In this document: piece after piece, positions 1-64,000 of the stretch | How the letters are laid out: every line of letters begins with the position of its first letter | Position numbering within the stretch: position 1 is the first letter of the stretch | Assembly: GCA_004431415.1 (NCBI GenBank) | Contig: QPMI01000181.1 | Span: 1 to 64,000 of the forward strand | Direction of reading: 5' to 3' | From: Cyanophora paradoxa CCMP329 | Taxonomy: Eukaryota > Plantae > Glaucophyta | DNA: 64,000 nucleotides | Notes under the pieces: model-generated | What the model was told of the DNA's origin: nothing | Database searches by the model: none | Seen by the model: only the letters and a program-made list of their open reading frames with translations | Program-made: the position numbers and the translations under genes

Positions 1-1975
1 AATCCTCTGTGACCTCTCGAAATGCTCTCATTGTGTATGTTTTTTGCAGCCATTCTTTGATTGGCTTCCAGAACCCCACCATAATCTGTTTTAATCCATG
101 CAAGCTCTGCCCTTCCATAATTATCATTTGCAGTTCCCACTATGGGAATGTAGGAATACTTATCTCGACTGAAAACTATCATTGGTCTTGAGCCATCTAA
201 GCTGCTTACATCTGCTACATGAACCTGTATAGCAGAGTTGTAATTTTGGTAGGTTGCTGGGTCTGTTGGGACTCTGAATGTATCTGTGGGAATGTCAGCC
301 TCCATGTAGCTTGACACAAAGATATTTGGTATGGTTGCTCCTGGTGGTGGTGGGGTTTCAAAAGAGCCTGGTAATGTCCTAATATGAAGTGGTCCTCTCA
401 TAGCTGAATTTGCAAGTGTCCCATTCACATGTACATAGTGTTCATTCAAAAAGATTCTTTCAGGGACATTACAAGTCTGGTAAAGAGAAACCCCAAGTTA
501 TCAAGAGGCTCTACCTTTGCGAATTCTGGTTGGTCATTGATCTCATCCCAATATGTTCATGTTTGCTTGGTGGGAATCAGTTGGTATCCATCAATTTCAC
601 CCCAATCATGCCTGTGATCCTCTGGTGGATACTTTTGAGGTTTGCCTAAGATCTCATCCCAATCATGATTGTGATCCTCTGGGGATACTTTGCAGGTTTA
701 TTATTAATTTGTTCATAATCAGGAAAGAACTCCCAGATCTCAGGTCGAAATCCATCTGGTAATAATTCCTCATGGGGTTCATAAGGTTGCTCATAGTCAA
801 CAGCTGGTGGATCATGCCATCTGGTAAATACTCCTCATCAGGTTCATAGTTCTGCTCATACTCAAACTCTTGTGGATCTAAGCCATCTGGTAGTATCTCC
901 TCCTCATTGGGGTCAAATGATCATATTCATATTCTTGTGGGTCAAAACCATCTGGTAAATACTCTTCCTCATCTGGAACGAATTGATATTCATCAAGCTC
1001 TAATATATCGACTTCAGGAGGTAAATACTGCTCATCTATTTGCTTTCTGGGTTCAATTATAGGTTTATTGCGAACTTGCTCCCAACTAACAATATGCTGC
1101 CCAAAGGCTACATCTTCAGTTGCTGTGTATCTCTGCCTGGTTGCTTTTTGGTGTTAAATCGGTGGATCCATGGAAGAGGGAAGGGAACTGGGACAGGTCC
1201 ATAATACTCAAGATCTCTCTTAGGTTTCTCACTTACAAGCTTTCTCCCATTTGCATACACATTGCTGCCATGGATATTTCGCCATTGCCTGGTTCGAATT
1301 CCAAGGTCTTTCACATTGCTATACAAAGGCAAAAGGTGCCTATCCATTTCGACTAAATCAGGATGTAAATGGATTGCTACTGGTTGACTGGGGCTACTGT
1401 TGATTGTAATTGATGGCTTTTTTTGATGGACATCTTTTGGAGTAAAGAAACCAAAAGGCTCATTTCTTGCAAAGTCATATGTAATATCCTTGGGGTAGAC
1501 ATCATTTGTGTAGGAGACCTGATTTGTGTTGGCAATGGGACCCACTTGCAATACTTGGGGGACCTCAGCTTTTGCAGTGCTGCCCTCATTGTAAATTCGC
1601 AAAGCTGTGTTCTGTTTGCCCTGCTCATCTTGAACATTGAAAATCAATCGACCACTATCGAACCTGGAAGGTATATCTGGGTGAGTGCCACTGGTTTTTA
1701 GTTTCCTAGGTCTCCTTCTTGTTGCTTTGATCTCTGCCACTTGGTTTGCTTTCACATTACCCAAACTAAAAGCACACTGACTCCTCTTTATCTGGATCGG
1801 TTTGATTCACAGATAAAGCATGCTCCCTTGATTGAGTCTTTGATGAATTATCAGAGCTGTGGTCAATTGAAACTGAACCCTTTACTTTAATATTATCAAA
1901 GTTCACATGTGTGTGCTTGCTGCTTGCATTATCATCTTGAATGGTTTCTAGATTTGGTGGGTAATTGAAGCTCAT
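1..1975 (-). pseudogene. Frameshifted 5' part of the fibre/spike gene of element A (homologue of 23150-30879); continues beyond window start
   Basis: MSFNYP...HVNFDNI...QTDPDKE (1766-1975) and GNVK...IKATRRRPRKLKTSGTHPDIP...PVPVPFPLPW (1108-1764) align with ORF 23150. The breaks look like single-base losses. Confidence 0.8.
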
Positions 1976-2018
1976 GGCTTTTACTATATGGATTTATAAA
2001 ATTCCTGATAAGTAAAAG

Positions 2019-3561
2019 ATGCCTCTCAAGGTCGTTTAAGTCTTTCTGGGGGGGTGCAAGGGGCATTATCATAACCAGGCTGCTAAAAAAATCGAAAATC
2101 GAACTGGCAGGAGAATAATCGATCTTGTGGATCTTGTGAGTGGAACTTCCACTGGTGGGATCATTGCAATAGGTTTGAATATAAGGCATCCTGATAACCA
2201 GGTGAACCTAAACTGACAGCAAACGATTTACACAATATTTACCTAACTCAACTGCCCTTGATTTTCGCAAATCCTCGAAATATATCGAAAATGCCCTTTT
2301 TAATACAAAGTATGATGTGGGACCCTTGGAGACTGCAATCAATTCAGTTACTGGTGAATCACTAATACAGGATTCCCTAAAGGACATTGTGATTACATCC
2401 TTTGATACTCAGAATATGAAACCAATATTTATCACAAATGACAACAATTACAACTTTGCCTTGTAAGATTGCTGCTAGGGCTACTTCTGCTGCTCCTACA
2501 TATTTCTCTCCTGTAAGCATTGTTGATTTCAATCGGGGAGTATTGTCTGTCTCATTGATGGTGCCATTTCGGGAAACAATAATCCCAGTGTGTGTGGTTA
2601 CAGCCATGCAAAGAAGATTTACAGTGATGATGATGATATTATAGTAATAAGTATCTCTTGTGGTGAGGTGGACCCACATTTAGAGTCTGATTATGTGGGT
2701 TATGCTTATGAGACTGTAACAGCTGGGGCATTCTCTCATGGATTGCCTCAACAGATGGAAGCCCATTGATTAACATGCTCATGGCTGCAAGTGAGCTTTC
2801 TGCCCTTGATAAGATGGAGGAGTTGTTACCCTACAACTATGATCAGGATTATGGGAGATACTATAGGCTATCAGTCCCTCTTCCAAATCACATAGTAAGC
2901 TCCTGATGACACTTCTAAGATCCCAGATATGCTAGCATTCACTGAAACATACATAGCAGCAAACAATGATATGATTAATAAGCTTTGCAGCCTTCTAGTA
3001 GCAAACTATGAACTAAAGAACCCTACAAAGGCTTACATCTCATCCACTCTCACTACATCACCTCCTTTGGATGCCAATTGGTATCAGCTTGCAGATGATG
3101 CCTTTACTGCCTCATCCTCTGTGACAGGTAAAGAGCCTTTCATGGCTAGACCTTCAGCATTTGGCTGGGAAGCTGGAGCCTATGCTCCTGAGCAGATATG
3201 GGAAACCCCCACTGAATACCTTCAAGTTGCTTTCCATATACTTTTGAACTCTCTCTGTGATTGCCTATGGATCAGGGGACACCAATGCTTTTATTAAGAC
3301 TTTCAATGTGGCAACATCCACTGATGGGATCAACTGGTCTTTTATTCGATCAGATGGGCAAAACAAAATATATGTCTGTGAGAACATTAACAATGCTCAC
3401 AACTCAGGTGATGTGGCTCTATTGAGTGGATTTCCTCTCAGCATCAAGGATGCTTTTTACATAGGTTTTCTCTCAGAATTAAATATATTCGCATTTATCC
3501 CCTTGTGTATGTGAATGCTCCCACAATGAGAGTTGACTTTACAGGTGCCTTTATTCGATAA
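2019..3561 (+). pseudogene. Patatin-like phospholipase with C-terminal discoidin (F5/8 type C) domain, frameshifted copy in element A
   Basis: ATG CCT CTC AAG GTC start and fragments (KIAARATSAAPTYF; ETYI...NYELKNP...WETPTEYLQ; IAYGSG...FIKTFNVATS) are collinear with intact ORF 21563-23101. Confidence 0.85.
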
Positions 3562-4470
3562 ACTCCAACTGAAAAGAATTATCGATTCCATTCATATCAA
3601 TCAGTTCACCAAAGTAATCTTTAAACTCAACTGTGAGTTCCCTTATCACCAGGTTTCTGTCATTGATTTGAATAAATTCTGCATGCACCACTATGGTAAA
3701 CATAGCCCCTATATCTTTACTCAATTGCAATCTAAGGATTGCCCCTGGTTTGTGGTTGCGATTTCGGAATTATATTGTGTCTGCTGGCAAAGGGGCAGCT
3801 CTTTAATATGCATGTACAGATACTGCTCAGCATTCATATCAGACATCTTTGCTGTCAAATAATATTGCAAGGGCTTAGAGGAGAGTCTGGGTCCTGAGAA
3901 GGTGATTCCCCATGCTGGGTGATCAGGTGTAATAGGTTTGCCATCATACTTTAAAAGGTTCTCAGGTCGATAGGGATCCACCAACAGGAGGAGTGCTATA
4001 ATACCCATTGGTGTATTCAGTAGAACTTACACCCAAAAGCTTCCCTATTCTCTGGTTGCTTGCAATAAAACGAAACTCATGGTTACTGTAAAACTCCACT
4101 TTATAGGTAGTTGGGTTGTAGAATATCTTGAACTCAAAAGCTACTGTTTTGCCTGCAATGGTTTGGAAGCTTGAATAGTTCAGCCCATAATTATAAGGGT
4201 GTGTTACCCCAAAATGACCCTGATTGATGTAGCCACTGGGAAGGGGATACACTTGTTGTGTGATCACTTGGTTATATGAACCATCTTGGTAATTAAACTG
4301 AACTGTTAGATGATCAGTTCCACACTGTTATAGATACTGTTTGGAATCTCTGCATAAAGAACCCTGCATTCCCTTGGTCTCTCTACTGGAGTTGTGAGGG
4401 TGACCCTGTAAGAGTTTTCATTTTGTCCTTGGCTTCTATCCCTGCTATCAATATTAACGAGCCGGTTCAT
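3551..4470 (-). pseudogene. Minor capsid (penton)-like protein 1, frameshifted
   Basis: Reverse strand reads MNRLVNIDSRDRSQ...YRVTL...YAEIPNSIYN at the start and ...LTVEFKDYFGELIDMNGIDNSFQLEFIE* at the end. These resemble the IDSRDR start and C-terminal pattern of PLV/NCLDV single-jelly-roll minor capsid proteins. Confidence 0.7.
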
Positions 4471-4499
4471 TTTAATATATAAATATAGATAAAAGAAGA

Positions 4500-5487
4500 A
4501 TGCCTGTGGATTACATCGAGGTTAGCTCATTTAATACAATCTCTGGTGATGGTCCCACATCAAGCTTTGTGGCTAGACTCCCCAGTAGTTATGAGAATGT
4601 GAGGGCTGTGAGACTGGTCTCAGCCGAATTTTATAACAGCATCCCTATGGTGAGTGGTGAAACCAAAGCAGGAGATGTACAGTTGACAACATTTAGTATT
4701 TATTATTCTGAACAAACTCCTGGAGCTGGAAGCTCAGGAATTCCAACAGTCGCCCAGCTGCTGATTTGAACAATGGAAACAATTCATTATAAGTCGAACA
4801 CCCCCATCCAAAGCCACCAACAACTGGTGAATGTAATTAACTCAAATTCGAAGGCAGAAATCCCCAACCATCCATTCGCTGCAAATGGGATGAGTCACTG
4901 AAACGAATTATATTCCACTCAGCAGTTTTTACTGGCTTTCTCAGTTGCTGTGAACCCAAGCCAACAATCCAAAAGCTGTTGAGTTCAGCTAGACTGCTGG
5001 TCTTGATCCTGGAAGATATGGTAATCCCCAATCAATCACAGGTCTATGATGCTCTCACTGATGGAATCTTTACTGGTGGTCGTGAATGGCATTATATCTT
5101 CTTTTGAGCCTGAGAAGACCAGGGACAGTGTTTTGTTTGTGAGAGTAAAGGAGCTGGGTGATCTGGTGCAATGTGGGGATGGTCTTCTGACTGGTTACTT
5201 TCACAAATAGTGGTCCCTGATAAAGACTATGGTGAGCATGTTGTTTACAATTCAACAGAAGCTCACCCACTTTACAAATACTATAATAAAAAGGTTGGAT
5301 TATCCACTTCTCGGTTGATATTGTAAATGCTATTAATGAACCAATTGATTTTGAGGGTCAACCTGTTCATCTTACCTTTGAAATTCGCTATGGTGATGAG
5401 CCAGCTGGGGACCCAGTTTATGAATACTTCAAGATGCGAATGTCACAGCTTCAACCTTCCTATCCAGTTATTACAAACTTCGCATAA
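4500..5487 (+). pseudogene. Minor capsid (penton)-like protein 2, frameshifted
   Basis: MPVDYIEVSS...SSFVARLPSSYENVRAVRLVSAEFYNS start and ...VDIVNAINEPIDFEGQPVHLTFEI end match the minor capsid pattern. Confidence 0.65.
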
Positions 5488-5540
5488 ATTAAGGATCATT
5501 GGTAGATTTTTTATGTTGCAGTATAATAAAAGAGAATATA

Positions 5541-6955
5541 ATGGATATCACTTCCACTCTTCAAAGACTTTCGCTGAAAGAAGCCCTAACAACCCCAGAA
5601 GAGGCGAAAGCCTTTTCCTGGATAACTCCCTTATGCTTGGTCTCGAATCCAAATCTAAGCCAGTTCTAGTTGTTGTGAATCCCAGCAATACTTTTGAGAA
5701 TAATGTTGGAAATCGCATTTCCTTCAAGCTACCTCGCTACAATTTCTGTGGAAAACTCGAACTTGCTTTCGACCTTCCAGCCATCACGTTTGCTGGTGAT
5801 ACTGACCTAGTTCGCAATGGATACACTCGCCCAGTTGGTGCTTTAGTTCAGCGACTTGAAATTACCTATGGATCTTACACCTACCATATTCCATCTGATT
5901 TCCTTGCTCATTTCCCCCTGGTCTATTATTCGGAGGATCAACTAAGCTAAAAAGAAGCGATCAATGGGCATGGTTCATGGCATCCCTGCTCATGGAACCA
6001 ACGCCTTGGTGGCTCATTCTTTGTTTGAAATCCCTGTGCCTTGGCTAAATCACTACCTTCCCCTTGGTGCTTTATCTGGTGAAATGGTTGTTACTGTTTG
6101 GTTTAAGGATGCTGGAAAGGGTTATGTTGAAACTTCCTATGGTGGTCGCTCTCTCCCTTTGTTGGTGGGACAGTTGCTGATAAGACAGAAGATGATGGTC
6201 TTGGTGATACTGCTAATGCCACACTTGCCCATGTTGGTCAAATATCACAACTTTCAGTCTTGGTGCAACAACTCCTGTTATTTCTATTACTTCTCCTCGC
6301 CTTTACATGCATGCTATTAATGTTTCTGATGAGCTTTTCGCTACTGTCATTGAAAAGGTTAAGACAACTGGCATGGCTATTCCCTCCCTTGATATTGGAT
6401 TTGTAGATGCTAGTGCTTTCCCTGCCAAGGGCAATGCCAACCCAATCGAATTAACCTCTCTCAAATCTCAGTCTTGTATATGCTCTGCTTGTTTCAGTTC
6501 GTGATCATGAACTGTTGACAAATCCAATGGCTCCCACAGTGTTCTTAAGACCTATGCCAACTCCAAAGACATCACATTCACAACTGAAATAAATGGTCAG
6601 CGATTTTTGCCACTGAGCCAATTTCCCTACTCAAAGGTGCTGAGCTAATTGCTGATGCCTTCAAATGCTCTACATGGATAAGGTTGCTGATCGCTATGTC
6701 CTCTCAGGACTCCCATTCTGTCTTGATGGAGAAAAGGCAATTCGAAATATTGCCCAGTCTGGTTATGTTGATTTAACAAATTCCTCTTCTTCCTTCCTCA
6801 CCCTCTACATGCCCTCAGATAAGGTAATCGATGTTAATGTTCGCGCTCTCATGCATTCGTTTTATAATTTTGGACAAGGATGGTTTAAGGCGTATAAATT
6901 TGTAGATTGTTACGATATTCAGTCACATGCATTATTTTTATCTGTATTTATTTAG
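5541..6955 (+). pseudogene. Major capsid protein (double jelly-roll), frameshifted
   Basis: Fragments ISFKLPRYNFCGKLELAFDLP, LVQRLEITYG and FEIPVPWLNHYLPLGALSGEMVVTVWF. About 450 codons, located between the penton genes and the ATPase. Confidence 0.65.
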
Positions 6956-6969
6956 AAAGATATACAACA

Positions 6970-7751
6970 ATGAATGATTTGGATGAATTTGTGGCTGGTG
7001 AAATGATAGAACCACCATTTCGAGTCCTAGCAATTGGGAAATCAGCAACTGGTAAATCAGAAGCTGTAAAATATTGGTTGAAGCAGTTGCATGATGCCAA
7101 AAAGATTGATGTTGTATTAGTTGTGAGTGGAACCAGCTTCAATCATTTCTGGGATAAAGTTGCAACATTGCAACTGGGAAAATGGGATGCCCCTTACATT
7201 GCTAAATTGCTAGATGAAAGGCAAGAGAAAATAGAAAAAGGTGAACCTGTTAACCAGTTATGTGTGGTTCTAGATGATTTAATCGATAATGAGATTGTAG
7301 ACCTAACTCGTGATAAATTATTGGCTCTCTGTATTCCAGAGGTCGCCATTCGAAAATATCCATTATCTGCATCACACAAAAGCTAAGGAAAGTCTCTTCG
7401 ACTATTCGAGTTAATTCGGACTATGCTATGTTTTTAAGTGCTGCAAATCGCAAAGAACTGGAAGCCATAGAGGAAGAATACAATATAATGCGAAATAAAG
7501 AGGATTTTTACAAGATGTTTGAAGAGTATGTTCACTCCTATCAGTATATTATTTGGTCCTCTGCAAACTACTCAGTTAAATACTATGTAGATAAAGCTGA
7601 GCTTGTGAAAGATTTCCCATTTCCTCGCTTCCACAGAAAGCCAAAAAAGAAAGAAGATGAACTGAAACCTCCAGAGAAAGAGGAAGCCCCTAAAGAAGTG
7701 AAAAGCCAAGTCCATAGCAATAAATTGATGCGATATAAACGCGGTTTATAA
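6970..7751 (+). pseudogene. A32-like (FtsK-HerA) DNA packaging ATPase, frameshifted
   Basis: Walker A GKSATGKS and Walker B VVLDD. The A32 motif YSRGRHSKISIICITQ is in a shifted frame near 7330. Confidence 0.85.
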
Positions 7752-7778
7752 AATTATCTCTCATTCTAATAAGATACA

Positions 7779-8511
7779 ATGCCTCCCAAACGAAAGATAG
7801 GGATCCCAGCTGGGGCTGTTGGCTATTCAGGTGGTGGAAACAATGGATCCATAATACTGAACCAATGAAATTCAATGGTATGAATGAGGTGAAGCCCTCA
7901 CAGCAAGAAGAGGACCTCTTAATGCTGCCTATGAGGAATCAGTCGATGATAAAGCCCCACAGGCTTCAACCAGTGATCAACTCAACATCTCACCAGAAGC
8001 TTCGAAAATGAGGGCTGTTGCTGAGGGTGCCAGGCGAATTATTGGTGCTGCTGATGATAAAGGTTTAGGCTTGCAAGATCTATCACTGGCTCGCAAAGGT
8101 GAAGGTCTTAGTAAGGAATCAGACAAGGTAATCCAGTCCATGGCTGGTGAAGTCACATATAAGACTGCTCCCACTCAAAATATTCATCGAATTCCCAAGG
8201 CTCAATGGGATGAGATGACTGCTAAACTCAAAGATCTGGAAGCCAAATCCAGTGCTTTGGAGCAGTATGTTACTGAGAAGAAAGAGAGAGCCAAGCTAAA
8301 GGAGATGCTTCGAAAGGAAGTTTATAAAATGGGCATTACTGGTGTCCCAGATAAACAGTTTATTGCTAAGAAAGAGAACCAAATCGATGAGCAAGCAGTA
8401 GATGAAATGAAAACAAAGACCCAAAAGGGAACCATTGAACCTGGTGCCACTAAAGCTGAAGTAGAAAAGGGAGTAGCTCCCACAGTATATAAAAGACGAG
8501 TTTGGCTTTAA
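7779..8511 (+). CDS. Hypothetical protein, 5' part frameshifted, coiled-coil-like C-terminus
   Basis: ATG CCT CCC AAA CGA AAG start; ORF 8008-8511 has viral codon style. No family recognised. Confidence 0.45.
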
Positions 8512-8533
8512 TTTTCTCTGTTTTATTAGAGAC

Positions 8534-8806
8534 ATGGATATAATACGAAAGTTTATTGAGATGCTCAGTCTGCATGTGGTAAGCAATTGCCACAGTGGAT
8601 GCTGTGACACAACAATAGAGTTTGAGATGTCAGATACTGAGGATAATGTATCTGAGGCAAGAGAGAGAAGGAGATCAACAGTTTCTGTGGAGTCAATGCC
8701 AGCAGACCCCACAGAGTATACATATGAGCAACAGGAGTATCCAAGGAGAAGTTCTCTGCCAGCAGAAAACGTTTTCTCTGGGAATATAAATGGAGGACAC
8801 TATTAG
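8534..8806 (+). CDS. Small hypothetical protein
   Basis: 90-aa ORF in a tightly packed co-oriented gene run. Confidence 0.45.
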   Translation: MDIIRKFIEMLSLHVVSNCHSGCCDTTIEFEMSDTEDNVSEARERRRSTVSVESMPADPTEYTYEQQEYPRRSSLPAENVFSGNINGGHY

Positions 8807-9035
8807 TTTAATCGAGTTTACCAGTGATGAACCTGTTACTGAGGGTTCTATTAGACACATACTAGCAATGCAGAAACGATATAGAGAGGACCCAGAATAT
8901 AGAGAGTATAAAAAGCAGCAAGCCCTGGCATCCTATTATCGCAGAAAAGCCCAAAAAGAGGAGCAGAGACCCAGAGGGAGACCGATTAAATATTATTTGC
9001 CTACTGATAGTAGCAATGGACCCCCAGGTCTATAA
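8790..9035 (+). CDS. Small basic protein with C-terminal AT-hook-like motif
   Basis: RPRGRPIKY motif; shares QxxYRExxEYRExKKxxALxxY with ORF 9188. Confidence 0.6.
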   Translation: MEDTISLIEFTSDEPVTEGSIRHILAMQKRYREDPEYREYKKQQALASYYRRKAQKEEQRPRGRPIKYYLPTDSSNGPPGL

Positions 9036-9187
9036 GATAATTGAGAAAAAGCGGTCTCAGTATGCCACTGAGGCAGCTATAAAAGTTTACAGACAGGAAC
9101 TGGTGTTCGCAACAAAAAATGACTTAAGGAAAAAGTAGATAGATTGTATTGAGGAAAAATTATTTTCGTATCTACTATTAAAGAGAA

Positions 9188-9514
9188 ATGCCGAATATCC
9201 GCAAGATACTCACAGATGATGAAAAAGCAGAGAAGCTGAGACTGAAAAGGGAGCAAGATGCCCAAAGAAAACGCGAAGCCTATCATAAAAAGAAGCAGGA
9301 ACGATTATCCCAAGGAGCCGCTACAGTTCACACACCAGAAGAACTCAAAAAGATTGCCCTCAGACACCAGAGGAAATACAGGGAAAATGAAGAATATCGC
9401 GAGCAAAAAAAGGCAAAAGCGCTGGAATATTACCACAAGAAGAAAGATGAACAGCCCAAGAAACCCAAAGAGCATAAACCGGTTGGAAGACCTCGGAAAT
9501 ATATCGAAGAATAA
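9188..9514 (+). CDS. Small basic protein with AT-hook-like motif, paralogue of 8790-9035
   Basis: KPVGRPRKY motif in a K/R/E-rich helical sequence. Confidence 0.65.
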   Translation: MPNIRKILTDDEKAEKLRLKREQDAQRKREAYHKKKQERLSQGAATVHTPEELKKIALRHQRKYRENEEYREQKKAKALEYYHKKKDEQPKKPKEHKPVGRPRKYIEE

Positions 9515-9732
9515 ATTCTCGATCGAAACAAATTTTGTAGAAATCGATTTGATCGGAGGCAAAAAAAATGACAGCTTTCTTCCCTCTTTTTTAAAACTGT
9601 ACCTATATATCGAGACAGTATCCCGACCCAAAACTACTTAAGGACTTGGCAAATAATAGGATATATATAAAAGACAATTCCTCCTTCCGAAATTATTTTC
9701 TTCGTTAAAGGTAGAAGTCCCCAAAATCGAAA

Positions 9733-12327
9733 ATGAACAAAATCGAGAAATTCGCCACCCCTGTTGAAAATGCTACATTCCTTAGTACTCTCATTGGTGA
9801 TCGCAACAAGGTCACCCATGTATTTGATTCTGCCGAAGATGCCCTTGAAGCCATTGATAATAGCAAGGTTAAGACCTGGGCTGAATGCATTCAACCTGAG
9901 CAAGTGACCAGAGTTTACCTGGACCTGGATAAATTCGCTGATTTGAAGGAGAACATTGCTGATAACTATGCTGAGGCGGAAACTGTTGTAAGAGAGATGA
10001 GAGATAAGCTATGGAAGCGATCTGGTACCACTTCTATTAACGATATTGCTGTTGCAGTTCGCCATAGAAGGGTTTATTTGATTAAGGAGGATGTCACCAA
10101 GTTCAAGATTTCAGCCCACTTTATTATTAAATCGCTTGCATGCAAACATGAAGATATCCCCAAGCTTTTCAAAGCGATGGGATTGGTGAAAAATGAGGAT
10201 TATGACAGTGGAGTTTACAGCTCCACACAGAACCTAATCTGCCTCAATTGCTGCAAAGGTGAGACTCTGGATGCTCAAAATAAGTCGAAAAAAGATGTTG
10301 ATAAAAACGTTTGCTTTAAGAAATTCGTTGACTGTGACAAAGTGTTAATGCGAAATGAGGACTTCTTTGTATCTTACTTCTCAGCTACTACTAAACTTGT
10401 GGATGAATCAAATATTTCTGCATTTGCAAATTATACTCCTGAGCCAAAACCAGTTAAAAAGGAGCCAAAAAGTGATAAAGTGAAGACTGAGAAGGTAGAA
10501 GCTGAAAAAGACACTGAACCCGAAAATCCTGTTACTTTCGAACTGCTACAAAGTGTTATAATGGGTCTCAATGCTGAAAGAGCCAGCGAGTATAAGACTT
10601 GGATTGATGTTGGACTGGTCATCATCAATGTTGGGGAAGACAACAAATTTACCCCTAAAATGCAGGCTGAACTCTTCCACCAATTCTCAGAACAGAGTGA
10701 CAAGTATGATTATGATGAATGCCAGGAAAAGTTTACACAGCTTCGCAGAAGCAAGAAGAAGGCTGAGCCTGGCAAAGTGTTGACCTTCAAATCCTTGGTT
10801 TATTGGTTGAGCAAAGATAACAATGAGCTTTTCAAGGAACTCTTCCCCAAAAAGTATGCATTCCTACCAGAGGACACAGATGAAATCGATTACAAGACTG
10901 CAAGTATCCCTCCTTTGGCTGAACATTACAATGTGCATAAGAGGTATTTCAATGCTCGCATGCATCATGTTGAAAATGTTGGTTGTGTGATGCTCTGGGA
11001 TGAACAACTACTTTGCTGGATGCCCAAAGACATTGGAAAACTGTCTACAAAGCATTTCCCCCACTTGATGCATAAGGTGATTGTGAATGAGGGGACAGAT
11101 AATGAGAAAGAGAAATGGGAGCAATCATTTAGGAAATGGATTGTGGATCCAACAGCCACAAGATCAACTTACATGGATTTCCTCCCACCTCCTGCTACTC
11201 TCAGTGCAAAATGCAAGTCTGTATTTAATCTCTATCCAGGAATGAAGGTCGACCATCAGCAATTCGAAAATGCTCCAGAGGATGTAACTGCTGAGATGAT
11301 TAAGCCTTTCCTTGATCACTTGTTCTTAATGTCTGGTGAGGATCAAAATACCTATGAATATCTGTTGAAATGGTTTGCCCACATGCTGCAAAAGCCTGGG
11401 GAACTCAATGGAGTATCCTTAATCTTCATTGGTGAACAGGGAACTGGTAAGAATGTGTTGGTTGATACTTTCCAAAAGAAGATACTTGGAGATGCCCTGA
11501 GTTATGCAACTGGTAAGCCAAAAGAGGATCTGTTTGGTCGATTTGCCCACAATAGAGAGGATAAGATCTTGATTGTTGTGAATGAAGCCTCAGGCAAGGA
11601 CACATTCGAAAATAATGATATGCTTAAAGATCTCATTACTTCTGATAAGATTGTTATTGAACACAAAGGGATAGATTCATACACAAAAAGCAACTTTGCC
11701 AGGATTATATTCACCAGCAATAACAACATTCCAGTTAAAATTGAAGCTGGAGATAGGCGATTTGTGGTTGTTGAAGTTAGTAAGAAATTCGCAAAGGATA
11801 GGTCATACTTCCTTCCACTTGTAAAATGGCTTAATGATCACTGCAATATTCGAAACATTGCCCACTATTTGAGAACCAAAGTTGAATGTGAGGATGTGAA
11901 CTGGATTGCTGATAGACCCCTTACAAATAAATACTATTTAGCCCAGCAGGTGTGCGCTCCAATCATCCTTATGTTCACTAAGTGGCTTGTGGATCGAGGC
12001 TTAATTTCCGAGAATAAATGCAAGTCTGGTAGCCTTGTGGAAACCTGGAAATGGTTCCAGGAGTTCATTACCAGCAATAAATATAAAAACGATTATAATA
12101 GTCGCAGATATTATACAGAAATGCGAAGTGTTACATATATCCAAGTGAAAACTACAAATGGTAAACAATACTATCATTTCCTATTCCCACAAGTATTTGA
12201 GGAATTCAGAAAGATGAAGCTTGTAGATGATGAGACCATTGAGGAAGAAGCTAATCCAAGGATGAAACAAGAACTACCTGCTGCTGATCCTGATGCATCA
12301 GATTATGACTCTGATGTTGAAGTTTAG
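9733..12327 (+). CDS. Primase-helicase: AEP-type primase, PriCT-2-like domain, D5-like SF3 helicase
   Basis: RVYLDLD and SAHFII (AEP motifs); YKTWIDVGL...FSEQSDKYD (PriCT-2); Walker A GEQGTGKN, VVNE, IFTSN and DRRF. Intact 864-aa ORF. Confidence 0.9.
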   Translation: MNKIEKFATPVENATFLSTLIGDRNKVTHVFDSAEDALEAIDNSKVKTWAECIQPEQVTRVYLDLDKFADLKENIADNYAEAETVVREMRDKLWKRSGTTSINDIAVAVRHRRVYLIKEDVTKFKISAHFIIKSLACKHEDIPKLFKAMGLVKNEDYDSGVYSSTQNLICLNCCKGETLDAQNKSKKDVDKNVCFKKFVDCDKVLMRNEDFFVSYFSATTKLVDESNISAFANYTPEPKPVKKEPKSDKVKTEKVEAEKDTEPENPVTFELLQSVIMGLNAERASEYKTWIDVGLVIINVGEDNKFTPKMQAELFHQFSEQSDKYDYDECQEKFTQLRRSKKKAEPGKVLTFKSLVYWLSKDNNELFKELFPKKYAFLPEDTDEIDYKTASIPPLAEHYNVHKRYFNARMHHVENVGCVMLWDEQLLCWMPKDIGKLSTKHFPHLMHKVIVNEGTDNEKEKWEQSFRKWIVDPTATRSTYMDFLPPPATLSAKCKSVFNLYPGMKVDHQQFENAPEDVTAEMIKPFLDHLFLMSGEDQNTYEYLLKWFAHMLQKPGELNGVSLIFIGEQGTGKNVLVDTFQKKILGDALSYATGKPKEDLFGRFAHNREDKILIVVNEASGKDTFENNDMLKDLITSDKIVIEHKGIDSYTKSNFARIIFTSNNNIPVKIEAGDRRFVVVEVSKKFAKDRSYFLPLVKWLNDHCNIRNIAHYLRTKVECEDVNWIADRPLTNKYYLAQQVCAPIILMFTKWLVDRGLISENKCKSGSLVETWKWFQEFITSNKYKNDYNSRRYYTEMRSVTYIQVKTTNGKQYYHFLFPQVFEEFRKMKLVDDETIEEEANPRMKQELPAADPDASDYDSDVEV

Positions 12328-12518
12328 GTTTACTCAAAAGTGGACTCACAGTTGACTCAAATTTATCATAAAAGACCCAAACAGTCTTTTATTTATGGTT
12401 TATTTATCGATTAGGTTGACTAAGTGGGGGAGTTGACTCATTTTTTCACAGATTCTAAAAGAGGACTCTGCCCTAAAAAGAAATAAAAAGTGCCTCAACT
12501 CCACCCACTAAGTCAACC
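12328..12518. repeat. Iteron-like direct and inverted repeats (GTTGACTCA/GTTGACTAA), candidate origin, copy 1
   Basis: GTTTACTCA, GTGGACTCA and GTTGACTCA at 11-12 bp spacing right after the helicase stop. Imperfect inverted repeat 12414-12437 vs 12494-12518 around an AT-rich spacer. Confidence 0.7.
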
Positions 12519-12569
12519 AAAAAATGATTTAAGAGATAGAAAAATATATTTATATGTAACTAGTAAGAA

Positions 12570-12920
12570 ATGGCTGGAACAGATCATGATTCTGGATCGA
12601 TCTATATGATTGAGAGTCAGGAAATGAACAAAGTCTACATAGGAAGAACCTCACAGCCACTTCAAAAAAGATGGAGACAACACAAATCAGGTCAAATGCC
12701 ATCTACAGCAGACCTATGCAAGGCTTCTGATGTGAAGTTCTCAGTCCTGTATTCAAGTAAGAAGGGTGGGCATGAAGACCTAATGAACAGAGAAGCATAT
12801 TACATGTATCTCTTTGAACCTTGGATAGTCAATTTACAAAAACCGAAATCCCGATTTAGGATTAATAGGTTTTTGCGATTCCATTCAGAGGAAGCCAGTG
12901 GATCCATTAAAACATTTTAA
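12570..12920 (+). CDS. GIY-YIG endonuclease
   Basis: GSIYMI...VYIGRT...RWRQH...REAYY...N pattern. Confidence 0.8.
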   Translation: MAGTDHDSGSIYMIESQEMNKVYIGRTSQPLQKRWRQHKSGQMPSTADLCKASDVKFSVLYSSKKGGHEDLMNREAYYMYLFEPWIVNLQKPKSRFRINRFLRFHSEEASGSIKTF

Positions 12921-12980
12921 ATTGCGTTTAGAACATCCTAAAATAAAATATCCCCTTAGAATAGGAACAAGTTAGGAATA

Positions 12981-15900
12981 ATGCCCCGAATTACCAACAA
13001 ACTCATAAGGGAGAAGAAATGGGAACTCATGGGATTGCTGGGAACACTTTATGCAGCCCATGAAATTACAGAGGCTGAATATGACCGGGAAATAGATTTA
13101 ATTGCAAAGGGTAGACCCACTTTAGCCAGATTAACCAGAAAAGCAAATAACCTATATGATAAAATTGAAACCTTGGATGAACTGGATCGCCTAAGGCAAA
13201 TAGAACCTGAGGCAGAAGATGGAACAGCCATGAATGAATTATATCGCTGGCTCACTTACAGAGCCAGAAGGGAAGTTGTTGTAGATGTGATTGAATTCCT
13301 GGACAGAATTGCTACATCCCTTCCAAATCGATTAAAGCAGGGTTTAGATCAATTCAGGGCAATCAAGGTTCGCTTGTCTTTTATCTGCAAGTTCGTAAAA
13401 GTGAGCAATCCACAGGTTTGGATATCGAAATACATTTACAGTGATTACTTTGTATTAACCAGGTCGAGAAATATTCGAACTGAGCTGAATAAAGCAGCCC
13501 AAATGTGTCAGGAGCAGATGAATGTGGTTGATAGCTATCGCTTAGAAAGAATTGAAATACTCAGAGTGGCTATTATGAGTTATGCTCCAACTGGTGGATG
13601 CTTTCTACAAACCCCAGAGTGGATTGCTAGGAAGAGAGCCACAGTGAATATTCGAAATATTGATGATTCCTGCTTCGAAAATGCGATTTTAGCCTCGATT
13701 TACAGAAAATCTATTAACTCCCATAAGAGGAATGAGCTTTCCCAATATCGCAAATGGAAATACTCACCAATCGCTTACAATCCTCTTGCTCTGAATTTCG
13801 ATAACATCCCATTCCCTGTTGCCTGTGATGCTGAGATTATTGATAAATTCGAGGCTCAAAATGCAGGCATTAGCATTAATATATTCGGAATCGATGGAGA
13901 GGTTGTTTATCCCCTGCATCAATCCAGTAACCCAGGCAGAAAGCATAAGGTTAATCTCATGCTGATATTTGATGATGAAGGGAATGGTCATTATATTACA
14001 ATCATGTCCCTTTCAAGATTATTGAAAGTAAACCATGAAACATACAATGATCAGAAGTTACACTACTGTGACACATGCTTATCTCGATTCAGGTCTGAGG
14101 CTAAACTCACTGCTCATGTGGACTCAAATAGATGCATTGACTGGAGACTCTCAAAGGGAATCACCCCTAAACCTGAGACCACCATAGAGTTTGGACTGAA
14201 AAACCTCAGGAAAACTGTTTGGCTTCCTGTTGTGGTCTACTGCAAGATTGAACATAGAAGCATCCCCATTGATGCATCGAAATCCAAGAGGGAAGTTTCA
14301 GCAGTCAACCTTAGAGTAGTCACTGGGGAAGATGTTCAAGATTTTCGATTTGAGGGGCAGGATCCAATGGGAGGTCTCTTTGAATGCTTGGAGTCCAAAG
14401 CTAGAGAACTAATCGATTTCCTGTTCACCAATATTCCAATGAATGAACTCACAGATGAGCAAAAGGCTATTTACAGGGCTACTAAAAACTGTTACCTTTG
14501 CAGTGAGAGGTTCACTAAAGAAAATTTCAAATGCAGAGATCATGACCACCACACAGGTCATTACATTGCTCCTGCATGCAGAAACTGCAATCTCCATAGG
14601 AGAATCTCAAAGCAAACCAAAGTTGCAGTTGTTGTTGACCAAATGGATGACTGTGGGACATTCATTTTCAGAAAAATAGCAGGTTTGGGTGATAAAAAGC
14701 GAATCGAAATCCTTTCGAAAAACTTTGATCAATACCTTTCATTGCAATGGGGTCTTTACAAGTTCATTGATGCAAGCAATTTCATGGATTTCGGAGCTGC
14801 TGATGTGACTGAGTTAATGAACAAATTCCAAGCCTTCAGAAGGCTTTCACACTCAGTATATGGACTTGACCCAGTTCATTATGTATCTGCACCTGGGCTA
14901 TCTTGGGATGCTATGCTTAGGACCACCAAGGCAAAAATAGAACTCATCAGTGATGTAGAGCAATACGAATTTGTTGAGAGGGGAATCAGGGGTGGCTTTG
15001 CAACAATGCCCTGTAGGTATGCTGAGGCAGATGGTGAGAACTCCCATATAATGCTGTTTGATGCTAACAACTTGTATGGCTACTGTTTGAGTCAGCCAAT
15101 CCCAGTTGGTGATTTTAGATGGGAGACCGAATTCAACCCACAAGATAACAGATCCAGTTTCCTAGAAGTTGATCTGGATTACCCAATTAGGCTGTTTCTA
15201 GATCACAGTGATTTCCCCCTAATTATTAACAAGAAAATAGTAGAATATGCCGAATTATCACAATATCAAAAGAGCCTATTAGATCTTTCAGGAGAAGAGC
15301 TTGATAAGACCCCTAAGCTAACTGCAACCTTTGGTTCTGTGACAAACTATGTGATTTCTGAGCCTCTCCTACAGTATCTGTTGGACAAAGGGGTGAAATT
15401 AAAGAAGGTTCACAGGGTCCTATCATTTACTGTGGCTCCTGTCATGAAACCCTATATTGAGCTGAACACTGAGATGAGAAGGAAAGCAGTGAATAAATTC
15501 GAGGCTGATTTCTATAAGCTCATGAATAACTCAATCTATGGGAAATGCATTGAATCTTGCAGAGGTAGATCTGTGGTTAAGATTGCAAACAGTGAGAAAC
15601 TGTTTATGAAATATGCAGCCTCTCCATTGGTGAAATCAACAAGCCCCATAAACGAAAGAGCAGTTGCCTTTGAGTTTTACACAAAACATGTGAAGCTAGA
15701 TAAGCCTGTTGCTATTGGGGCTTATGTTTTGGATGCAGCCAAACTGCATAATTACCAGTTCTTCTATGATACTGTGAGGTCCCAATGGTCAAAAGCAAAG
15801 TTGCTATTCCATGATACTGATTCCTTCTGTCTATATATTGAATCTCACACCCTCCAAAAGGACCTGGGGAATATCTCTTATGCATTGGACCTTGGAGGTG

Positions 15901-16226
15901 ATTCAAGAATGACCCCAGGTAAATACAAAAATGAAATGCCAGGTTCTGCTATATTAGAATATGTGGGTCTGAGAGCCAAAGTTTACAGTTTCAGAACTGC
16001 TGAGATTGAGAGAAGTAAGCTCTCTGGGACTTCCACTGAGGAACTCCAATTTAATGATTTTAAGCAGTGTTTATTTGCAGGTATCAGCAAGACTGTGACT
16101 GCAAAGCAGAAAAGAAGGGCAGATCACACAATAGTAGACACTGTGAGTAGAAGGGTTGCCCTGAACTGCTTTGATGCAAAGAGATACATCTTACCAGATG
16201 GTATTAATTCTGTTCCTTTTAATTAA
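12981..16226 (+). CDS. polB: Maverick/Polinton-type family B DNA polymerase with Zn finger and endonuclease VII-like insert; exonuclease motifs degenerate
   Basis: DANNLYG, KLMNNSIYGK and FHDTDS polymerase motifs; CYLC...RDHDHHTG...ACRNCN Endo VII-like domain; CDTC...H zinc finger. Intact 1081-aa ORF. Confidence 0.92.
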   Translation: MPRITNKLIREKKWELMGLLGTLYAAHEITEAEYDREIDLIAKGRPTLARLTRKANNLYDKIETLDELDRLRQIEPEAEDGTAMNELYRWLTYRARREVVVDVIEFLDRIATSLPNRLKQGLDQFRAIKVRLSFICKFVKVSNPQVWISKYIYSDYFVLTRSRNIRTELNKAAQMCQEQMNVVDSYRLERIEILRVAIMSYAPTGGCFLQTPEWIARKRATVNIRNIDDSCFENAILASIYRKSINSHKRNELSQYRKWKYSPIAYNPLALNFDNIPFPVACDAEIIDKFEAQNAGISINIFGIDGEVVYPLHQSSNPGRKHKVNLMLIFDDEGNGHYITIMSLSRLLKVNHETYNDQKLHYCDTCLSRFRSEAKLTAHVDSNRCIDWRLSKGITPKPETTIEFGLKNLRKTVWLPVVVYCKIEHRSIPIDASKSKREVSAVNLRVVTGEDVQDFRFEGQDPMGGLFECLESKARELIDFLFTNIPMNELTDEQKAIYRATKNCYLCSERFTKENFKCRDHDHHTGHYIAPACRNCNLHRRISKQTKVAVVVDQMDDCGTFIFRKIAGLGDKKRIEILSKNFDQYLSLQWGLYKFIDASNFMDFGAADVTELMNKFQAFRRLSHSVYGLDPVHYVSAPGLSWDAMLRTTKAKIELISDVEQYEFVERGIRGGFATMPCRYAEADGENSHIMLFDANNLYGYCLSQPIPVGDFRWETEFNPQDNRSSFLEVDLDYPIRLFLDHSDFPLIINKKIVEYAELSQYQKSLLDLSGEELDKTPKLTATFGSVTNYVISEPLLQYLLDKGVKLKKVHRVLSFTVAPVMKPYIELNTEMRRKAVNKFEADFYKLMNNSIYGKCIESCRGRSVVKIANSEKLFMKYAASPLVKSTSPINERAVAFEFYTKHVKLDKPVAIGAYVLDAAKLHNYQFFYDTVRSQWSKAKLLFHDTDSFCLYIESHTLQKDLGNISYALDLGGDSRMTPGKYKNEMPGSAILEYVGLRAKVYSFRTAEIERSKLSGTSTEELQFNDFKQCLFAGISKTVTAKQKRRADHTIVDTVSRRVALNCFDAKRYILPDGINSVPFN

Positions 16227-16229
16227 GAG

Positions 16230-17615
16230 ATGCCAGCAACTGGAAGAATAGTTAGGAGAACCACTGAGCAACTGCAAGGTAACCTACTGCCTATCACAAT
16301 TCCAAAGGAGGAAAAGGGGGAATCTCGAATTGTTAAAAAGTCTGAAATGAAAGAGCTTGTCCCAGTAGAGATCCCAGTTGCCATTGCAGTGAAAGAAACT
16401 AGCAAGATTGCCAAGAGATTCTATGATGTGAGAACTGGTTACAAAGGGCTTCAAGCTATGAGGGCTGAGTTACCTGATGAATCCTATAAGCAGTTGCAAG
16501 AGTTCTATAAAAAACAAGAAGTTGTTCAGATCAATGCACCTGCTATATCTAGGAAGAGAGATCCCATGGTCCCAATTAGGCAACCCCTTGATACCTATGT
16601 GATTGATTTGCTCTTTTTCCCAGCTTATAAGAAACAAAACAATGGCTATGATACATTTATGACTGCAATGGAATCAACACTGAGAACTGGGTATATTATA
16701 CCTATAAGAGATAAATCAGCTCTCACTACATTGGCTGCATTTAAACAGCTTGAGATGAGAGTGGCAAGACCAATAGTAAAGGTTCAATCAGATGCTGGAA
16801 GTGAGTTCCAAAATCGAATATTCCAGGAGTATTTATCTAGTAAATTCATAGAACACCAAGTGAGTGGAACTGCTGACCACAGAAGCCAAGGTCGAATTGA
16901 AGCCTTTAACAAGCAGATTAAGAGACTGATCACAAACTACTGCATAGCTAATAACACAGCTAGATTCTTTGATGTGTTAGGTGATATTGAGTATAATTAC
17001 AATAATACAGTTCACTCAGCTACTAAGATGAAGCCAGGCGAAACTACAGAGGAGCATTATAGGTATATAGTGGGATTAGAAGATGAAAGATTCAAGAAAT
17101 CAATAGCTTACCTTGATACCATGCAGCCTGGCATGTTTGTTAGAGTGAAAGTTGAGAAGAACCCCTTTGCTAAACAGGGTAACAATTGGTCTAGGATGGT
17201 TTACACTGTTGATAGTAGGGAAGGCTTTAAATTTAAGCTAAGGAGTCCCACTGGAGAGATCATAGATAACAGGTTTGCTTTCCATGAGCTGTTGCCTGTG
17301 AATGCAGTTGAGTATCTAGAAACACCTACAGTGGATGCCTTGGAGCAAGCTAAAGAGGAAGCTAGGGTTGATGCTGCTATAAGGAGAGAGGGCATAGAAG
17401 CTGCTAATGAAGTCCCAGATAAGCCTTTGATAGAGGCTAGAAAGGAGAAGGCTGGGAAAGTTAACAGGGAACTCAAAAAGCTCACCATAGCAGGGACACA
17501 GAAACTTTCAGAAGTGAATAGCCAGAGATGGTATAATGACTTTCAGACTACTAAGGAGTCATATACAGCTCCTAAACCTCAAAGAACACTAAGAGAAAGG
17601 ACCAAAACTAGCTAG
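16230..17615 (+). CDS. Retroviral-type (rve) DDE integrase
   Basis: YVIDL, QSDAGSEF and GRIEAFNK (D-D-E); YNNTVHSAT; Polinton-like C-terminal VRV...WS...Y.V...ELL. Confidence 0.93.
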   Translation: MPATGRIVRRTTEQLQGNLLPITIPKEEKGESRIVKKSEMKELVPVEIPVAIAVKETSKIAKRFYDVRTGYKGLQAMRAELPDESYKQLQEFYKKQEVVQINAPAISRKRDPMVPIRQPLDTYVIDLLFFPAYKKQNNGYDTFMTAMESTLRTGYIIPIRDKSALTTLAAFKQLEMRVARPIVKVQSDAGSEFQNRIFQEYLSSKFIEHQVSGTADHRSQGRIEAFNKQIKRLITNYCIANNTARFFDVLGDIEYNYNNTVHSATKMKPGETTEEHYRYIVGLEDERFKKSIAYLDTMQPGMFVRVKVEKNPFAKQGNNWSRMVYTVDSREGFKFKLRSPTGEIIDNRFAFHELLPVNAVEYLETPTVDALEQAKEEARVDAAIRREGIEAANEVPDKPLIEARKEKAGKVNRELKKLTIAGTQKLSEVNSQRWYNDFQTTKESYTAPKPQRTLRERTKTS

Positions 17616-17841
17616 TTTGCTAGGCAAAAACTCGTTTTTTCCAAATATATGTATGACTGATATACATATATGCATATGATATACACATAGTCTTGTAGAT
17701 CTTATCAAGCGCTTCACAGCGATATGCAGAACGTTGCGTTTTGATGATCTGGTGATGAGATATAACAGTTTGAAGATGCAAAAGTCACTTGCCATAGTAG
17801 ACTTGGTGAAAGACTAGCCCAGGAGTCGACTCGACGGTAAG

Positions 17842-17913
17842 CCGTTTTTGGCTCAGAGAATAGAGCGCTTGATTTCTGACTCCAACCTACGCGGTTCAAA
17901 TCCGCTCGGGAAC
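17842..17913 (+). ncRNA. Degenerate tRNA-like unit with RNA polymerase III A and B boxes
   Basis: TGGCTCAG with a GCTC/GAGC D-stem and GCGG-TTCAAAT-CCGC T-arm at canonical tRNA spacing. Acceptor and anticodon stems do not pair in register. T6 run at 17961. Confidence 0.45.
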
Positions 17914-18547
17914 CTTTACTTCGTTCGCCGTGAAACTTGAAAAGTAAAAACAAAACGCGGTTTTTTCTAGATTAATGCTGTACCCGTCTAGAAAATCAAT
18001 ATTCACGTTTGCTACGATATCTCAACACCAACTTATCAAATCGATGCGCTTAAAACGTCATAAAATCGAGCATTTCAAGGCGGTCACAGCGCTTATGAGC
18101 CATATCGGAATTTCACTAACTGTAACTCCAAATCGCGATGAAACCGATTTTGAATTTTGATTTTAAATTCGATTAAAATCCATTAAACGTGAGTTTTTAA
18201 TATAGATCACTAGGAAGTTATCAAATCGATGCACTGACGGTCGAATATAATCCCATATATCATACATAACAATAACTTGCAATCACATATACGAATCGCA
18301 ATGTGTATAGATCGCTATTACGATTAAAGCGAGTTTTGAAATTCAAAATTAATTCGATTAAATTCGATTATAACTCAAAAATCGCGATTTATAACCATAT
18401 ACTTATCGTTTCGATCAACTTATGATATCGAATATTCAACTATATTATATTGCTTCGATAACCGTGATTACATATGTGGAACCATCAATCTAACACTGCA
18501 TTTAGTAAGCATCTGCCCTAGATTCCCCCCATTACCCTATTATTTAA

Positions 18548-18982
18548 GTGGACTCAAGGTTGACTCATATTAATCGTAAAAGTAGTAAAAGTATATGGAT
18601 TTTGTTACGAATTCAATGCAAGGGTTGACTAAGTGGGTTGAGTTGACTCAAATTTCACAGGAAATATTTGGGACCTAAAGTTTTCTAAAAAGGATTTGAA
18701 AAAATGTGTCAACTCCCCCCACTTAGTCAACCCTGACCATAAACAGTAAGGATTTGAGCTAACATGTATCACAAAGTGAACATTTTGAGTCCACTTAGAA
18801 GATCCACTTTTGAAATCCAAGTTGATTTTGCTTGAAATTTCAAAGTTGATCTAAAAGTGAGTCCACCCTGATTGATTATGGTAACAAAGTTGACTAAGTT
18901 GACTAAGTTGAGTCATCTTAAGAAATTCAAAGAGACTAAGAGTTCAAAATGTTTATGAAAAGTGAGTCAACTTAGACCACTT
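18548..18982. repeat. Iteron-like GTTGACT repeats of element A, copy 2 (subterminal)
   Basis: Same arrangement as 12328-12518. Inverted repeat GGTTGACTAAGTGGGTTGAGTTGAC (18623-18647) vs GTCAACTCCCCCCACTTAGTCAACC (18708-18732), with more copies to 18982. Confidence 0.75.
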
Positions 18983-19029
18983 CTGATAACAAAGTTAAAT
19001 ATTTAATTGATTTAATCGGAAAAGAACAT

Positions 19030-19259
19030 GATTTAATCGAATTTATTGATATAATTCCGATTAGATTCATTTAGGATTCAATTAAGATCAATCGAAGTTA
19101 TTGATATAATTCCGATTAACTACAATTAAGATACAATATCGATTAATCGAGTTTATCGATATAACATCGATTAAATTAATTGAAAATGCATATAAAAATA
19201 CGAAAATTCATGTGAAAATTCAAATAAATTAATCGATTTTATTGATATAACATCGAATC
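19030..19259. repeat. AT-rich subterminal repeats GATATAA-N3-CGATT
   Basis: Four copies (gatataattccgatt x2, gatataacatcgatt, gatataacatcgaat). Confidence 0.6.
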
Positions 19260-19332
19260 ACACATATGAATATTCATATTTTAATCCTGAGGCGGAACGC
19301 CGAGGGATTAAAATATGAATATTCATATGTGT
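19260..19332. repeat. Terminal hairpin of element A (28-bp perfect stem, 17-nt GC-rich loop)
   Basis: ACACATATGAATATTCATATTTTAATCC (19260-19287) is the exact reverse complement of 19305-19332. Confidence 0.92.
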
Positions 19333-20082
19333 TTCTTTAAACTCATGAACAATGCAATTTACGGTAAATGCTTGGAATCTTGCAGGGGTCGCTCAACTGT
19401 CAAGATCGCTAACAGTGAGAAACTCTGTAAGAAATACGCAGCAAGTCCGCTTATCAAAGCGACCAATGTATTAAACGAGAATGCCGTTGCCTTTGAGATG
19501 TATTCGAAGCATGTGAACTTAGATAAACCCGTAGCAATTGGCGCTTTCGTTTTGGATTTTGCGAAACTACATAACTATCGGTTCTTCTATGATGTAGTAA
19601 GGAAGAAGTGGGAAACCGCTAAATTACTGTTCCACGATACCGATTCGTTCTGTCTTTTCCTGAAAACCAATAATCTGAACGAAGATATGAAAGAGATAGG
19701 TGAGTATCTCGATAGGAGCAATTACGATAAATCCCATCCTCTCGTGAGTATCAAAAACCGCATGGTTCCAGGTAAATATAAAAATGAGTTCCCAAATGCA
19801 AAGATCATGGAGTATGTGGGTCTGAGATCGAAACTCTATGCTTTCAGAACTGAGACCAACGAAAGAGTAAAGATGTCGGGGACTTCCTCGAAAGAGGTTC
19901 ATTTTGATGATTTTAAGAGATGTCTGTTCGAAGGCATCATAAAAACAGTATCAGTAACAAACAAGCGAAGGCAAGACCACAACTTATATGACTTGGAGAG
20001 CAGAAGGGTCGCTCTAAACCAACTCGATAGCAAACGGAAGATATCAGCCGACGGCATTCACAGCATTCCATTTGGTCTTTAA
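19333..20082 (+). pseudogene. polB: 3' fragment of element B polB, interrupted by element A
   Basis: FFKLMNNAIYGK...FHDTDS...YVGLRSKLY, collinear with the C-terminus of ORF 12981. Homology starts at the hairpin end. Confidence 0.9.
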
Positions 20083-20267
20083 TATACTTGCTCAATACTT
20101 CTCTTTTTATTTTTTCGATCTCCAAGTAGCAGCAAACCACGGATCAGATGCAGCAACCATATGCACCTTAAACCGGGGTCATTTGGATCGATCGCAAAGT
20201 AGTTTGGTTTCGGGTGTTCTGTCCAAACCGGCTCGTCCATTATTAATATATTGAAAATAAAGTAAAG

Positions 20268-21566
20268 ATGCCCTCAGCACAGATAGGATTGCGACCCATT
20301 CCTAAAATCGTAAAGAAGAGCATGAAAGAAGACCAAGGGAACATGCTACCGATAACCATTCCGGTCGAAGAGAAGAACACACGAATCTTAAAGAAGTCGG
20401 AGATGGTTAAACAACTGATCCCGGAGGCATTGCCTACTGAGACTGTAACGAAAGAATCGAAGATCGCGAAGAAGTTTTACGATCCGCGCACAGGTTACAA
20501 AGGTTTCGGGGCAATGAGAAAGGAACTACCAGAGGAAGACTACAAGAAGATGAGAGAATGGTATGATAAACAGGAAGTCGTTCAGATAAACGCACCGACC
20601 CTTTCAAGAAAGAGAGATCCGATGATTCCGATTCGGCAACCTCTCGATACCTACGTAATCGATCTGCTCTTCTTCCCAGCATACAAGAACCAAAACGACG
20701 GATACGATACGTTCATGTCCGCGATGGAATCTACCTTACGCACGGGTTACATCATTCCGATGAGAGATAAGAGCGCTCTTACGGCGCTTGCGGCGTTTGA
20801 ACAGCTACAACGAAGAGTTCCTCGACCTATCGCACGCGTTCAGAGTGACAGCGGAAGCGAGTTCACAAATAACATGTTCACGAATTACCTTGCTAAGAAG
20901 TTCATAGACCATCAGATAAGCGATGTCGCAGATCATCGAAGCCAAGGTAGAATCGAAGCGTTTAACAAGCAGATCAAACGATTGATCACGAACTATTGCA
21001 TAGCAAACAACACAGCGCGATTCTTCGATGTATTGGGAGACATTGAGTATAACTATAATAATACCATCCACTCAGCAACCAAGAGAAAACCAGCAGAAAC
21101 GACGGAAGATCATTACCGTGAGATTATCGGATTAGAAGATGAGAGGTTCAAGAAGTCGATTGCTTACTTGGATGGTATCAAACAGGGTATGTTTGTGAGA
21201 GTGAGAATAGAAAAGAACCCATTCGCTAAACAAGGTGTCAATTGGTCACGAATCGTCTATACTGTCGAAGGGCGCGAAGGTTTCAAGTTTCGGTTGCGAA
21301 ACCCGAACGGCGAAATGGTCGAAGGGAGGTTTGCTTTTCATGAACTGTTACCTATCAAAGGTGTTGAGTATCACGAAGCGCCCACAGTGGATGCACTCGA
21401 ACAAGCGAAAGAAGAAGCCCGGGTCGATTCGGCGATTCGCAAGGAAGGCATCGGAAAAGCGGATGATGTTCCAGAAGAACCGCTATTACAAGCCAGATTA
21501 AAGAAAAAAAATAAAATTACAAGAGAATTAAAGAAACTTGCAATAAATGGAACTGAAAAACTCTAA
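20268..21566 (+). CDS. rve DDE integrase of element B
   Basis: YVIDL, QSDSGSEF and GRIEAFNK; long stretches identical to ORF 16230. Confidence 0.93.
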   Translation: MPSAQIGLRPIPKIVKKSMKEDQGNMLPITIPVEEKNTRILKKSEMVKQLIPEALPTETVTKESKIAKKFYDPRTGYKGFGAMRKELPEEDYKKMREWYDKQEVVQINAPTLSRKRDPMIPIRQPLDTYVIDLLFFPAYKNQNDGYDTFMSAMESTLRTGYIIPMRDKSALTALAAFEQLQRRVPRPIARVQSDSGSEFTNNMFTNYLAKKFIDHQISDVADHRSQGRIEAFNKQIKRLITNYCIANNTARFFDVLGDIEYNYNNTIHSATKRKPAETTEDHYREIIGLEDERFKKSIAYLDGIKQGMFVRVRIEKNPFAKQGVNWSRIVYTVEGREGFKFRLRNPNGEMVEGRFAFHELLPIKGVEYHEAPTVDALEQAKEEARVDSAIRKEGIGKADDVPEEPLLQARLKKKNKITRELKKLAINGTEKL

Positions 21567-23101
21567 TTTCTGATAAATGCGCCCGTTACATCGACTCTCA
21601 TAGTCGGAGCATTTATATATACCAATGGATAAATACGTATATATCGTGTTCTCAATGGATAACCTATGTAAAATACATCGTTTACCGAAAGTGGGAACCC
21701 CATAGCATATGATACATCCCCAGAGTTATAAGCATTATTTATATTCTCACATACAAACATTCTATTCACACCCTCATACTTGATAAATGACCATGAAACC
21801 CCATCTTGCGAGGTCGCAACATTGAAAGTTTTAATAAACGCAGCCGTTATACCTGAACCATATGCAATTATAGAAGCGATTTCATATGTATATGGGAATG
21901 CTATTTGCAGATACTCTGTTGGCGTTTCCCATACTCCGTTTATTGCGGATGCATTCGCTTCCCATCCAGTTAATGATGGGCGGGCTTTAAATGCCTCCTT
22001 TCCGAATTTCGCAGATGAAGCGGTAAACGCATTATCCGGCAGAAGATACCAATTAGCATCGATGGGGGGTATGTTATTCAGAGTGGATGATATATAGAAC
22101 CTTACAGGGTTCTTAATCTCGTAGTTTGTTACGAGCAAGTCGCAGAGTCTATTAATCATGGTGTCGTTTTCTTCAATATACGTTTCAGTTGCCGCGATCA
22201 TGTCCGGAATCTTAGAGGTATCATCGAGAGAGTTTAAGATATCTTTTGGAAGCGGAACAGAGAGCCTGTAATATCTTGCATATCCTTGGTCATCATTATA
22301 TGGTAAAAACTCTTGCATCTTTTCAAGAGCCGACAGTTCACTTGCAGCCATTAGCATATTGATTAATGGACTTCCTGAGGTGGAAGCAATCCACGAGAGA
22401 ATACCCCAGGTATTCACGTTCTCATAAGGATAACCGACGTTTGATGCGTCCGTTTCATTTACTTCACCGCACGAGATGCTAATAACTATAATATCGTCAT
22501 CGTTATCATATATCTTTTTCGCGTGACTGTAACCACAAACGCTTGGGTTATTGTTACCTGATATTGCGCCATCAATTAGACACATCCCGTCGTAATCGAC
22601 AGGAGCAAAATATGTCGGAGCAGCCGAGGTGGATCGCGCCGCAATCTTACTTGGTATGGTCTTGTAATCGTTATCGTTTGCTATAAAAATGGGTTTCATA
22701 CTCACTGTGTCGAATGTCGTAATAACCACGTCTTTTAGTGAATCTTTTATGAGAGCTTCCCCAGTCACAGAGAGAATGGCTGTCTCTAATGGTGTTACGT
22801 CGTATTTCGTATTAAAAAGGGCATTCTCTATGATGTTTCGCGGATTCGCAAAGATCAAAGGGAGATGGTAAAGGTAAGTATCGTGAAGGTCGGTCGCAGT
22901 TAGTTTAGGTTCATTGGGAAATTCGGGATTTTTCACATTGAGACCGATAGCAATAATACCGCCTGTGGATGTTCCACTTACGAGATCTACAAGATCGATC
23001 ACGCGTTTACCGGTTCTTGTTTCGATCTCTTTTAGCAATCTTGTTATGATGATACCACGAGCGCCACCTCCGGACAAAGATAATACGACTTTTAGGGGCA
23101 T
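21563..23101 (-). CDS. Patatin-like phospholipase fused to discoidin (F5/8 type C) domain
   Basis: GGGARG oxyanion motif, GTSTG nucleophile, SAAPTYF and DGA; C-terminal AFTASS...EYLQI...SQDGVSW...TRYIRIYP...MRVD. Confidence 0.9.
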   Translation of the reverse strand: MPLKVVLSLSGGGARGIIITRLLKEIETRTGKRVIDLVDLVSGTSTGGIIAIGLNVKNPEFPNEPKLTATDLHDTYLYHLPLIFANPRNIIENALFNTKYDVTPLETAILSVTGEALIKDSLKDVVITTFDTVSMKPIFIANDNDYKTIPSKIAARSTSAAPTYFAPVDYDGMCLIDGAISGNNNPSVCGYSHAKKIYDNDDDIIVISISCGEVNETDASNVGYPYENVNTWGILSWIASTSGSPLINMLMAASELSALEKMQEFLPYNDDQGYARYYRLSVPLPKDILNSLDDTSKIPDMIAATETYIEENDTMINRLCDLLVTNYEIKNPVRFYISSTLNNIPPIDANWYLLPDNAFTASSAKFGKEAFKARPSLTGWEANASAINGVWETPTEYLQIAFPYTYEIASIIAYGSGITAAFIKTFNVATSQDGVSWSFIKYEGVNRMFVCENINNAYNSGDVSYAMGFPLSVNDVFYIGYPLRTRYIRIYPLVYINAPTMRVDVTGAFIRN

Positions 23102-23149
23102 CTTTACTTATCTTAAATTTAATAAATCTGTATAAGTAGAGCAAGCAGG

Positions 23150-26100
23150 ATGAGTTTCAATTATCCAGCAAATTTACAGACAGTATCAGGTGGTGGTAAA
23201 GGGAACCCAAAACATGTGAACTTTGATAATATCACCATTAAAGGGTCGGCTTCTATTGATCAGAGCGCGGATAAACCCTCGAAAACTCATCCCCGGGTTC
23301 ATGCTTTATCGGTGAACCAAACGGATCCTGATAAAGAAGATGTTAGCATTGCTTTCAGTTTGGGCAATGTTAAAAAAAACGCTGTTGCAGAGATCAAGGC
23401 AACCAGAAGGAGACCACGGAAACTTAAAACCAGTGGAACGCATCCCGATATTCCCACACGATTCGATAGCGGACGTTTGGTTTTCAACGTCCAGGATGAG
23501 AAGGGAGTTCATCGTAGCGGTTTGAGAATTTATAATGAAGGATCAAATACGATTGCACAAATTCCCCAGATTTTACAGGTAGCCCCACATGGCGAAGAGA
23601 ATCAGATTCGCCACACCAACAGTATTTATCCGAAGGACATCGTCGAAAATGCAGAAACTAATGCACTGTTTGGTTTCACTCTTCCACAGGATACTTCCAA
23701 AGAAAAAGATTCAATCACGGTCGACAGTAGCCCCAGTCAACCAGTAGCCATTCATTTACACCCCGACCTTGTCGAAATGGATAGGCATTTACTACCTTTG
23801 AAAACAAATACCAAAGACCTTGGTATTAGAACCCGACAGTGGCGAAATATTCACGGTAGCAACGTGTATGCAAACGGTGAGAAACTTGTAAGCGAGAAAA
23901 CTATCAGAGAAATATTCGAACATTACGGACCTGTTCCGGTTCCGTTTCCTCTACCATGGGATCCGCCAGATCTTACACCAAAGAAGCAACCAGGAAGAGA
24001 GTATACAGCAGAAGAGAACGTTGCATTTGGGCAACATATCGTGAGTTGGGAAAAAGTTCGAAACAAACCAGTATTTACAGTGTATCAACCACCAACAGAA
24101 GAGCTTCTTGCACCAGATGTGAACGTTATACCTCTTGAAGATCGACGATTCGAAGAAGATAATGAGTTACCTGATGGTTTCGATCCAAACCTTATAACAT
24201 ACGATCGCTACGAACCATATGATGAACAGCTTTTACCTGATGGATTCGCACCCGATCTATTTGATTTCATTGTTGATTGGGAGGACATCCGAAATAAACC
24301 CCAAACATATCCACCTGATCCCCATGCTCACGATTGGGACGAAATAGAGAACAAACCTGATAGATTCCCACCTGTGGATCATAGACACGATTGGGAGGAT
24401 ATCGATGGAATACCAGAAGAATTTCCACCAGAAGACCATAGACACACTTGGGATCAAATCGATGCACCAGAAGAGTTTCCACCAGCACCACATAGACACA
24501 ATTGGAACCAAATCGACCAGCAACCTACATTCGCATCAGCAGGTGATGCTGTCAATGATGGGCTACATGGTGTGAGTCTCTATAAGAATATAGACACAGA
24601 GGAAAGATTAATGTTAGATACGTATTACGTCAATCGTCACGGAATAAATGCAGGCACCACAATGGAAGGCGAATTATATATCAGACCACCTACACGAGTT
24701 AATTTAGTTGCAGCAGGTGGAGGTATTGGAGTAATGCAGAATAAACCGGGCATCTATCTAACAAGTTACTACCCAGATGACATCCCGATGACAGTTACAT
24801 TACCACCTATCCCATCTCTTCCAGCCGATCCAATTAATTTTGTAGACAAAGATGCAGCAATCCAAATTAACGTTACTGATGTAAGCGCTCTTGATGGATC
24901 AAGACCAAAGTTAATATTTAGTCGAGATCGGCTCTTACCTGATGATTTAATTGGAGATCGAGACGATTATAAGCAATGTGAGATAGGGTGGATTAAAACC
25001 AATTATAATGATGTTGATAAGCAAGGGGTCTTGGAAATCAATCAGAGAGCAGCAGCAAAAAACATACACAACGAAACAATATCACGAGTGGTCACAGAGG
25101 ATTATTTAGAAAACAAGAATTACATAGATGGAACCGAATTAGCTACGGCTTTGCTTCCTTTGGCGGCAGTTTCAACTGTCCAATCTTGGTTAGGTAACTA
25201 CCTTCCCTCACAGGTGGAACCATAACAGGTAATCTGACAGTCAATGATACATTGAGTGTAGGTAAAGAGATACACCTAAGTGGAAATCAGTTCGAGAGAG
25301 GATCCCAAGATTTCTCTACATATAATCCAAGGGAAATAGCAGATTGCCTACTTCACTTTAACGCAAACTCTGATAATTGGAAGAGTGGAGCGCTTGTTTA
25401 TGAACTCAAAAATTACGCAAGGGGCGGCTCAGTTTGGAATTATATTAATGTAGTTAACACTCTTGTTAGTTACGGCAGTGTTACTTTCAGCTTCCTCGGT
25501 CCAAATAGTAAAAAGTTCTACCAGGTGGCTACCACAAACACATTTTCATTCATCAATTATCAATATCAAACTTCTACTCTTTATGATACTATTCCTTTCA
25601 GCGGAATTACGGTCTCATTTGTCATTCGATTTAAACCAAGCGTTCCAAATGAAACAGTTTTACGAATCGACGGCTCAACACATGTGAATGGAAACAATCT
25701 CAGTTGGTTGATTACTAAAACAAGCGGGTATTTGAATGTCAATAAGAATGGCTACGATTTAGTGAGCATTCCAATATCAACAACAGAAGGGAATTCTTGG
25801 ACAATGTTCGATATTCGAGTAACAAGCACAACTGTTCATTTTGGTGTAAATGGAAAACATAGAGATACAATATCTGTTCCTGCCGATTCAAGATATCCAC
25901 GCCAAGATGTCAATAAAATACATGTGGGTGATAGCGTTTCAAAATTCGATTTATGCGAACTCCTTTGTTATGGTAGAACCCTTTCAGATACAGAACTACA
26001 AAATATTAGATGGTATTTACAGCAAAAATACGGTTTTCCGGAAGACCCTTTAAATCCATATCCATTGGATAACAACAAGATTCTTGTTAGAACTAATGAG

Positions 26101-29100
26101 TTTAAAGTAACCGGCACCCTCTTGGCGACGAACGTTATTATGACTACATCAACCTCAGGCACAGTATCGACTATGAGCCTTCAAGAAAAAACAAATAGCT
26201 TGGAAGAGAGTATTTATACACAACAAGAGGCAATTACAGCACTCCAAACTGAGGATGCCGCACTTGCAACAAGAATAAATAACATAGAGAGTGATTATAC
26301 TTCTTCTAATGTGGTTCAAGAATGGACAGCACCTTTAACGGCATCGAATGTAGTTCAAGAGTGGATAGCACCATTGACTGCATCGAATGTAGTTCAGGAA
26401 TGGATTGGACCTTTAACAGCATCGAATGTGGTTCAAGAGTGGATTGCGCCATTAACTGCATCGAATGTGGTTCAAGAGTGGATAGCACCTTTAACAGCAT
26501 CAAATGTGGTTCAGGAATGGATATCAGATTACTTACCTCTCACAGGAGGGACACTGTCAAGTAATCTTACCATCTCGGGTAATCTCAAAGTGTCAAGCAA
26601 CATTCAATTAGGAACTCATGGGACGGTTTTAGATGTGACTTATGACACACCCTATTATCCTATCACATCCAACACTGACCCTGCATTTACAATTCCGAAT
26701 TGTCTTATAGCTGCAAAACCATCTGGCTATGCCCATCTACAAAATGGGCATGGAACAACGATCACCAACCGAGCAACATTGGCTGTTCCATTCATTCCAC
26801 AATTTTTTATGACTGGTTCCTCACGGGAATCATACTATAAAATAAATCCATTACTAAATAACCAACTTACTTTGAAAGCATCTGACAACCCCAATTCATC
26901 CATTCATTTGTTTTCAAACAGAAATGATACTGTGGATTGGAGTGAGGGAATAACAATATTTAGTGTGTGTAGTGTGAGGTCACTTACATTGGTCCATGCA
27001 GTGTTTGGCGTGTTTAATTATAATGTGCATGAAGTAAGGTATGGCACACACATAGATTGGTTTGTGAACCCACCTGTTTGCAAATGGGGCATGAATAGAT
27101 ATGTCCATGTTGCTGATGGGGTTAACATGCAATATGGAACACCAACATATAGTAATCTCCCAACTGTCTATATGCCTTATGAGGAATATGCAAATTACAA
27201 ATTTGCATACTGGGACACAACCATTACTTCAAACAGCATATCATATTCAATGAATGGGAAGCATTTAGGAACTGTTGCTGGTAACTGGCTTCCACCATCA
27301 TCATTTAATAATTTAGGACCTGCAAATATTGGGGAGAGTTTGCAGAACTACTTGTTTTCAATAGAGCCTTGACCGAGATTGAGAAGCAACAGGTGAGGTA
27401 TTATATTCAGCAGATGTATGGATTTCCTATAACTCAACCTCTTTACTATCCTGATAATATGCGAATATCAGCAAATTATCTCTATCTAAACAACTTACAC
27501 ATTGGTTCAAATGCTATCATTCCAAACTATACCACATCAAATGTGGTTCAAGGTTGGATACAGAACCACACACCTGCGTGGTCAAATATCACAGATAAAC
27601 CATTAACTTTTGCTCATGATGCTCATTCTCACACAAAGTCAGAGATAACAGATTTCGCCCATTCTCACACAAAGTCAGAGATTACAGATTTTGCACACAC
27701 CCATTTATGGGCAGATCTCACAGACAAACCGCTCACGTTTACTCCTTCTGCGCACACTCACACAAAATCACAAATAACAGATTTTGCCCATTCTCATACG
27801 AAGTCAGAGATTACAGATTTTGCACACACCCATTTATGGGCAGATCTCACAGACAAACCGCTCACGTTTACTCCTTCTGCGCACACTCACACAAAGTCTC
27901 AAATTACAGATTTCGCCCATTCTCATACAAAGTCAGAGATAACAGACTTTGCCCACACTCATTTATGGAATGACATCACAGACAAACCATCAACGTTTGC
28001 CCCTTCTGCGCACACTCATGATTACTTGCCTCTCACAGGAGGAACAATTTCCTCAAATCTTACGATTTCATCCAACTTGAATGTTATAGGAAAAATTCAA
28101 ATTGGAGACAAAAATACAAACATTGATGTATACTATGACGCACCCTATTATCCTGTTACTTCTAATACAGACCCCGCTTTTGCCATACCAGATTGCCTCT
28201 TAACAATAAGATTAGATGTTGTCCCTGTCGGCATAAACATCAGTCACGCCTTTATTGCAAATAGAGCAACTACGGCAATTCCCTTTATTTCCGGGTAACC
28301 TTCCCATGGTCAGGATACAACACAATAACTCAATTGAGATCTGATTACAATAACCGAAACATTGCCCAACAACCTACTTATTCATATACAAGCCGGGAAT
28401 TTGGAATGCCGTATCCCGTAACTGTGGATTGGTCAAAAGGTATCACCATCTTCTTTGCAGGTTCTTATAGATTTTGGGGACCGTGGGTAGATCTCTTAAA
28501 TTTTAGTTCACCAGATGGAACTAATAAAGTATCCTTTGGGACAACAGGTAGCAGTATGGGTATACATTCTTATACAAGCAATGGTGTGACTTACCCAGCA
28601 GCACACTTAAATTATCCCACATCGTATTCTGAGTTGTCGCCGAATCATTGGGACTTTACAGTTTCTTCAAATGTCTGCACTTTCGGATTTAACGGACAAG
28701 ATTTAGGCACAGTCATTACAGAAGTGGATTATCTTCCACCTTCCACTTTTAGTAGGATGGGTGTTGCCTATTTCATTACGGCAGTAGGGGAATATATTAT
28801 ATTCAACAGAGCATTGACATTTGATGAAAGGCAAAAAGTGAGATATTATATGCAAGATTATTTTGGCTTTCCAAAAAAGCAAACAATCGTTATTCCTGAT
28901 AATCTACGCATTTCTGCTGAAAATGTTCATATTAGAAATTTAATCGTTTCTTCAAATGCAAGCATTCCAAACTATACCACATCAAATGTGGTTCAAGGTT
29001 GGATACAGAACCACACACCTGCGTGGTCAAATATCACAGACAAACCGTTAACGTTTGCTCCTGATGTTCATACTCACACAAAAGACCAAATATCAGACTT

Positions 29101-30879
29101 TTCCCATTCTCATTTATGGAATGACATCACAGACAAACCGTTAACCTTTGCTCCTGCTGCCCATTCTCATTTATGGAACGACATCACCGATAAACCATTA
29201 ACCTTTGCTCCTGATGCTCATTCTCATGCATGGACAACCATTACAGGTAAACCATTAACCTTTGCTCCTGATGCTCACACTCACACAAAGTCTCAAATAA
29301 CAGACTTCGCCCACAATCATTTATGGGCGGACATCACAGACAAACCGTTAGCGTTCACTCCTACTACTCACACTCACACAAAGTCTCAAATTACTGATTT
29401 TGCCCACACTCATTTATGGGCGGACATCACAGACAAACCGTTAACATTTGCTCCTGCTGCTCACTCTCATTTATGGGCGGACATCACAGACAAACCATTA
29501 ACATTTGCACCTGCTGCTCATACTCATGATTGGATAGGTATTACAAATAAACCTTTGCTGTTTCCGCCCGATGCTCATACACACCCTTGGAGTAGTATAA
29601 CAGAAAAACCATTAACATTTCCGGCAACAGCTCACACTCATTTATGGAATGATATTACAGACAAACCAACATTTGCAACTGTTGCGACAACCGGAAATTA
29701 TGATGATTTAATTAACAAGCCAACATACACAGCGCCCACAAATTTTGACGCTACAAGTATTATTTCCACAGATCGCACAGGTGATTGGAGAAATTACAAC
29801 GGAGGAATATTGACAGGGGACACAAATACTTGGGCGAACACATGGGCTGCTTCTGATGAAGATTGTAGTAGCTGTAAAATGTATTGGAATGTCCAACAGG
29901 AATGAAATCTTGTTATATCTATTATGCTTGTCATTACAATTGTAGATACTTTGATGTGGTGGGAATTTATCCTCCAACAACTGTGTATACATATTTACGA
30001 GTAAATGCCTATTCTACTGCAATCGACCCATCAAAGGAATTCAAACAGTATGTTGGAATAAATTGTGAAGGACTAACCAAAGTTGGTGTTCATGGACAGA
30101 AAGGAAGAATTTATTTACCCGGTCCAATTGCTGTTGGATGGAGCAAAAACCCTGCTGTAACTTCACACAGTGGTTACTGTCATTGGGATAATATCTTCGG
30201 AAAACCAACAGCTTCAACATCTGTCGGTCCTCACTCACACAGCAAAGCAGATATCACAGATTTTGCACATACTCACACAAAGGCAAATATTACAGATTTT
30301 GCCCATACTCACACTAAATCAGAAATCTCAGATTTGCCTTCTTTTGATCCATTCACAGCCAATACGATCACAGCAAATAATACTATGTATGTAGGATCGG
30401 GTTCAATAGTAACTCCTGCATCACCCACAAACCAAGAAACATGGTTCTTCCACAATTCCGCAAACTTTTATGATAAAACACTGCTCTGTCGTGGAAATGC
30501 TTATGCAAGAGCATTTTATGCGATGAATGCAGGAACCACAAACACAATCAGCCAAGTTCCATCTTGGTATGATATAGAAAGACGTTTCAAATCAGGAAAA
30601 TATCAAGCCACAAGTGGTGTTATAAGCGCGGGTCAAACAACACAGCATGCATATGTTTTATATTGGGACCCACCTTTTTACACTCAGACACCTGTTGTAA
30701 ATGCCACACTTCAAGGAACTCCTGCAACAAACCCAGGGGATGTAGATTTTAGAATTGGAATCTCAAACTCCACAGCTAACTACACAACAATCTATGTGAC
30801 ATTCATAGCATCCCCTACTCTATCTGAAAGTCGAAGTATCACATGCACTATCCATTGGACATGTCATGGTATACCATAA
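23150..30879 (+). CDS. Giant fibre/spike-like protein (about 2,570 aa if joined; split into ORFs 23150-25225, 25252-27372, 27369-28298, 28334-29905, 29884-30879)
   Basis: Tail-fibre-like HxHxWxDITDKP and HxHxKSxITDF repeats, YLPLTGGT motifs, and three LamG/ConA-like modules. Adjacent ORFs join by single frameshifts near 25206, 27335, 28293 and 29886. Confidence 0.7.
26300..26525 (+). repeat. 39-nt coding tandem repeat (APLTASNVVQEWI, about 6 copies)
   Basis: Visible in both DNA and translation. Confidence 0.85.
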
Positions 30880-30928
30880 TTAACTCACAGATCGCTTTAT
30901 TTTTCTAATCTTCTTAGTAAAAGAAGCA

Positions 30929-31774
30929 ATGGGTGAATACAACCGAGTCCAATTACCGGTTTACGCATTGGGTGCGCCCGCAATTCATTTCAGACAACAT
31001 GAAGTATCCGATGAGATTCGTGGTATGGAATCAACAGAACGCGCAAACTCAGGAAATGCGTTCGATAAAAACAGTGTGATTCGCGTAAAAGAACTACGAG
31101 CCGATAAGAATTCGGGTGTGGTAAAAACAACTCAATTATTGGTTACAAATGCGAATTTTCAATCAGCAAACGGAGAACCCGATGCGTATGGTGTAGATAT
31201 CAAAGCATTCCAATTCGACAATACGCGAGCCGCCGCCGTTATCCGATCAGGAGGCGCTGTTATTGGTGGTGGATGCCGAGTATCCGGAATGCTTGGCTCT
31301 TCTGCTGCGTTTAACGATATTCCGGACACCTTACCTGAACATGCAGATAATCCCCAACGAATGCGTATGTTTCTTCCATGTGGAGATTCCCCATATGCTT
31401 TTGCTATCATACGAGCAAATGTAAATATAAATGATGCTACCCAACCCCAAGGTATTGACGGACCTTGGAAAATGGCTGATCAACTTTTACCGAAAGCGAT
31501 TTACTCCATGTGTCGCTCTCAGAATGGAGGTGTAGAAGGATATACATTCATTGTTCAAGCGGTAGGTCATGGAGGGCGTGGATGGGTTATAAGAAATCCT
31601 GCAACACAACCCAACACTTTTGATTTTTGGGCATCTGAGGTTGGAGGTTATGATATTATGATTTATGGATATCGTAATGATGAGGCGGCATGGGCTGTTG
31701 CTAACTGCATAAATCCCGATGCTCAACTATCGAATTTCTATAATGAACCATACCCCGAAGATCCCGTCCCATAA
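30929..31774 (+). CDS. Hypothetical virion-associated protein, paralogue 1
   Basis: Intact 281-aa ORF; shares ELRxDxNSGVVKTTxLLVTNANF with the next gene. Confidence 0.7.
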   Translation: MGEYNRVQLPVYALGAPAIHFRQHEVSDEIRGMESTERANSGNAFDKNSVIRVKELRADKNSGVVKTTQLLVTNANFQSANGEPDAYGVDIKAFQFDNTRAAAVIRSGGAVIGGGCRVSGMLGSSAAFNDIPDTLPEHADNPQRMRMFLPCGDSPYAFAIIRANVNINDATQPQGIDGPWKMADQLLPKAIYSMCRSQNGGVEGYTFIVQAVGHGGRGWVIRNPATQPNTFDFWASEVGGYDIMIYGYRNDEAAWAVANCINPDAQLSNFYNEPYPEDPVP

Positions 31775-31793
31775 TTATGTTTCGATATATTAA

Positions 31794-32698
31794 ATGGCTG
31801 CACCTGCACCACCTGAACGCATCTTAACTGCGCAACTATCGTTAGCTGCGCCCGCAAACCACGTATTACAGCATGCTATTATCGATAATATCGATGGTCT
31901 CGAATCCACAGAAATCGCACCAACTCTCAATACCTTCGGTGATACTCATATGCTGAGACTGAGAGAGTTGCGATGTGACACCAACAGTGGAGTGGTGAAA
32001 ACAACGAGACTTCTTGTAACAAATGCGAACTTCAACGCTCATTATGGAGATCCCGACAGTTACAATGATGATAATAAGGTTACCAACTTTGCTTACGAAG
32101 CAAGAAGGGCGCAATTAAATGTAGATCCGGAGGCGCTTATATTGGGGACGGACTAAGAGTTGGTGGTATCATTGGAGCGCCTCTAATCGTAAATGACCAA
32201 CCCAATCCTGATGATGAAAACACGAGAATTAGAACGTATTGCCCGGGTATGAATGAACCTTACATTATTAAAATAAACACGATTATAATAAACCTGCAAA
32301 CTGCCGTAATTGACATAATAGAACCGCTGGGAAACCATTACAGATATACCGAAAAGCTACCTGCGGATATTTATGCATTATGTAGGAGAACCGATGTAGC
32401 AAGACCACGTATTACAGTTCAAGTAGTCCCCGTCGATAATTTTGGTCTTGCTTTCCATTCATTGCCTCTTTTGGATACGCAAGATGATGAATATATAATT
32501 AGGGCAACACAACAAGGAACATTCACGGTTATTATGTATGCCGAAAGAAACGATGCAATCGCAAGAGGAAACCGCTATGGTCAATATCTAACCACAAATC
32601 TCTATAATCCATCGGCGGTAGCGATCCGCTACCATAAATCTACGGTATATATAGAGGAATGGATGAAAAAACAAGGAGATTTATTGAGTCTGCGATAA
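31794..32698 (+). CDS. Hypothetical virion-associated protein, paralogue 2 (frameshift near 32120)
   Basis: The shifted frame reads RSGGAYIGDGLRVGG, matching RSGGAVIGGGCRVSG of paralogue 1, which joins ORFs 31794 and 32249. Confidence 0.65.
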
Positions 32699-32931
32699 TG
32701 GTTCATGGACTTGATAAGTTTGATTACACCGAAACTGTCTATAAAAAGGCGCAAGAGAAGGTATCTGTGAGATGCCTGCAATGTAATAAAGTCTTTCAGA
32801 CTTATGGATTTAACCATATAAAGGGGTCAGGATGTAGACAGTGTTCTAAGAAACACTCTCATGCATACAGAAAAAAGACTACATGGGGAATCGTAATAGA
32901 AGAGAAACCGATTATGTTATATTTTGATTAG
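32659..32931 (+). CDS. Small zinc-ribbon protein (DUF723-like repeat seen in viral endonuclease-associated proteins)
   Basis: FIESAIMVHG..KFDYTETVY...CLQC...HIKGSGCRQC. Confidence 0.6.
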   Translation: MDEKTRRFIESAIMVHGLDKFDYTETVYKKAQEKVSVRCLQCNKVFQTYGFNHIKGSGCRQCSKKHSHAYRKKTTWGIVIEEKPIMLYFD

Positions 32932-33117
32932 AGTTTCGAAAGAGAAATGAGCATCTTTCCGCATTTACCTTTGGTTATTATGCAAGTATCAAAGCAATTC
33001 GGACATGTCTTATGATAATGGAGCATTATGATATCGACCAACTCATACGGAAATACTTTCGCTAAGATGGTTCGCATCCTACCAATTTCGTTTTTTATTT
33101 TTCTATATAATTCATAA

Positions 33118-33516
33118 ATGAATCATCGCGGTTCCCATGTAATGTTAGATTACAAGTTCAATCATCCATTGATGGTGGGATTGGAAAACTTGGAGACCAC
33201 AACAACGTGGTTAATGCAATTTTTACAATCTATTATACAAGAGCAAGGTATCCGAGTTGTTCACAAGCATTGCGAGATTTTCGATGGTGGTGTTTCGCCA
33301 CCGGGTTTTGCGATGGTATTACTTCTTGATGAGAGCCATTGCACCGCTCATTGTTACTCTGACCAAGGAATGTTAGCGATTGATGTATTCACTTGCGGAA
33401 CCGAAGCGCAAAGTAAGACCTCCGTAATATCTAAATTGATAGATGAGAGAATAACAGAGATCTTTTCAGGGTTGGAGAAAGCGGAGAAGCAGATAGCAGC
33501 GCGATTTCCGAGTTAA
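33118..33516 (+). CDS. speH: S-adenosylmethionine decarboxylase proenzyme (prokaryotic/viral pyruvoyl class)
   Basis: GSHVMLD start, LLDESHCTAHCY with the E-S autocleavage site, and AIDVFTCG; 132 aa. Confidence 0.85.
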   Translation: MNHRGSHVMLDYKFNHPLMVGLENLETTTTWLMQFLQSIIQEQGIRVVHKHCEIFDGGVSPPGFAMVLLLDESHCTAHCYSDQGMLAIDVFTCGTEAQSKTSVISKLIDERITEIFSGLEKAEKQIAARFPS

Positions 33517-33564
33517 TCACACTGAGATTTTGAAGAAATATAACATGTCTTATTGAATATCGTC

Positions 33565-33842
33565 AGGTGTAACAGGTGTAACAGGTAAATCCCAAACTTC
33601 GCTCCTAGGGAGGCCAAAAACCCAAAACTTTGGGATTTACCTGTTACACCTGTTACACCTTGGGATTCACCTGTTACATCTATCAAACAAAGCATTAATA
33701 TATTCGATTCCTTACATTGATTATAGTGTCATGTAACAGGTGTAACAGGTGTTTCCCAAACTTTCCTCATAGGAGATGAAAAATCCAAAACTTTGGGATT
33801 TACCTGTTACACCCGTTACACCTTGGGATTCACCTGTTACAC
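33565..33842. repeat. Iteron-like GGTGTAACA repeats of element B: perfect 32-bp inverted repeat plus a second diverged copy
   Basis: 33565-33596 is the exact reverse complement of 33629-33660; the unit recurs at 33732-33842. Confidence 0.85.
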
Positions 33843-33848
33843 ATTGAT

Positions 33849-34633
33849 TATCGACTGTTTAATTGGACATGTTACACTTGAAACACAATTTTGATACAGT
33901 AAAAAACAGAATCCAATCTTATCAATTGTTTAATTGGACATAATGCAACTCTGGGGTCATTTTTGATACAGTAAAAATCTCAACCGAATCTCATCGATTG
34001 TTTAATTGGACATAATGCAGTAACCATCTCTTCCAACAAAATACGCCGCAATCTCATCAATTGTTTAATTGGACATAATGCAGTAACCATCTCTTCCAAC
34101 AAAATACGCCGCAATCTCATCGATTGTTTAATTGGACATAATGCAGTAACCATCTCTTCCAACAAAATACGCCGCAATCTCATCGATTGTTTAATTGGAC
34201 ATAAGGCAGTAACCATCTAATCCAACAAAATACGCCGCAATCTCAACGATTGTTTAATTGGACATAATGCAGTAAGGAGTGAATTATTTTCATCCGATAT
34301 TTCATCGATTGTTTAATTGGACATAATGCAGTAACGAGTGAATTATTTTCATCCGATATCTCATCGATTGTTTAATTGGACATAATGCAGTAACAAGTGA
34401 ATTATTTTCAACCGATATATCATCGATTGTTTAATTGGACATAATGCAGTAACCATCTCTTCCAACAAAATACGCTGCAATCTCATCGATTGTTCAATTG
34501 GACATAATGCAGTAACGAGTGAATTATTTTCAACCGATATATCATCGATTGTTTAATTGGACATAATGCAGTAACGAGTGAATTATTTTCAACCGATATT
34601 TCATCGATTGTTCAATTGGACATAATGCAACTC
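33849..34633. repeat. Subterminal tandem array: about 13 copies of a 33-nt core with two recurring linker types (63- and 59-nt units)
   Basis: Core TCATCGATTGTTTAATTGGACATAATGCAGTAA at 33991, 34054, 34117, 34180, 34243, 34302, 34361, 34420, 34483, 34542 and 34601, plus two degenerate upstream copies. Confidence 0.9.
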
Positions 34634-34679
34634 TGTGTGAATTTTTGCGATTTCCGATAGAATGGGCGGTGGACTACTT

Positions 34680-34825
34680 CAATCGTGATTATATCAATCG
34701 TGATTATATCATAAATTTATGTTCCTTCAATCGAGATTATATCAAATTTGCATAAAATACATATTAATCGCGTTTATATCAATAAATTAATCGATATTAT
34801 ATCAATTGTTTAATCGAGATTATTA
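34680..34825. repeat. AT-rich subterminal repeats AATCG-N3-TTATATC
   Basis: aatcgtgattatatc x2, aatcgagattatatc, aatcgcgtttatatc and aatcgatattatatc. Confidence 0.65.
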
Positions 34826-34926
34826 AAATTTAATATAAAAATACATATTTATCGATTAATTTATACATATTTATTAACATGAAAATACATATTTATCGAT
34901 TAATTATACAAATTTATTTAAGAAAA

Positions 34927-35011
34927 ACACATAAAGAAATACAAATTTAAATCCAGGAGCGAAGCGCGAAGCGCGTAGCGGAGGGATTTAAATTTGTATT
35001 TCTTTATGTGT
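34927..35011. repeat. Terminal hairpin of element B (28-bp perfect stem; loop with three GCGNAGC units)
   Basis: ACACATAAAGAAATACAAATTTAAATCC (34927-34954) is the exact reverse complement of 34984-35011. Confidence 0.92.
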
Positions 35012-36006
35012 AACCCAATTCGTTAACCAAACTCGAAACTCAAGAAGTTATTACAGAGTGCGCATTCGCATGCGCTAGCGCTGCAGCTAATATTTATTGT
35101 CCGGCGACAATGCAAATACTCACCTTCAACTGGCCGGCGGCAGGTGCGACTCTGACGGGAGACCTGTCAAGGAGGAGAAGCGGCTTGTAAACGAGCTGTA
35201 CATCAAATCGAACAATCTTGCCGTCCTCGTCATCGCAGAGTCCGCGGCGCTGGTCCTCCTGCTTGCTGTGAATAATTTTTGGGTGAATCCATCGCTGAAC
35301 GCGAGGGAATCTGGGATTTCAAATGCGCTGGCCGGCAAGAATAAAGAAGCAATCATGATATACAAAGGCGAGATATGCAGTCTCCTTGCCTCAAATGGTT
35401 CGTTACCAGCCGGCTGATGTTAATAATCGCGTGCTTAATTTTCATGGTAGACGAGGTTCGCGATGAGTTGGCTTCGGAATTTACGCGTCTCAAGATACAG
35501 ACGGCAATGAAATACAAGGATGAATATCGAGTGTACGAGATCGCCAACTGTCCTCTCCATATGCGTGGCAATATGCACAACGGCAAGATCAAGCCATCCT
35601 CATCGATCGCACCGGTCGACGTTGAAGGTGCCGGAACATATGCAAGGCTACCCCCAGCCCCGGCCATCATAGACAGTAACTACAACGCGTTCGCGTATGG
35701 TGACCCATCGATCGCGAAGAACGTCCGGCATCGCCCTCATGTTAGTGGACCCTCTGCAAATCCTGACCAGCTGCAGCCTCATCATGACGAATAGACCAAC
35801 GGTAGTACTAGTTCGAGTTCAGTGTATTCCTGCACACCTGCATGCACACAATCGACGATCTTCTAGGACGACCATCAATTTTGTTGTTCCTGCAGATATG
35901 TGCTCGCAGCCTCGTGAGCTGTAGCGCTTCTAGATCTGATGTAAATCGACTCGCGATCAGCTATTGCAACTTGTGGATGTGTGTGTGTTGTTTGTTGGGT
36001 AAAGGA

Positions 36007-36030
36007 TGTGTGTGTGTGTGTGTGTGTGTG
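36007..36030. repeat. (TG)n microsatellite
   Basis: Twelve TG units. Confidence 0.9.
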
Positions 36031-36153
36031 GTGTGGTGGGGGTTCAGTGCAAGAGTTCTAAGTGCGTTCGATCCGCTGTCGACGTCGACATGGTTCAACT
36101 CACTTCACACGTACACGCCCCCTGGCCCAGGCCCCCCCGAGCCCCCCCCGCCC

Positions 36154-39100
36154 CTACTCCTGGGAGAGGACCTGGGTGATGGCGCGGACGACGGGCGAGG
36201 CGGCGACGTCGGTGCGCGGCTCGGCGAGCTTGCGCTCCAGCAGCTCGTCCACCAACGCCCGCAGCTCCCGCGCCAGCACCGCCACCCGCGCCGGCGCGTG
36301 GAACTCGATCTGCAGCGCGACGGGCTCAGCAACCGGTACGAGATGGATTTTAGGAGGTTTAAGATTTTAGTTCAGGGGCCTATCGTTTCCAGATTACGAG
36401 ACGCGGGTGGGTGGGAGTGGGGCCGCTCGCGTCGCACCCAGCCGTCGACGGCGACGACGGCGCGCTGGTGGTCGACGGAGATGGGGCCCCCGAAGAGCAG
36501 CAGCGCGAACGGCGACACCTGCACCGGCGAGATGTCAGGAGGGAGGAGGAGGCGGCCGCGGCGGTGCAGGTGGCGGGGCCATGCAGCGGTGCCGGCCGCG
36601 GGAGCTCTTTTTTTTGGGGGTGGGGGGGGGTGGGGGGTGGGCGGGGGGGGACCATGGAGGAATCGCGGATGAAGACCTTGTTCGTCTTGACCTGCGCGCC
36701 TGCATCAGCGAACGAAGAGGGGGCACGAGGGGGAGGGGGGGGGTTAGGGTCGCGCGCCTTCTCGAGGAAGACGAGCCAGCGGGACTCGAAGTCGGTCGAG
36801 GCGAAGTTGACCGAGCCCGGGTGCAGGTGCACCCGCCCTGCCGGCGCGCGGGGAGCGGCGGCGTCAGGCTCGAGCCGGGCCGCAAGGAGCCGGGGGCGGC
36901 GGGCGGGCGGGTCGAGGGCGGCGGGCGGGCGGGCGGGGCGGACCGTCGTGCTTGGTGGAGTGGGTGATCTCCCGCGCCTTGTGGTCCTTCGCCATGCTGC
37001 CCCCGCCGTCTCCGCGTACTGCGGGGGGGGGGGGGGGGGGGGGGGGGGGCAGGGGTTAGACGGCGGGGAGCGAATGGGCGGGGCGGATAATTGCGGTCTC
37101 TTCAGTCCACGCACAGGGCGGACCCCTCGCAGGATTCTAGCAAGCAAATGCACGGGGCGGATGGAGGGAGGGAGGGGGCGGGCCGGGGAGGGGCGGGGGG
37201 CGGGGGGCGGGGGGGAGGGGGGAGCGGACCTTTGTCTCGGGGAGCTCGACGGAGACGACGTTGGGGTAGAGCCCCGCCGCCAGCACCGCCCGCACCTGCG
37301 CGGCCCGGCGGTGGTCGGACCCGGGGCGGGGGGAGGGGGGGGGGGGGGCGGCGGGCGGGGGGGCGAGAAGGGGGGGGGGGGGGCGGGGCCCCGGGCCGTC
37401 TCTAGGGCCTCTTGGGAAATGTCGTGAAAGCTTAGGTCATCTTTTTCTCTAGATCACGTCAGATCTCTAGGCCGCGTTTGAATTCTCGCAACGAGGCCGT
37501 CGCTTGGGCCATTTTCAACAAAGGGTTTCTTGGCGGCGGGCGAGCGCGGGGCCGGGCCCGCACCAGCTTCACGTTCTTCGCCTGCGCGTTCGCCCGCGCG
37601 CCCTTGGCCTCTGCGCGCCCGGCCCCGCCCCGTGAGCCGGTCATCGGCGGTGTAAAGAAGCCTGGAAAGCCCGGGGCGCCCAGCGAGTCTAGGGCGCCCA
37701 GGCTTCTTCTCGAGCGAGACAGAGAGGCGCCGGTTCGGGAAGCCTGGAAAGCCCACGGCGCCCGGGCGCGCGAAGGAGTGGCTTCGGGGGCGCACCGAAG
37801 CCGATGTCGCGGAGGAGGTCGGCGAACTGGTGCCGCAGGTCGCTCATCGTCCGAAGCGTCTGCCGCGACAGGAAGTGCTGCGCCGCCGGCCGCGCGAGAG
37901 GCGAGACGAGTCAGGCCGAGCGCGTCGACCGGGAAGCACGCGGAATGGTTCGAGGCGTTCTAGCGCGCAAGCTAGGCTAGGTAGGCCATGCGGTTGGCGC
38001 CGGCCCGGCCCCAGCCAACTCCGAGTCCGCCCTCGTCTAGCTAATGGCTAATGCTAATGTGCCTATATATGCTAATGGCTTGTGGCTATATATGCCAAGC
38101 AAGTAACGCGAGCGACCTCGTTGCAGTAGGCGTCGTCGCGGCCCTGGGAGCGGGCGTCGAGCCAGCCGTTGTAGGCCCGCAGCGTCGTCAGGTGGTCCGA
38201 GCGCCCCACCGCCATCCCACGCTTCGCCTTGTTCGCCTGAGGGCGACGGGGAGGGCGGGCGGGATGAGATGAGGGGCAAGCGGTGAGATAAGAGCTTTGG
38301 TAAGAGCGAGCTAGGAAGCCTAAGATGTTTCTAGGAAGCTAGGAAGCTTGAATCGAAGCGGAAGGCAGCTGGACTCCTGCAGCTGCAGCTCGCAGCCGGG
38401 GCTCTCGATCCATCGGGCGCGGGCGCGGGGGGCACCTCGTCGCGCTTCTCGAGGGGGGCGACGAAGGGGGAGCGGGAGGAGAGCCCCGCCGCGATCGTCA
38501 GGATCGGGTCCACGCACCTGCCGGGGCCGGGGCGACGGCGTCAGATAGGGAAGGAGCACAGCGGAGGAAAGCGCAGGGGGCGGGCGGGCGGACTGGAAGA
38601 CGGCTTAGCTAATAATTAAGACTCTGAACTTAGTTTATAGTTACGATTATGAACTCTTCGAGCAGGTAAAGCAGCGAGCAAATCAAAGCAAAGCGGGCGG
38701 ACTGGAACACGGAGGCGAGGAGGAAGGACGGGAGGAGTAAAGGATCTATCTATCTAAATATCTGCTATGATGAAAGGATCTATCTATCTATCCATCCGAA
38801 CTCTATTATTATGAACTCTTAGAGCGGATAAGCAAGCGGAGGGGGCGGTTTGGAAGATCTCCCTCTATGGTAAAGCGGGCGGACTCTATCTTGTTCGTAA
38901 AGGACCTCCCTATAAAGGGGGCGGGCGGGCGGAGGGGCGGGCGGACTGGAGGACGGAGGCGAGGAGGAAGGACGGGAGGAGTAAAGGATCTATCTATCTA
39001 TCTATCTCTTTATCCAGCCTCCGGTCTGGAAAGTCTCTTTATCCATCTCTTTATCTTAAGCAAAGCAAAGCAAAGCAAAGGGGGCGGACTGGAAGACGGA

Positions 39101-41474
39101 GGCGAGGAAGGACGGAAGGAATGAAGGATGTTTTTTTTTATCTCTATCATAAAGGATCTATTGTTATTAATCTATCGGGCTGGGTCTCTATCTCTATTAT
39201 AAAGGATCTCCTTGTAAGGAAAGGAAGGTGCGGGCGGGCGGACTGGAAGACGGAGGCGAGGAGGAGCATCTTGCCGACGCGCACGTCCACCGGCAGCGAC
39301 GCCAGGTGCCGCCCCAGCGGCGTCGCGCCCCCCTCCCTGCGCGGAGGCGCGTGAGAGGGGGGAGGCCGCAGGAGGCCCGGCGCTAGTGCGAGGGGCGGCC
39401 CTGCGTCCAACGTCTATGTCCCTCTTTCGATCTAGTGCCTCGCTGTTCTGGTCTGTCTGTCTCGGGCCGCGGCGCACGCGTTGAGGGCGCCGATCTCCTT
39501 GAGGACCATCACCGCCGCCTCCACCTGCCGCCCCCGTCGCCAAGAGCGGGAGGGGGGGGAGAAAGAGGGGGGTGCGCCGGCGGCGCGCCTGCTCGCGGGG
39601 CGGGGGCTGCAGGGCCTCCCCAAGGAAGGCCTGCGGGTCCCCGTACCCCAGCACCTGCGCGGGGGCGAGGGGAGGGCCGAATCAGCGATGCCGGCCAGCC
39701 TCTCTGTCTACCCGAAGTCACGGACCTCGATTTGGAGGCAGAGCTGCTCGAGGGGCACGCGGAGCATCTCGGGCAGCTGCTGCTCCGCCATCGCCTCGTG
39801 CCGCCGCCGCGTGAAGAGCCGGAAGCAGCGCCCCGGCCGCACGCGCCCCGCCCGGCCCCGCCGCTGCTTCGCCGACGCCTGCGGGCAGGGGCGGTCAGCC
39901 CCGTCCGTCTGGTATGGCACGGCTCTCGTGGGGGATCGTCCAAGGCGCGCCTTGGAGACCCACGTCTCGACGAGGGCCGTCAGCCGCGTCGCCGCGTCGT
40001 ACTGCCCCCCGCCCGCCCGGTCAGAAGATGGAGGAGACGGAGGAGAGTGAGGAGGGCGGGGCGCCTGATTCTCTCCTAGCTATAGGTTCTCCTAGTTTCT
40101 CTAGGAACCGAGGAGGGCGGGTAGGGAGGGGCGGGGTACCTGGTTCTCCTTGACGCGGCCGGCGTCGACGACGTACACGCAGTCGTCCACCGTGATCGAC
40201 CTGCCGCCCCGGCCCCGCCCCGCCTCTCAGCATCGGCCTCGGCCTCGGCTTCAAGGTATCCAGTCTCTACTGATTCGCTTGAGCTTCTAGTGCGCCCGGC
40301 CCTCCGCCGCCCCGCCCGGCCCCCTGCCGCCGCTCCCTAGACGATTTGCGATGGCTCATGTGGTCCACGCACGTCTCGGCGATGTTGGTGGCGATGACGA
40401 CCTTGCGCGTGTTCGGCGGCGCCCGCTCGAAGATCCGCTTCTGGTCCGAGCTGCGCCCCGCCGCCCTCAGCCGCGCGGCGACCGCCGCTTTGAAGGCGGG
40501 AGGGCGCGGACCTGGCGAGGGTGGAGTGGAGGGGCAGGAGGAGGAGACCCCGCACGCCCCGCAGCCGCTCGTGCACCGCCTGAAGCGAGGCGGGAGGGTT
40601 AGGGGGCGGAGGAGGCGGCTCTACAGGCGCTCTCTCTGCACGTGGAGAGGGGTACCTGGATCTCCTGGATGCCCGGGAGGAAGATCAGGATGGCCCCCTC
40701 GCTTTCCTCGGTGTGGATCTGGGGAAGGGGGATACAGGGTCAGAAACCTGTTTAGGAGAAGTGGGGGGAGGGGGGGGAGGGGGGGGGGGGGGGTCGGCAC
40801 CTTCATGACGAGAGCCTCGACGAGGTCGTAATTGATCTGGGTAAGGGGGTACGGAATCGGTGAGCAGAGGGGTACACCCGCGCGTAGGGGGGACGCGCGG
40901 CTCCCGCTCGCCTGCTCCTCGTTGTCGGAGAGGGTCACGAGGGCCTTGACCGTCCGCTCGCTGTACCCCTGCGCAACAAAGAGAAAAGGTGAGCTCAGGT
41001 GAGTTCAGGTGAGGGGGTACGGGGTTTTCGGACCTTGTACTGGGCGGACGCCTCGGCGAGCTCGTCGAAGGACGTCGCCTCCTCGGCCGCCGCGGGCCCG
41101 TCGCCGCCGCCGGCCGCCGCCGCGGCAGCGGCCGCCGCCGCGCGGCTCTGGTTGCGCTTGCGCGAGGGGCGCCACTCCAGCGCGTAGCTGGAGCAAAGGT
41201 ATCAGACCCAGATGGACACGGAAAGAGCAAGCCGAATGGAAGGCGGGGCGAGTGCTCTCCCTTCCATCTATTCGCTATTTATCTCCTTGACTTTGCTATT
41301 TATCTATCCAGAAGGAAGCCGGGGCGGGGGGCGCGGCGCACCCGTCGCAGAACTCGAGGGTGTCCTCCAGGAAGTACTCCTTGACGGGGTGCGTGAACCC
41401 CGGGATGTCCACCGCCGGGCACCTGAGAACAGAGGATGAGATGAGACAGATGAGGCGGGCGGGCGGGCGGGCGG

Positions 41475-41505
<31 letters not shown>

Positions 41506-44500
41506 CGGGCGGGCGGGGCGCGCCCGGCGAAGTAGTTGGAGAAGAGGTGCGCGTTGATGGTCGCCGACATGAGCACCACCTGCCCGAAGAAGGCGCTCGC
41601 TCGGGCTGGATCTATGTCGGGTTTGGGGTGGGGGCGGGCGTGCCTTGAGGTCGGGGCGGGCGGGGAGGAGGCGCTTGAGGATGACGAGGAGGAAGTCGCT
41701 GTCCAGCGACCGCTCGTGCACCTGCCCCCCGGCCGCTCGGCTCAGAAGAAGATGCTAGAAGATGCAAGCAAGCTAGAGAGTCGAGGGGGCCCGAGCAACA
41801 AGGGCCCGCGCCCTCTCCGCTTCGACTTCTAGTTCGGCTGCAAGCCAGCTAGAAGACGCAAGACGCAGGCTAGCTAGAGAGCTGAGCTTGGCTCGCTCGC
41901 CTCGTCGATGAGGAGGTGGGTGCAGCGGGCGAGGCGGGGGTCGGACTGGAGCTTGCGGAGGAGGACGCCCGTCGTCGCGAAGAGCAGCCGCGTCTCCCGC
42001 GACGCCACCGACTCCAGCCGCACCTGCGGGGGGCGCGGGCGGGCGTCAGGAGAGGGAGAAAAGAGGTCAGGCGCCGGGGTCATGGCCGAGGGGCCGCCAT
42101 CCATCAATCATAGCTAGATCCCGCCCCCATGGCCGAGGGGCCGCCGATTTGATAGCTTAGGTCCAGGGTTCATTCCCGAGGGGCCGCCATCAAGAATAGA
42201 ACAGAAGGACCCGAGGCCCGGGGGGCGGACCTGGTAGCCGACGGTGGCGCCGGCCTTCTCGCCCCGCTCGTACGCGACACGCTCCGCCACGCCTGCGACG
42301 GGAGACCGGGTCGCATCGCACCGGGGGGTACGGGGGGGGAGGGGGGGGGGAAGCGGGGCGCGGGGCCGAGTGCCGTCCCAGAAGGCCCCTCGAGCCCCCA
42401 GCAGGGGCTCGGGGGGATGCAAATAGACGGGTACTTCAAACTCCCCCGGCTCCCTCCCTGCCCGCCCCCTCGCGGCGCGGGGCGGGGCGGGGCGCGTGTC
42501 GGACCGATGGCGGAGATGCGGCGGGGCTGGGTGCAGACGATGGAGCAGTACTCGCCGGCCTCCAGCGCCGCCTCCAGGATGAACTGGGGGACCTGCGGGG
42601 GGTAGAGGGGGGGCGAAGGTGAGCGCGGAGAAGAAGAGGAGGAGGCGTCGCTAGGCTAGGCCGGGCTTCGCAGGCGTGCGGCGCCTAGCCTCGAGGGCGG
42701 GCGGGCGGGGCGGGGCGGGGGGGACCTGGGTTGACTTGCCGCAGCCCGTCTCGCCCCGCACCAGCACAACCTGCGCGCCCAAGGGCAAGGGCTCAGGGAG
42801 GGAGGGAGCGCCGCCAACAACACCAGCGAGAGCTTAGGATGAGAAGGCGGCCTCCAAGCAGCCAGGACAGGCGGGGCGGGGCGGGGCGGGGCGGTTTCAA
42901 AGGGCGGGGCGGGGGCACCTGGTTGGAGGCGACGGCGGCGAGGACCTGCGAGCGGAAGGAGGCGGCGGGGAGGCGGCCCCGCGCCGCCGCCACCCGCGAC
43001 CCCTCCCCGGACTCCGCCCTGCCCGGGCCGAGCGCGCGGCCGGTTAGAGGGAAGGCGCGGCTCGCTTTGGCCTGATCCTTAGCTAGCTTCGGCTCGAAAG
43101 GGGCGTAATCTCTACCTCGTTCTTAGCTTTCCGGTTGTCGTTGCTTTCTTCTTCAGCTTAGCTTCTTCTTTAGGATTGTAACCTCTGGAACTGGAGGGGC
43201 GGGCGGGGGCGCACCAGGCCTTGGCGGCCGCCCGCAGGCGCGCGAGGTGCGCGGGGTCCTCCGCCGCGTGCGGCGGCCGCGCCGGCGGGCCCCGCCCGCC
43301 CGCCGGCCCCCTCCGGCCCCGGGCTTGTCAGCGCCCCGGTACACAGTTGAGCCGCTGCGAGGGGCGAGGTCGATAAGGCGCCCGTTCCTACGGCCTTAAA
43401 ACAAGGCAGACGAAGCCCAGCGGACCTGCTGACGCTCGCCGTGTCGTCGGCCGGCGGTGGCGGGGCCGGCGGCGCCGCTGCGGGTGCCGGCGCGGCCTGC
43501 GGCGCCGCTTCGACCGCGGCCGCCGGGCTATCCAGCTCCTCCCACGACTCCGAGGCGCCCTCCTGTAGCACAGGCGGCGCCGGGGGCTTCGGCACGTCCG
43601 CCTTGAGCGATCCGGCAGGCGCGGCCGGGGCAGCCGAAGGGGCCGCCGGCCCCTCCTCCGCCGCCGCCTTGCCGCCCTTGGCGCCGCCCTTGCCGCCGGC
43701 CTTGCCGCCGCCGGCGCCGGCGCCGCCCTTGCCGCGGCCCTTTGCGGCGGCGCGGGCGAGGGAGGCCTTGTGCGCCGCCACTGCGCATGCCGCCCCGGCG
43801 CGAGTCAGATGAACGAAGACTCGCCCACACACGCTTGCGAGAGCGGTCTACAAGCGGCCCAGGCGCAGCCTCAGCCCAGCCTCCCTGCGGCGGACCTGCG
43901 GCGGCGGGGTCGTTGCCCGCGGCGACGGCGGCGGCCGCGACGGCCTCCTCCTCCGCCGCCGCCCGCTTCTTCGCCTCCTCCTCCTCCGCCCGCTGCGCGC
44001 CCGAACCCGTCAGGCCGAGCCGAGCCGAGGCGGACTCGAGGCCTTCGCGGGAAGGAAGCCAAGCCCTTCACCGGCTTAGGCTCCCAGGCTAGCGCCCTAG
44101 GGCTCGCCCGTCTCTCAGGGTAGGCCGCGGACCGCCTCTCGAGACACATCGAAAAGGCTAGCCTGCTTGCTTGGACCTTCCCCAGCTCCGCGGGGCGGGG
44201 GGCGGACTCGGGGGCCGTGGCGGCGGACCTGCTGCTCCTTGAAGCGGATGTTGCGGCGGATCTCCTCCGACGTCTCCGCGTCCACCTCCAGCGTCACGCA
44301 CCTGCAAGAGGGAAGAGGAACTAGTTAAGAGGCGCTGGTGGGGAGGCAGAGCTCGAACGAGCTTTGGAGCTTCGAAGAGGCCGCTTTAAAGAACTTTAGG
44401 TCTTTAAAGAGCTTTGGAGCTTCAGGGAGGGAAGGAGGACGAGGGAAGAAGAGCTAGTCAGAGGGGCAACGAGGCAGAGCTTTAAAGAGCTTTAGAGCCT

Positions 44501-47500
44501 TCGATGAGAGAGCTCCGGCTCACTTAGCTTCCTTAAGCTCTAAAGCTTTTGACCTTTAAAAGAGGCCGCTTTAACGAACTTCAGAGCTTTAAAGAGCTTT
44601 AGAGCCTAAAAAGAGCTTCAAAGAGGGCGCACTTGAAGGTGCCGTCCTTGTTGAGGGTTGGGGCCGCCGCGCCCGTGCCCGGCGCCGGCGGCGCCGGCGG
44701 CGACGGCGCCCGCGGGATCGGCGGCAGCGCCGGCTCGCCCTGCGGGGGGGAGGGGAGGGGAAGGGGGGGGGGAGATGTTTTAGAAGAGGAGAAAGGGCGG
44801 GATAGGATTAGAGGGGTACGCGTGCGCACGTTCGCGCCGGCCAGGATCATGGGGAGGGAGGACTGGAGGAACATGACGAGCGAGAAGACGACGGGTACCC
44901 CCGCCTGGAGAGGGGGGTACAGGCGTCACGGAGGGTACGGAGGATGTTGAGAGGGGGGGGGTACCTGAGCGACCGCCTGCTCGGCGAGGCGAACGGTGGC
45001 ATGGAGGCGGGCCCGGGGGGGAAGGGAGCTGCGAAACGAGGGCGTCGGGAGGGTACGGAACAAATGACCAGGAAGGCCGGGGGTACATTGCGGTGAAGGA
45101 GACGAGGGGGGCGCGAGAGGGGTAGAGGCACTCCTTCGGGAAGAAAAACTCGACCGTGCAGGGGCCGACGACGGCGGGGTCCTCAAACTGAGAGAGAAAA
45201 ATGCGTTGGTACCCCACAAAGCCACCAAAAAGGAGGGAAAAGGGGTACCGTGACGGAGAGGCCGTCCCCCTCCGGGAACCGGTACAGCTGCGTTCCAAAA
45301 ATAGACTCGAGGGCGACCAGCTCCTCCTCCCTCTGGGCCGCCAGGTCCTCCTCCTAAAGGGGGGGGGGAGATGTCAGAGGGGTACGGGATTCGGGAAGGG
45401 GGGTACTTGGCGAACCTTGACGAGGGCGCCCCCGGGCGGCCGCTGACCGCCGTCCACGAGAACTGTCGGTTGGGGGGGGGGGAAGAATCAAAGGGGGGTA
45501 GGGGATGAATCAGGGGGTACCGAATCTCGCACGTCCGAGGAGGAGGAAGAGGGCGGCGCGGGAGTCGCCGCGGGCCTTCTGGAGGGCCCAGCTGGCGTAC
45601 CCCTGGGGCCACCCGAGGTCCCGGATCCGGGCGCCGGCGTCCCCCGGGCCGCCCGCCTCCCCCCCGTTCTCCCCTTCGGCCTTGTTCTTGCCCTCGCCGC
45701 CCTTCTTCTGGTTCGCGAAGGCAACGACCTGGAGGAGGAGGAGGGGACGGCGGGCAACGTGAGAGGGATCGCAAGATACATCTAGGGCGCTCGGAGGCCG
45801 GAACGCGAGAACGCTCGCGGTCCCGAAGCAGATCAAAGGGAAGGGAAGGGAAGGGGGCGGGGGAGGGCGGACCTGGATGCCCTTGGAGGGCTCGAAGGCC
45901 TTTGGGAGGAGGTGCTCGGGCACGTTCAGCATCAGCCAGTCCAGGGCGCCCGCCAGGTCCTGGATGAGAGGGAGGTTGGGGAAGGAGGAGGAGGAGTGTG
46001 AAGGAGGATGAGGAGAAGGGCGGACGGAGGAGGCGCGGGCGGCCTGGTCGGCGTCGGCCTTGTCGAAGCCGAGGTTCGCCAGCTGCGTGATCAGCTTCCG
46101 CACCTGCCGGGAGGGCGGGGGGCGGGGGTCAGGAGAGAGGGGAGGAGCCTGGAGGGAGGGTGCGCGGCCGGCCGGCCGGCCGCGCCCTTCCCCCCGCTTC
46201 GCCCTCCCTTCCCCCCGCACCTCGGACTCCTCCCGCTTCTTCCCCGCCAGTTCCTCCAGCAGCTCCTGCGGGGCGGGGCGCGTCAGCCGGCGGCGGGGCG
46301 GGCGCCGCCGAGAAAGCGCTGGGCCTCGGCGTTTAGGGCCCCTCTCGTCTTGGGCGGCGTTCTAAGCTCCCCCGCCCCCCGGGGCGCGGCCGGGGAAGGG
46401 CCCCGGGCCTCGGCGCCCTCGCCAGAACGCCTCTCCTTCTCGGGGGGGGAGGGCGGCGGGGGGGCGGACCTGGGAGGACTGGTCCGCGGCGAGGGCCGAC
46501 GCGTCCTGCGGGGGGCCCCGCGCGTCAGGCGAGGCCGGGTCGAAAGGCGCCCAAACGGCGCCCCAGGCGGCAGCTAAGGCTTCCTAGCCCCGCACGCCGC
46601 CCCGCCCCGTGCGCCCCAGCCGCCGCCCCCGCCCCCCTCACGCACGCGGGAGTTCTCGCGGATGACGCGCTCGACGAGGGCCCGCGTATCCGCGTCCAGG
46701 TGCACCGCCGTCAGCTTCTGCTTGGAGCGGGGGCGAGGCCGAGGCGGGTCAGGGCGTAGTAGAGTTAGGCGGGCGGGCGGGCGCGCGCCTTGGTGGTCTG
46801 CTGGGCGGCGGCGTTCTCCTTCTCGCGCTCCGCCGCCTCCGCCGCCTCCTTTGCCGCCCGCTTCGCCTCCTCCTGCGCCACCGCGTGCTTCTCCGTCTGC
46901 ACGGGGGGGAGAACGTTCGTCAGGCGGAGCGCGGGGAGGAGCTCAGAACGCTACACGGCCTGCTGAAGGAGCTAGACAAGAGAAGAGAGACAGCGCCCAG
47001 GGCTACACGATTTGGAGTCGCGAAAGTCCGTTTGGGGCGGGGAGAGGATTGGGGGGAAGGGGGGTACCAGGGAGCGCCAGAGCTCCTTGTATGCGGTGGG
47101 AAGGATGCGGTACATCGGGTTGTCGGGGTTCAGCCCGTGCAACGCCACCTGTGGAGGGGTACAAGAGTGTCAGGGCGGGGGAGGTGAGGCGGGGGTACGC
47201 AGCGGCTGGGGTGCAGGCCGCAGGGGGTGGGTACAGAAATCGCGCACCACGGCCATGTGGTGCTGCGCCTCGGCGACGGAGGGGAAGTTCTCGCCGTCCT
47301 GCGGGTACGCTAAGCGGCGCAAGGAGTGGGGGCGGGGAAGGAGGGGGGGTACGGCACGCGCCTCGAAGAGCCGCTCGGCGTCGTTCTTGAGAGTGGGGAT
47401 CTTGGGAATCTGCAGGCAGAAGCGGAGGAGGCTCAGCTGCGGCGCGGTGCGCTTGGGGAGGGGGGGATGGAGCGCCTTGACTCGGAAGCGAAAGCGGCCG

Positions 47501-48041
47501 CCGGGGCAGCTGATCTGCTGCCACTCCGGCTTCGGCCGGTGGTTCTTCTGGCAGTACTCGTTCAAAAACGTCTTGGGCGTCTTGCCTGCGCGCGGAGCGA
47601 GGGCCGAAGGCGTCAGGCGCGCGCGATCGCCGCAGGAAGCGTTCTCGGGTCCATCTGCGCACCCGTCCAGTCGCCGAACAGCGTTTTCTGCGAAGCGGAC
47701 GGTCGGATGGACGCGCTGCGGTCGCGCGCACGGCGGTCGCACCCGCTCATCGGGCTTTGGCGGCTCAGTTGGCGGCGGCGTGTCCTTGCCGCCCTTGCCG
47801 CCGGCCTTCTTGCCCTTCTCGGGCTCCGGCGGCGGAGCTGGCTCCTTACCCTTCTTGCCGCCCTTAGCGCTCGCCGGCCTCGCCTCAGCTGCGCGCTCGG
47901 TAGTGAGCGCCTGGCATGCGGTCGGCGGCGGCAGCGCGTCGCGATCCGCGCGCCTTCCTCGGGCTCTTTGCCTTTCTTCTTCGACGAGCTCGACGCGCTC
48001 GAGCTGGTCGCGTAACTCTCCGGGCCCTTCTTCGGGCCCAT
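36154..48041 (-). CDS. Host multi-exon DEAH-box RNA helicase, DHX29/DHX57-like (dsRBD-, UBA-, RWD-like N-terminus, helicase core, HA2, OB fold)
   Basis: Exons give GETGCGKSTQ, TQPRRISA, LIDE|VHERS, LMSAT, ATNIAET, QRRGRAGR, EMLRVPLEQL, LGRHLASLPVD, SDHL and HLHPGSVN. Start is approximate. Confidence 0.88.
38583..39260. repeat. Intronic degenerate repeats copying an exon end and splice donor of the helicase gene
   Basis: GGCGGACTGGAAGACGGAGGCGAGGA recurs about five times, with TATC runs between copies. Confidence 0.6.
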
Positions 48042-48186
48042 CGCGCGGCGCGCCTCCTCCGCCCTGACTACCGCCTCCGACGCCTCACCTCAATCGGCTG
48101 TGTCTCTCGCGCACGTCGGCTGCTCGCTGGCTTCGCGCTGCGTGGTCTTCTTTCCCGGGTACAGCGCTCGAGCCGGGTACAAGGCG

Positions 48187-50009
48187 ATGGAGCCGAAGGA
48201 CCACGGGGTCTACTACGGGCAGCTGATGCTGACCCCACGCTTCGGCCTCCCCGTGTTCGCCGTGGTCGTGGCGACGGAGGATCAGCGCCCGCCGAAGGAA
48301 CCCATATTCGACAAGTTCGAGCCCGTACTCGACCAGCGGCTACCGTACGCCGACCTCGAAAAGCTGTGCCAGAAGGAACCGGTGCGCGCCGCGCTGCCGC
48401 CGCACATTCGCCCCTCGCATGACCGCTTTCGCGCACATGCGCAGTGGCTGTGTGCACTAGCGGTGGGTGGTGCGTGAGATCGGCGGCTCGCCAGGTCCCG
48501 AAGCCAGCCGCCCGCCGCGCCTAATGTCGGCGCGGTCCGCAGTGAGCGAGGACGCCCCGCCGTGGCAGCGGAAGCTATGGGAAACCCTCATCGACGAAGA
48601 GCTCATTCGCGTGTCGAAGGGATTCCGCGCCTCGGTCTCTAGCAGCGGCGGGGACCGGTACCTGTACTGTGCGCGCCTCGCCCGCGCCCTGGCCATGGCC
48701 GGCGCTGCGGCAGCGCCATTCCGACGCGGGCGGGCCCGAGCGCAGGCGTCCCGTGGCACGCGGCGAGCGGAGCGATGCAGGCGCTCAAGGGCAACGAGCG
48801 CGCAGCCGACTTCGATCTCTTCTGCGTTCTCGCCCCGGGCCCCGCCCCCGCCTCCTCTCCCCGCGGCGGCGGGCTCTCCCGCACAGGCAGCGCTAGCGCC
48901 CGCCCCGCAACCGTCGCCACGCTTTTGGCGGCCAAGAACGCCGCTTCCGCCCCGCCATCCTCCCCCGCCCCCGCCCCCGTCCAGGGCGCCTCCGCCTCCT
49001 CCTCGGCTCCATCCACCGCCCCGGCCGGCGCCGCGGCTTCCAAACCGGCCGAGGCCCCTTCTACGAAGTCCAGGAACCTGCCGGCTTCGATCAAGCCCAA
49101 GCAGCCGGCCCCGGCCGCCAAGCCCCCCGCCCCCTCCACCCCCACCCCCTCCGCCCCGCCCCCTCCGCCCCCGCCCCAACCCCGCCCACCGAACCTGCCC
49201 CTCCGCCCCGCCCCCGCCAAGGCACCCCTAACCCCTCCAATACGCCGTCGCCGTCAGCCTCCCCCCCGCCCTCCGCCGCCCCCAAGCCCTCCGGCCCCTC
49301 CTCTGCTCCTGTCGCCCCGCCCAAGCCCTCCGGCCCCTCGCCCCCCTCCGGCTTGGAGCCCGCACCCTCCCCCCTCACCGGCCCAGCAAAGACCGACAAG
49401 CCTTCCGCTGCCGGCTCCAAGCCGCGAATCGACCCGGCGGCCATCGGCGCCGCGGTGGCCGGCCCCGCGCCGCTCTCGAGGGCGCCAGGAGCGAAGTCGC
49501 TCCCGGCGGGCGGTACATCCAAGCCGGCTCCGCCTCCGGGCGGAATCTCCATACCCCGCACCTCCTCCGCCTCGTCCAGCACTTCCTCCCCCTCCCCCCG
49601 GGGGGAGCCCTCCTCGCCCCTCTCCGCCGACACCGACGGCCCCCGCATCCCCAACGACCGGCTCTCGGCTGCTCTTGGGGAGGCAAAGCGAGCGATCGAG
49701 AGCGGCGCGTACGCACACGCACCCTCGTCCGACTCCCGAGAATCTCCCCCAGTTACGCCCAGGGCCAATCCGGACCCGCCCGTGCCGGCGCCCGCCCAGC
49801 CCCCCGCCGCCCCCTCCGCCCCCGCCCCCGCCCCCGCCCAGGCCCCCCAGCGGCCCGCCTCTCGCCTCCTCCCCTCAGTTCGCCCCTCTGCTGCCTCTTC
49901 CTCCACCTCCGCCCCCACTTCCACCTCCGCCACTGCCCCCGCCTCTGCCCCCTCCACAGATTTGGGCGCCTCCGACGGACCCCCTGCAAAGAAGCCGCGG
50001 TCGAGTTAG
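48187..50009 (+). CDS. Host hypothetical protein: globular N-terminus (possibly SPOC-like) plus Pro/Ala/Ser-rich tail
   Basis: MEPKDHGVYYGQLML...VLDQRLPYADLEKL exons and a C-terminal PPAKKPR NLS-like motif. Domain call is weak. Confidence 0.5.
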
Positions 50010-50740
50010 CCCCACCTGCAGCTGGCCCTTGCCGGCCGAAGCAGAACTCGGAACGAAACAAATTAAAGGGGCACAGTACGCTTGAGCGACAGATCATAAT
50101 CATACAGAGGGAACAAGTTAGCAAAGAGCTTCCACAGTTTCAATCCTACTCAATCGCAAGCGTTAGTTGCCGCAGTGGTATGAGTGCCAAAATCGGCCGG
50201 GCTATGGAGGCCCTTATACTACTTTGCAATTAAATGATTCTGGCAAATAATGATCCTGATACTACTTTATATGATTCGTATAGATTACAGCGAATAATAA
50301 AGTACCACGAACTACTGCTTGCGTACGAATACTCATGATCAGCGACTAGGTATAGAACAGCGACTACAAGACAATCGATACCCATCGATAATAAATTTTC
50401 AAACCGTTGAAATACGTGCGTCCTGATTCTATATATCGCATCACTGACAAAATAGATCGTGACATCGCAGGCACTCGGGCCGGGAGGCGAAAATATTAAC
50501 GAGCTGCAAACCATAAGCTTTGCACTGCGGCAGGCTCAAGTCCCGAGTATCCGCAGGCACCTGAGTTCAAACTATCAAACCTTAAGGCTAGTGAGCGTAC
50601 AAAACATAAGCTATTACATTGCAAAATACGACTTTCTGAAGAAAATAACGAAAATGAAGTTGCACAACTATCACCCTTGCTATGATATGTTACACGATAA
50701 CTAATTGCCCAGCTCGAAGAAAGGAAGAGATCTCCTTGGA

Positions 50741-53605
50741 TCAGACGGAATCCGGGTCGACAGGGCGGCGCTCACGGAATACGTTGATCTGTCCTATGGC
50801 CGCGCTGCGCCCCGCGTCCGCCCAGACGCCCGGGGCCGGGGCCGGCCTGGCCCCCGCCGCCGCTGGCGCGGGCGACGCGCCCCCGCGCCAGTCGCCGGCG
50901 GGTACGGGAGATCCCCCCATCGACCGCCTCCGGAGCTCGCGGCGGTACCCCTCAACGACGGGCGGCGCCCGCAGGTTGTCGATGGGGGGCGGGGAGGAGG
51001 ACCGTTCCCCTTCGTTCGCAGCTCCGGAGGCGCTGCTGGGGGGCGGGCCGGCGACCATCGAAGGGTCGTAGTGTATCGTGTTGGACATCACGATTGGCGT
51101 CGCGGACGCGTGGAGAAGCAGCTGCGGCGAGTAGCATAAGAGAAGTCTATGCTGGGAGGGGGAGGGTGATAAAGCGGAGAGGGGTACCGGGCCGTGGATG
51201 TCGTTCGCCTCGAGAAGGCCCTTCGAGCCCGCGGCGAACTCCACCGCCGGGATTAGATCCCGCGCGGGCGTCTGATCCTCGGCGGGTTGCGGTCCGCGGG
51301 GGGTACGCCACGAGGCGCCGCCGACGCCGCCCGGCGCGCCGCCGCCGGCGGTCCGGAGGCGGTTCCCCCGGGCCGCGATGTCGCCCCCGTCCCCCACAAG
51401 AAGGGCGGACCCCCCGACAGAACACAGGCTGTTGCCCTACCCCCCGCGAAGAATCAGCGGAGCGAGCGAGCGGGGAACGAAAAAGGGGAAGCTCACGTCG
51501 ATCTCCACCCTCGACTCCGCGATGCGTACCCCCCTCCGGCACTGGTCGACGATGGAATTCTGCGGCAGGCGAAGAGTTGGGGAGGGCACGACATGGGAGG
51601 GGGGTACGGCTCACCTGCAGCGAGCCGGAGGAACGTTCCTCGAAAAAGACGGCGTCCCCCGAAATGAACCGAAACTCGCACTCCCTCGCCGCCGCCTCCG
51701 CGCCGCGCTGCGTGGGGTACGTCGTTCAGAAGAAACCCGACGGCGTACCCCGCCCGCCCAACTGAAAACCGTACCCGGGCGCCCACGCCGGCGGACGAGT
51801 TGGACACAGAGCACTTGTGAGCGGCCAGCGAGGCGCCGGGGCCCTGGAGGGGGGTACGGCCCGCTCAGGGCGCGCCCCAGGCAGGCAGGGCTTGATCGGG
51901 GCGGGGCGGGGCGGGCCGGCGCGCCTGGGACAGCATGGAAGCGGCGCCCCGGACGTTGAAGAGTGTGCAGCCGCGCAGCTCGGTACGGCCCTTGTCCGAA
52001 GCGAGGGATCCCACCCTGCCGCCCGGGCGTTGGACGGGGGCGGGCGGGCGAGCGGGCGGGGCGGAGGAGAGGCGGGGTACTGCAATGCGCACTCGCAGTC
52101 GTGGATCGTGCAGGCCTTGAGGGTGGTCGTACCCCTGTGCGCCGCCAGGGCGCCGACCTGGGGGGAAGGAAGCGGTTGGCAGGGGAGTACGCGAAGAGGG
52201 CGGCGGGGGAGGGGGGTACAGGGCGCACCCGCAGATCGCAGAAGTCGGTGCGCTCGAGGGTCGCGCTGGCGCCCTGCGGGGAGGATCAGCGGGGGGTACA
52301 GCGGCGGACATTCAGGGGGGTACAGGCACGCACGGCGTTGCAGACGACGCCCCAGCCTGAGGGGCTACCGCCGCTTTCGGCGCAGCGGAGGCGGCAGGCG
52401 GTGAGGGAGGCGTTCGTCCCGGGCCCGTCGAGCTGCGCGCGGGGGGGGTACCGATAAGCTCGAAGGTACCGGGGGTACTGCAGCCGTGCGCACCAGGATG
52501 CAGCACGAGTCGGGCTGACACGCGATCTGCGGGGGCACGGGCTCAGCAAAGGAGGGGGGGAAGGATGTCGCGGGGGGTACAGCGGGCCTCGACATCGGTG
52601 AGCTTGAGGGCTCCGTTGACGACGTGGAGGGCCCCCGTCTGCCAGGGGTACGTCGCTTCCGCGGGAGGCTCCGGGGTAGAGGAGCCGGAGCCCGGGGCGG
52701 ATCCGGAGGGCACGACCAGGGGCGGGAGGCCGCCGGGGGTACCGGAATCGGCGTCGGCGACGTTGATGGATGGCAGACGACCGAGGGACTGGAAGACGGG
52801 GGAGGGGCGGGGGAGCAGGCGGCCGGGGAGGGAGGTGAAGACGGAGGGCTCGGGGGGCGCCAGTGGGGGCTCGGTGCTGGGGGCGCGGGGGGGTAGGCTG
52901 CCGAAGGACGCGATGGCGAGCGAGGAGCGGCGGGAGCCGGGGGCCGAGGACGTGGAAACGGAGGATCGCCCGGACAGGCGGGGTACGTCGAGGGAAGAAG
53001 TGGGGGAGCCGGAGAGTACCCCCCCCGGGAGCACAGACATGGACCGGGGCCGTCCGAGGGGCGGCCGGGCCCGGGGCGCCGCGGCGGCCGCCGGCGCGTC
53101 CAGCTCGGGGGTACACTGCTCGACCTCCGCGTGCTCGGAGCCCTCGGGGGGTACCGCCCGCAGCGTCAGGTTCTGAAAACTGCGGCGGAAGGGAGATTGA
53201 GGGGGAGGAGAGGGAGCCCCCAGGGGTACAACCGTACGGAAAAGCGCGCACGTCACGGTGGGGGCATCGATGCGGAGGGCGCGGGGCCCCGAGAACTCAA
53301 TCGTGACGTCACCGCTGGCTTCGCCCATGCCGGCCACCGTGCAGCTCCGCATCAGCGTACCCGCCTCCTCGCGGTAGGTCCCCGGCGCGAGGTAGACCGT
53401 GCCTCCTGCGCGGCGCGGCGCGGCCGGCCGGCCGAGAGTCAGCGCTCTGACTCGACCTCCGGGCGGATCAAATCTTGCGAGGCGCGTGCGCTCTAGATCT
53501 CGCCTTGGTTGACCGCGGCGAGCCCATCGCCGAGGGTACGGAAGTAGTTCGGACCAGAAGCGTCCTCGCGCAGCGTGACGAAGACTGGCGCGCGGATCGG
53601 AGGCG
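50741..53605 (-). CDS. Host multi-exon right-handed beta-helix (pectin lyase-like fold) protein; boundaries approximate, 5' end may extend to about 54500
   Basis: YFRTLGDGLAAV...GGTVYLAPG-YREE cap motif and repeats such as TLKACTIHDC, ELRGCTLFN and LLEANDIHG. Confidence 0.55.
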
Positions 53606-55196
53606 GTGACAGGTCAGAACGCGATGGGCGAATTCGAACACGCGTGCGGCGAAGGGCGCGGGGCACCATTAAGCAGCGCCCGGCGCGACGGGCGGCGCGG
53701 GCTCTGTGAGTTCACTTCAGTTCGAGGCGCGGTTCGCGACGGCGGGCCAGGCCTCACCGCGGCTGCCAACACCTGGGCTTCCTGCGCCTTCGAACTGAAG
53801 GCGCTGAGAGAGGAGAAGGACACCGGCGCCTCCTGCGCCTTCGAACTGAACGAAGATTCCTGCCGTGGCTGCGCCGCACGTGCGCAACTGTTAGCCCAGA
53901 GCCCTGGACTCGGGAACACTCGCTCCGATCCTGCGGCAATTGCAATGGCGCAGGGAGGGCCGCCCGGGCCGGGGCGCGCACCAACGGCGAGCGTGTCGGC
54001 TTGCTCGCGCCCCCTCGGAGACCGTTCCAGAATGCCTCGTCGCTCATGGTGCCTGCTGCGCTCTAATCGCGGCCGGGCGGGCGGTCACAGGATCCGGATC
54101 CGGAAATCGATCGCTGCCGCGGCCGCTCGGGGGCCTCGGGAATGGGTTCAAAGGCTCTCCGCGCACCCCACTAATGGCGAACAACGTCGGGCGAGCACCG
54201 GGGCACGAGGCCGCAGGGAAGACAGCCGAGAGCCCGCTTAAGGAACTAAGCTTGAGCTGCCAGCGCTTTCCACAGCCTCCCAGGCCTTGACTACCGCGGT
54301 AGGCCGGCTGCAGAGTGCAGCGGCAACTTTGTGCCGCTTCTTGCTGCCGCAATGCGTTGCCTGCAGACTGCAGCTTGAGCCGCGAAGCCTCCGGGCACGG
54401 GGGTACCCGGTGACCGATCCGAGCGTCGTCTGAATGATTGGACAGCGAGTTGATAAAAAAAGGCTCAACTTGAAGGCCTCTCTCCGGAGTCCGCCGCAGA
54501 GCGGCAGAGCCGCAGAGGCCCGCATGCGCAGTCCGCCCAACCGCGACGTTACCGCAGCGCTAGCCGTGTGGCCCGTGTTCGATCGCGATCCCGACGCGCG
54601 CCGCGGCCGCCGCGGGCGCGCACGCGGCGCCGGCGGCTCAAATATTAATCAACCCTAGATTTAGATTCTGGAGTCTAGACCAACTGCAAGCCTTTGAAGG
54701 CTAGCCTAGTACTAGTAGACGTCGCGCGGCCTCGCGCCCGTCGCCACCACTCAGCGGCTCAGCTTCAAGTCAGCGAAGCATTCCTTTCGCAGACTTCAAA
54801 TTCGCCCGGCCTTGATGAGTCCCTTGACTCTCGCCAGTGTCGCCACGTGCACCCCTGTCTTTTCAGGTTTCAGCGCGAGCTCGATCGCGAGCACGTGCGT
54901 TCGAGTTTGGGCTTTCAGATTTCTCGAGTTGCACTTTGTCCTGCTAAACTCTACTATAATCCGAGAGGCTTGAAGCTAGGACCTAGGATCCCGGCCCGGA
55001 GCCCTGGGTTCGAATTTGATTCTCTCGATCGCGAGGCTTGCGCATGCGCTCGCGGCCCGCGCGCTCGAGCTCGGTGGGCCCGCGCGCGCGCGGAGGACCT
55101 GATGGGCAGATAGATTCCCGGGCCCATGCTTGAGCTTCAGAAGGCTCCTTTGCCGACGGCCGCGGCCGCGCGCACGCAGCGTCACGCAGCTCATGA

Positions 55197-58062
55197 TCAG
55201 GGCGGGGCGCAGGGCCCCGTCTTGGTGAAGCGGGCGAGAAAGAAGCCCGGCAGGTCGCTCCCGGACTGCGAACGAAGGGCGAAGGGGAAAAAGTCAGGCG
55301 GGGAAAAGGCGAGCGAGGGGAGAGGGGGGAGGGCGCGCCCCGTCCGACGGGTCGAACCGCTGCACCAGGCGCGCCTCCTCCTCGCTCAGGCCGGCGTTGG
55401 GGAGGGCCTGATCGCCGACTCAGAGAGACTTGACGAGGAGATTGGAGCCTAAGTAAGCAACAAGTAGCGGACCGGGCCCCCCACGCGGGGCTCCGCGGGT
55501 TCGAGTCGCAGCGGGAACGTATCCAGCGCGTGCCGGACCTGCCTCGCGATCGGTTTGTCAGTGGTTTGGCCGCGGCGAGCGAGAATCTCGGAGATCCACG
55601 ATCGCGATCGCGGACCATCATCTCGTTCTCGAGGGGGCTGATCGTGCACGTCGAGAAGACGAGCGTACCCCCGACCTTCAGCACCCGAACCTGCACGCGG
55701 GGTGCGGGCATCGGACGGGGGAAGGAGCCGCAACCCCGGGCGATATCGATGGGGTGGCGCCGGAGCCGCTCGTCCAGCCCGCTCGCGGTCGAGCTGGCGT
55801 CCGGCCGATGTCTAGCCCTCGTCAAGCGCAGTCTAGCTAGCCTCGTCGAGCCCAGTCTAGCCTCGGGCGGGGCGGGGCGGGCGCACGGCGGCCCAGAGGA
55901 GGGCGCGCTGGTACTCCGCGTGCTTGCGCAGCTCCGCGGGGGTGATGTCCTCGTCCAGCTTCGGCCGCAGGCCTGCGAAGGAGGAGGAGGAGGGTACGCT
56001 TCAGCGGGGCTTGGCTGCAGGCCCGGGCTGCGGGTCTAGGCTGCGGGCTGGGCCTGGGCCTAGGACCGTCCAGGTCAAGGGCGAGTTCATCCTAAAGCGG
56101 GCCTTGGCCAAATCCACGAGGGCCGCTGGAACGCGTCCAGAAGCCGCGAGGGGGCCCGGAAGGGGAGGAAGGGGAGGGGGGGGAGGCGAGTTGAGCTTGA
56201 GGTTTCTTGTGCCAGATAGCTGGCTTAGAGAGAGGGCGCGGGCGGGGGCGGGGCGGGGGCGGCCATCGGCCGCGCGCATGCGCACCGAGGGCGGAGCAGG
56301 GGGGGTCGAGGAGGACGCGGTCGAACCACTCGTCCGGGAAGCCGGTCCTCCCGTAGTCGTGCCCCTCCGCCTGGGGGGTACCCTCGCTCGGCTTGAGCGG
56401 CGCGGCAGCGAAGGCGGAGGCTCTAGGGCTCTAGATTCGGGCGCTGCCCGGGGCGCCCCGCCCCCCCCGCACCTCGGGTCCCTCCCTCGGCAGAGCCGCC
56501 TCCTCCGCCGGCGTCCGCTGCGGCGCGAGGGGAGGATAAGGGGGGGGAAGATCCGGGGGGGTACGCGTACCTTGCGGGATGCCTTCGTGGCGTCCAACCG
56601 GAGGGCGCGGATGCACTTGATCCCGAGGGAGGCCGCCGTACCCGCGATCACGTCCGCCTTGGGGGGTACGTTGGCGGATTTTTTTTGAATGGGGGCATTC
56701 GTCGGGGTACAGGCCACCTTGGATTTCGTTCGGTCGAGTGCGTAGACGACGCCCTTGTCCCCCATCAGCTGCGCGATGTGCGTCGTCTTGCCTGACAGGG
56801 GGGGTACGCGGATTCAGTTTGCTGTGGAGTGCGAAGGGCGGCCGGTCGGGGGGAGGTGGGGGGTTACCGCCGGGGGCCGCGCATGCGTCCAGAATCCTCT
56901 CTCCGGGCTGAGGCTGATGGGCCGGGGAGGGGAAAGCGAGCGTGAGAGGAGGGGGGTAGAGAGAAACAAGCGATGCGGGGTACAGGTGCGGACATTCAGG
57001 ACGTGGGCGACGACGGCGGAAGGCAGGTTCTGCAGGTACATTAGGCCCTCCAGTACCCCGTTCATTCCTGCCGGCGGGGTACATGAAAGCGTTAGCTCGA
57101 AGGGTACGGGAGGGGTACGTGTACTGAGTTACTGTACCGGGCGCGTTGTGGACGCGCTCCGTGAATCGGACGGCGCAGCCGCTCGTAGCACGGAAGATTT
57201 CAGAGCGGGACTGGGGTACGGGATTGCGTCGGGGAAGGGGGCGCGAGATTCTTCGCGGACGGGACGGGGGGTACCATCTCCGCGATCCCGTTGCCGAGGA
57301 AGATGTCGCCGTACCCCCTGTCGACGATGGCCCCCCGCAGCGATCGCATCTTCACGTCGACGCAGACGGATACCGTGTCTCCGGCGCTGACTGCGGGGGC
57401 GGGTTGGGGCGTGCGGGCGCAGAGCTAGGGCCGGGCCGCACTGTTCCGTTCGGCCGCGAGGACGCCGGGGGCGTACAGTTCCGCCCCGCGCATGAGCGCC
57501 TCTCCGGTCTTGCGAGTGACGACCACCTCTGCGGCCGCGGGCGCTCAGCCCGTCGCGAGCAAGCTGCGGCGGCGGGGCGCGCGGCCGGCAGATCGAACCC
57601 GGGTAGGACCGCGAGGGGCGCTGCGAGGAGCCGGACGGGATGACGATCATGTCGCTCAGGACGGGGTGCGGCTGCGCTCGGAACTGCGGCCGCGCGTGGG
57701 TCGCTGGTTAGGCTGAGCGCGATCGGCGGGTCCGGTGTGCGGGGCCCTAGCGCTAGCCGCGGGTTGCGCGCGGCGGTCTAGTTGCACGCGTCGCGCTCGG
57801 CATGTCGCACCTCGGTCGCCGCGAGGTGCTCGTTGAGGCGCGCGATGAGCTCCTCCCGCGTGGTTCGCAGTGTGTTCGTGCGGATCGTGGTGTGCGCCGG
57901 CGGCACCGCCAGCATCTTCAGCAGCCGCTCGAGGCGCTCCTCGCTGTAGTACTGCAGGAAGAACGCCCGAACCTCGGGGTGAAGCTCTAGGGCCGTCCCC
58001 GCCGGTCCCGAGGCAACTGCCGCCTGTTCCGCGGTCGACGTGCTGTCCCCGGCGCCCTGCAT
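55197..58062 (-). CDS. NSUN6: Host multi-exon RNA m5C methyltransferase with PUA domain
   Basis: IRTN, EALMRGAELYAPGV (PUA), YLQNLPSAVVAHVL, LDACAAPGG|KTTHIA, FDRVLLDPPC, LVFSTCT...ENE and GFFLARFTK. Confidence 0.88.
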
Positions 58063-58138
58063 CGCTCGGCTGGCGAGTTCGGGGGCTGCGCCGATTTGGC
58101 GCCGTACCCCCAGTTCAGCACAGGTGCCACAGGATAGG

Positions 58139-60437
58139 ATGTTTGCGCAGGCCTCCCGCGCGTCGACGGTGCTGGCGGCTGCCAGGAAAGAGGTGAGAGC
58201 GCGCAGGCGGCACCGCCCGGCCGGGGGCCTCGACAGGCGACGAAGCGACGAGCGCCGGGATGACCGAGCGCCGCGCAGGCGTCAGCGGTCGCGCGGCGGC
58301 TGCAGCCGTACCGCACGTACTCCGGCGGCTACGCAGCGGGCGGCCCCGCGGCCGCGCAGGCGGGCTGGTCGCCGCTCAGCAAACTCCTCGCGGGCGCGCT
58401 CCTCGTCGGGTCGGTGGCCGCTCCGACGTCCGCCTTCGCTTGGTTCGATCGGAAGAAGTCCACGTCTGCGTCCGCGGACTTCGGAGACCGCCTCGGTCCC
58501 GTCACATTCCAGGTCCGCGGCGCGGCACGCGCGCCGCCCCAGCCCGCCGGGGGCCGCGGAACAACGCGACCGGAGTCATTCGTGGCCGCTGGCGGACGCT
58601 CGCGCCCTCCTTGCGCTTAGCTACGGCCCGCGCCGCTTGCCCGAGGGCCGGCCGGCTCTCGACGCTTCGCTTCGCCGCGGACTGACGGCGCCTCTCCGCG
58701 GCAGGACGTCGAAGTCGTTCTCTACCAGTATGACTCCTGCCCTTACTGTGCGCGCGCGCGCCGCCTCCTCCGCCGCCGCCGCCTTCCCTCTTCCCCGCAC
58801 TCTCTGACCGCCGGTCCTCGCGCAGGCAACAAGGGTGGGCGCCGCGGCAGCGATACCCTTCCCTTCCCGTACCCCTTGCTTAGCCTCTCGCTTTCGCAGT
58901 CAAGGCGTACCTGGACTACCACAAGATCGTGCGTACCCCCCCTCGTCTCGGGCCGGTCGCCGTACCCCGCCGCGCCCCGCCGACGCGCCCCGCCCCGGCA
59001 GCCGTACAAGGTGGTGGAGGTGAACCCTATGTACAAGAGGGAGATCAAATGGTCCCTGAAGTACCAGAAGGTGCGAACGAAAAGAGGCCGGCTCCGGGCA
59101 TGCGCAGGGGGCGCTGACGTCCGCGGGGTACCGCAATTCCGAATGCGCAGGTCCCCATCCTGACGGTGAATGGAGAGGCGCTCATCGAATCCTCGCGCAT
59201 CATCGACGATCTCGACGAGATGATGCACGCAAAGGCCGCCAGGTCCGATTCGAACCGATCGGTTTCTACTGGCGCCTGCCAACGGAAGCGCCCGTGTACC
59301 CCCGCGCAGCCTCAAGATGAAGGCGCCCAAGATGACCGCCGATGAGGAGGAAGAGGAGCGCAAGTGGCGGCTCTGGGCCGACAGCCACTACGGTACCCCC
59401 CTCCCGCTTCTACACCTTTGTGTATTCCTGTGCCCCTTCCGAGCCCGCTCCTCGTACCCCAGTGCACAGCTTGAGCCCTAACATCTACCGGACGATGGAA
59501 GAGGCGTACCAGGTACCCCCCAACCCGGCTGCCTCTTCCTCCCCACCCCCCCCCACCCCCCCACCCCCCCGCCTAACGCGGAGTACAGGCCTTCGAGTAC
59601 ATTTCGAAGAACGGAAACTTCGGCTGGTGGGACCGCGAGACGGGTACGCGATCCTGACGGGGTCCCGGGGGGGGGGCGAAGGGGGGTACCCAATTTAAGT
59701 TCTTTGTCTCATTACCTCCCTTCCCCGCCCCCCCCTCTCCTTCCCACCCTCAGCCCGGTACTTCGGGATGGTTGCCATGTACATGGTGCGTCGCGTACCC
59801 CTCCTTTCCGGTACCCCCCTCCCCTGACGCCTTGTCTACCCCTCCAGATCGGCTGGAACATCGCGCGCAAGCACGGCTGGAGCGACGTCCGCTCCGTCCT
59901 TTACGAGGTGCCGTACCCCCTCTCCCAACACCGCGAGGGACCCGCGCTCTTCCTGCTTCCTGATCCCTGTACCCCCCTCCAGGCGACGGATCAGTTCATC
60001 GACGCGATCGGCCCGAACCGGCCCTTCCTGGGGGGTAACCGCCCCAACAAGGCCGACCTGGTACCCGCGCTGCTCTCCGCACACCGTACCCCCCCTTAAG
60101 TCCTCCGCAGGCGATGTTCGGAATGACGCGCGCGATCGAGGGCCTCGAGTGCGCCCATACTTCCCAGACTCTCCCCGTACCCGTGCTGACCTGCTCGCTC
60201 GAAAAGCACCTGGAAGGATTTGATGCAGAACACGAGGATGCAGGGCTGGTACGTGCGCATGCAGGACACGGTCGGGCCCTCCTCCCGCGTGCGCAATCCC
60301 GTACCCCCCTGAGCAACCTGTACCCCCCTCCCCCTGAGCTCTGGCCCCCGCAGGTCAAGGGGGAGCCGACGGTGGAGCCGGCGGCCTCGAAGGGACACTA
60401 CGTCGCGTCGATTCGGGACGCCTCGCGGCCCCAGTAG
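58139..60437 (+). CDS. PTGES2: Host multi-exon prostaglandin E synthase 2-like glutaredoxin/GST-fold protein
   Basis: Spliced [31 protein letters not shown]...KVPIL, ERKWRLWAD, LSPNIYRT and FLGGNRPNKADL. Confidence 0.88.
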
Positions 60438-61247
60438 CCCGGTCGGCGCCCGCCCGACCCGGCCCGCCGGGCCGGCCCGGCCCGGCCTGGCCCGCGGTCG
60501 CTGCAGCTATGAAATCGATGCACGGGGCCCCCAGTAGCGCGACCTGCGCGGCCTGCGTGCCCGCTGCGTACTAATCGGCCGCGGTATATTATTCTGAACC
60601 CTTCAAAAATTCGAATGGAGTCCTCTGCAGCGCCGTGACGTGCATGTGCATGCACATATGCGGCCGCGCGCGGGTCGACATTGGCACATGCGGCTGCTGC
60701 GGCCCGGCGCCGGCACCAAATTAAAGAATTCGAATTCGAACACATTGAACCAAGGCTCTGGGGGTACACTCACCTCCGACTTGGCGGCGAGGGCATGCGC
60801 CGCGGCGTGTCGCGGCGGCCTGGGGCCGCGTCGGACATCCTAGATAGTTACAGCGGCGTCCCCGATGACGAGGCCTCGCGCCATTCCTGGTCGCGCGGCT
60901 CGCGGCTCGCGCCGACGCCGGCGTCTGTCGAAGACGATCATGGCGGTGCGCGCGCGTGTTCTCCGAGTAGTCTTCTGCTGCAGCGCTGGCTCCCCATCCT
61001 GATGTGCGAGCACAGCCGCTGGCGGCGCCGGAAGGTCGTCTCGCTCGGGGACCGCCGCCATCACGTTCATGCCGCTCGCAACAGTGAATGGTGCTCCGGG
61101 TGAGTCTCCGGCTGCTCGTATACTCGGCGCGCCGCACCGCCCGGGTGGCCGTTTCGAATCCACGGCCGGCGCCGCGGCCGGCGCGGGCCGCGGCCCGCGC
61201 CGCCCCTGCGGCGGGCCGCGGTCACAGGCGCTTGCCTGCTCTCGCTG

Positions 61248-64000
61248 GTGTCTCATATCAACGGCGCAGGCGATCTTGATCTCGCAGGCGGCGATCGCTT
61301 GCCGCTCCTGCCGTCTGGCGGTCTCGGCAGCTCGGACCCCTTGCCCGCGGCAATTGCAAGCGCTGGCATCTCATCATCGGCTCCAGCCAAGAGCGGCAGC
61401 GGCGGCCCTGCAGCGGGGGCGGGATCCGAAGCAGGCCCAGGCGCATCCGCAGATGCCGCGGCCGCAGCTAAGAATCTTGTTGAAGCAGCGAAAGCGGGAG
61501 ACTTGGCCACAGTGCGGTGCGTCCACTTTAAGAACGCTCGCGTGATCATCAGATCTAGCTAGAAGATCCGCGACTCACATTTCTGCAGGAGGCTTCTGGA
61601 TCGCGGTGCTGCCGTGGATGCGCCGGCGGCAGCTAAACAGGAGAGCGGGTTCACCTGGACCGTTACGGCTCTGTGTGCCGCCTCCAGAGCCGGCCACGAG
61701 GACGTCGCCAGGCCAGCATCCTTCTAGCGCGCGGGTGGTTTCGTCGCTTCCTGATCGGTTCCGGGCCGGATGGCGCAGGCTGCTGCTTGATCGGGGCGCG
61801 GCAGTCGACGCTCGAGACTCGAACGGGCAGACCGCCCTGTACAACGCCGCTGAGAAGGGACACGAGGCGGTCGTCCGGCGCGCGAGTCCGGCTTCGAATT
61901 CGATTCGGGCCGCCCGCGCAGAGGGCTTACTCGAACCTCGCAGGTTGCTGCTGGAGCGTGGAGCGGCGGTGGATGCCCGGGCGGAGGGGATTCGGGACAC
62001 CGTGCTGCACCGGGCAGTCATGAATGATCAAGCGGGGGCAGCGAGGTTCGCGGGCCGGGGCCGGGGCTGCTCTGGGTGGCTACGAAGACCCGACCGGGCC
62101 CCGCCAGGCTGCTGCTGGAGCGCGGGGCGGAGTTGGACAGCCGCGCCGAGTACGACTCGACCCCGCTCCACTACGCAGCCGGTAACGGCAGTGAGAATTG
62201 TGCGAGGCGCGTCGCTTTGATTCGCGTCCATCACGGAGCGATCAATCGCTCACCGGGCGCGGGCGGGCGCGCAGGCTGCTGCTCGAGCGCGGGGCGCCGG
62301 TGGACGCGGCCGACGAGTTCGGGCGGCGCCCCCTCCACAGGGCCGCTGAGACTGGCCACTTGGGGATCGCCCGGTGCGCGGCCAAGCGGGCTCGATCGGA
62401 GGAGTGGGAGCCGCCCGCGACCGCGCCGGCTGCGGGAGGGGGGGGGGGGGGGGGGGGGTGGAAGGGTTGGGAGGGGAGGGGGGAGGGGGGGGGGGGGGGG
62501 GGTTGGGGGGGTGGGGGGGGGGGGGGGGGGGGGGCGGCCGCAGGGCGGACAGACGGACAGACGCCTTACCGGGCCGCGCAGGCTGCTGCTGGACCGCGGG
62601 GCGGCGGTGGACGCTCGGACCTCCGGCAAGTGGACGCCGCTGTTCGATGCTGTTTCCTGGGGGCACGAGGCCGTGTGCCGGTGCGCGCGCGACGGCGAAT
62701 GCGTGCCGAAATTGGAGCCGGTCTCCCATCCCAGAAATATTCCCCGTGCCAACCGAACCCGCGCAGGTTGCTGCTCGAGCGCGGAGCGGCGGTGGACTCT
62801 CGGGACGAGGATGCCTTGACCGCGTTGCACCTCGCTGCGAAGAAGGGGCGCCTGGAGATCGCCCGGTACGCCGCGGGGGCGGCCGTCGAGCTCGCTTGCT
62901 TAAGCTTGCTCGGGGCCGGCCGCGCGTGGGCTGACGCCCGACTCGGCTCGGCGCGTCCCGCCAGGCTGCTGCTGGAGCGCGGGGCGGAGGTGGACCCCCG
63001 CGAATCGAACGAAATGACGCCCCTCCACCACGCGGCCGCCGGGGGCCACGAGGCCATCGCGCGGTGCGCCGGCGCCCGCGCCCGCGCCCGGCGCCCCTGC
63101 GGCGTATCGAGCTCAACGGACCCGCTTCCGCAGTCTGCTGCTTGAGCAGGGGGCAGCGTTGGACTCGCGCGACCGCGAGGGGAGGACGCCCCTCCACGCC
63201 GCCATTCAGAAGGGCTACGAGGGCGTTGTGCGGTGCGCACTCCGAGCTTTCGTTTCGCTTGCTCTTCGTATGTTGCTGATTGTCCGATCGACTGCAGTTT
63301 GTTCCTCGAGTCGGGGCGCGCGGTGCCGTGGGCGGCCCGCGGCGCGGACGGCCTGTCGCCGGTCCAGATCGCGTTGGACGCGAAGAACACGCCGCTGGTC
63401 AAGGCGTTCTTCTTCGGGCCGAGCAGCGGGGGCCTGGGCCTCCAGTTCTCCAAGGAGGGCGCCCCCGAGCTCTGCCGCGGCCTCGTGGGCGTGATGGGCC
63501 TCGACCTGGACGTGCGGGCCGTCGTGGCGAAGTTCCCCGCCGGCAAGCTCAACGTCGTCCTGGCCGTCGCCAAGCTGTTCCAGGTGCCGCGCCGCCGTCG
63601 CGCGCCTCGGACGGGCCGAGCGTGTCGTGATCGCCCGCCGGCGCCGCGGACCGAACGTTAACGTGTCGCCCGCCGGCGCCGCGCAGGAAACCGCGAGCGA
63701 GGACGAGCAGGCGACGCTCGGCGACCGCCTGAAGGAGCTGGAGGGGATGGCCGTCGAGCTGCTCGACAGGATGGAGGCCGCCTTCTCCGAGCGGCTGCAG
63801 CGCCGCCGCTACGAGAGATCCGAAACCGGTGAGATTGTGGCTCGATCTCTGCGACATGTACATTGGATGCGGGGCGGATGACCTTTTCTCGGCAGGACCC
63901 TGGTTCACGGCCGTCAAACGCGCTTTCAACAAGATCGAGTCAGCGTCCGACCGGGGCGAAGGGCTCGACGCGGAGATCGAGGCGTGCCTGGCGCAGACGC
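61248..64000 (+). CDS. Host ankyrin-repeat protein (about nine repeats, one per exon); start approximate, runs off window
   Basis: Repeated exons RLLLERGAxVDxRD...TPLHxAAxxGHxxxA. Confidence 0.85.

Follow-up and report, generated by a model that had tools for sequence, protein, structure and literature searches.

The window analysed here, a stretch of 64,000 nucleotides from a GC-rich eukaryote genome, contains two neighbouring elements, A and B, which, as read from their sequence, are related Polinton-like viruses (PLVs; Table 1). The terminal hairpin of A is similar to that of B (34927-35011); the left end of B, like that of A, lies outside the window. Since A adjoins the middle of the polB gene of B, it was likely inserted after B, and yet it is A only that is depleted of CG.

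Table 1. Elements A and B: position, strand and supporting evidence of their features
Feature	Position	Strand	Remarks
A body, CpG-depleted	1..17615		left end outside window
Fibre-like gene, frameshifted	1..1975	-	homolog B 23150-25225; tblastn 71%, N-terminal part
Patatin-like phospholipase + F5/8 domain fusion, frameshifted	2019..3561	+	homolog B 21563-23101
Two divergent frameshifted ORFs	3570..5500		six-frame reading
Major capsid protein candidate, frameshifted	5541..6902	+	P0125 (456 aa) maps across
A32-like packaging ATPase, frameshifted	6970..7751	+	Pox_A32 E=2.9e-4 and 0.079 on two pieces
Primase-helicase (PriCT_2 + DUF5906), intact, 864 aa	9733..12327	+	
GIY-YIG nuclease, intact	12570..12920	+	E=9.9e-11
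Protein-primed-type DNA polymerase B, intact, 1081 aa	12981..16226	+	DNA_pol_B_2 E=2.3e-13
rve integrase, intact, 461 aa	16230..17615	+	rve E=2.6e-4, under Pfam gathering score
A right terminal region	17621..19332		ends in 73-bp hairpin (19260-19332)
Element B	19333..35011		truncated polB, integrase, patatin, fibre genes, AdoMet decarboxylase, terminal repeats

The helicase, polB and integrase ORFs of A are intact, as originally predicted; the integrase is 74% identical to that of B, and its homologs P0002 and P0003 carry PF00665. Relatives of the polymerase (31-34%) occur on 4 IMG/VR contigs, together with an integrase, and the CG pattern of A was not found in these distant viral relatives; collection scans with the A integrase or the capsid alignment returned no loci. 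The left half of A is frameshifted almost exclusively by deletions of 1-2 nt, with 2 stops in 815 codons of the fibre and patatin genes (12 gaps and 0 stops in 314 codons of the former, where VCGB sites, defined below, are 0 vs 42 expected; 11 gaps of 1-2 nt and 2 stops in 501 codons of the latter), a pattern which points to assembly errors rather than decay. From their C-terminal motifs we take the two divergent ORFs to be probable minor capsid proteins; four fragments of the plus-strand ORF and three of the minus-strand ORF gave no relevant Pfam match. For the major capsid candidate no Pfam or PDB match was obtained and the predicted fold has a pLDDT of 35; the nearest Atlas clusters of P0125 (score 0.98) carry Capsid_N/Capsid_NCLDV on 12-18% of their members, and recognition (1773) is below the threshold of 2300.

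Of the hallmarks of Polinton-like viruses and Maverick-Polintons, A carries the protein-primed-type polymerase, the rve integrase and the A32-like ATPase; for the double jelly-roll major capsid protein, a further hallmark, there is the candidate above. This gene content is familiar from glaucophyte PLVs (PMC12220804, n=156), in which rve integrase (85), lipase (89), AdoMet decarboxylase PF02675 (66), pPolB PF03175 (49), A32 ATPase (139), PriCT_2 (15) and GIY-YIG (5) have been counted, and patatin-discoidin fusions and PTR fibre repeats, as in A and B, are known; that study leaves it open whether endogenous PLVs spread as viruses or in the manner of nuclear transposons.

Loss of CG in element A

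Element A (1-17620) holds 206 CG, with a CpG o/e of 0.29. That nearly all of them would be preceded by T or followed by A was borne out: CG with neither a 5' T nor a 3' A (VCGB) accounts for only 19 of the 206, whereas 2000 draws under the null averaged 92.5 and never went below 69 (binomial p=3.7e-29). The VCGB sites quoted in the original prediction at 4463, 6002 and 13086 are real, and the C of that placed at 5786 sits at 5787. Among the tetramers, TCGA (o/e 1.18) and TCGC (1.03) are kept, GCGA (0.49), CCGA (0.30), TCGG (0.28), ACGA (0.21) and TCGT (0.16) follow, and all nine VCGB tetramers fall at 0.00-0.10, ACGT (3 vs 63 expected) being among the most depleted; since ACGA and TCGT are also strongly depleted, survival is here a relative term. 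The last CG of the A body is at 17039 and the depletion ends with the integrase stop codon; in the right terminal region (~1.7 kb) CpG o/e is 1.44 and VCGB sites are 23 vs 21 expected.

When NCGN o/e is computed for A, B and host DNA, a VCGB-specific deficit is apparent in A only. VCGB sites make up 231 of 536 CG in B (0.43 vs 0.46 expected) and 2404 of 3474 in the host DNA of the window (0.69 vs 0.67), where no 800-bp window has a CpG o/e below 0.75. The claim that B keeps CG in all contexts holds as to context and has to be qualified as to quantity, a part of B (25301-31000) being CG-poor (o/e 0.56), likewise without context bias. The integrase example given in support was verified (ATCACGAAC at 20985 in B, ATCACAAAC at 16929 in A); over the homologous stretches, CG numbers 4 in A vs 86 in B for the integrase, and 1 vs 34 for the C-terminal part of polB. 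Polarising substitutions between A and B proved unworkable, only 47 of 154 four-fold sites (30.5%) being identical. At 240 classified CGs of B, the counterpart in A is TG in 65, CA in 46, CG in 14 and something else in 115; this distribution is counted against methylation and deamination, though the alignment is saturated.

Other words are also missing: GGCC is absent from A (0 vs 28 expected), where GTAC and GCAC/GTGC are low, and B is without GTAC, CTAG and GGCC. Since restriction-like words such as GGCC and GTAC are wanting in both elements, avoidance of motifs without CG methylation operates here. Splice-donor avoidance is a weak explanation of the GTAC/GTGC gaps, GTCC, a common host donor, not being depleted.

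Silent sites, partner strand and flanks

The VCGB deficit is also present at silent sites. In the four intact genes of A, the ratio of CG to product at these sites is 20/69 when both 5' bases of the dyad are T, 11/115 and 12/134 when one is T, and 3/231 when neither is; in the controls it is about 0.9. The flank on the partner strand affects the same C (OR 6.9, p=0.002): a model without partner effect is rejected (deviance 19), while a both-strand model fits (1.8), with a per-strand rate of ~0.25 in the presence of a 5' T (deviance ~2 at ratios of 0.2-0.3, 27 at 0.8). This dependence on the partner strand speaks against an APOBEC/AID-like single-strand deaminase, for which the base 5' of the mutated C should be all that counts.

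The original prediction that T-CG and CG-A contexts are spared is correct; the two adjacent bases, for their part, are not the whole rule. CG survival climbs with the A/T count at 2-5 bp, from 3/40 to 21/36 in the TCGA class and from 3/210 to 36/115 in the mixed class; the effect is present on both sides, is small past 5 bp and faded by ~6 bp, and persists with silent sites alone (p=1.6e-7); B shows it weakly or not at all. When a flank model is fitted to the left half of A, it reaches an AUC of 0.86 on the right half, and of 0.58 on B, 0.57 on the A terminus and 0.47 on host DNA. The rule of CG loss in A is, thus, a footprint of ~10 bp around T-CG-A, and its commonest survivors are TTCGAA and ATCGAT. 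Shielding by m6A at ApT is rejected, since survivors include TTCG (118) no less often than ATCG (87).

The products give a mixed picture. At four-fold sites of A, T before G is in excess (0.56 vs 0.39, p=0.004; 0.60 vs 0.49, p=0.04) and the pyrimidine share before G is unchanged, as C>T predicts; a similar trend is seen in the first genes of B, which are not depleted (0.56 vs 0.42, p=0.06). The patatin and fibre homologs in A have gained both TG and CA. At four-fold NCN sites there is no excess of CA (0.34 vs 0.29, p=0.25), and A has less NCA than B, a result more in keeping with avoidance than with deamination. Of the 37 arginines conserved between A and B, A encodes 2 with CGN and B 18 (p=4e-5); the change from CGN to AGR needs transversions and is not reached directly by deamination, so that selection against CG sites is also required. 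The proposal that deamination was filtered by purifying selection needs correcting at this point, because selection at the protein level would have kept the CGN arginines. CpG transitions create a single type of stop (CGA>TGA), and the intact ORFs are, therefore, weakly informative.

A is likely a member of a multi-copy family of endogenous PLVs, its copies being 90-99% alike. The comparison covered 4 of at least 24 runs over 12900-19400, with 21 of 394 differences examined individually. In three runs the spectrum of changes is symmetric (for run X1 vs A: C>T 42, G>A 44, T>C 35, A>G 38), and 0 of the 21 differences restore CG; in view of this lack of an excess of CG-restoring changes, the loss is likely family-wide, a trait of the lineage of A and not of a single copy, as had been supposed. 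TCG is a target of RIP in some basidiomycetes; a RIP-like, copy-specific hypermutation is rejected by the symmetric changes and by the absence of restored CG in this interval.

Origin of the CG loss

The explanation which we regard, on balance, as probable is CG methylation by the host, inefficient at AT-flanked T-CG-A, followed by deamination and by purging of the mutable sites. Chromosomal copies of A would be methylated by the DNMT1/DNMT3 machinery of the host. An unfavourable flank on one strand or the other would leave the whole dyad less methylated, as expected with limiting maintenance, and deamination of 5mC would drain silent CGs to TG/CA, a 5' T cutting the per-strand rate to ~1/4. 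Where an essential codon contains a CG that is methylated well, the copy would be killed by mutation or silenced more often, and by the loss of such copies the propagating lineage would trade CGN for AGR. Lineage A would have passed through methylated copies in the chromosomes for a much longer time than B; its terminus is likely unmethylated, or selected for CG-containing binding sites, and the remaining sites would mark poor targets of host methylation (T-CG-A, with A/T-rich flanks to about 4-5 bp). The best-fitting model requires a transient, non-equilibrium state, which counts against this explanation. The host is likely a glaucophyte (Cyanophora-like); two DNMT1 and one DNMT3, with 32% mCG and most repeats methylated, are reported for it (PMC12344493, section 6 of which reports no flank analysis for Cyanophora), and Table S6 of PMC12220804 lists 0 C5-methyltransferases (PF00145) in glaucophyte PLVs. 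Of the long exposure to a CG methyltransferase avoiding T-CG/CG-A that had been proposed, the lineage trait, the role of both flanks, the silent TG excess and the CG methylation of repeats in the likely host speak in favour; the host methylase itself is one that we infer from the pattern of the DNA, and an antiviral role for it is conjectural, most repeats being methylated in the likely host.

An even-handed methylase, with the bias arising from context-dependent 5mC deamination or from T:G repair best at AT-flanked T-CG-A and building up on both strands over a long exposure, is an unlikely explanation. The order of the ten dyad classes in A runs inversely to the summed mutation rates of human methylated CpGs (Spearman -0.89 with p=0.0005 for two normalisations out of three and -0.76 for the remaining one; -0.05 to -0.43 for B), MBD4-knockout human cells rank ACG > CCG > GCG > TCG (PMC11564873), and in the human 5mC spectrum SBS1/SBS96 (PMC13245866 S1 Table, PMC11564873) a 5' T is least mutable and the dyad order is similar to that of A. 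The rank match is partly compositional, however, since the host window correlates as well (-0.68, one normalisation); the human T/V ratio is 0.78 (PMC13245866) where ~0.25 is needed, so that human intrinsic mutability alone is far too weak, and the A/T effect over +/-4 bp resembles the footprint of a protein; a biased repair enzyme may nevertheless be at work. The specificity originally called unusual is unusual only in part, human methylated CpGs giving a similar order of contexts.

Less probable again is direct selection without hypermutation, by which CG-poor copies would evade a defence aimed at CG and blind to the spared contexts, such as a silencing reader of methyl-CpG or a nuclease encoded by the host or by a helper giant virus. 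The transversions required for the recoding of Arg, the lack of CA excess at NCN sites and the low or missing GGCC, GTAC and other words in both elements agree with it; the preserved pyrimidine share before G, the grading of the effect over ten bases, which is not all-or-none, and the 23 VCGB sites of the A terminus, which a nuclease would target unless protected, do not. A foreign methyltransferase, from a helper giant virus or an earlier host of lineage A, is very improbable. In its favour, B lies in the same genome without footprint, and restriction-modification systems are present in giant viruses (PMC12220804); against it, a scan of 49 ORFs and fragments of the window gave no C5-methyltransferase (the left end of A lying outside), the CG of repeats is already methylated in the likely host (PMC12344493), and the four distant viral relatives are without the pattern.

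If host methylation is the cause, A could further be regarded as the fossil record of a DNA methyltransferase of glaucophytes whose directional rule of ~10 bp, skipping WWWT-CG-AWWW, would be new, and as a virus recoded, conserved Arg codons included, so as to be rid of the sites that the host methylates well, in evolving a resistance to methylation that its sister B did not; this wider claim is put forward tentatively. Where a CpG footprint divides sister lineages that share a genome, the time spent in methylated chromatin could be gauged from sequence alone, and the footprint of A predicts, base by base (NNNNCGNNNN contexts), which flanks are preferred by a methylation system from an early-branching part of the plant lineage; since methylomes of the likely host are published (PMC12344493, PMC12695648), the prediction is testable without new experiments.

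Comparison with known systems

The literature search found nothing on CpG depletion and methylation in Polintons, on CpG avoidance in endogenous virophages or on such a footprint, though subscription papers and supplements may bear on this; the main text of the glaucophyte PLV study (PMC12220804) does not contain the term CpG. Fungal RIP (PMC12543289) resembles A in the context-specific C-to-T loss in repeats, and differs in its target, CpA. The protist Amoebidium (PMC11244446) has a CG methylome with flank bias and methylated polinton-related insertions; its CGC/GCG sites are hypermethylated and its silenced regions methylated in all contexts, and the relevant passages report no mutational footprint and do not mention deamination. 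In mammals, A/T-flanked CpGs (solo-WCGW, 10.1101/2022.08.16.504069) are poorly re-methylated after replication, with a decay over flank positions 1-3; this class includes ACGT, strongly depleted in A, where the rule has a direction (T on the 5' side, A on the 3' side). Mouse DNMT1 (PMC7381644) shows flank effects of ~100-fold, the main effect spanning +/-2 where the footprint of A covers ~10 bp; it disfavours CGCGAG and favours TACGTA/TCCGTA, matching the spared GCGA and the lost ACGT/CCGT of A, and, unlike the pattern of A, favours A/T at +2. The known profile of the mouse enzyme is not the one recorded in A, as TTCGAA, ATCGAT, ATCGAA and TTCGAT are absent, on inspection by eye, among the ~155 lowest-ranked flanks examined (PMC7381644), and this counts against the explanation by host methylation.

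CpG depletion and its flank context in element A

In the body of element A, a Polinton-like virus, the observed/expected (o/e) ratio of CpG is 0.29, and sites with neither a 5' T nor a 3' A (VCGB) account for 19 of 206 CGs vs 92 expected from flank frequencies; the deficit is found in A only, VCGB standing at expectation in the related neighbour, element B (231/536), and in host DNA (2404/3474). The CpG erasure of the original prediction is real, and stronger than first described. Survival, corrected for dinucleotides, falls from 0.96 for TCGA to 0.63 for TCGC/GCGA, 0.23 for TCGG/CCGA, 0.22 for TCGT/ACGA and 0.00-0.10 for VCGB. The boundary of the depletion is sharp: the final CG of the body lies at 17039, and the A terminus (17621-19332) has an o/e of 1.44 with 23 VCGB sites.

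At silent sites of the four intact genes, the CG/product count is 20/69 with a 5' T at both cytosines, 11/115 and 12/134 with one at a single cytosine, and 3/231 with none, with non-CpG controls at 445/468 and 412/474; the depletion in A is therefore not a codon artefact, and TCGA itself is about threefold depleted. The fate of a given cytosine is also influenced by the flank on the opposite strand (OR 6.9, p=0.002), which excludes a simple single-strand deaminase rule. A two-state model fits only if a site can be lost through either strand (deviance 1.8 vs 19). It puts the per-strand rate ratio of 5' T to non-T (T/V) at about 0.25, 0.1-0.4 being tolerable, and is crude, with four data cells and a transient state as its optimum.

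The rule had been thought to concern adjacent bases; the dependence on adjacent T/A stands, its restriction to them does not. With at most three A/T among the eight bases at distances 2-5, CG/(CG+TG+CA) for TCGA in A is 3/40, and with at least seven it is 21/36; on the same scale the mixed class goes from 3/210 to 36/115, and the effect is small past 5 bp. In B, TCGA is without A/T flank effect at distances 2-5, and the other classes show a weak one. The cross-validated AUC rises from 0.76 (adjacent bases) to 0.83 (four bases) and then reaches a plateau, positions 6-9 on their own giving 0.54; a model trained on the left half of A reaches 0.86 on its right half, and the A-trained model does not carry over to B (0.58), the A terminus (0.57) or the host (0.47). 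A footprint of this kind, symmetric, graded and about ten bases long, would be the expected trace of a protein contacting duplex DNA.

Architecture of the elements and their copies

The window holds two AT-rich elements (~40% GC) followed, from ~35840, by intron-rich host DNA of 69% GC; this GC content and the short, dense introns agree with the Cyanophora paradoxa genome as described in PMC6704402 (67.6% GC, 86-bp introns). The alignment of B's truncated polB to that of A starts at residue 844, and the simplest reading would be that A inserted into B, whose left part would lie outside the window. If A did arrive after B, residence at the locus cannot explain the A/B contrast. Judging from the sequence, the virion-module frameshifts of A are likelier to be assembly error than decay, and the restriction-like word gaps in both elements may come from nucleases of a helper giant virus.

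Features of the window (codon-controlled word counts as found vs expected)
Feature	Position (strand)	Description
Element A	beyond left edge to 19332	fibre-like, patatin-F5/8 fusion, probable capsid genes, A32 ATPase, primase-helicase, GIY-YIG nuclease, protein-primed-type PolB, rve integrase
A, virion module	1-9700	every gene frameshifted, nearly all 1-2 nt deletions; replication genes intact
A, word gaps	1-17620	GTAC 2 vs 16, GCAC 2 vs 15, GTGC 3 vs 14, GGCC 0 vs 9
A, small basic ORFs	8800-9514 (+)	two, with GRP motifs; one weak AT-hook match, E=0.13
A, VCGB sites	9052-9480	6 of 19
A, internal copy of terminal region	12338-12518	intergenic, partial, 69% over 189 nt; contains 36-nt inverted repeat match; upstream of GIY-YIG and polB genes
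A, right end	last 1.7 kb	non-coding, terminal 73-bp hairpin
Terminal hairpins	19260-19332 (A), 34927-35011 (B)	similar, 73-85 bp, near-perfect, GAA loop, identical terminal letters
Element B	from 19333	starts mid-polB
B, word gaps	19333-33516	GTAC 0 vs 40, CTAG 0 vs 21, GGCC 0 vs 11, AGCT 14 vs 37; sense-strand GTGC 3 vs 23, yet GCAC 39 vs 49
Strand bias	19001-25000 (+)	CTGG 0, CTGC 1; CCAG and GCAG common, whatever gene direction; bias shifts past ~26000
B, AdoMet decarboxylase homolog	33118-33516 (+)	intact; Pfam E=3.2e-12, Atlas 0.90; A's corresponding end outside window
B, ATCGAT	33517-35011	12 occurrences
B, terminal region	33565-34629	35-nt inverted repeats, tandem array of 59-63 nt units
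Spacer	35012-35840	829 nt between B's end and host gene; 51% GC, CpG o/e 1.19
Host gene	36150-47000 (-)	presumably DExH-box RNA helicase (label from motifs); numerous short introns, GC donors apparent in several (by-eye reading)
Host gene	61500-63250 (+)	repeated exons (families D16, D18, D19), resembling ankyrin repeats

The gene set agrees with that of glaucophyte Polinton-like viruses, for which PMC12220804 reports, among 156, rve in 85, lipase in 89 and AdoMet decarboxylase in 66, together with patatin-discoidin fusions and PTR repeats; discoidin-bearing Polinton-like viruses are mentioned there in Rhizaria as well. On the grounds of genome composition and gene set, the host is quite probably C. 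paradoxa. The AdoMet decarboxylase homolog of B could act as a SAM drain damping host methylation; according to PMC10407285, viral homologs may instead use ornithine or arginine.

At least half of A's words are present in 17 of the 24 sequencing runs listed, all from one organism. From each of three DNA-like runs compared with positions 12900-19400 came 1282-2828 contigs, for the most part 90-99+% alike; such numbers would fit many diverged copies and are not a copy number. Among copies, the spectrum of changes is symmetric, with C>T 42 and G>A 44 against T>C 35 and A>G 38 in X1, while none of the 21 differences inspected, of 40 displayed and 394 found, restores a CG; the loss appears to be a trait of the whole A family and not of this copy alone.

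Candidate causes of the depletion

The original prediction held a host methyltransferase with flank specificity responsible; the context bias is present in the sequence. With a confidence slightly better than even, we lean towards flank-biased host methylation with deamination and purging as the most likely cause: a biased host system would methylate A copies unevenly, deamination would then remove methylated CGs, and purging of copies with mutable sites would complete the loss.

That methylation was even, the bias arising in the subsequent deamination or repair, is unlikely; in humans, PMC13245866 reports the lowest mutation of methylated CpGs after T, and the human T/V ratio of 0.78 is rejected for A by the two-state model (deviance 27 at 0.8). 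Direct avoidance of CG, somewhat less probable still, has to be weighed with evidence on deamination that points both ways. In favour of deamination, four-fold sites in A have an excess of T before G (p=0.004 and 0.04), and the patatin and fibre homologs have lost CG and gained both TG and CA; against deamination, a CA excess is absent at NCN sites in A (p=0.25), NCA is less frequent in A than in B, and B's first genes show a similar T trend (p=0.06). A foreign methylase is very improbable, C. paradoxa, the probable host, itself having, as summarized in PMC12344493, two DNMT1, one DNMT3, 32% mCG and most repeats methylated; section 6 of that paper contains no flank analysis of this methylation.

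As to the purging step of the favoured explanation, arginines after a non-T base are encoded by CGB in 1/95 cases in A vs 14/72 in B (p=3e-5), and those conserved between the elements by CGN in 2/37 vs 18/37; after T, CGN is used in 21/52 arginines of A, as the selection picture predicts. A change from CGN to AGR is impossible by deamination, and protein-level selection would keep CGN; the arginine codons therefore show selection. Of the deamination filtered by purifying selection originally proposed, an excess of TG at silent sites is seen and one of CA is not; protein-level selection is contradicted by the recoding. Either copies with mutable essential codons were lost often, or copies with few methylatable sites escaped silencing. 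By our own estimate, load-based selection is plausible in size, being of the right order (dyad multiplier in the tens, family diversity of a few percent).

Comparison with known flank biases

The literature searches yielded no description of A's flank rule, of how strong it is, or of such a record in a Polinton-like virus. Human mutation rates of methylated CpGs, summed per dyad, rank A's classes in a similar order (rho -0.89, -0.89 and -0.76 under three normalisations). In the mouse DNMT1 data consulted, CGCGAG is disfavoured, yet TTCGAA and ATCGAT, the commonest survivors in A, are not low-ranked; human DNMT3A/3B follow, in the preferences given by PMC2936528, rules other than A's. Mammalian maintenance is described as failing at A/T-flanked CpGs, ACGT included, whereas A has lost ACGT. 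In Amoebidium, as reported, a protist CG methylome can carry a strong flank bias; given these known biases, the kind of phenomenon recorded in A is therefore already known.

Follow-up and report, generated by a model that had tools for sequence, protein, structure and literature searches.

Right-terminal hairpins in a nested pair of Polinton-like viruses: a possible system for self-primed replication

The window, meaning the whole stretch of 64,000 nucleotides that was analysed, contains two integrated Polinton-like viruses (PLVs), referred to here as element 1 and element 2, whose host is likely algal. A preliminary description treated positions 19260-35011 as one feature formed by integrase-encoding PLVs. 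The assignment to integrase-encoding PLVs stands, but the interval consists of the right tip of element 1 and the right part of element 2 and is not a single unit. The genes are as follows.

5327-6955, plus strand: major capsid gene of element 1, frameshifted here (fragments 40-59% identical to P0124)
6970-7751, plus strand: packaging ATPase, frameshifted here (Pox_A32, E 2.9e-4, below cut-off)
9733-12327, plus strand: AEP primase, PriCT-2 and SF3 helicase in one protein of 864 aa (Pfam PriCT_2, E 1e-9; DUF5906, E 2e-21)
12570-12920, plus strand: GIY-YIG endonuclease (Pfam, E 9.9e-11)
12981-16226, plus strand: polB of element 1, 1081 aa (Pfam DNA_pol_B_2, E 2e-13)
16230-17615, plus strand: RVE integrase of element 1, with D126, D188 and E224 (Pfam rve, E 2.6e-4, below cut-off)
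19333-20082, plus strand: 3′ part of element 2 polB, cut by element 1 (65% identical to element 1 polB at the aa level)
20268-21566, plus strand: RVE integrase of element 2 (74% identity to element 1 RVE)
21563-23101, minus strand: patatin phospholipase fused to F5/8 discoidin (Pfam)
23150-30879, plus strand: putative fibre genes of element 2, with phage-tail-repeat-like units (weak PTR matches below cut-off; repeats D4, D6, D16)
33118-33516, plus strand: S-adenosylmethionine decarboxylase (Pfam, E 3.2e-12)

A pPolB with TPR1/TPR2 and an RVE integrase with the DDE triad identify PLVs of the Polinton/Maverick type. Stronger Pfam rve matches were obtained with the RVE homologues P0122 and P0123, and D126, D188 and E224 are invariant in alignment A3. 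The double jelly-roll major capsid protein is recognised through its homologue P0124, which clusters with Capsid_N/Capsid_NCLDV (score 0.98) and whose single-sequence fold has a pLDDT of 34. AEP and Walker motifs were found in the AEP-SF3 protein. Patatin-discoidin fusions occur in PLVs, where discoidin has been reported for Rhizaria and glaucophytes (PMC12220804). In the Mavirus-type module (bioRxiv 10.1101/2024.03.18.585575), a similar combination is found of pPolB with terminal protein (TP) and vOTU, remnant exonuclease, SF3 helicase and RVE. However, the capsid of element 1 is PLV/NCLDV-like by its features, and its helicase shares one protein with an AEP primase. The polB genes of elements 1 and 2 differ with a dN of 0.29 and a dS of ~3 or more, meaning that synonymous sites are saturated.

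The hairpins and the repeats around them are located as follows.

12415-12517, no strand assigned: inverted GTTGACTAAGT pair 3′ of the helicase gene, candidate internal origin
18535-19332, plus strand: probable terminal inverted repeat of element 1, ~800 bp, placed from right-end data only (depth step and loose ends)
18624-18731, no strand assigned: second inverted GTTGACTAAGT pair, candidate internal origin
19049-19258, minus strand: five AATCGnnnTTATAT repeats of element 1, just inside HP1
19260-19332, plus strand: HP1, right-terminal hairpin of element 1, 73 nt (28-bp perfect stem, 17-nt loop)
19260-19287 and 19305-19332: arms of HP1, with the 17-nt loop between them
19291-19301, plus strand: GNA triloop GGCG-GAA-CGCC in the HP1 loop
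33565-34640, no strand assigned: sub-terminal non-coding region of element 2 (GTGTAACAG iterons and tandem array)
34681-34802, plus strand: five AATCGnnnTTATAT repeats of element 2, just inside HP2, in the orientation opposite to element 1
34927-35011, plus strand: HP2, right-terminal hairpin of element 2, 85 nt (28-bp perfect stem, 29-nt loop)
34927-34954 and 34984-35011: arms of HP2, with the 29-nt loop between them
34959-34979, plus strand: HP2 cap, three tandem GCGNAGC mini-hairpins on the element 2 stem

Element 1 interrupts the polB gene of element 2 exactly at 19332/19333, and the 3′ end of HP1 is flush with the insertion point. In two of four runs, among the matches listed, contigs with an intact polB depart from the window sequence immediately before 19333. 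The 3′ end of HP2 is flush with host DNA, and depth drops to one flat host level directly after 35011: from 6632 to 71 (X1), 2102 to 17 (X4), 3876 to 30 (X17) and 10024 to 95 (X12). Other copies join different GC-rich flanks behind 35011/35012 in three of the four runs, again among the matches listed. Thus, the hairpins are the true right ends, exact to the base, of two nested PLVs. The preliminary description had allowed that the termini might lie away from the hairpin, which these junctions and depths answer for the right ends, or that other copies might lack it; further copies carry it, including a third 28-nt arm variant. The depth of the hairpin family is ~27-31 times single-copy, with a hairpin/gene depth ratio of 1.2-1.9. 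The probable repeat at the right end of element 1 is placed by a depth step at ~18512-18612 and by loose ends before 18535/18541, both in 4/4 runs. No left junctions, and with them no 5-6-bp target-site duplication (TSD), were identified among the loose ends listed.

Inside the ends, AATCGnnnTTATAT has 16 matches in the window at no more than one mismatch (0.98 expected), while the GTTGACTAAGT pairs, with seven matches against 0.39 expected, bracket the GIY-polB-RVE genes. The sub-terminal region of element 2 is made up of an inverted GTGTAACAG iteron cluster (33565-33842) and an array of 59-63-bp tandem units. An additional long perfect stem, of 32 bp, lies internally in element 2 at 33565-33660 and is built of iteron-like repeats.

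The perfect 28-bp stems described earlier at both ends are borne out by their coordinates and by DNA folding (z of -13.3 for HP1 and -12.0 for HP2, with none of 200 shuffles equalling either), and no outward extension of the pairing is possible. The shared frame is likewise as described, with ACACATA...AATCC, a GAG preceding the right arm and a TGTGT 3′ end; its pattern is matched twice in the window, whereas 100 shuffles gave a mean of 0.00. When the hairpins are folded back, the last base is paired and lies at a primer-template junction. An Rfam search with HP1 returned miRNA models alone, far below the gathering score, as generic hairpin matches. Between HP1 and HP2, 7/28 arm positions differ, every one mirrored in the partner arm, and the third arm variant (X4 loose end) is again 28 nt long with the frame unchanged. 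A search for compensatory changes had been suggested, but the matched differences do not support independent change, since the pattern would also arise if one arm had served as template for its partner.

Three of the four plus-strand GCGNAGC motifs in 1-35011 are located in the HP2 cap. One variant contig of element 2, present in 4/4 runs, has 14 differences in all; the ten listed include arm changes at 34940 and 34948, and its loop changes at 34962 and 34969 both fall on N positions of GCGNAGC, for which the chance is 3/210. Because the loops form GNA mini-hairpins and the variant alters the free N of two GCGNAGC motifs, the 3′-terminal strand is likely under selection to fold as single-stranded DNA. 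HP1 and HP2 lie at the termini, occur in multiple copies and have kept their stem length despite the saturation of synonymous sites. This bears on the proposal that the hairpin is a functionless by-product of integration or break repair, formed by fold-back duplication of the tip. Template copying alone would give perfect arms, and a preprint on Halocafeteria seosinensis names this alternative (bioRxiv 10.64898/2026.07.28.741278). Nevertheless, it is strongly disfavoured and very improbable: the 28-bp length is fixed in three arm variants, both elements have GNA caps despite the saturated synonymous sites, loop changes fall on free positions, and the family has the depth given above.

Relatives of the hairpins were sought in several collections. 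The hairpin-frame scan gave no stretches in viral_contigs and three in metagenome_contigs, two of them without a stem. The third (L003), a 27/28 palindrome, was rejected, with no similarity to the window and no viral-looking ORF by eye. Related-locus scans using the integrase, the capsid homologue or the helicase singly found nothing, and an integrase-alignment scan gave two distant loci that lack a terminal hairpin; one of them stops where the integrase does, and the other is a fragment. No comparable terminal hairpin was seen at 31 IMG/VR polB loci, a weak baseline because most contig ends there are not element ends. None of 74 triple-GCGNAGC stretches was recognised as a PLV end, the ORFs of L044, L060 and L082 having been examined, and only L082 has a perfect stem of at least 15 bp.

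L082 is an unrelated phage-like contig in which a near-identical cap sits on an internal, AT-rich stem of 19 bp beside 22-bp iterons. It favours the view that the hairpin is a recognition signal: the AEP primase would load there once the strand is displaced, as at the single-strand origins of G4 and RSF1010, or the signal would serve the integrase or packaging. Mini-hairpins are described at phage primase sites and as excluding SSB, and RepB′ binds near one (PMC13037366). Element 1 does encode an AEP primase, but the primase is seen for element 1 only, the corresponding part of element 2 lying outside the window. A signal would also leave unexplained why, in both elements, the stem ends exactly at the last base, and by what means the outermost 5′ end is restored; this explanation is considered quite improbable.

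The polymerase provides further evidence. The structure model of element 1 polB has a pLDDT of 87.7 and its top nine Foldseek matches are phi29 polymerase; PDB sequence searches with polB and with P0124 gave no match. The protein comprises a TP-like domain (Ser185, Tyr186), a vOTU (Cys231/His337) and an EndoVII-like insert at 504-537. Polymerase motifs A/B/C are kept, whereas the proofreading exonuclease is lost: ~95 residues are gone and the ExoI, ExoII and KGxYPY patterns, found in 108, 118 and 110 of 120 homologues, are absent. Conserved columns are kept at 29/34 in the vOTU, including Cys and His, at 21/36 in TPR1 (homologue minimum 25) and at 28/51 in palm C (homologue minimum 40). The catalytic part is under purifying selection. 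The TP priming loop spans 19 aa, as read from one copy, compared with 23-24 in 117/118 homologues covering the region, and lacks the Gly/Pro present in 117/118 homologues. Linking residues sit in the α2-β4 loop with Gly/Pro near all of them (Krupovic et al.). In element 1, Ser185 lies within the α2-β4 loop of a retained TP fold, with Tyr186 adjacent. The priming loop therefore seems abnormal and fits self-priming, although the change need not be specific, as the whole polB evolves fast.

It is tentatively proposed, at slightly less than even likelihood, that the single-stranded 3′ end folds into the hairpin, which primes DNA synthesis there instead of a terminal protein. First, the helicase, or lagging-strand run-off from the internal iteron origins, would bare the last 73-85 nt. 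The bared strand would then snap back, shielded by nuclease-resistant mini-hairpins, and polB would extend the base-paired 3′-OH into the genome. Resolution that keeps the orientation, for instance by nicking where the old hairpin meets the newly made DNA, would regenerate the ...TGTGT 3′-OH, which the integrase could join to host DNA. This reading is favoured by a hairpin that is terminal to the base with its 3′ end at a primer-template junction, by strand-specific GNA caps in both elements with variant changes at N positions, and by the third arm variant of equal length and frame. The short priming loop without Gly/Pro, the purifying selection on the catalytic part of polB, and the occurrence of triple GCGNAGC in an anellovirus and in a Rep-encoding small genome point the same way.

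The orientation of the loops limits how such an end could be resolved. No flop isomers were found in the three informative read-derived pieces (among 32/115 pieces listed) and the two window ends, contigs being prone to drop rare variants, and no strand-change joints were seen in the same pieces. The flip/flop isomers that had been suggested as a check were not seen among these pieces; the single loop orientation observed counts against self-priming, and any resolution would have to preserve orientation. Neither parvovirus-type hairpin transfer nor cruciform cutting would then be involved. The earlier suggestion that the EndoVII-like domain or the GIY-YIG protein resolves the hairpin or cruciform is unsupported, as cruciform resolution predicts flip/flop loops, which the pieces listed do not show. 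The EndoVII motif was also ruled out as a hairpin adaptation, being present in 108/120 homologous Maverick-type polBs. The rolling hairpin of parvoviruses is similar in its 3′-terminal fold-back, base-paired 3′-OH and small internal ears, but differs from the present dsDNA virus gene set with integrase, in which no flip/flop was seen; some parvovirus left ends have been reported as flip-only (PMC1185569). A Pfam scan of 23 ORFs found no HUH Rep/NS1 nickase, parts of both elements lying outside the window.

Dinucleotide-repeat ends suit slide-back protein priming, so the ACACA/TGTGT tip argues against self-priming. The retained TP fold with Ser185 and Tyr186, and the retained vOTU, whose proposed role is to release DNA-bound TP, do likewise. 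The same features favour a telomere like that of Streptomyces, in which internal origins and the primase-helicase would copy the genome, a protein-bound 3′ hairpin would protect the end, and TP-primed polB (Ser185 or Tyr186) would patch it. Fold-back extension would then merely repair nibbled ends, keeping the arms identical, and a single loop orientation is what is expected. In archetypal Streptomyces telomeres, the 3′ overhang folds into hairpins that are closed by sheared G:A pairs, the terminal palindrome folds back and the replicon encodes a terminal protein. They are a precedent for such hairpins alongside TP priming and fold-back repair, the patching of the end starting from a TP primer (PMC4513846, PMC5449611). 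GNA-closed hairpins on the 3′ strand were found here as well. However, Streptomyces has a long overhang carrying several short palindromes, where the present elements have one 28-bp stem, and its Tap/Tpg proteins are separate. TP priming has been proven in Streptomyces but is doubtful here, given the shortened loop and the TPR1 conservation below that of any homologue. This explanation is somewhat unlikely.

A further consideration comes from Halocafeteria, in whose PLVs and virophages the preprint describes terminal palindromes next to TSDs, together with a hairpin-priming model (bioRxiv 10.64898/2026.07.28.741278). The concept put forward in the preliminary description is therefore already in print. 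There, PLV subtype 4 and virophage subtypes 1, 2, 5 and 6 share with the present elements a palindrome at the TIR tip on the insertion boundary, an RVE integrase, primase-helicase replicases and the hairpin-priming proposal. Their palindromes (52-nt in subtype 5) preferentially accompany non-pPolB replicases, in other words elements without terminal protein, which supports self-priming and weighs against a Streptomyces-like end; here, in contrast, a pPolB under purifying selection has a degenerate priming loop. A boundary palindrome together with a non-pPolB replicase is found here through the AEP-SF3 protein of element 1 only. GNA caps, fixed stem length and loop orientation are unmentioned in the passages of the preprint examined, and the GNA caps, the fixed stem length and the pPolB with a degenerate primer loop are new here. 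The EMALE paper contains neither 'palindrom' nor 'hairpin' (PMC8547959), while the Bombyx mori bidensovirus, alike in having pPolB and ITRs, is explicitly described as without terminal palindromes and self-priming (PMC4938981).

A bolder and unlikely extension of hairpin priming is that the genome, when free, is linear and double-stranded with a snap-back hairpin at each of its two ends, its pPolB having moved past protein priming, and that RVE integration is 'inside-out'. The 28-bp stem would be the terminal duplex itself, the RVE integrase would take a 3′-OH 28 bp from the tip and join it to host DNA, and repair would open the hairpin into a perfect chromosomal palindrome of single orientation. 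If true, this would catch a single polymerase lineage in the act of switching from protein to hairpin priming, and the geometry of integration would be new.

The locus offers a multi-copy family with base-exact ends and a chemically defined GNA mini-hairpin 3′ end, and its single-ORF polymerase allows hairpin and protein priming (Ser185) to be compared in one tube. It gives independent support, from a second host lineage, for the Halocafeteria palindromes and extends them to pPolB-encoding elements. The findings bear on how PLVs and virophages copy their linear ends, especially where a primase-helicase replaces the terminal protein, and the two nested elements would represent a snapshot of protein priming giving way to hairpin priming.

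Positions 1-35011 of the window are AT-rich (GC ~0.31-0.45 per kb), and the sequence beyond ~36 kb is GC-rich (~0.7). The AT-rich part comprises two related Polinton-like viruses (PLVs), of which the following features are present.

Features of the two elements
from left of the window start up to 19332: element 1, with a capsid gene and ATPase (frameshifted), AEP-PriCT2-SF3 helicase, GIY-YIG, pPolB and RVE integrase
19333 to 35011: right part of element 2, with the 3′ part of polB, a second integrase, a patatin-discoidin fusion, fibre-like genes, SAM decarboxylase and a non-coding end
33118-33516: S-adenosylmethionine decarboxylase gene of element 2

Since the 3′ part of the second polB starts directly past 19332, element 1 sits inserted within the polB of element 2. 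Gene order differs between the elements although genes are common to both; positions 1-3554, with the patatin and 691-aa genes, are an inverted copy of 21573-25103 (~71% identical). In element 1 these copies and the capsid module are frameshifted, and the replication module is intact. Its capsid most closely matches a Cyanophora paradoxa protein (60% over the fragment). Two divergent short ORF starts at 4306-4769, without a Pfam match, resemble penton proteins by eye. At 17842-17915, in non-coding DNA of element 1, an A-box-like and a B-box-like motif are separated by 44 nt, a tRNA-like spacing; this possible polymerase III RNA drew no ARAGORN or Rfam call and has ordinary folding stability. 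Candidate host genes recognized by eye are a spliced DEAH-helicase-like C-terminus (36100-37400, minus strand) and ankyrin-like repeats (61500-63250). The tRNA-Thr that ARAGORN places at 43449-43529, amid GC-rich repeats, is probably spurious. For glaucophyte PLVs, PMC12220804 mentions patatin-discoidin fusions as well as a tail-repeat protein, and this, with the species label of the capsid homologue, makes an algal host likely.

Both elements end on the right in a real, well-defined structure, the hairpins HP1 (19260-19332, element 1) and HP2 (34927-35011, element 2), whose terminal position, as the preliminary description had proposed, is borne out by read-derived contigs. The stretch is present in 20 of 22 listed runs, four of which were examined, all as contigs. 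At the end of element 1, contigs with intact polB align from exactly 19333 and the letters before it differ (2/4 runs; 24 of 102 loose-end rows listed). At that of element 2, depth drops to one flat level just past 35011 in all four runs (66, 17, 30, 95), and other GC-rich flanks join HP2 at 35011/35012 in three (24 of 27 rows listed). In 3 runs, the commonest loop contig has 27-31x the depth of host flank and 1.2-1.9x that of a contig with a gene of element 2; because contig depth is no copy number, these ratios indicate no more than that the ends number in the tens, with perhaps two to an element. From another place in the genome comes a truncated end, on a 3.2-kb single-copy contig with just 35 nt of HP2 (34946-34980). 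Near 18535, depth changes stepwise and contigs have loose ends, suggesting a terminal inverted repeat of ~800 bp in element 1.

The two perfect 28-bp stems reported earlier were recovered, with folding z-scores of -13.3 (HP1) and -12.0 (HP2), no possible outward extension, and two matches to the hairpin-frame pattern in the window against 0.00 expected. Equal length and a shared frame despite diverged sequence also held: 7 of 28 positions differ, and comparison of the two elements shows synonymous change at saturation, with dS ~3 in polB and too high to correct in RVE. Because of this saturation, and because the sub-terminal regions have no mutual similarity (self-blastn, E 1e-6), the common frame is conserved rather than recent. 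Another variant arm again has 28 nt and the identical frame. Each HP1 arm contains its own perfect 16-bp palindrome (left arm, 19264-19279). That such hairpins are a by-product is highly improbable.

The HP2 loop contains GCGAAGC GCGAAGC GCGTAGC, three of the four plus-strand GCGNAGC heptamers within the 35 kb, and the HP1 loop contains a GAA triloop on a 4-bp stem. According to PMC13037366, exonuclease-resistant mini-hairpins form with GNA loops only, any N being tolerated. A variant contig found in 4/4 runs is changed at 34962 and 34969, both N positions (chance 3/210), and also at 34955, outside the heptamers. The strand bearing the GNA loops is the one with its 3′ end at that terminus. Both loops very probably fold in single-stranded DNA; ViennaRNA, which has no GNA mini-hairpin model, predicts another fold for the loop. 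The triple GCGNAGC occurs in 74 IMG/VR stretches, among them an anellovirus (L044:3001-3021) and a 2.2-kb Rep/capsid genome with Rep-like motifs read by eye (L060:705-725); these contexts recur in four further 3.6-3.8 kb contigs and one further 2.2-kb contig. An unrelated phage-like contig (L082:2979-3043) has a near-identical cap, CC-TGAA-three GCGNAGC-GGAA-GG, on a 19-bp AT-rich stem adjoining 22-bp iterons. A role of the hairpin as a primase, integrase or packaging signal is unlikely.

Five copies of AATCGnnnTTATAT lie just inward of each hairpin (19049-19258; 34681-34802), in opposite orientation between elements. A candidate internal origin is the region 33565-33842, where GTGTAACAG iterons make up a perfect 32-bp internal stem and more inverted copies; a 59-63-bp tandem array comes next. 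Two inverted GTTGACTAAGT pairs (12415-12517 and 18624-18731) flank the GIY-YIG/polB/integrase block of element 1, matching the repeats that bracket a second replicase in other PLVs (bioRxiv 10.64898/2026.10.13.758929).

The best reading, held tentatively at a little under an even chance, is fold-back self-priming with resolution that keeps orientation. Priming would start from the folded-back end, resolution would preserve loop orientation, and any integrase geometry is likewise hypothetical. Hairpin transfer or cruciform resolution would invert the loop in about half of ends. A single orientation was found in three informative read-derived pieces (among 32 of 115 listed) and both window ends, with no flip/flop isomers, which argues weakly against the resolution step first proposed, as the result has a chance of ~1 in 16 and contigs drop rare forms. 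Contig alignments list no strand-change joints at either hairpin. Nor is the EndoVII-like domain, earlier suggested as a possible resolvase, a hairpin adaptation, the insert being common to 108/120 homologues.

The element 1 polB is Maverick-type (best matches 32-39% over the polymerase part; top fold match phi29). It retains polymerase motifs A-C, its C-terminal part is under purifying selection (dN 0.29), and its vOTU protease domain is intact (29/34 conserved columns); the exonuclease is lost, as in mavirus. Within the terminal protein (TP) domain, DSY stands where 103/120 homologues have [GS]S[GN][WFY], the loop spans 19 aa vs 23-24 in 117/118 homologues, and the Gly/Pro found in 117/118 is absent. 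TPR1 and palm C are each more divergent than in any homologue, so polB is fast-evolving overall. An AlphaFold model nonetheless keeps the TP fold and places Ser185 in the alpha2-beta4 loop, where the linking residues of TPs sit. Protein priming by this polB is doubtful, and a Streptomyces-like arrangement, in which a hairpin end is patched by TP, is possible but less probable than self-priming.

Terminal palindromes of PLVs are a recently described kind of structure, of which the present one is a variant. In bioRxiv 10.64898/2026.07.28.741278, PLV and virophage terminal palindromes adjoin target-site duplications in five subtypes, and hairpin priming is already proposed; it was the only work on such palindromes found in a search that left most subscription literature outside. 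The glaucophyte PLV paper (PMC12220804) has no match to "palindrom" or "hairpin", PMC8547959 does not mention terminal palindromes or hairpins, and bioRxiv 10.64898/2026.10.13.758929 names palindromic repeats once, in a figure legend. Passages of PMC11296320, PMC12747079 and PMC13236599 name hairpins for giant viruses or poxviruses only. The added interest of the Cyanophora elements lies in their GNA caps, a stem of constant length and a pPolB whose primer loop is degenerate.

Follow-up and report, generated by a model that had tools for sequence, protein, structure and literature searches.

A putative Polinton-like virus probably inserted in the polymerase gene of a relative in the genome of Cyanophora paradoxa

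Results

Gene content of elements A and B

The DNA analysed here, called the window, is a stretch of 64,000 nucleotides from Cyanophora paradoxa CCMP329 (contig QPMI01000181.1, positions 1 to 64,000). Its first part (1-35011), at about 40% GC, is made of two related elements. Element A (1..19332, 40% GC) looks like an endogenous Polinton-like virus, of which the window contains the 19.3 kb on the right, and element B occupies 19333-35011. Where they can be aligned, A and B are 66-83% identical at the DNA level.

The genes of the right half of A are intact. A primase-helicase gene (9733..12327, plus strand, PriCT_2 and DUF5906) precedes a free-standing GIY-YIG endonuclease gene (12570..12920, plus strand, Pfam E value 9.9e-11), which sits immediately before A's own polB. 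The latter encodes a pPolB of 1081 aa (12981..16226, plus strand, DNA_pol_B_2, E 2.3e-13) with an endonuclease VII-like insert (Endonuclease_7, E 1.6e-4). Next comes the gene for an rve integrase (16230..17615, plus strand), whose rve match (E 2.6e-4) is under the cut-off and in which D-D-E candidates lie in motifs at aa 125, 187 and 221. An inverted repeat at 12338..12518 (minus strand) is a degenerate copy of the sub-terminal segment 18546-18732 (69%, 189 nt). These two repeats bracket the GIY-YIG/pPolB/integrase module and leave the primase-helicase and capsid genes outside.

On the left of A, the genes are frameshifted. At 1..1975 (minus strand), tblastn revealed a homologue of the B reading frame 23150-25225, and at 2019..3558 (plus strand) lies a patatin / F5-8 gene, homologous to B 21563-23101. 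A minor capsid candidate at 4500..5484 (plus strand) is a guess based on position, and its frameshifted frames gave no relevant Pfam match. The putative major capsid protein gene (5541..6955, plus strand), also frameshifted and also without Pfam match, maps along a relative of 456 aa, P0173, with 64% identity across the piece searched. In the ESM Atlas, this candidate capsid scored 0.96-0.98 to Capsid_N clusters, which we take as leads only, recognition being below the reliable level; the single-sequence fold of P0173 (pLDDT 34) was too low for a fold search. An A32-like packaging ATPase is encoded in two frames at 6970..7751 (plus strand). Its two pieces match Pox_A32 with E values of 0.051 and 2.9e-4, under the Pfam cut-off, and are consecutive on the profile (positions 3-114 and 120-183).

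Reading frames of at least 200 aa cover 6% of A between 1 and 9700, versus 90% between 9701 and 17700. The breaks are limited to 1-9700, are mostly one-base losses, and hit the capsid, ATPase and patatin genes. Among 51 gaps in the A-B comparison, one-base gaps amounted to 24 on the A side versus 10 on the B side. Judging from the sequence, these frameshifts are likely consensus errors. We did not read them as signs of decay, nor take A to be dead on their account, as the excess of one-base gaps resembles consensus errors. Such breaks are described, in the sections covered of PMC10120064, as frequent assembly artefacts, with multi-copy elements being hard to assemble, so that A may well be intact.

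In the window, element B opens with a polymerase gene piece, described below, followed by an intact rve integrase gene (20268..21566, plus strand), 74% identical to that of A and with an rve match under the cut-off. Then come a gene for a patatin phospholipase fused to an F5/8 domain (21563..23101, minus strand), large reading frames, among them some for fibre-like proteins with PTR-like tail-repeat units (23150..30879, plus strand, PTR under the cut-off), and a gene similar to S-adenosylmethionine decarboxylase (33118..33516, plus strand, AdoMet_dc, E 3.2e-12). The cryptophyte PLV survey does not contain the word decarboxylase in its main text. Reading frames of at least 200 aa cover 81% of B between 19300 and 33520. 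Relative to polB-integrase, the block formed by the patatin gene and the large reading frame is inverted between the two elements (A 1-3558 versus B 21563-25225), which indicates that these genomes do rearrange.

Between B and the 69%-GC host DNA lies a right flank of 1.1 kb (35012..36100) with 50% GC overall and 38% GC over its first 50 bases. An intronless, frameshifted reading frame runs through it, at about 35110-35794. The last piece of this frame (35345-35791) had no Pfam match, and no homologue among 117 candidates; the flank may be foreign, as a third insert, or else host DNA that is not translated. The minus-strand gene for a host DEAH helicase ends near 36155. The 69%-GC part after 36100, for which the Pfam search took in 150 of 153 frames, contains split genes for a DEAH-type helicase, an RsmB/F-type methyltransferase, a glutaredoxin and ankyrin repeats. 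These are traits of a eukaryote rich in introns, and the composition suggests a unicellular alga.

Both elements end in a hairpin and have gene contents like those of Polinton-like viruses

The right end of A is a terminal hairpin of 73 nt (19260..19332, arms 19260-19294 and 19298-19332), which places the end of the element at 19332. A hairpin of the same architecture terminates B (34927..35011), the element ending at 35011, before AACCCA. From the terminus inward, both consist of a 28-bp perfect stem and a bubble, then a short GC stem closed by a GAA loop. Seven of the first 28 positions differ between the two termini, each change being matched in the opposite arm. The tip of the B hairpin presumably is a very stable DNA mini-hairpin of the GCGAAGC type. 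Sub-terminal arrays are also present, with units of 59-72 nt and short inverted repeats in B (33552-34630), and units of about 55 nt in A (18853-19280). It is possible that these repeat arrays are binding sites for replication proteins.

By gene content, A and B have the look of endogenous Polinton-like viruses: rve integrases are found in both, and an A32-like ATPase, a pPolB and a primase-helicase in A. No cysteine capsid maturation protease was detected in the main reading frames nor in 42 of 81 unassigned or adjoining frames, A being frameshifted and the left parts of both elements falling outside the window. A virophage-type major capsid was not found either, in what is a weak test; the family-bearing Atlas matches listed were Capsid_N, Capsid_NCLDV and Pox_Rif. 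The closest pPolB to that of A, among the matches listed, was 49% identical, and the other 119 listed were at 32-39%. When a full-length B polymerase was sought at the protein level, 54 of 738 candidates matched, the best at 37-38% and none corresponding to B, which is weak evidence. A PDB sequence search with the A pPolB returned 0 matches. Locus searches recovered no relatives, whether with the A integrase (viral contigs), the B integrase (metagenome contigs) or the capsid alignment (viral contigs). The virus family, which combines hairpin ends, a pPolB and a primase-helicase and has no close named relative in these searches, seems to be undescribed.

The terminus of A abuts the polymerase motif B of element B

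The last five letters of A, TGTGT (window 19328-19332), are followed from 19333 by TTC TTT AAA CTC ATG AAC AAT GCA ATT TAC GGT AAA. The polymerase piece of B starts there, the junction point 19332|19333 being also a codon boundary, and the A terminus and B polB have zero shared overlap. This piece (19333..20082, plus strand) is the 3′ 22% of a pPolB gene. It is an open frame which aligns with aa 844-1080 of the A pPolB (155 of 247 identical, 63%, E 3e-108), and it carries motifs B and C, with a DTDS motif; motif A (aa 694 in A) and the entire N-terminal 78% are missing. A tblastn search of the whole window with the A pPolB found only A's gene and the B piece. The initial annotation, which placed the TGTGT end against polymerase motif B and saw no polB upstream of it, was therefore correct on both points, the first being confirmed by the letters and the open frame 19333-20082, and the second, within the window, by tblastn.

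A family B polymerase piece without motif A cannot be an active polymerase, so this copy of B cannot polymerise. The knock-out of the B polymerase that had been suggested thus holds for this copy, given the absence of motif A and of the N-terminal 78%. An in-frame ATG at 19315, within the A hairpin, opens a 255-aa reading frame of which the first 6 residues come from A; its chance of being in frame is one in three. We rejected the possibility that this ATG is a functional rescue of the B polymerase, because the product is devoid of motif A.

The junction lies in a conserved stretch, two codons before the motif B lysine. Over the 321 nt that follow the cut, 51% of third codon positions differ between A and B.

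Public contigs support a true A end and an uncut B-like polymerase gene

Public contigs from 4 of 22 listed runs were compared with the window over 17700-20300, a stretch contained in 20 runs. One contig of run X17 had the same A terminal arm joined to at least 255 foreign letters. In the 30 letters displayed, 21 were G or C as counted by hand (70%). As the same arm is joined there to GC-rich foreign DNA, we conclude that 19332 is a true element end, and one that is found in host-like DNA as well.

In run X4, the match of two contigs begins exactly at 19333, and the letters upstream differ from those of A. Translated by hand in frame, these letters end in N-H-F-E-S-D, where A has N-K-F-E-A-D. 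Motif B was located in 164 of 171 homologues, and the 12 commonest hexamers preceding it (148) have the form x-x-F-E-K-(D/N/E). With polB sequence in frame upstream of the match, the X4 contigs indicate that uncut B-like polB genes exist. This upstream polB was listed for one of the four runs, among 24 of 72 loose ends listed. The source of the X4 contigs may be B itself or a sister subfamily that is at least 90% identical.

The last five upstream letters in X4 and the last five of A have nothing in common. The zero overlap at the join argues against homologous recombination and against an overlap misjoin, and fits integrase strand transfer. We consider it very improbable that the join is an assembly artefact, in which the end of A was linked to the interior of B through a chimeric read or the wrong resolution of a repeat. 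Reads and contigs naturally break at hairpin ends, which counts toward an artefact, as do the error-rich left 9.7 kb of A, a sign of a locally poor assembly, and the fact that none of 32 contig pieces listed, out of 1076, bridges 19332|19333. Multi-copy elements are moreover difficult to assemble, as stated in the parts of PMC10120064 covered. Against this, the A terminus is complete to its last base and shares no overlap with B, a random break would fall on the terminus with a chance near 7e-5, and the frames on both sides near the join are open.

Over the B part, 11 of 17 contig pieces listed had 0 letters differing from the window. Contigs showed many variant letters over both elements, which suggests that A and B belong to multi-copy families. 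Several window letters in the A terminal region were absent from all contigs compared in the four runs. At three loose ends (19627, 19766 and 19788), contigs share short polB stretches, then diverge in frame; this suggests that at least a third related virus, or polymerase, family is present in the same runs. Two contigs ending at 19287 had prompted the idea of flip/flop hairpin isomers. It was rejected as unsupported, since a 28-nt arm common to many flanks would produce that break in the word graph as well.

A different scenario, unlikely in our opinion, accepts the join as real but supposes a later rearrangement of the locus, by recombination between A-type copies or by an adjacent deletion that left B one-sided. 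The A-type terminal DNA is indeed common to many variant contigs, the patatin/fibre block is inverted between A and B, and the covered part of 10.64898/2026.10.13.758929 puts forward integration in tandem with subsequent deletion. No second break is found in the window, however, and B is continuous and undecayed from 19333 to its end.

Discussion

Probable insertion of A into B

Our analysis makes it probable that A was inserted by its rve integrase into B, a relative about 70% identical, and thereby disabled the polymerase of that copy. Two elements expected from nesting by a DDE integrase were found, namely a complete terminus joined to the target with no overlap, and, in the two X4 contigs, an uninterrupted version of the target. 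The earlier proposal that A integrated into B stands as far as the joining of its terminus into B polB is concerned, and integration is the best reading of that join.

B would have been integrated first; the rve integrase of A would then have joined both ends of the linear A genome into B polB, choosing its target little or not at all. From gene order, and provided that A has the fibre block of B, A would extend some 10 kb past the window, making an insert of roughly 30 kb in B. Beyond the left end of A, one would then expect a short duplication and the left half of B, with its terminal repeat, its capsid genes and the 5′ 78% of polB, so that the whole composite would measure about 60 kb. The insertion is likely recent, as the B piece is undecayed and without stop and 11 of the 17 pieces listed are free of differences. 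Insertions into virus DNA are likely better tolerated than insertions into host genes. If so, and with multi-copy families, a single nesting needs no targeting mechanism. As an illustration, random integration of 20-80 elements of 30 kb in a genome of 60-120 Mb (all assumed values) would give at least one nested case with a chance of 5-99%.

Could A have been steered into its relative? Either the integrase would prefer AT-rich viral DNA, or the GIY-YIG nuclease would cut the motif B of the relative. Homing sites typically lie in conserved polymerase motifs, next to which homing nucleases often act. The cut is two codons before the motif B lysine, an intact GIY-YIG gene precedes the A polB, the third-position difference of 51% would be enough to discriminate self from non-self, and the 50% GC of the B flank, compared to 69% in the host, leaves room for a mild AT bias. 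We nevertheless find steering highly doubtful. It is one event, noticed after the fact, for which chance suffices; the A-type end is also joined to 70%-GC DNA in X17; the flanks at 19333, at 35012 and in X17 share no motif; and a chromodomain was found in neither integrase (Pfam, E 0.01). EMALE virophages, which have an rve integrase, show no sequence-specific integration in the sections covered of PMC8547959. For these reasons, namely the GC-rich X17 flank, the three flanks without motif, the absence of a chromodomain match and the plausibility of chance, we do not retain the preference for AT-rich viral islands that had been suggested. Just as doubtful is the stronger version, a war on kin, whereby A would land in the motif B of a relative through its GIY-YIG nuclease or a biased integrase, and so disable a competitor at a site costless to the host.

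The initial annotation also suggested that B could now depend on A in trans. Uncut B-like polB genes are present in X4, and with B-like polymerases elsewhere, dependence on A is not needed. On the reading that A was inserted by its integrase, the B copy with A inside would more likely be trapped than helped, and the composite is likely too large to package.

Comparison with known systems

The papers compared below were covered in part. Like Maverick-Polintons (PMC11161782, 10.64898/2026.06.19.733378), A has adjacent pPolB and rve integrase genes, a pPolB with a nuclease insert, putative capsid genes, an A32 ATPase gene and a phospholipase. A differs by its extra primase-helicase and its hairpin termini, and no cysteine maturation protease was detected in the part seen; most of the listed pPolB homologues of A are only 32-39% identical to it.

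A close parallel is Halocafeteria seosinensis, in which 5 PLVs and 9 virophages are nested in viral elements, according to the sections covered of 10.64898/2026.07.28.741278. Nesting and rve integrases are shared with the locus described here, and some of the elements there also have a pPolB and a D5 primase-helicase. Terminal palindromes adjoin the TSD in these elements; they are mostly on elements without pPolB, whereas both hairpin-ended elements here carry one. Host GC is 47% there and 69% here, and no cut in the polB of a relative is described in the sections covered. Virus-in-virus nesting and terminal palindromes are therefore already known.

The genome of Cafeteria burkhardae is reportedly GC-rich, like the host here. 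Its EMALE virophages are AT-rich integrated viruses with an rve integrase and a pPolB, as are the present elements, and multi-copy assembly problems are common to both (PMC8547959, in the part covered). According to the same part, they integrate with a TSD of mostly 3-5 bp, and 91% of type 1 Ngaro retrotransposons are inside EMALEs, 1 of 20 Ngaro insertions being in pPolB. In that system a retrotransposon does the targeting, while the viruses themselves show no sequence-specific integration. The putative A capsid resembles Capsid_N/NCLDV-type clusters, with no virophage-type match, and a maturation protease was not detected in the frames searched.

Tandem polisuviruses (10.64898/2026.10.13.758929, in the part covered) resemble the present locus by their adjacent related genomes of 70-78% identity, their elements with two replicases, and extra repeats around one replication module, as with 12338-12518 and 18546-18732 in A. 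They are described as tandem, whereas the join here is inside a gene, at a terminus. In their covered parts, PMC12220804 reports PLVs that contain nested retrotransposons, as well as patatin-discoidin fusions, and raises the idea of trans complementation, PMC12747079 reports a retrotransposon within a PLV integrase, and 10.1101/2025.10.09.676808 has no passage on nesting or hairpins. Directed insertion into the polymerase of a relative was not met in the literature searched, which is not proof of its absence.

As it stands, the locus neatly illustrates the nesting of one virus in another, through which these viruses have been proposed to swap replication and capsid modules. The conserved hairpins, carried by pPolB-encoding elements, have a bearing on whether replication is primed by such hairpins. 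Repeated landing in the polymerase genes of relatives, if seen genome-wide, would mean directed competition between endogenous protist viruses.

Follow-up and report, generated by a model that had tools for sequence, protein, structure and literature searches.

What does a GC-rich loop built on three copies of the heptamer GCGNAGC do at the edge of AT-rich DNA? We addressed this question for positions 34927–35011 of the window (the whole 64-kb stretch of DNA analysed), where an initial annotation had proposed an end selected to function as single-stranded DNA, either as a branched cap or as a recognition site for primase, integrase or packaging ATPase.

Layout and genes of two nested elements

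The GC content of the window is 31–45% over bases 1 to ~35,000 and mostly ~70% beyond. The ~70% GC part, taken together with its ankyrin-like repeats (read by eye) that are interrupted by short introns, indicates that the host is a GC-rich, intron-dense eukaryote. The low-GC part consists of two related elements, A, which starts before base 1 and runs to 19332, and B (19333–35011); their left ends lie outside the window, as do the terminal inverted repeats and target-site duplications, and both elements are incomplete here. By sequence, A and B are identified as endogenous Polinton-like viruses (PLVs). Homology to the protein-primed family B polymerase (pPolB) of B picks up at 19333, directly after (within 1 nt of) the terminal palindrome of A, indicating that A is inserted in B and fixing the end of A within one base. 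The right end of B, at the 3′ end of the + strand, is placed at 35011 by analogy with A and because the base composition changes there. Between this end and the 70% GC host DNA lies a stretch of ~50% GC (35012–36000) with a 139-residue ORF without Pfam or PHROG match, which is possibly an older insertion. Neither end recurs within the 64-kb window.

Element A encodes a primase-helicase (9733–12327, + strand; PriCT_2 and SF3/DUF5906, with AEP-like motifs read by eye), a GIY-YIG nuclease, pPolB (12981–16226, +; PF03175, alignment, structure model and fold comparison) and an rve integrase (16230–17615, +; PF00665 and alignment), together with frameshifted capsid-like, ATPase-like, patatin and fibre-like pieces. 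Among these pieces are a probable double-jelly-roll major capsid gene (5327–6955, +), which scored 0.94 to Capsid_N clusters with language-model features and had no Pfam match, and a P-loop (ATPase-like) fragment (6970–7750; weak PHROG match). The structural module of A (1–8000) is frameshifted and its replication module (9733–17615) intact, reflecting decay or an assembly error; at 1–3554, the patatin-fibre block is present as a copy that is inverted and frameshifted. Element B encodes the C-terminal part of pPolB (19333–20082, +; by homology), cut off by the insertion of A, an rve integrase 74% identical to that of A (20268–21566, +; PF00665 and alignment), patatin, fibre-repeat genes and, as its last gene, S-adenosylmethionine decarboxylase (33118–33516; PF02675). 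A run of fibre-like genes with His/Trp repeats (23150–30879) matched phage tail and tail-fibre families. No capsid gene was seen in the visible part of B, and no Ulp1-like protease was matched among the 27 proteins of the two incomplete elements.

Two hallmarks of Polintons were recognized. The polymerase matched PF03175, with phi29-like best fold matches and a terminal protein (TP)-like fold in A, and its C-terminal part was found in B. The retroviral-like integrase matched PF00665 with an E-value of 2e-4 (below the curated cut-off), and its D126, D188 and E224 were invariant in 33 sequences. Compared with 12 relatives, the pPolB of A kept its polymerase motifs and had invariant Cys and His columns, of which Cys231 and His337 are read as a vOTU-like protease pair. 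Its exonuclease motifs were replaced and ~90 residues were missing, as also in its closest relative P0152; we take the replaced motifs to be ExoI and ExoII and the gap to lie around ExoIII. The pPolB of A, although degenerate in the exonuclease, keeps TP-like, vOTU-like, endonuclease VII-like and polymerase motifs. The structure model of A's pPolB had a mean pLDDT of 64 (~80 over residues 80–200), with phi29 polymerase as its best match, and a single-sequence fold of the N-terminus was rejected (pLDDT 32). This N-terminus is seen in A only, as that of B lies outside the window. Residues 84–202 resembled the Y-family little-finger/PAD fold (Z 8.0–9.4, rmsd 2.6–3.5 Å over ~100 residues), a fold reported for polinton terminal proteins in the accessible text of a preprint which also describes the mavirus pPolB as being without exonuclease (bioRxiv 10.1101/2024.03.18.585575). 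Thus the loss of the exonuclease in A is not specific, and the TP-like fold, with the kept protease and polymerase motifs, suggests that A has likely retained the capacity for protein priming.

Terminal palindromes, loops and a diverged copy

The end of B is a palindrome made up of an inner 28-nt arm (34927–34954, +; palindrome search and arm comparison), a 29-nt GC/purine-rich loop (34955–34983, +; sequence reading) and an outer arm (34984–35011, +; palindrome search), which is the perfect complement of the inner arm and, given the inferred end position, would form the last bases of B. The loop reads AGGA-GCGAAGC-GCGAAGC-GCGTAGC-GGAG. As the initial annotation had stated, it contains three tandem GCGNAGC heptamers over 34959–34979 (34959–65, 34966–72 and 34973–79), and it is GC-rich within AT-rich DNA, with a GC content of 0.69 compared with 0.21 for the arm and 0.18 for the 250 nt upstream. 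That the heptamers sit in the terminal loop of a Polinton-like element was likewise borne out. The loop can also be read as five GNA triplets (34956–58, 34961–63, 34968–70, 34975–77 and 34980–82) separated by symmetric linkers (GC, GCGC, GCGC, GC). On the + strand of 1–35011, GCGNAGC occurs four times in all, three of them in this loop, and at least three heptamers appeared in 11 of 2,000,000 shuffles of the loop; the three heptamers are not due to chance. A contig of sequencing run X9 is identical to the window over 34946–35005, and in 4/4 runs the outer arm is linked by contigs to the downstream flank, showing that the loop is no assembly error. We regard the end of B as real, non-random and likely functional.

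Element A ends in a palindrome (19260–19332, +; palindrome search) with perfect 28-bp arms at 19260–19287 and 19305–19332 and a 17-nt loop. The GGCG-GAA-CGCC motif that had been set beside the heptamers of B is present at 19291–19301, within this loop, but it is a single hairpin closed by G-C and is not GCGNAGC, a form taken by three of the three units in B and by none in A. The arms are 28 bp in both elements, though they differ at 7 of the 28 positions, with each of the seven differences compensated on the opposite arm, and the opposite strand of both ends reads 5′-ACACA. Each arm of A contains a perfect 16-nt palindrome (19264–19279), whereas the arm of B has only an 8-nt one.

Each end has one 73–85-nt terminal palindrome plus AT-rich repeats. 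The latter, found by repeat search, lie just inside the palindrome of B (34677–34870, with an AATCG..TTAT core), and similar ones lie at 19032–19259 in A. Two inverted iteron-like blocks were also found near the end of B (33552–33841; repeat search) and, differing from these in sequence, at 12338–12518 (directly after the primase-helicase gene) and 18546–18732 (near the end) of A, the latter two being 69% similar. We infer that these blocks are candidate internal origins; primase-helicases acting on nearby inverted repeats have been proposed (PMC11296320, accessible text). The subterminal region of B further contains a tandem array of 59–63-nt units (33914–34629), with very high summed depth at the array edge. 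An Rfam scan of 33400–36100 gave sub-threshold miRNA matches at the iteron hairpins only, and none at the terminus.

Sequencing runs provided a related copy of the B end. Sixteen runs among those listed contain at least half of the words of 30900–35400, and none of the runs listed that contain these words is an RNA run. In each of four runs compared over 34600–35400, a 158-nt contig of a diverged copy was present, with the differences assigned by matching depth. The copy was read up to ~30 nt from the contig end, which places 34982–34983 and the outer arm outside the reading, and it differs from B at three loop positions, 34955 A>T, 34962 A>G and 34969 A>T. The first change makes the outermost loop pair T·G, as in A. 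The other two, which fall in heptamers, both hit the free N (3/21 × 2/20 = 0.014 by hand, for one event in runs that are not independent). The initial annotation had named loops that vary freely and lack GNA in related copies as evidence against it; since the one diverged copy keeps GNA in both changed heptamers, this objection does not arise. Two more 28-nt arms, alike at their ends but differing in the middle, were read from loose ends; as they could be inner or outer arms, they were left out of the count of strand polarity. Relative to the downstream flank, the depth was 3–7× for the inner flank and 1.2–2.1× for the diverged copy (piece depth, not a copy count), and these ratios suggest that there are several copies.

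Alternatively, the heptamer triplet might be a neutral slippage expansion in a merely foldable loop, or the palindrome an end-repair accident. Three near-identical 7-mers do resemble the product of tandem expansion, a shorter loop suffices in A, and a preprint on such palindromes mentions accidental annealing as another option in its accessible part (bioRxiv 10.64898/2026.07.28.741278). However, two diverged elements share arm length, conserved arm ends and strand polarity, the heptamer changes of the variant are at N only, and the loop is a GC-rich island within 18–22% GC DNA. We therefore consider a neutral origin very unlikely.

The initial annotation also proposed counting GNA-triloop hairpins at the termini of related elements, and no such motif was seen in a distant set of 45 loci from 42 IMG/VR contigs (0/45; best segments 23–39% identical), a weak result, as most of these loci are incomplete and assemblers trim hairpins. 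A pattern of both arms with a free loop gave four matches in the window (two ends on both strands) and none in either viral_contigs or metagenome_contigs, and a degenerate loop pattern gave 0 in viral_contigs. No close relatives by integrase were found in viral_contigs or metagenome_contigs; close integrase homologues were P0001 (77%, on a 2.3-kb contig) and a fragment, P0014. Loci L005, L028 and L040, which have long end repeats, were rejected as such ends because they have no perfect-armed palindrome of at least 13–14 bp there. In L021, a distant integrase-bearing viral contig, hairpins of ~53 nt occur in both orientations at 13–65, 2997–3053, 8402–8462, 10974–11030 and 15222–15274; they were likewise rejected, as they recur internally and have AT-rich loops.

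Predicted fold of the two loops

When the loop of B is folded at its centre, the 13 mirrored positions give seven Watson–Crick, five G·A and one G·G pair with a C-GAA-G tip, and the seven mirrored positions of A give four Watson–Crick pairs, one T·G and a tandem G·A/A·G (two positions) with a G-GAA-C tip. Because Watson–Crick, T·G, G·A and G·G account for all mirrored positions, a single rod tipped by one GNA can accommodate both ends. This mirrored-pair test, the criterion for which was chosen after the sequence was seen, was passed by 513 (B) and 6,603 (A) of 2,000,000 shuffles, and GNA was present in 23 of the 350 strand-cases of triloop hairpins (4-bp stems) in 1–35011. Only one of the strands offers a working GNA motif, in line with the proposed single-stranded function: on the other strand of both loops, the mirrored non-canonical positions become C·T, C·C or C·A and the tip becomes TTC.

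The 85-mer of B has a predicted folding energy of −32.1 kcal/mol (z −12), largely due to the arms. For B, a nearest-neighbour model, which underrates mini-hairpins, gave −32.1 kcal/mol for the rod, −24.3 kcal/mol for an open loop and −22.7 kcal/mol for three mini-hairpins. The branched cap suggested initially was not favoured by these results as the main fold, since A has a single hairpin, the loop of B is mirror-symmetric in G·A, and the energies are −32.1 compared with −22.7 kcal/mol. The main fold is probably a single rod, zipped by G·A pairs and capped by one GNA. The flanking GGA/GGA of B would suit a guanine zipper extending the stem, as GGA against GGA forms the guanine zipper of satellite III (PMC11014236), and structures have been solved for GNA-bracketed intercalated duplexes (PMC6061790). 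In both motifs, GGA/GGA or GNA/GNA gives a non-canonical duplex of the purine strand only, as here, although the accessible texts describe them in satellite III and model oligonucleotides and not at viral ends.

The fold of the B loop into three separate 2-bp mini-hairpins on a four-way junction, which would be compatible with any of the functions considered below, is doubtful but keeps a real chance. All three heptamers have the GCGNAGC form, whose stability is not explained by current folding models of this type (PMC13037366, accessible text), and several small GNA hairpins are used at Streptomyces ends. In addition, both heptamer changes of the diverged copy are neutral for three mini-hairpins, whereas in the rod that we favour 34962 A>G would convert A-T to G·T and so counts against it. 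Both predicted folds would require single-stranded DNA and would favour the + strand, which carries the 3′ end of the element. By sequence, a GNA-capped fold-back on the 3′-ended strand is found at 3/3 ends seen (A, B and the diverged copy).

Possible roles of the folded end

Terminal palindromes of endogenous virophages and PLVs have been described together with a hairpin-priming model, and for the way in which polintons and PLVs copy their ends and pass them to the integrase, panhandle and hairpin-priming models both stand as proposals (bioRxiv 10.64898/2026.07.28.741278, accessible text). As in the Halocafeteria-type elements of that work, the palindrome here forms the extreme end of an endogenous preplasmiviricot that encodes rve and, for A, adjoins the insertion junction, no more than 1 nt from where B's pPolB is broken; a role of the hairpin in replication has been proposed there. 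The Halocafeteria-type palindromes, however, are mostly found with non-pPolB replicases and with a gap limit of 10, whereas the present elements have pPolB (A also a primase-helicase) and loops of 17 and 29 nt. The main text of that preprint, on which the comparison is based, has no mention of GNA, triloop or loop, in contrast with the strand-specific, G·A-coded loops seen here, and the Halocafeteria palindromes may have GNA tips too. The combination of a palindromic PLV end with a GNA/G·A-coded loop was in no paper found, nor was any literature on polinton with triloop or virophage with mini-hairpin, in a search that took in few subscription papers. Beyond that preprint, the titles and abstract openings listed showed no further work on ends of this kind. 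Thus terminal palindromes of such viruses are already known, and a strand-coded G·A/GNA loop on pPolB elements was not found described.

The role that we prefer, to which we give somewhat less than an even chance, is that the B loop is the tip of a terminal palindrome whose 3′ fold-back protects the 3′ end and templates TP-primed synthesis. The 3′ end would become single-stranded in the free genome, either as the displaced strand or as an overhang after synthesis from an internal primase-helicase origin, and would snap back locally, with no need for the far end. The folded 3′ end would resist nucleases, and TP-pPolB would open the fold, start on the 5′-ACAC repeat and patch or copy the end, so that GNA would stay on the same strand. 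A short terminal repeat such as ACACA is of the kind used in slide-back priming. We favour this protected fold-back because the strand polarity, the perfect arms and the retention of the TP domain can all be explained by it. Against it, we know of no need for a palindrome in typical polintons with the same pPolB domains, and the paired 3′-OH of the fold could equally self-prime. The ends of A and B and the one variant come from one organism and are related, and so are not independent evidence.

In hairpin self-priming, the folded 3′-OH would prime its own complement, leading to hairpin-closed ends and rolling-hairpin replication, and the integrated palindrome would be an opened hairpin nicked 28 bp from its tip. 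The fold does set the 3′-OH on a paired base beside its own template, perfect arms with seven compensated differences would be automatic if one arm were copied from the other, and such priming has been proposed for the Halocafeteria elements. Parvoviruses, viruses with a linear single-stranded DNA genome to which the Halocafeteria preprint draws an analogy, have a 3′ fold-back at the end and an HUH nickase; the fold-back is shared, but no HUH nickase was matched among the 27 proteins of the incomplete elements. Moreover, the pPolB of A keeps a TP fold and protease motifs, and the TP domain would be idle. Self-priming with hairpin-closed ends usually inverts the loop, whereas GNA lies on the 3′-ended strand at 3/3 ends and no strand-changing joint was present among those listed in the four runs, although this last argument is weak. 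Self-priming is, in our view, somewhat unlikely.

Mini-hairpins of the GCGNAGC type, the same heptamer as in B, act at the G4 origin, RSF1010 ssiA/RepB′ and N4 vRNAP promoters, in single-stranded DNA only; these known sites are single hairpins at internal origins or promoters, and no ends of eukaryotic viruses are named in the accessible text (PMC13037366). By analogy, the folded end might mainly be a recognition site for primase-helicase, integrase or packaging ATPase, as the initial annotation had considered. A encodes a primase-helicase and both elements encode rve, GNA hairpins assist the RepB′ primase and the N4 virion RNA polymerase, and the constant 28-bp distance from junction to loop would fit an enzyme footprint. 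However, A and B have loops of different length (17 and 29 nt) and sequence and a variable tip N, against 74% identity of their integrases, and the conserved letters are in the arms, making a mainly recognitional role distinctly unlikely.

The protected fold-back that we prefer has a parallel in Streptomyces telomeres, which show that such a design works: 3′ overhangs capped by GNA are nuclease-resistant there and provide the template for TP-primed patching (PMC5449611 and PMC7205883, accessible text). The two systems share a linear replicon with a terminal protein and, on the 3′ strand, fold-backs (predicted here) that carry a GNA cap and sheared G·A. The Streptomyces ends are bacterial, with 5–8 small packed palindromes over ~180 nt, Tap/Tpg and no B-family polymerase, whereas the present elements have one long palindrome, a TP fused to pPolB and an integrase; the likeness is an analogy, not homology. 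A fuller version of the parallel, which we consider unlikely, is a Streptomyces-like replication in which the primase-helicase would fire from internal iterons and the proofreading-dead TP-pPolB would only patch the G·A-zipped, GNA-capped 3′ fold-back ends. If true, an integrating virus of eukaryotes would have arrived by convergence at a telomere of bacterial style. The 85-nt strand-coded end beside a TP-bearing polymerase offers a small defined substrate with which protein priming could be separated from self-priming in vitro. Terminal palindromes can thus go with pPolB, and screens for palindromes that allow only a short gap may overlook ends of this kind.
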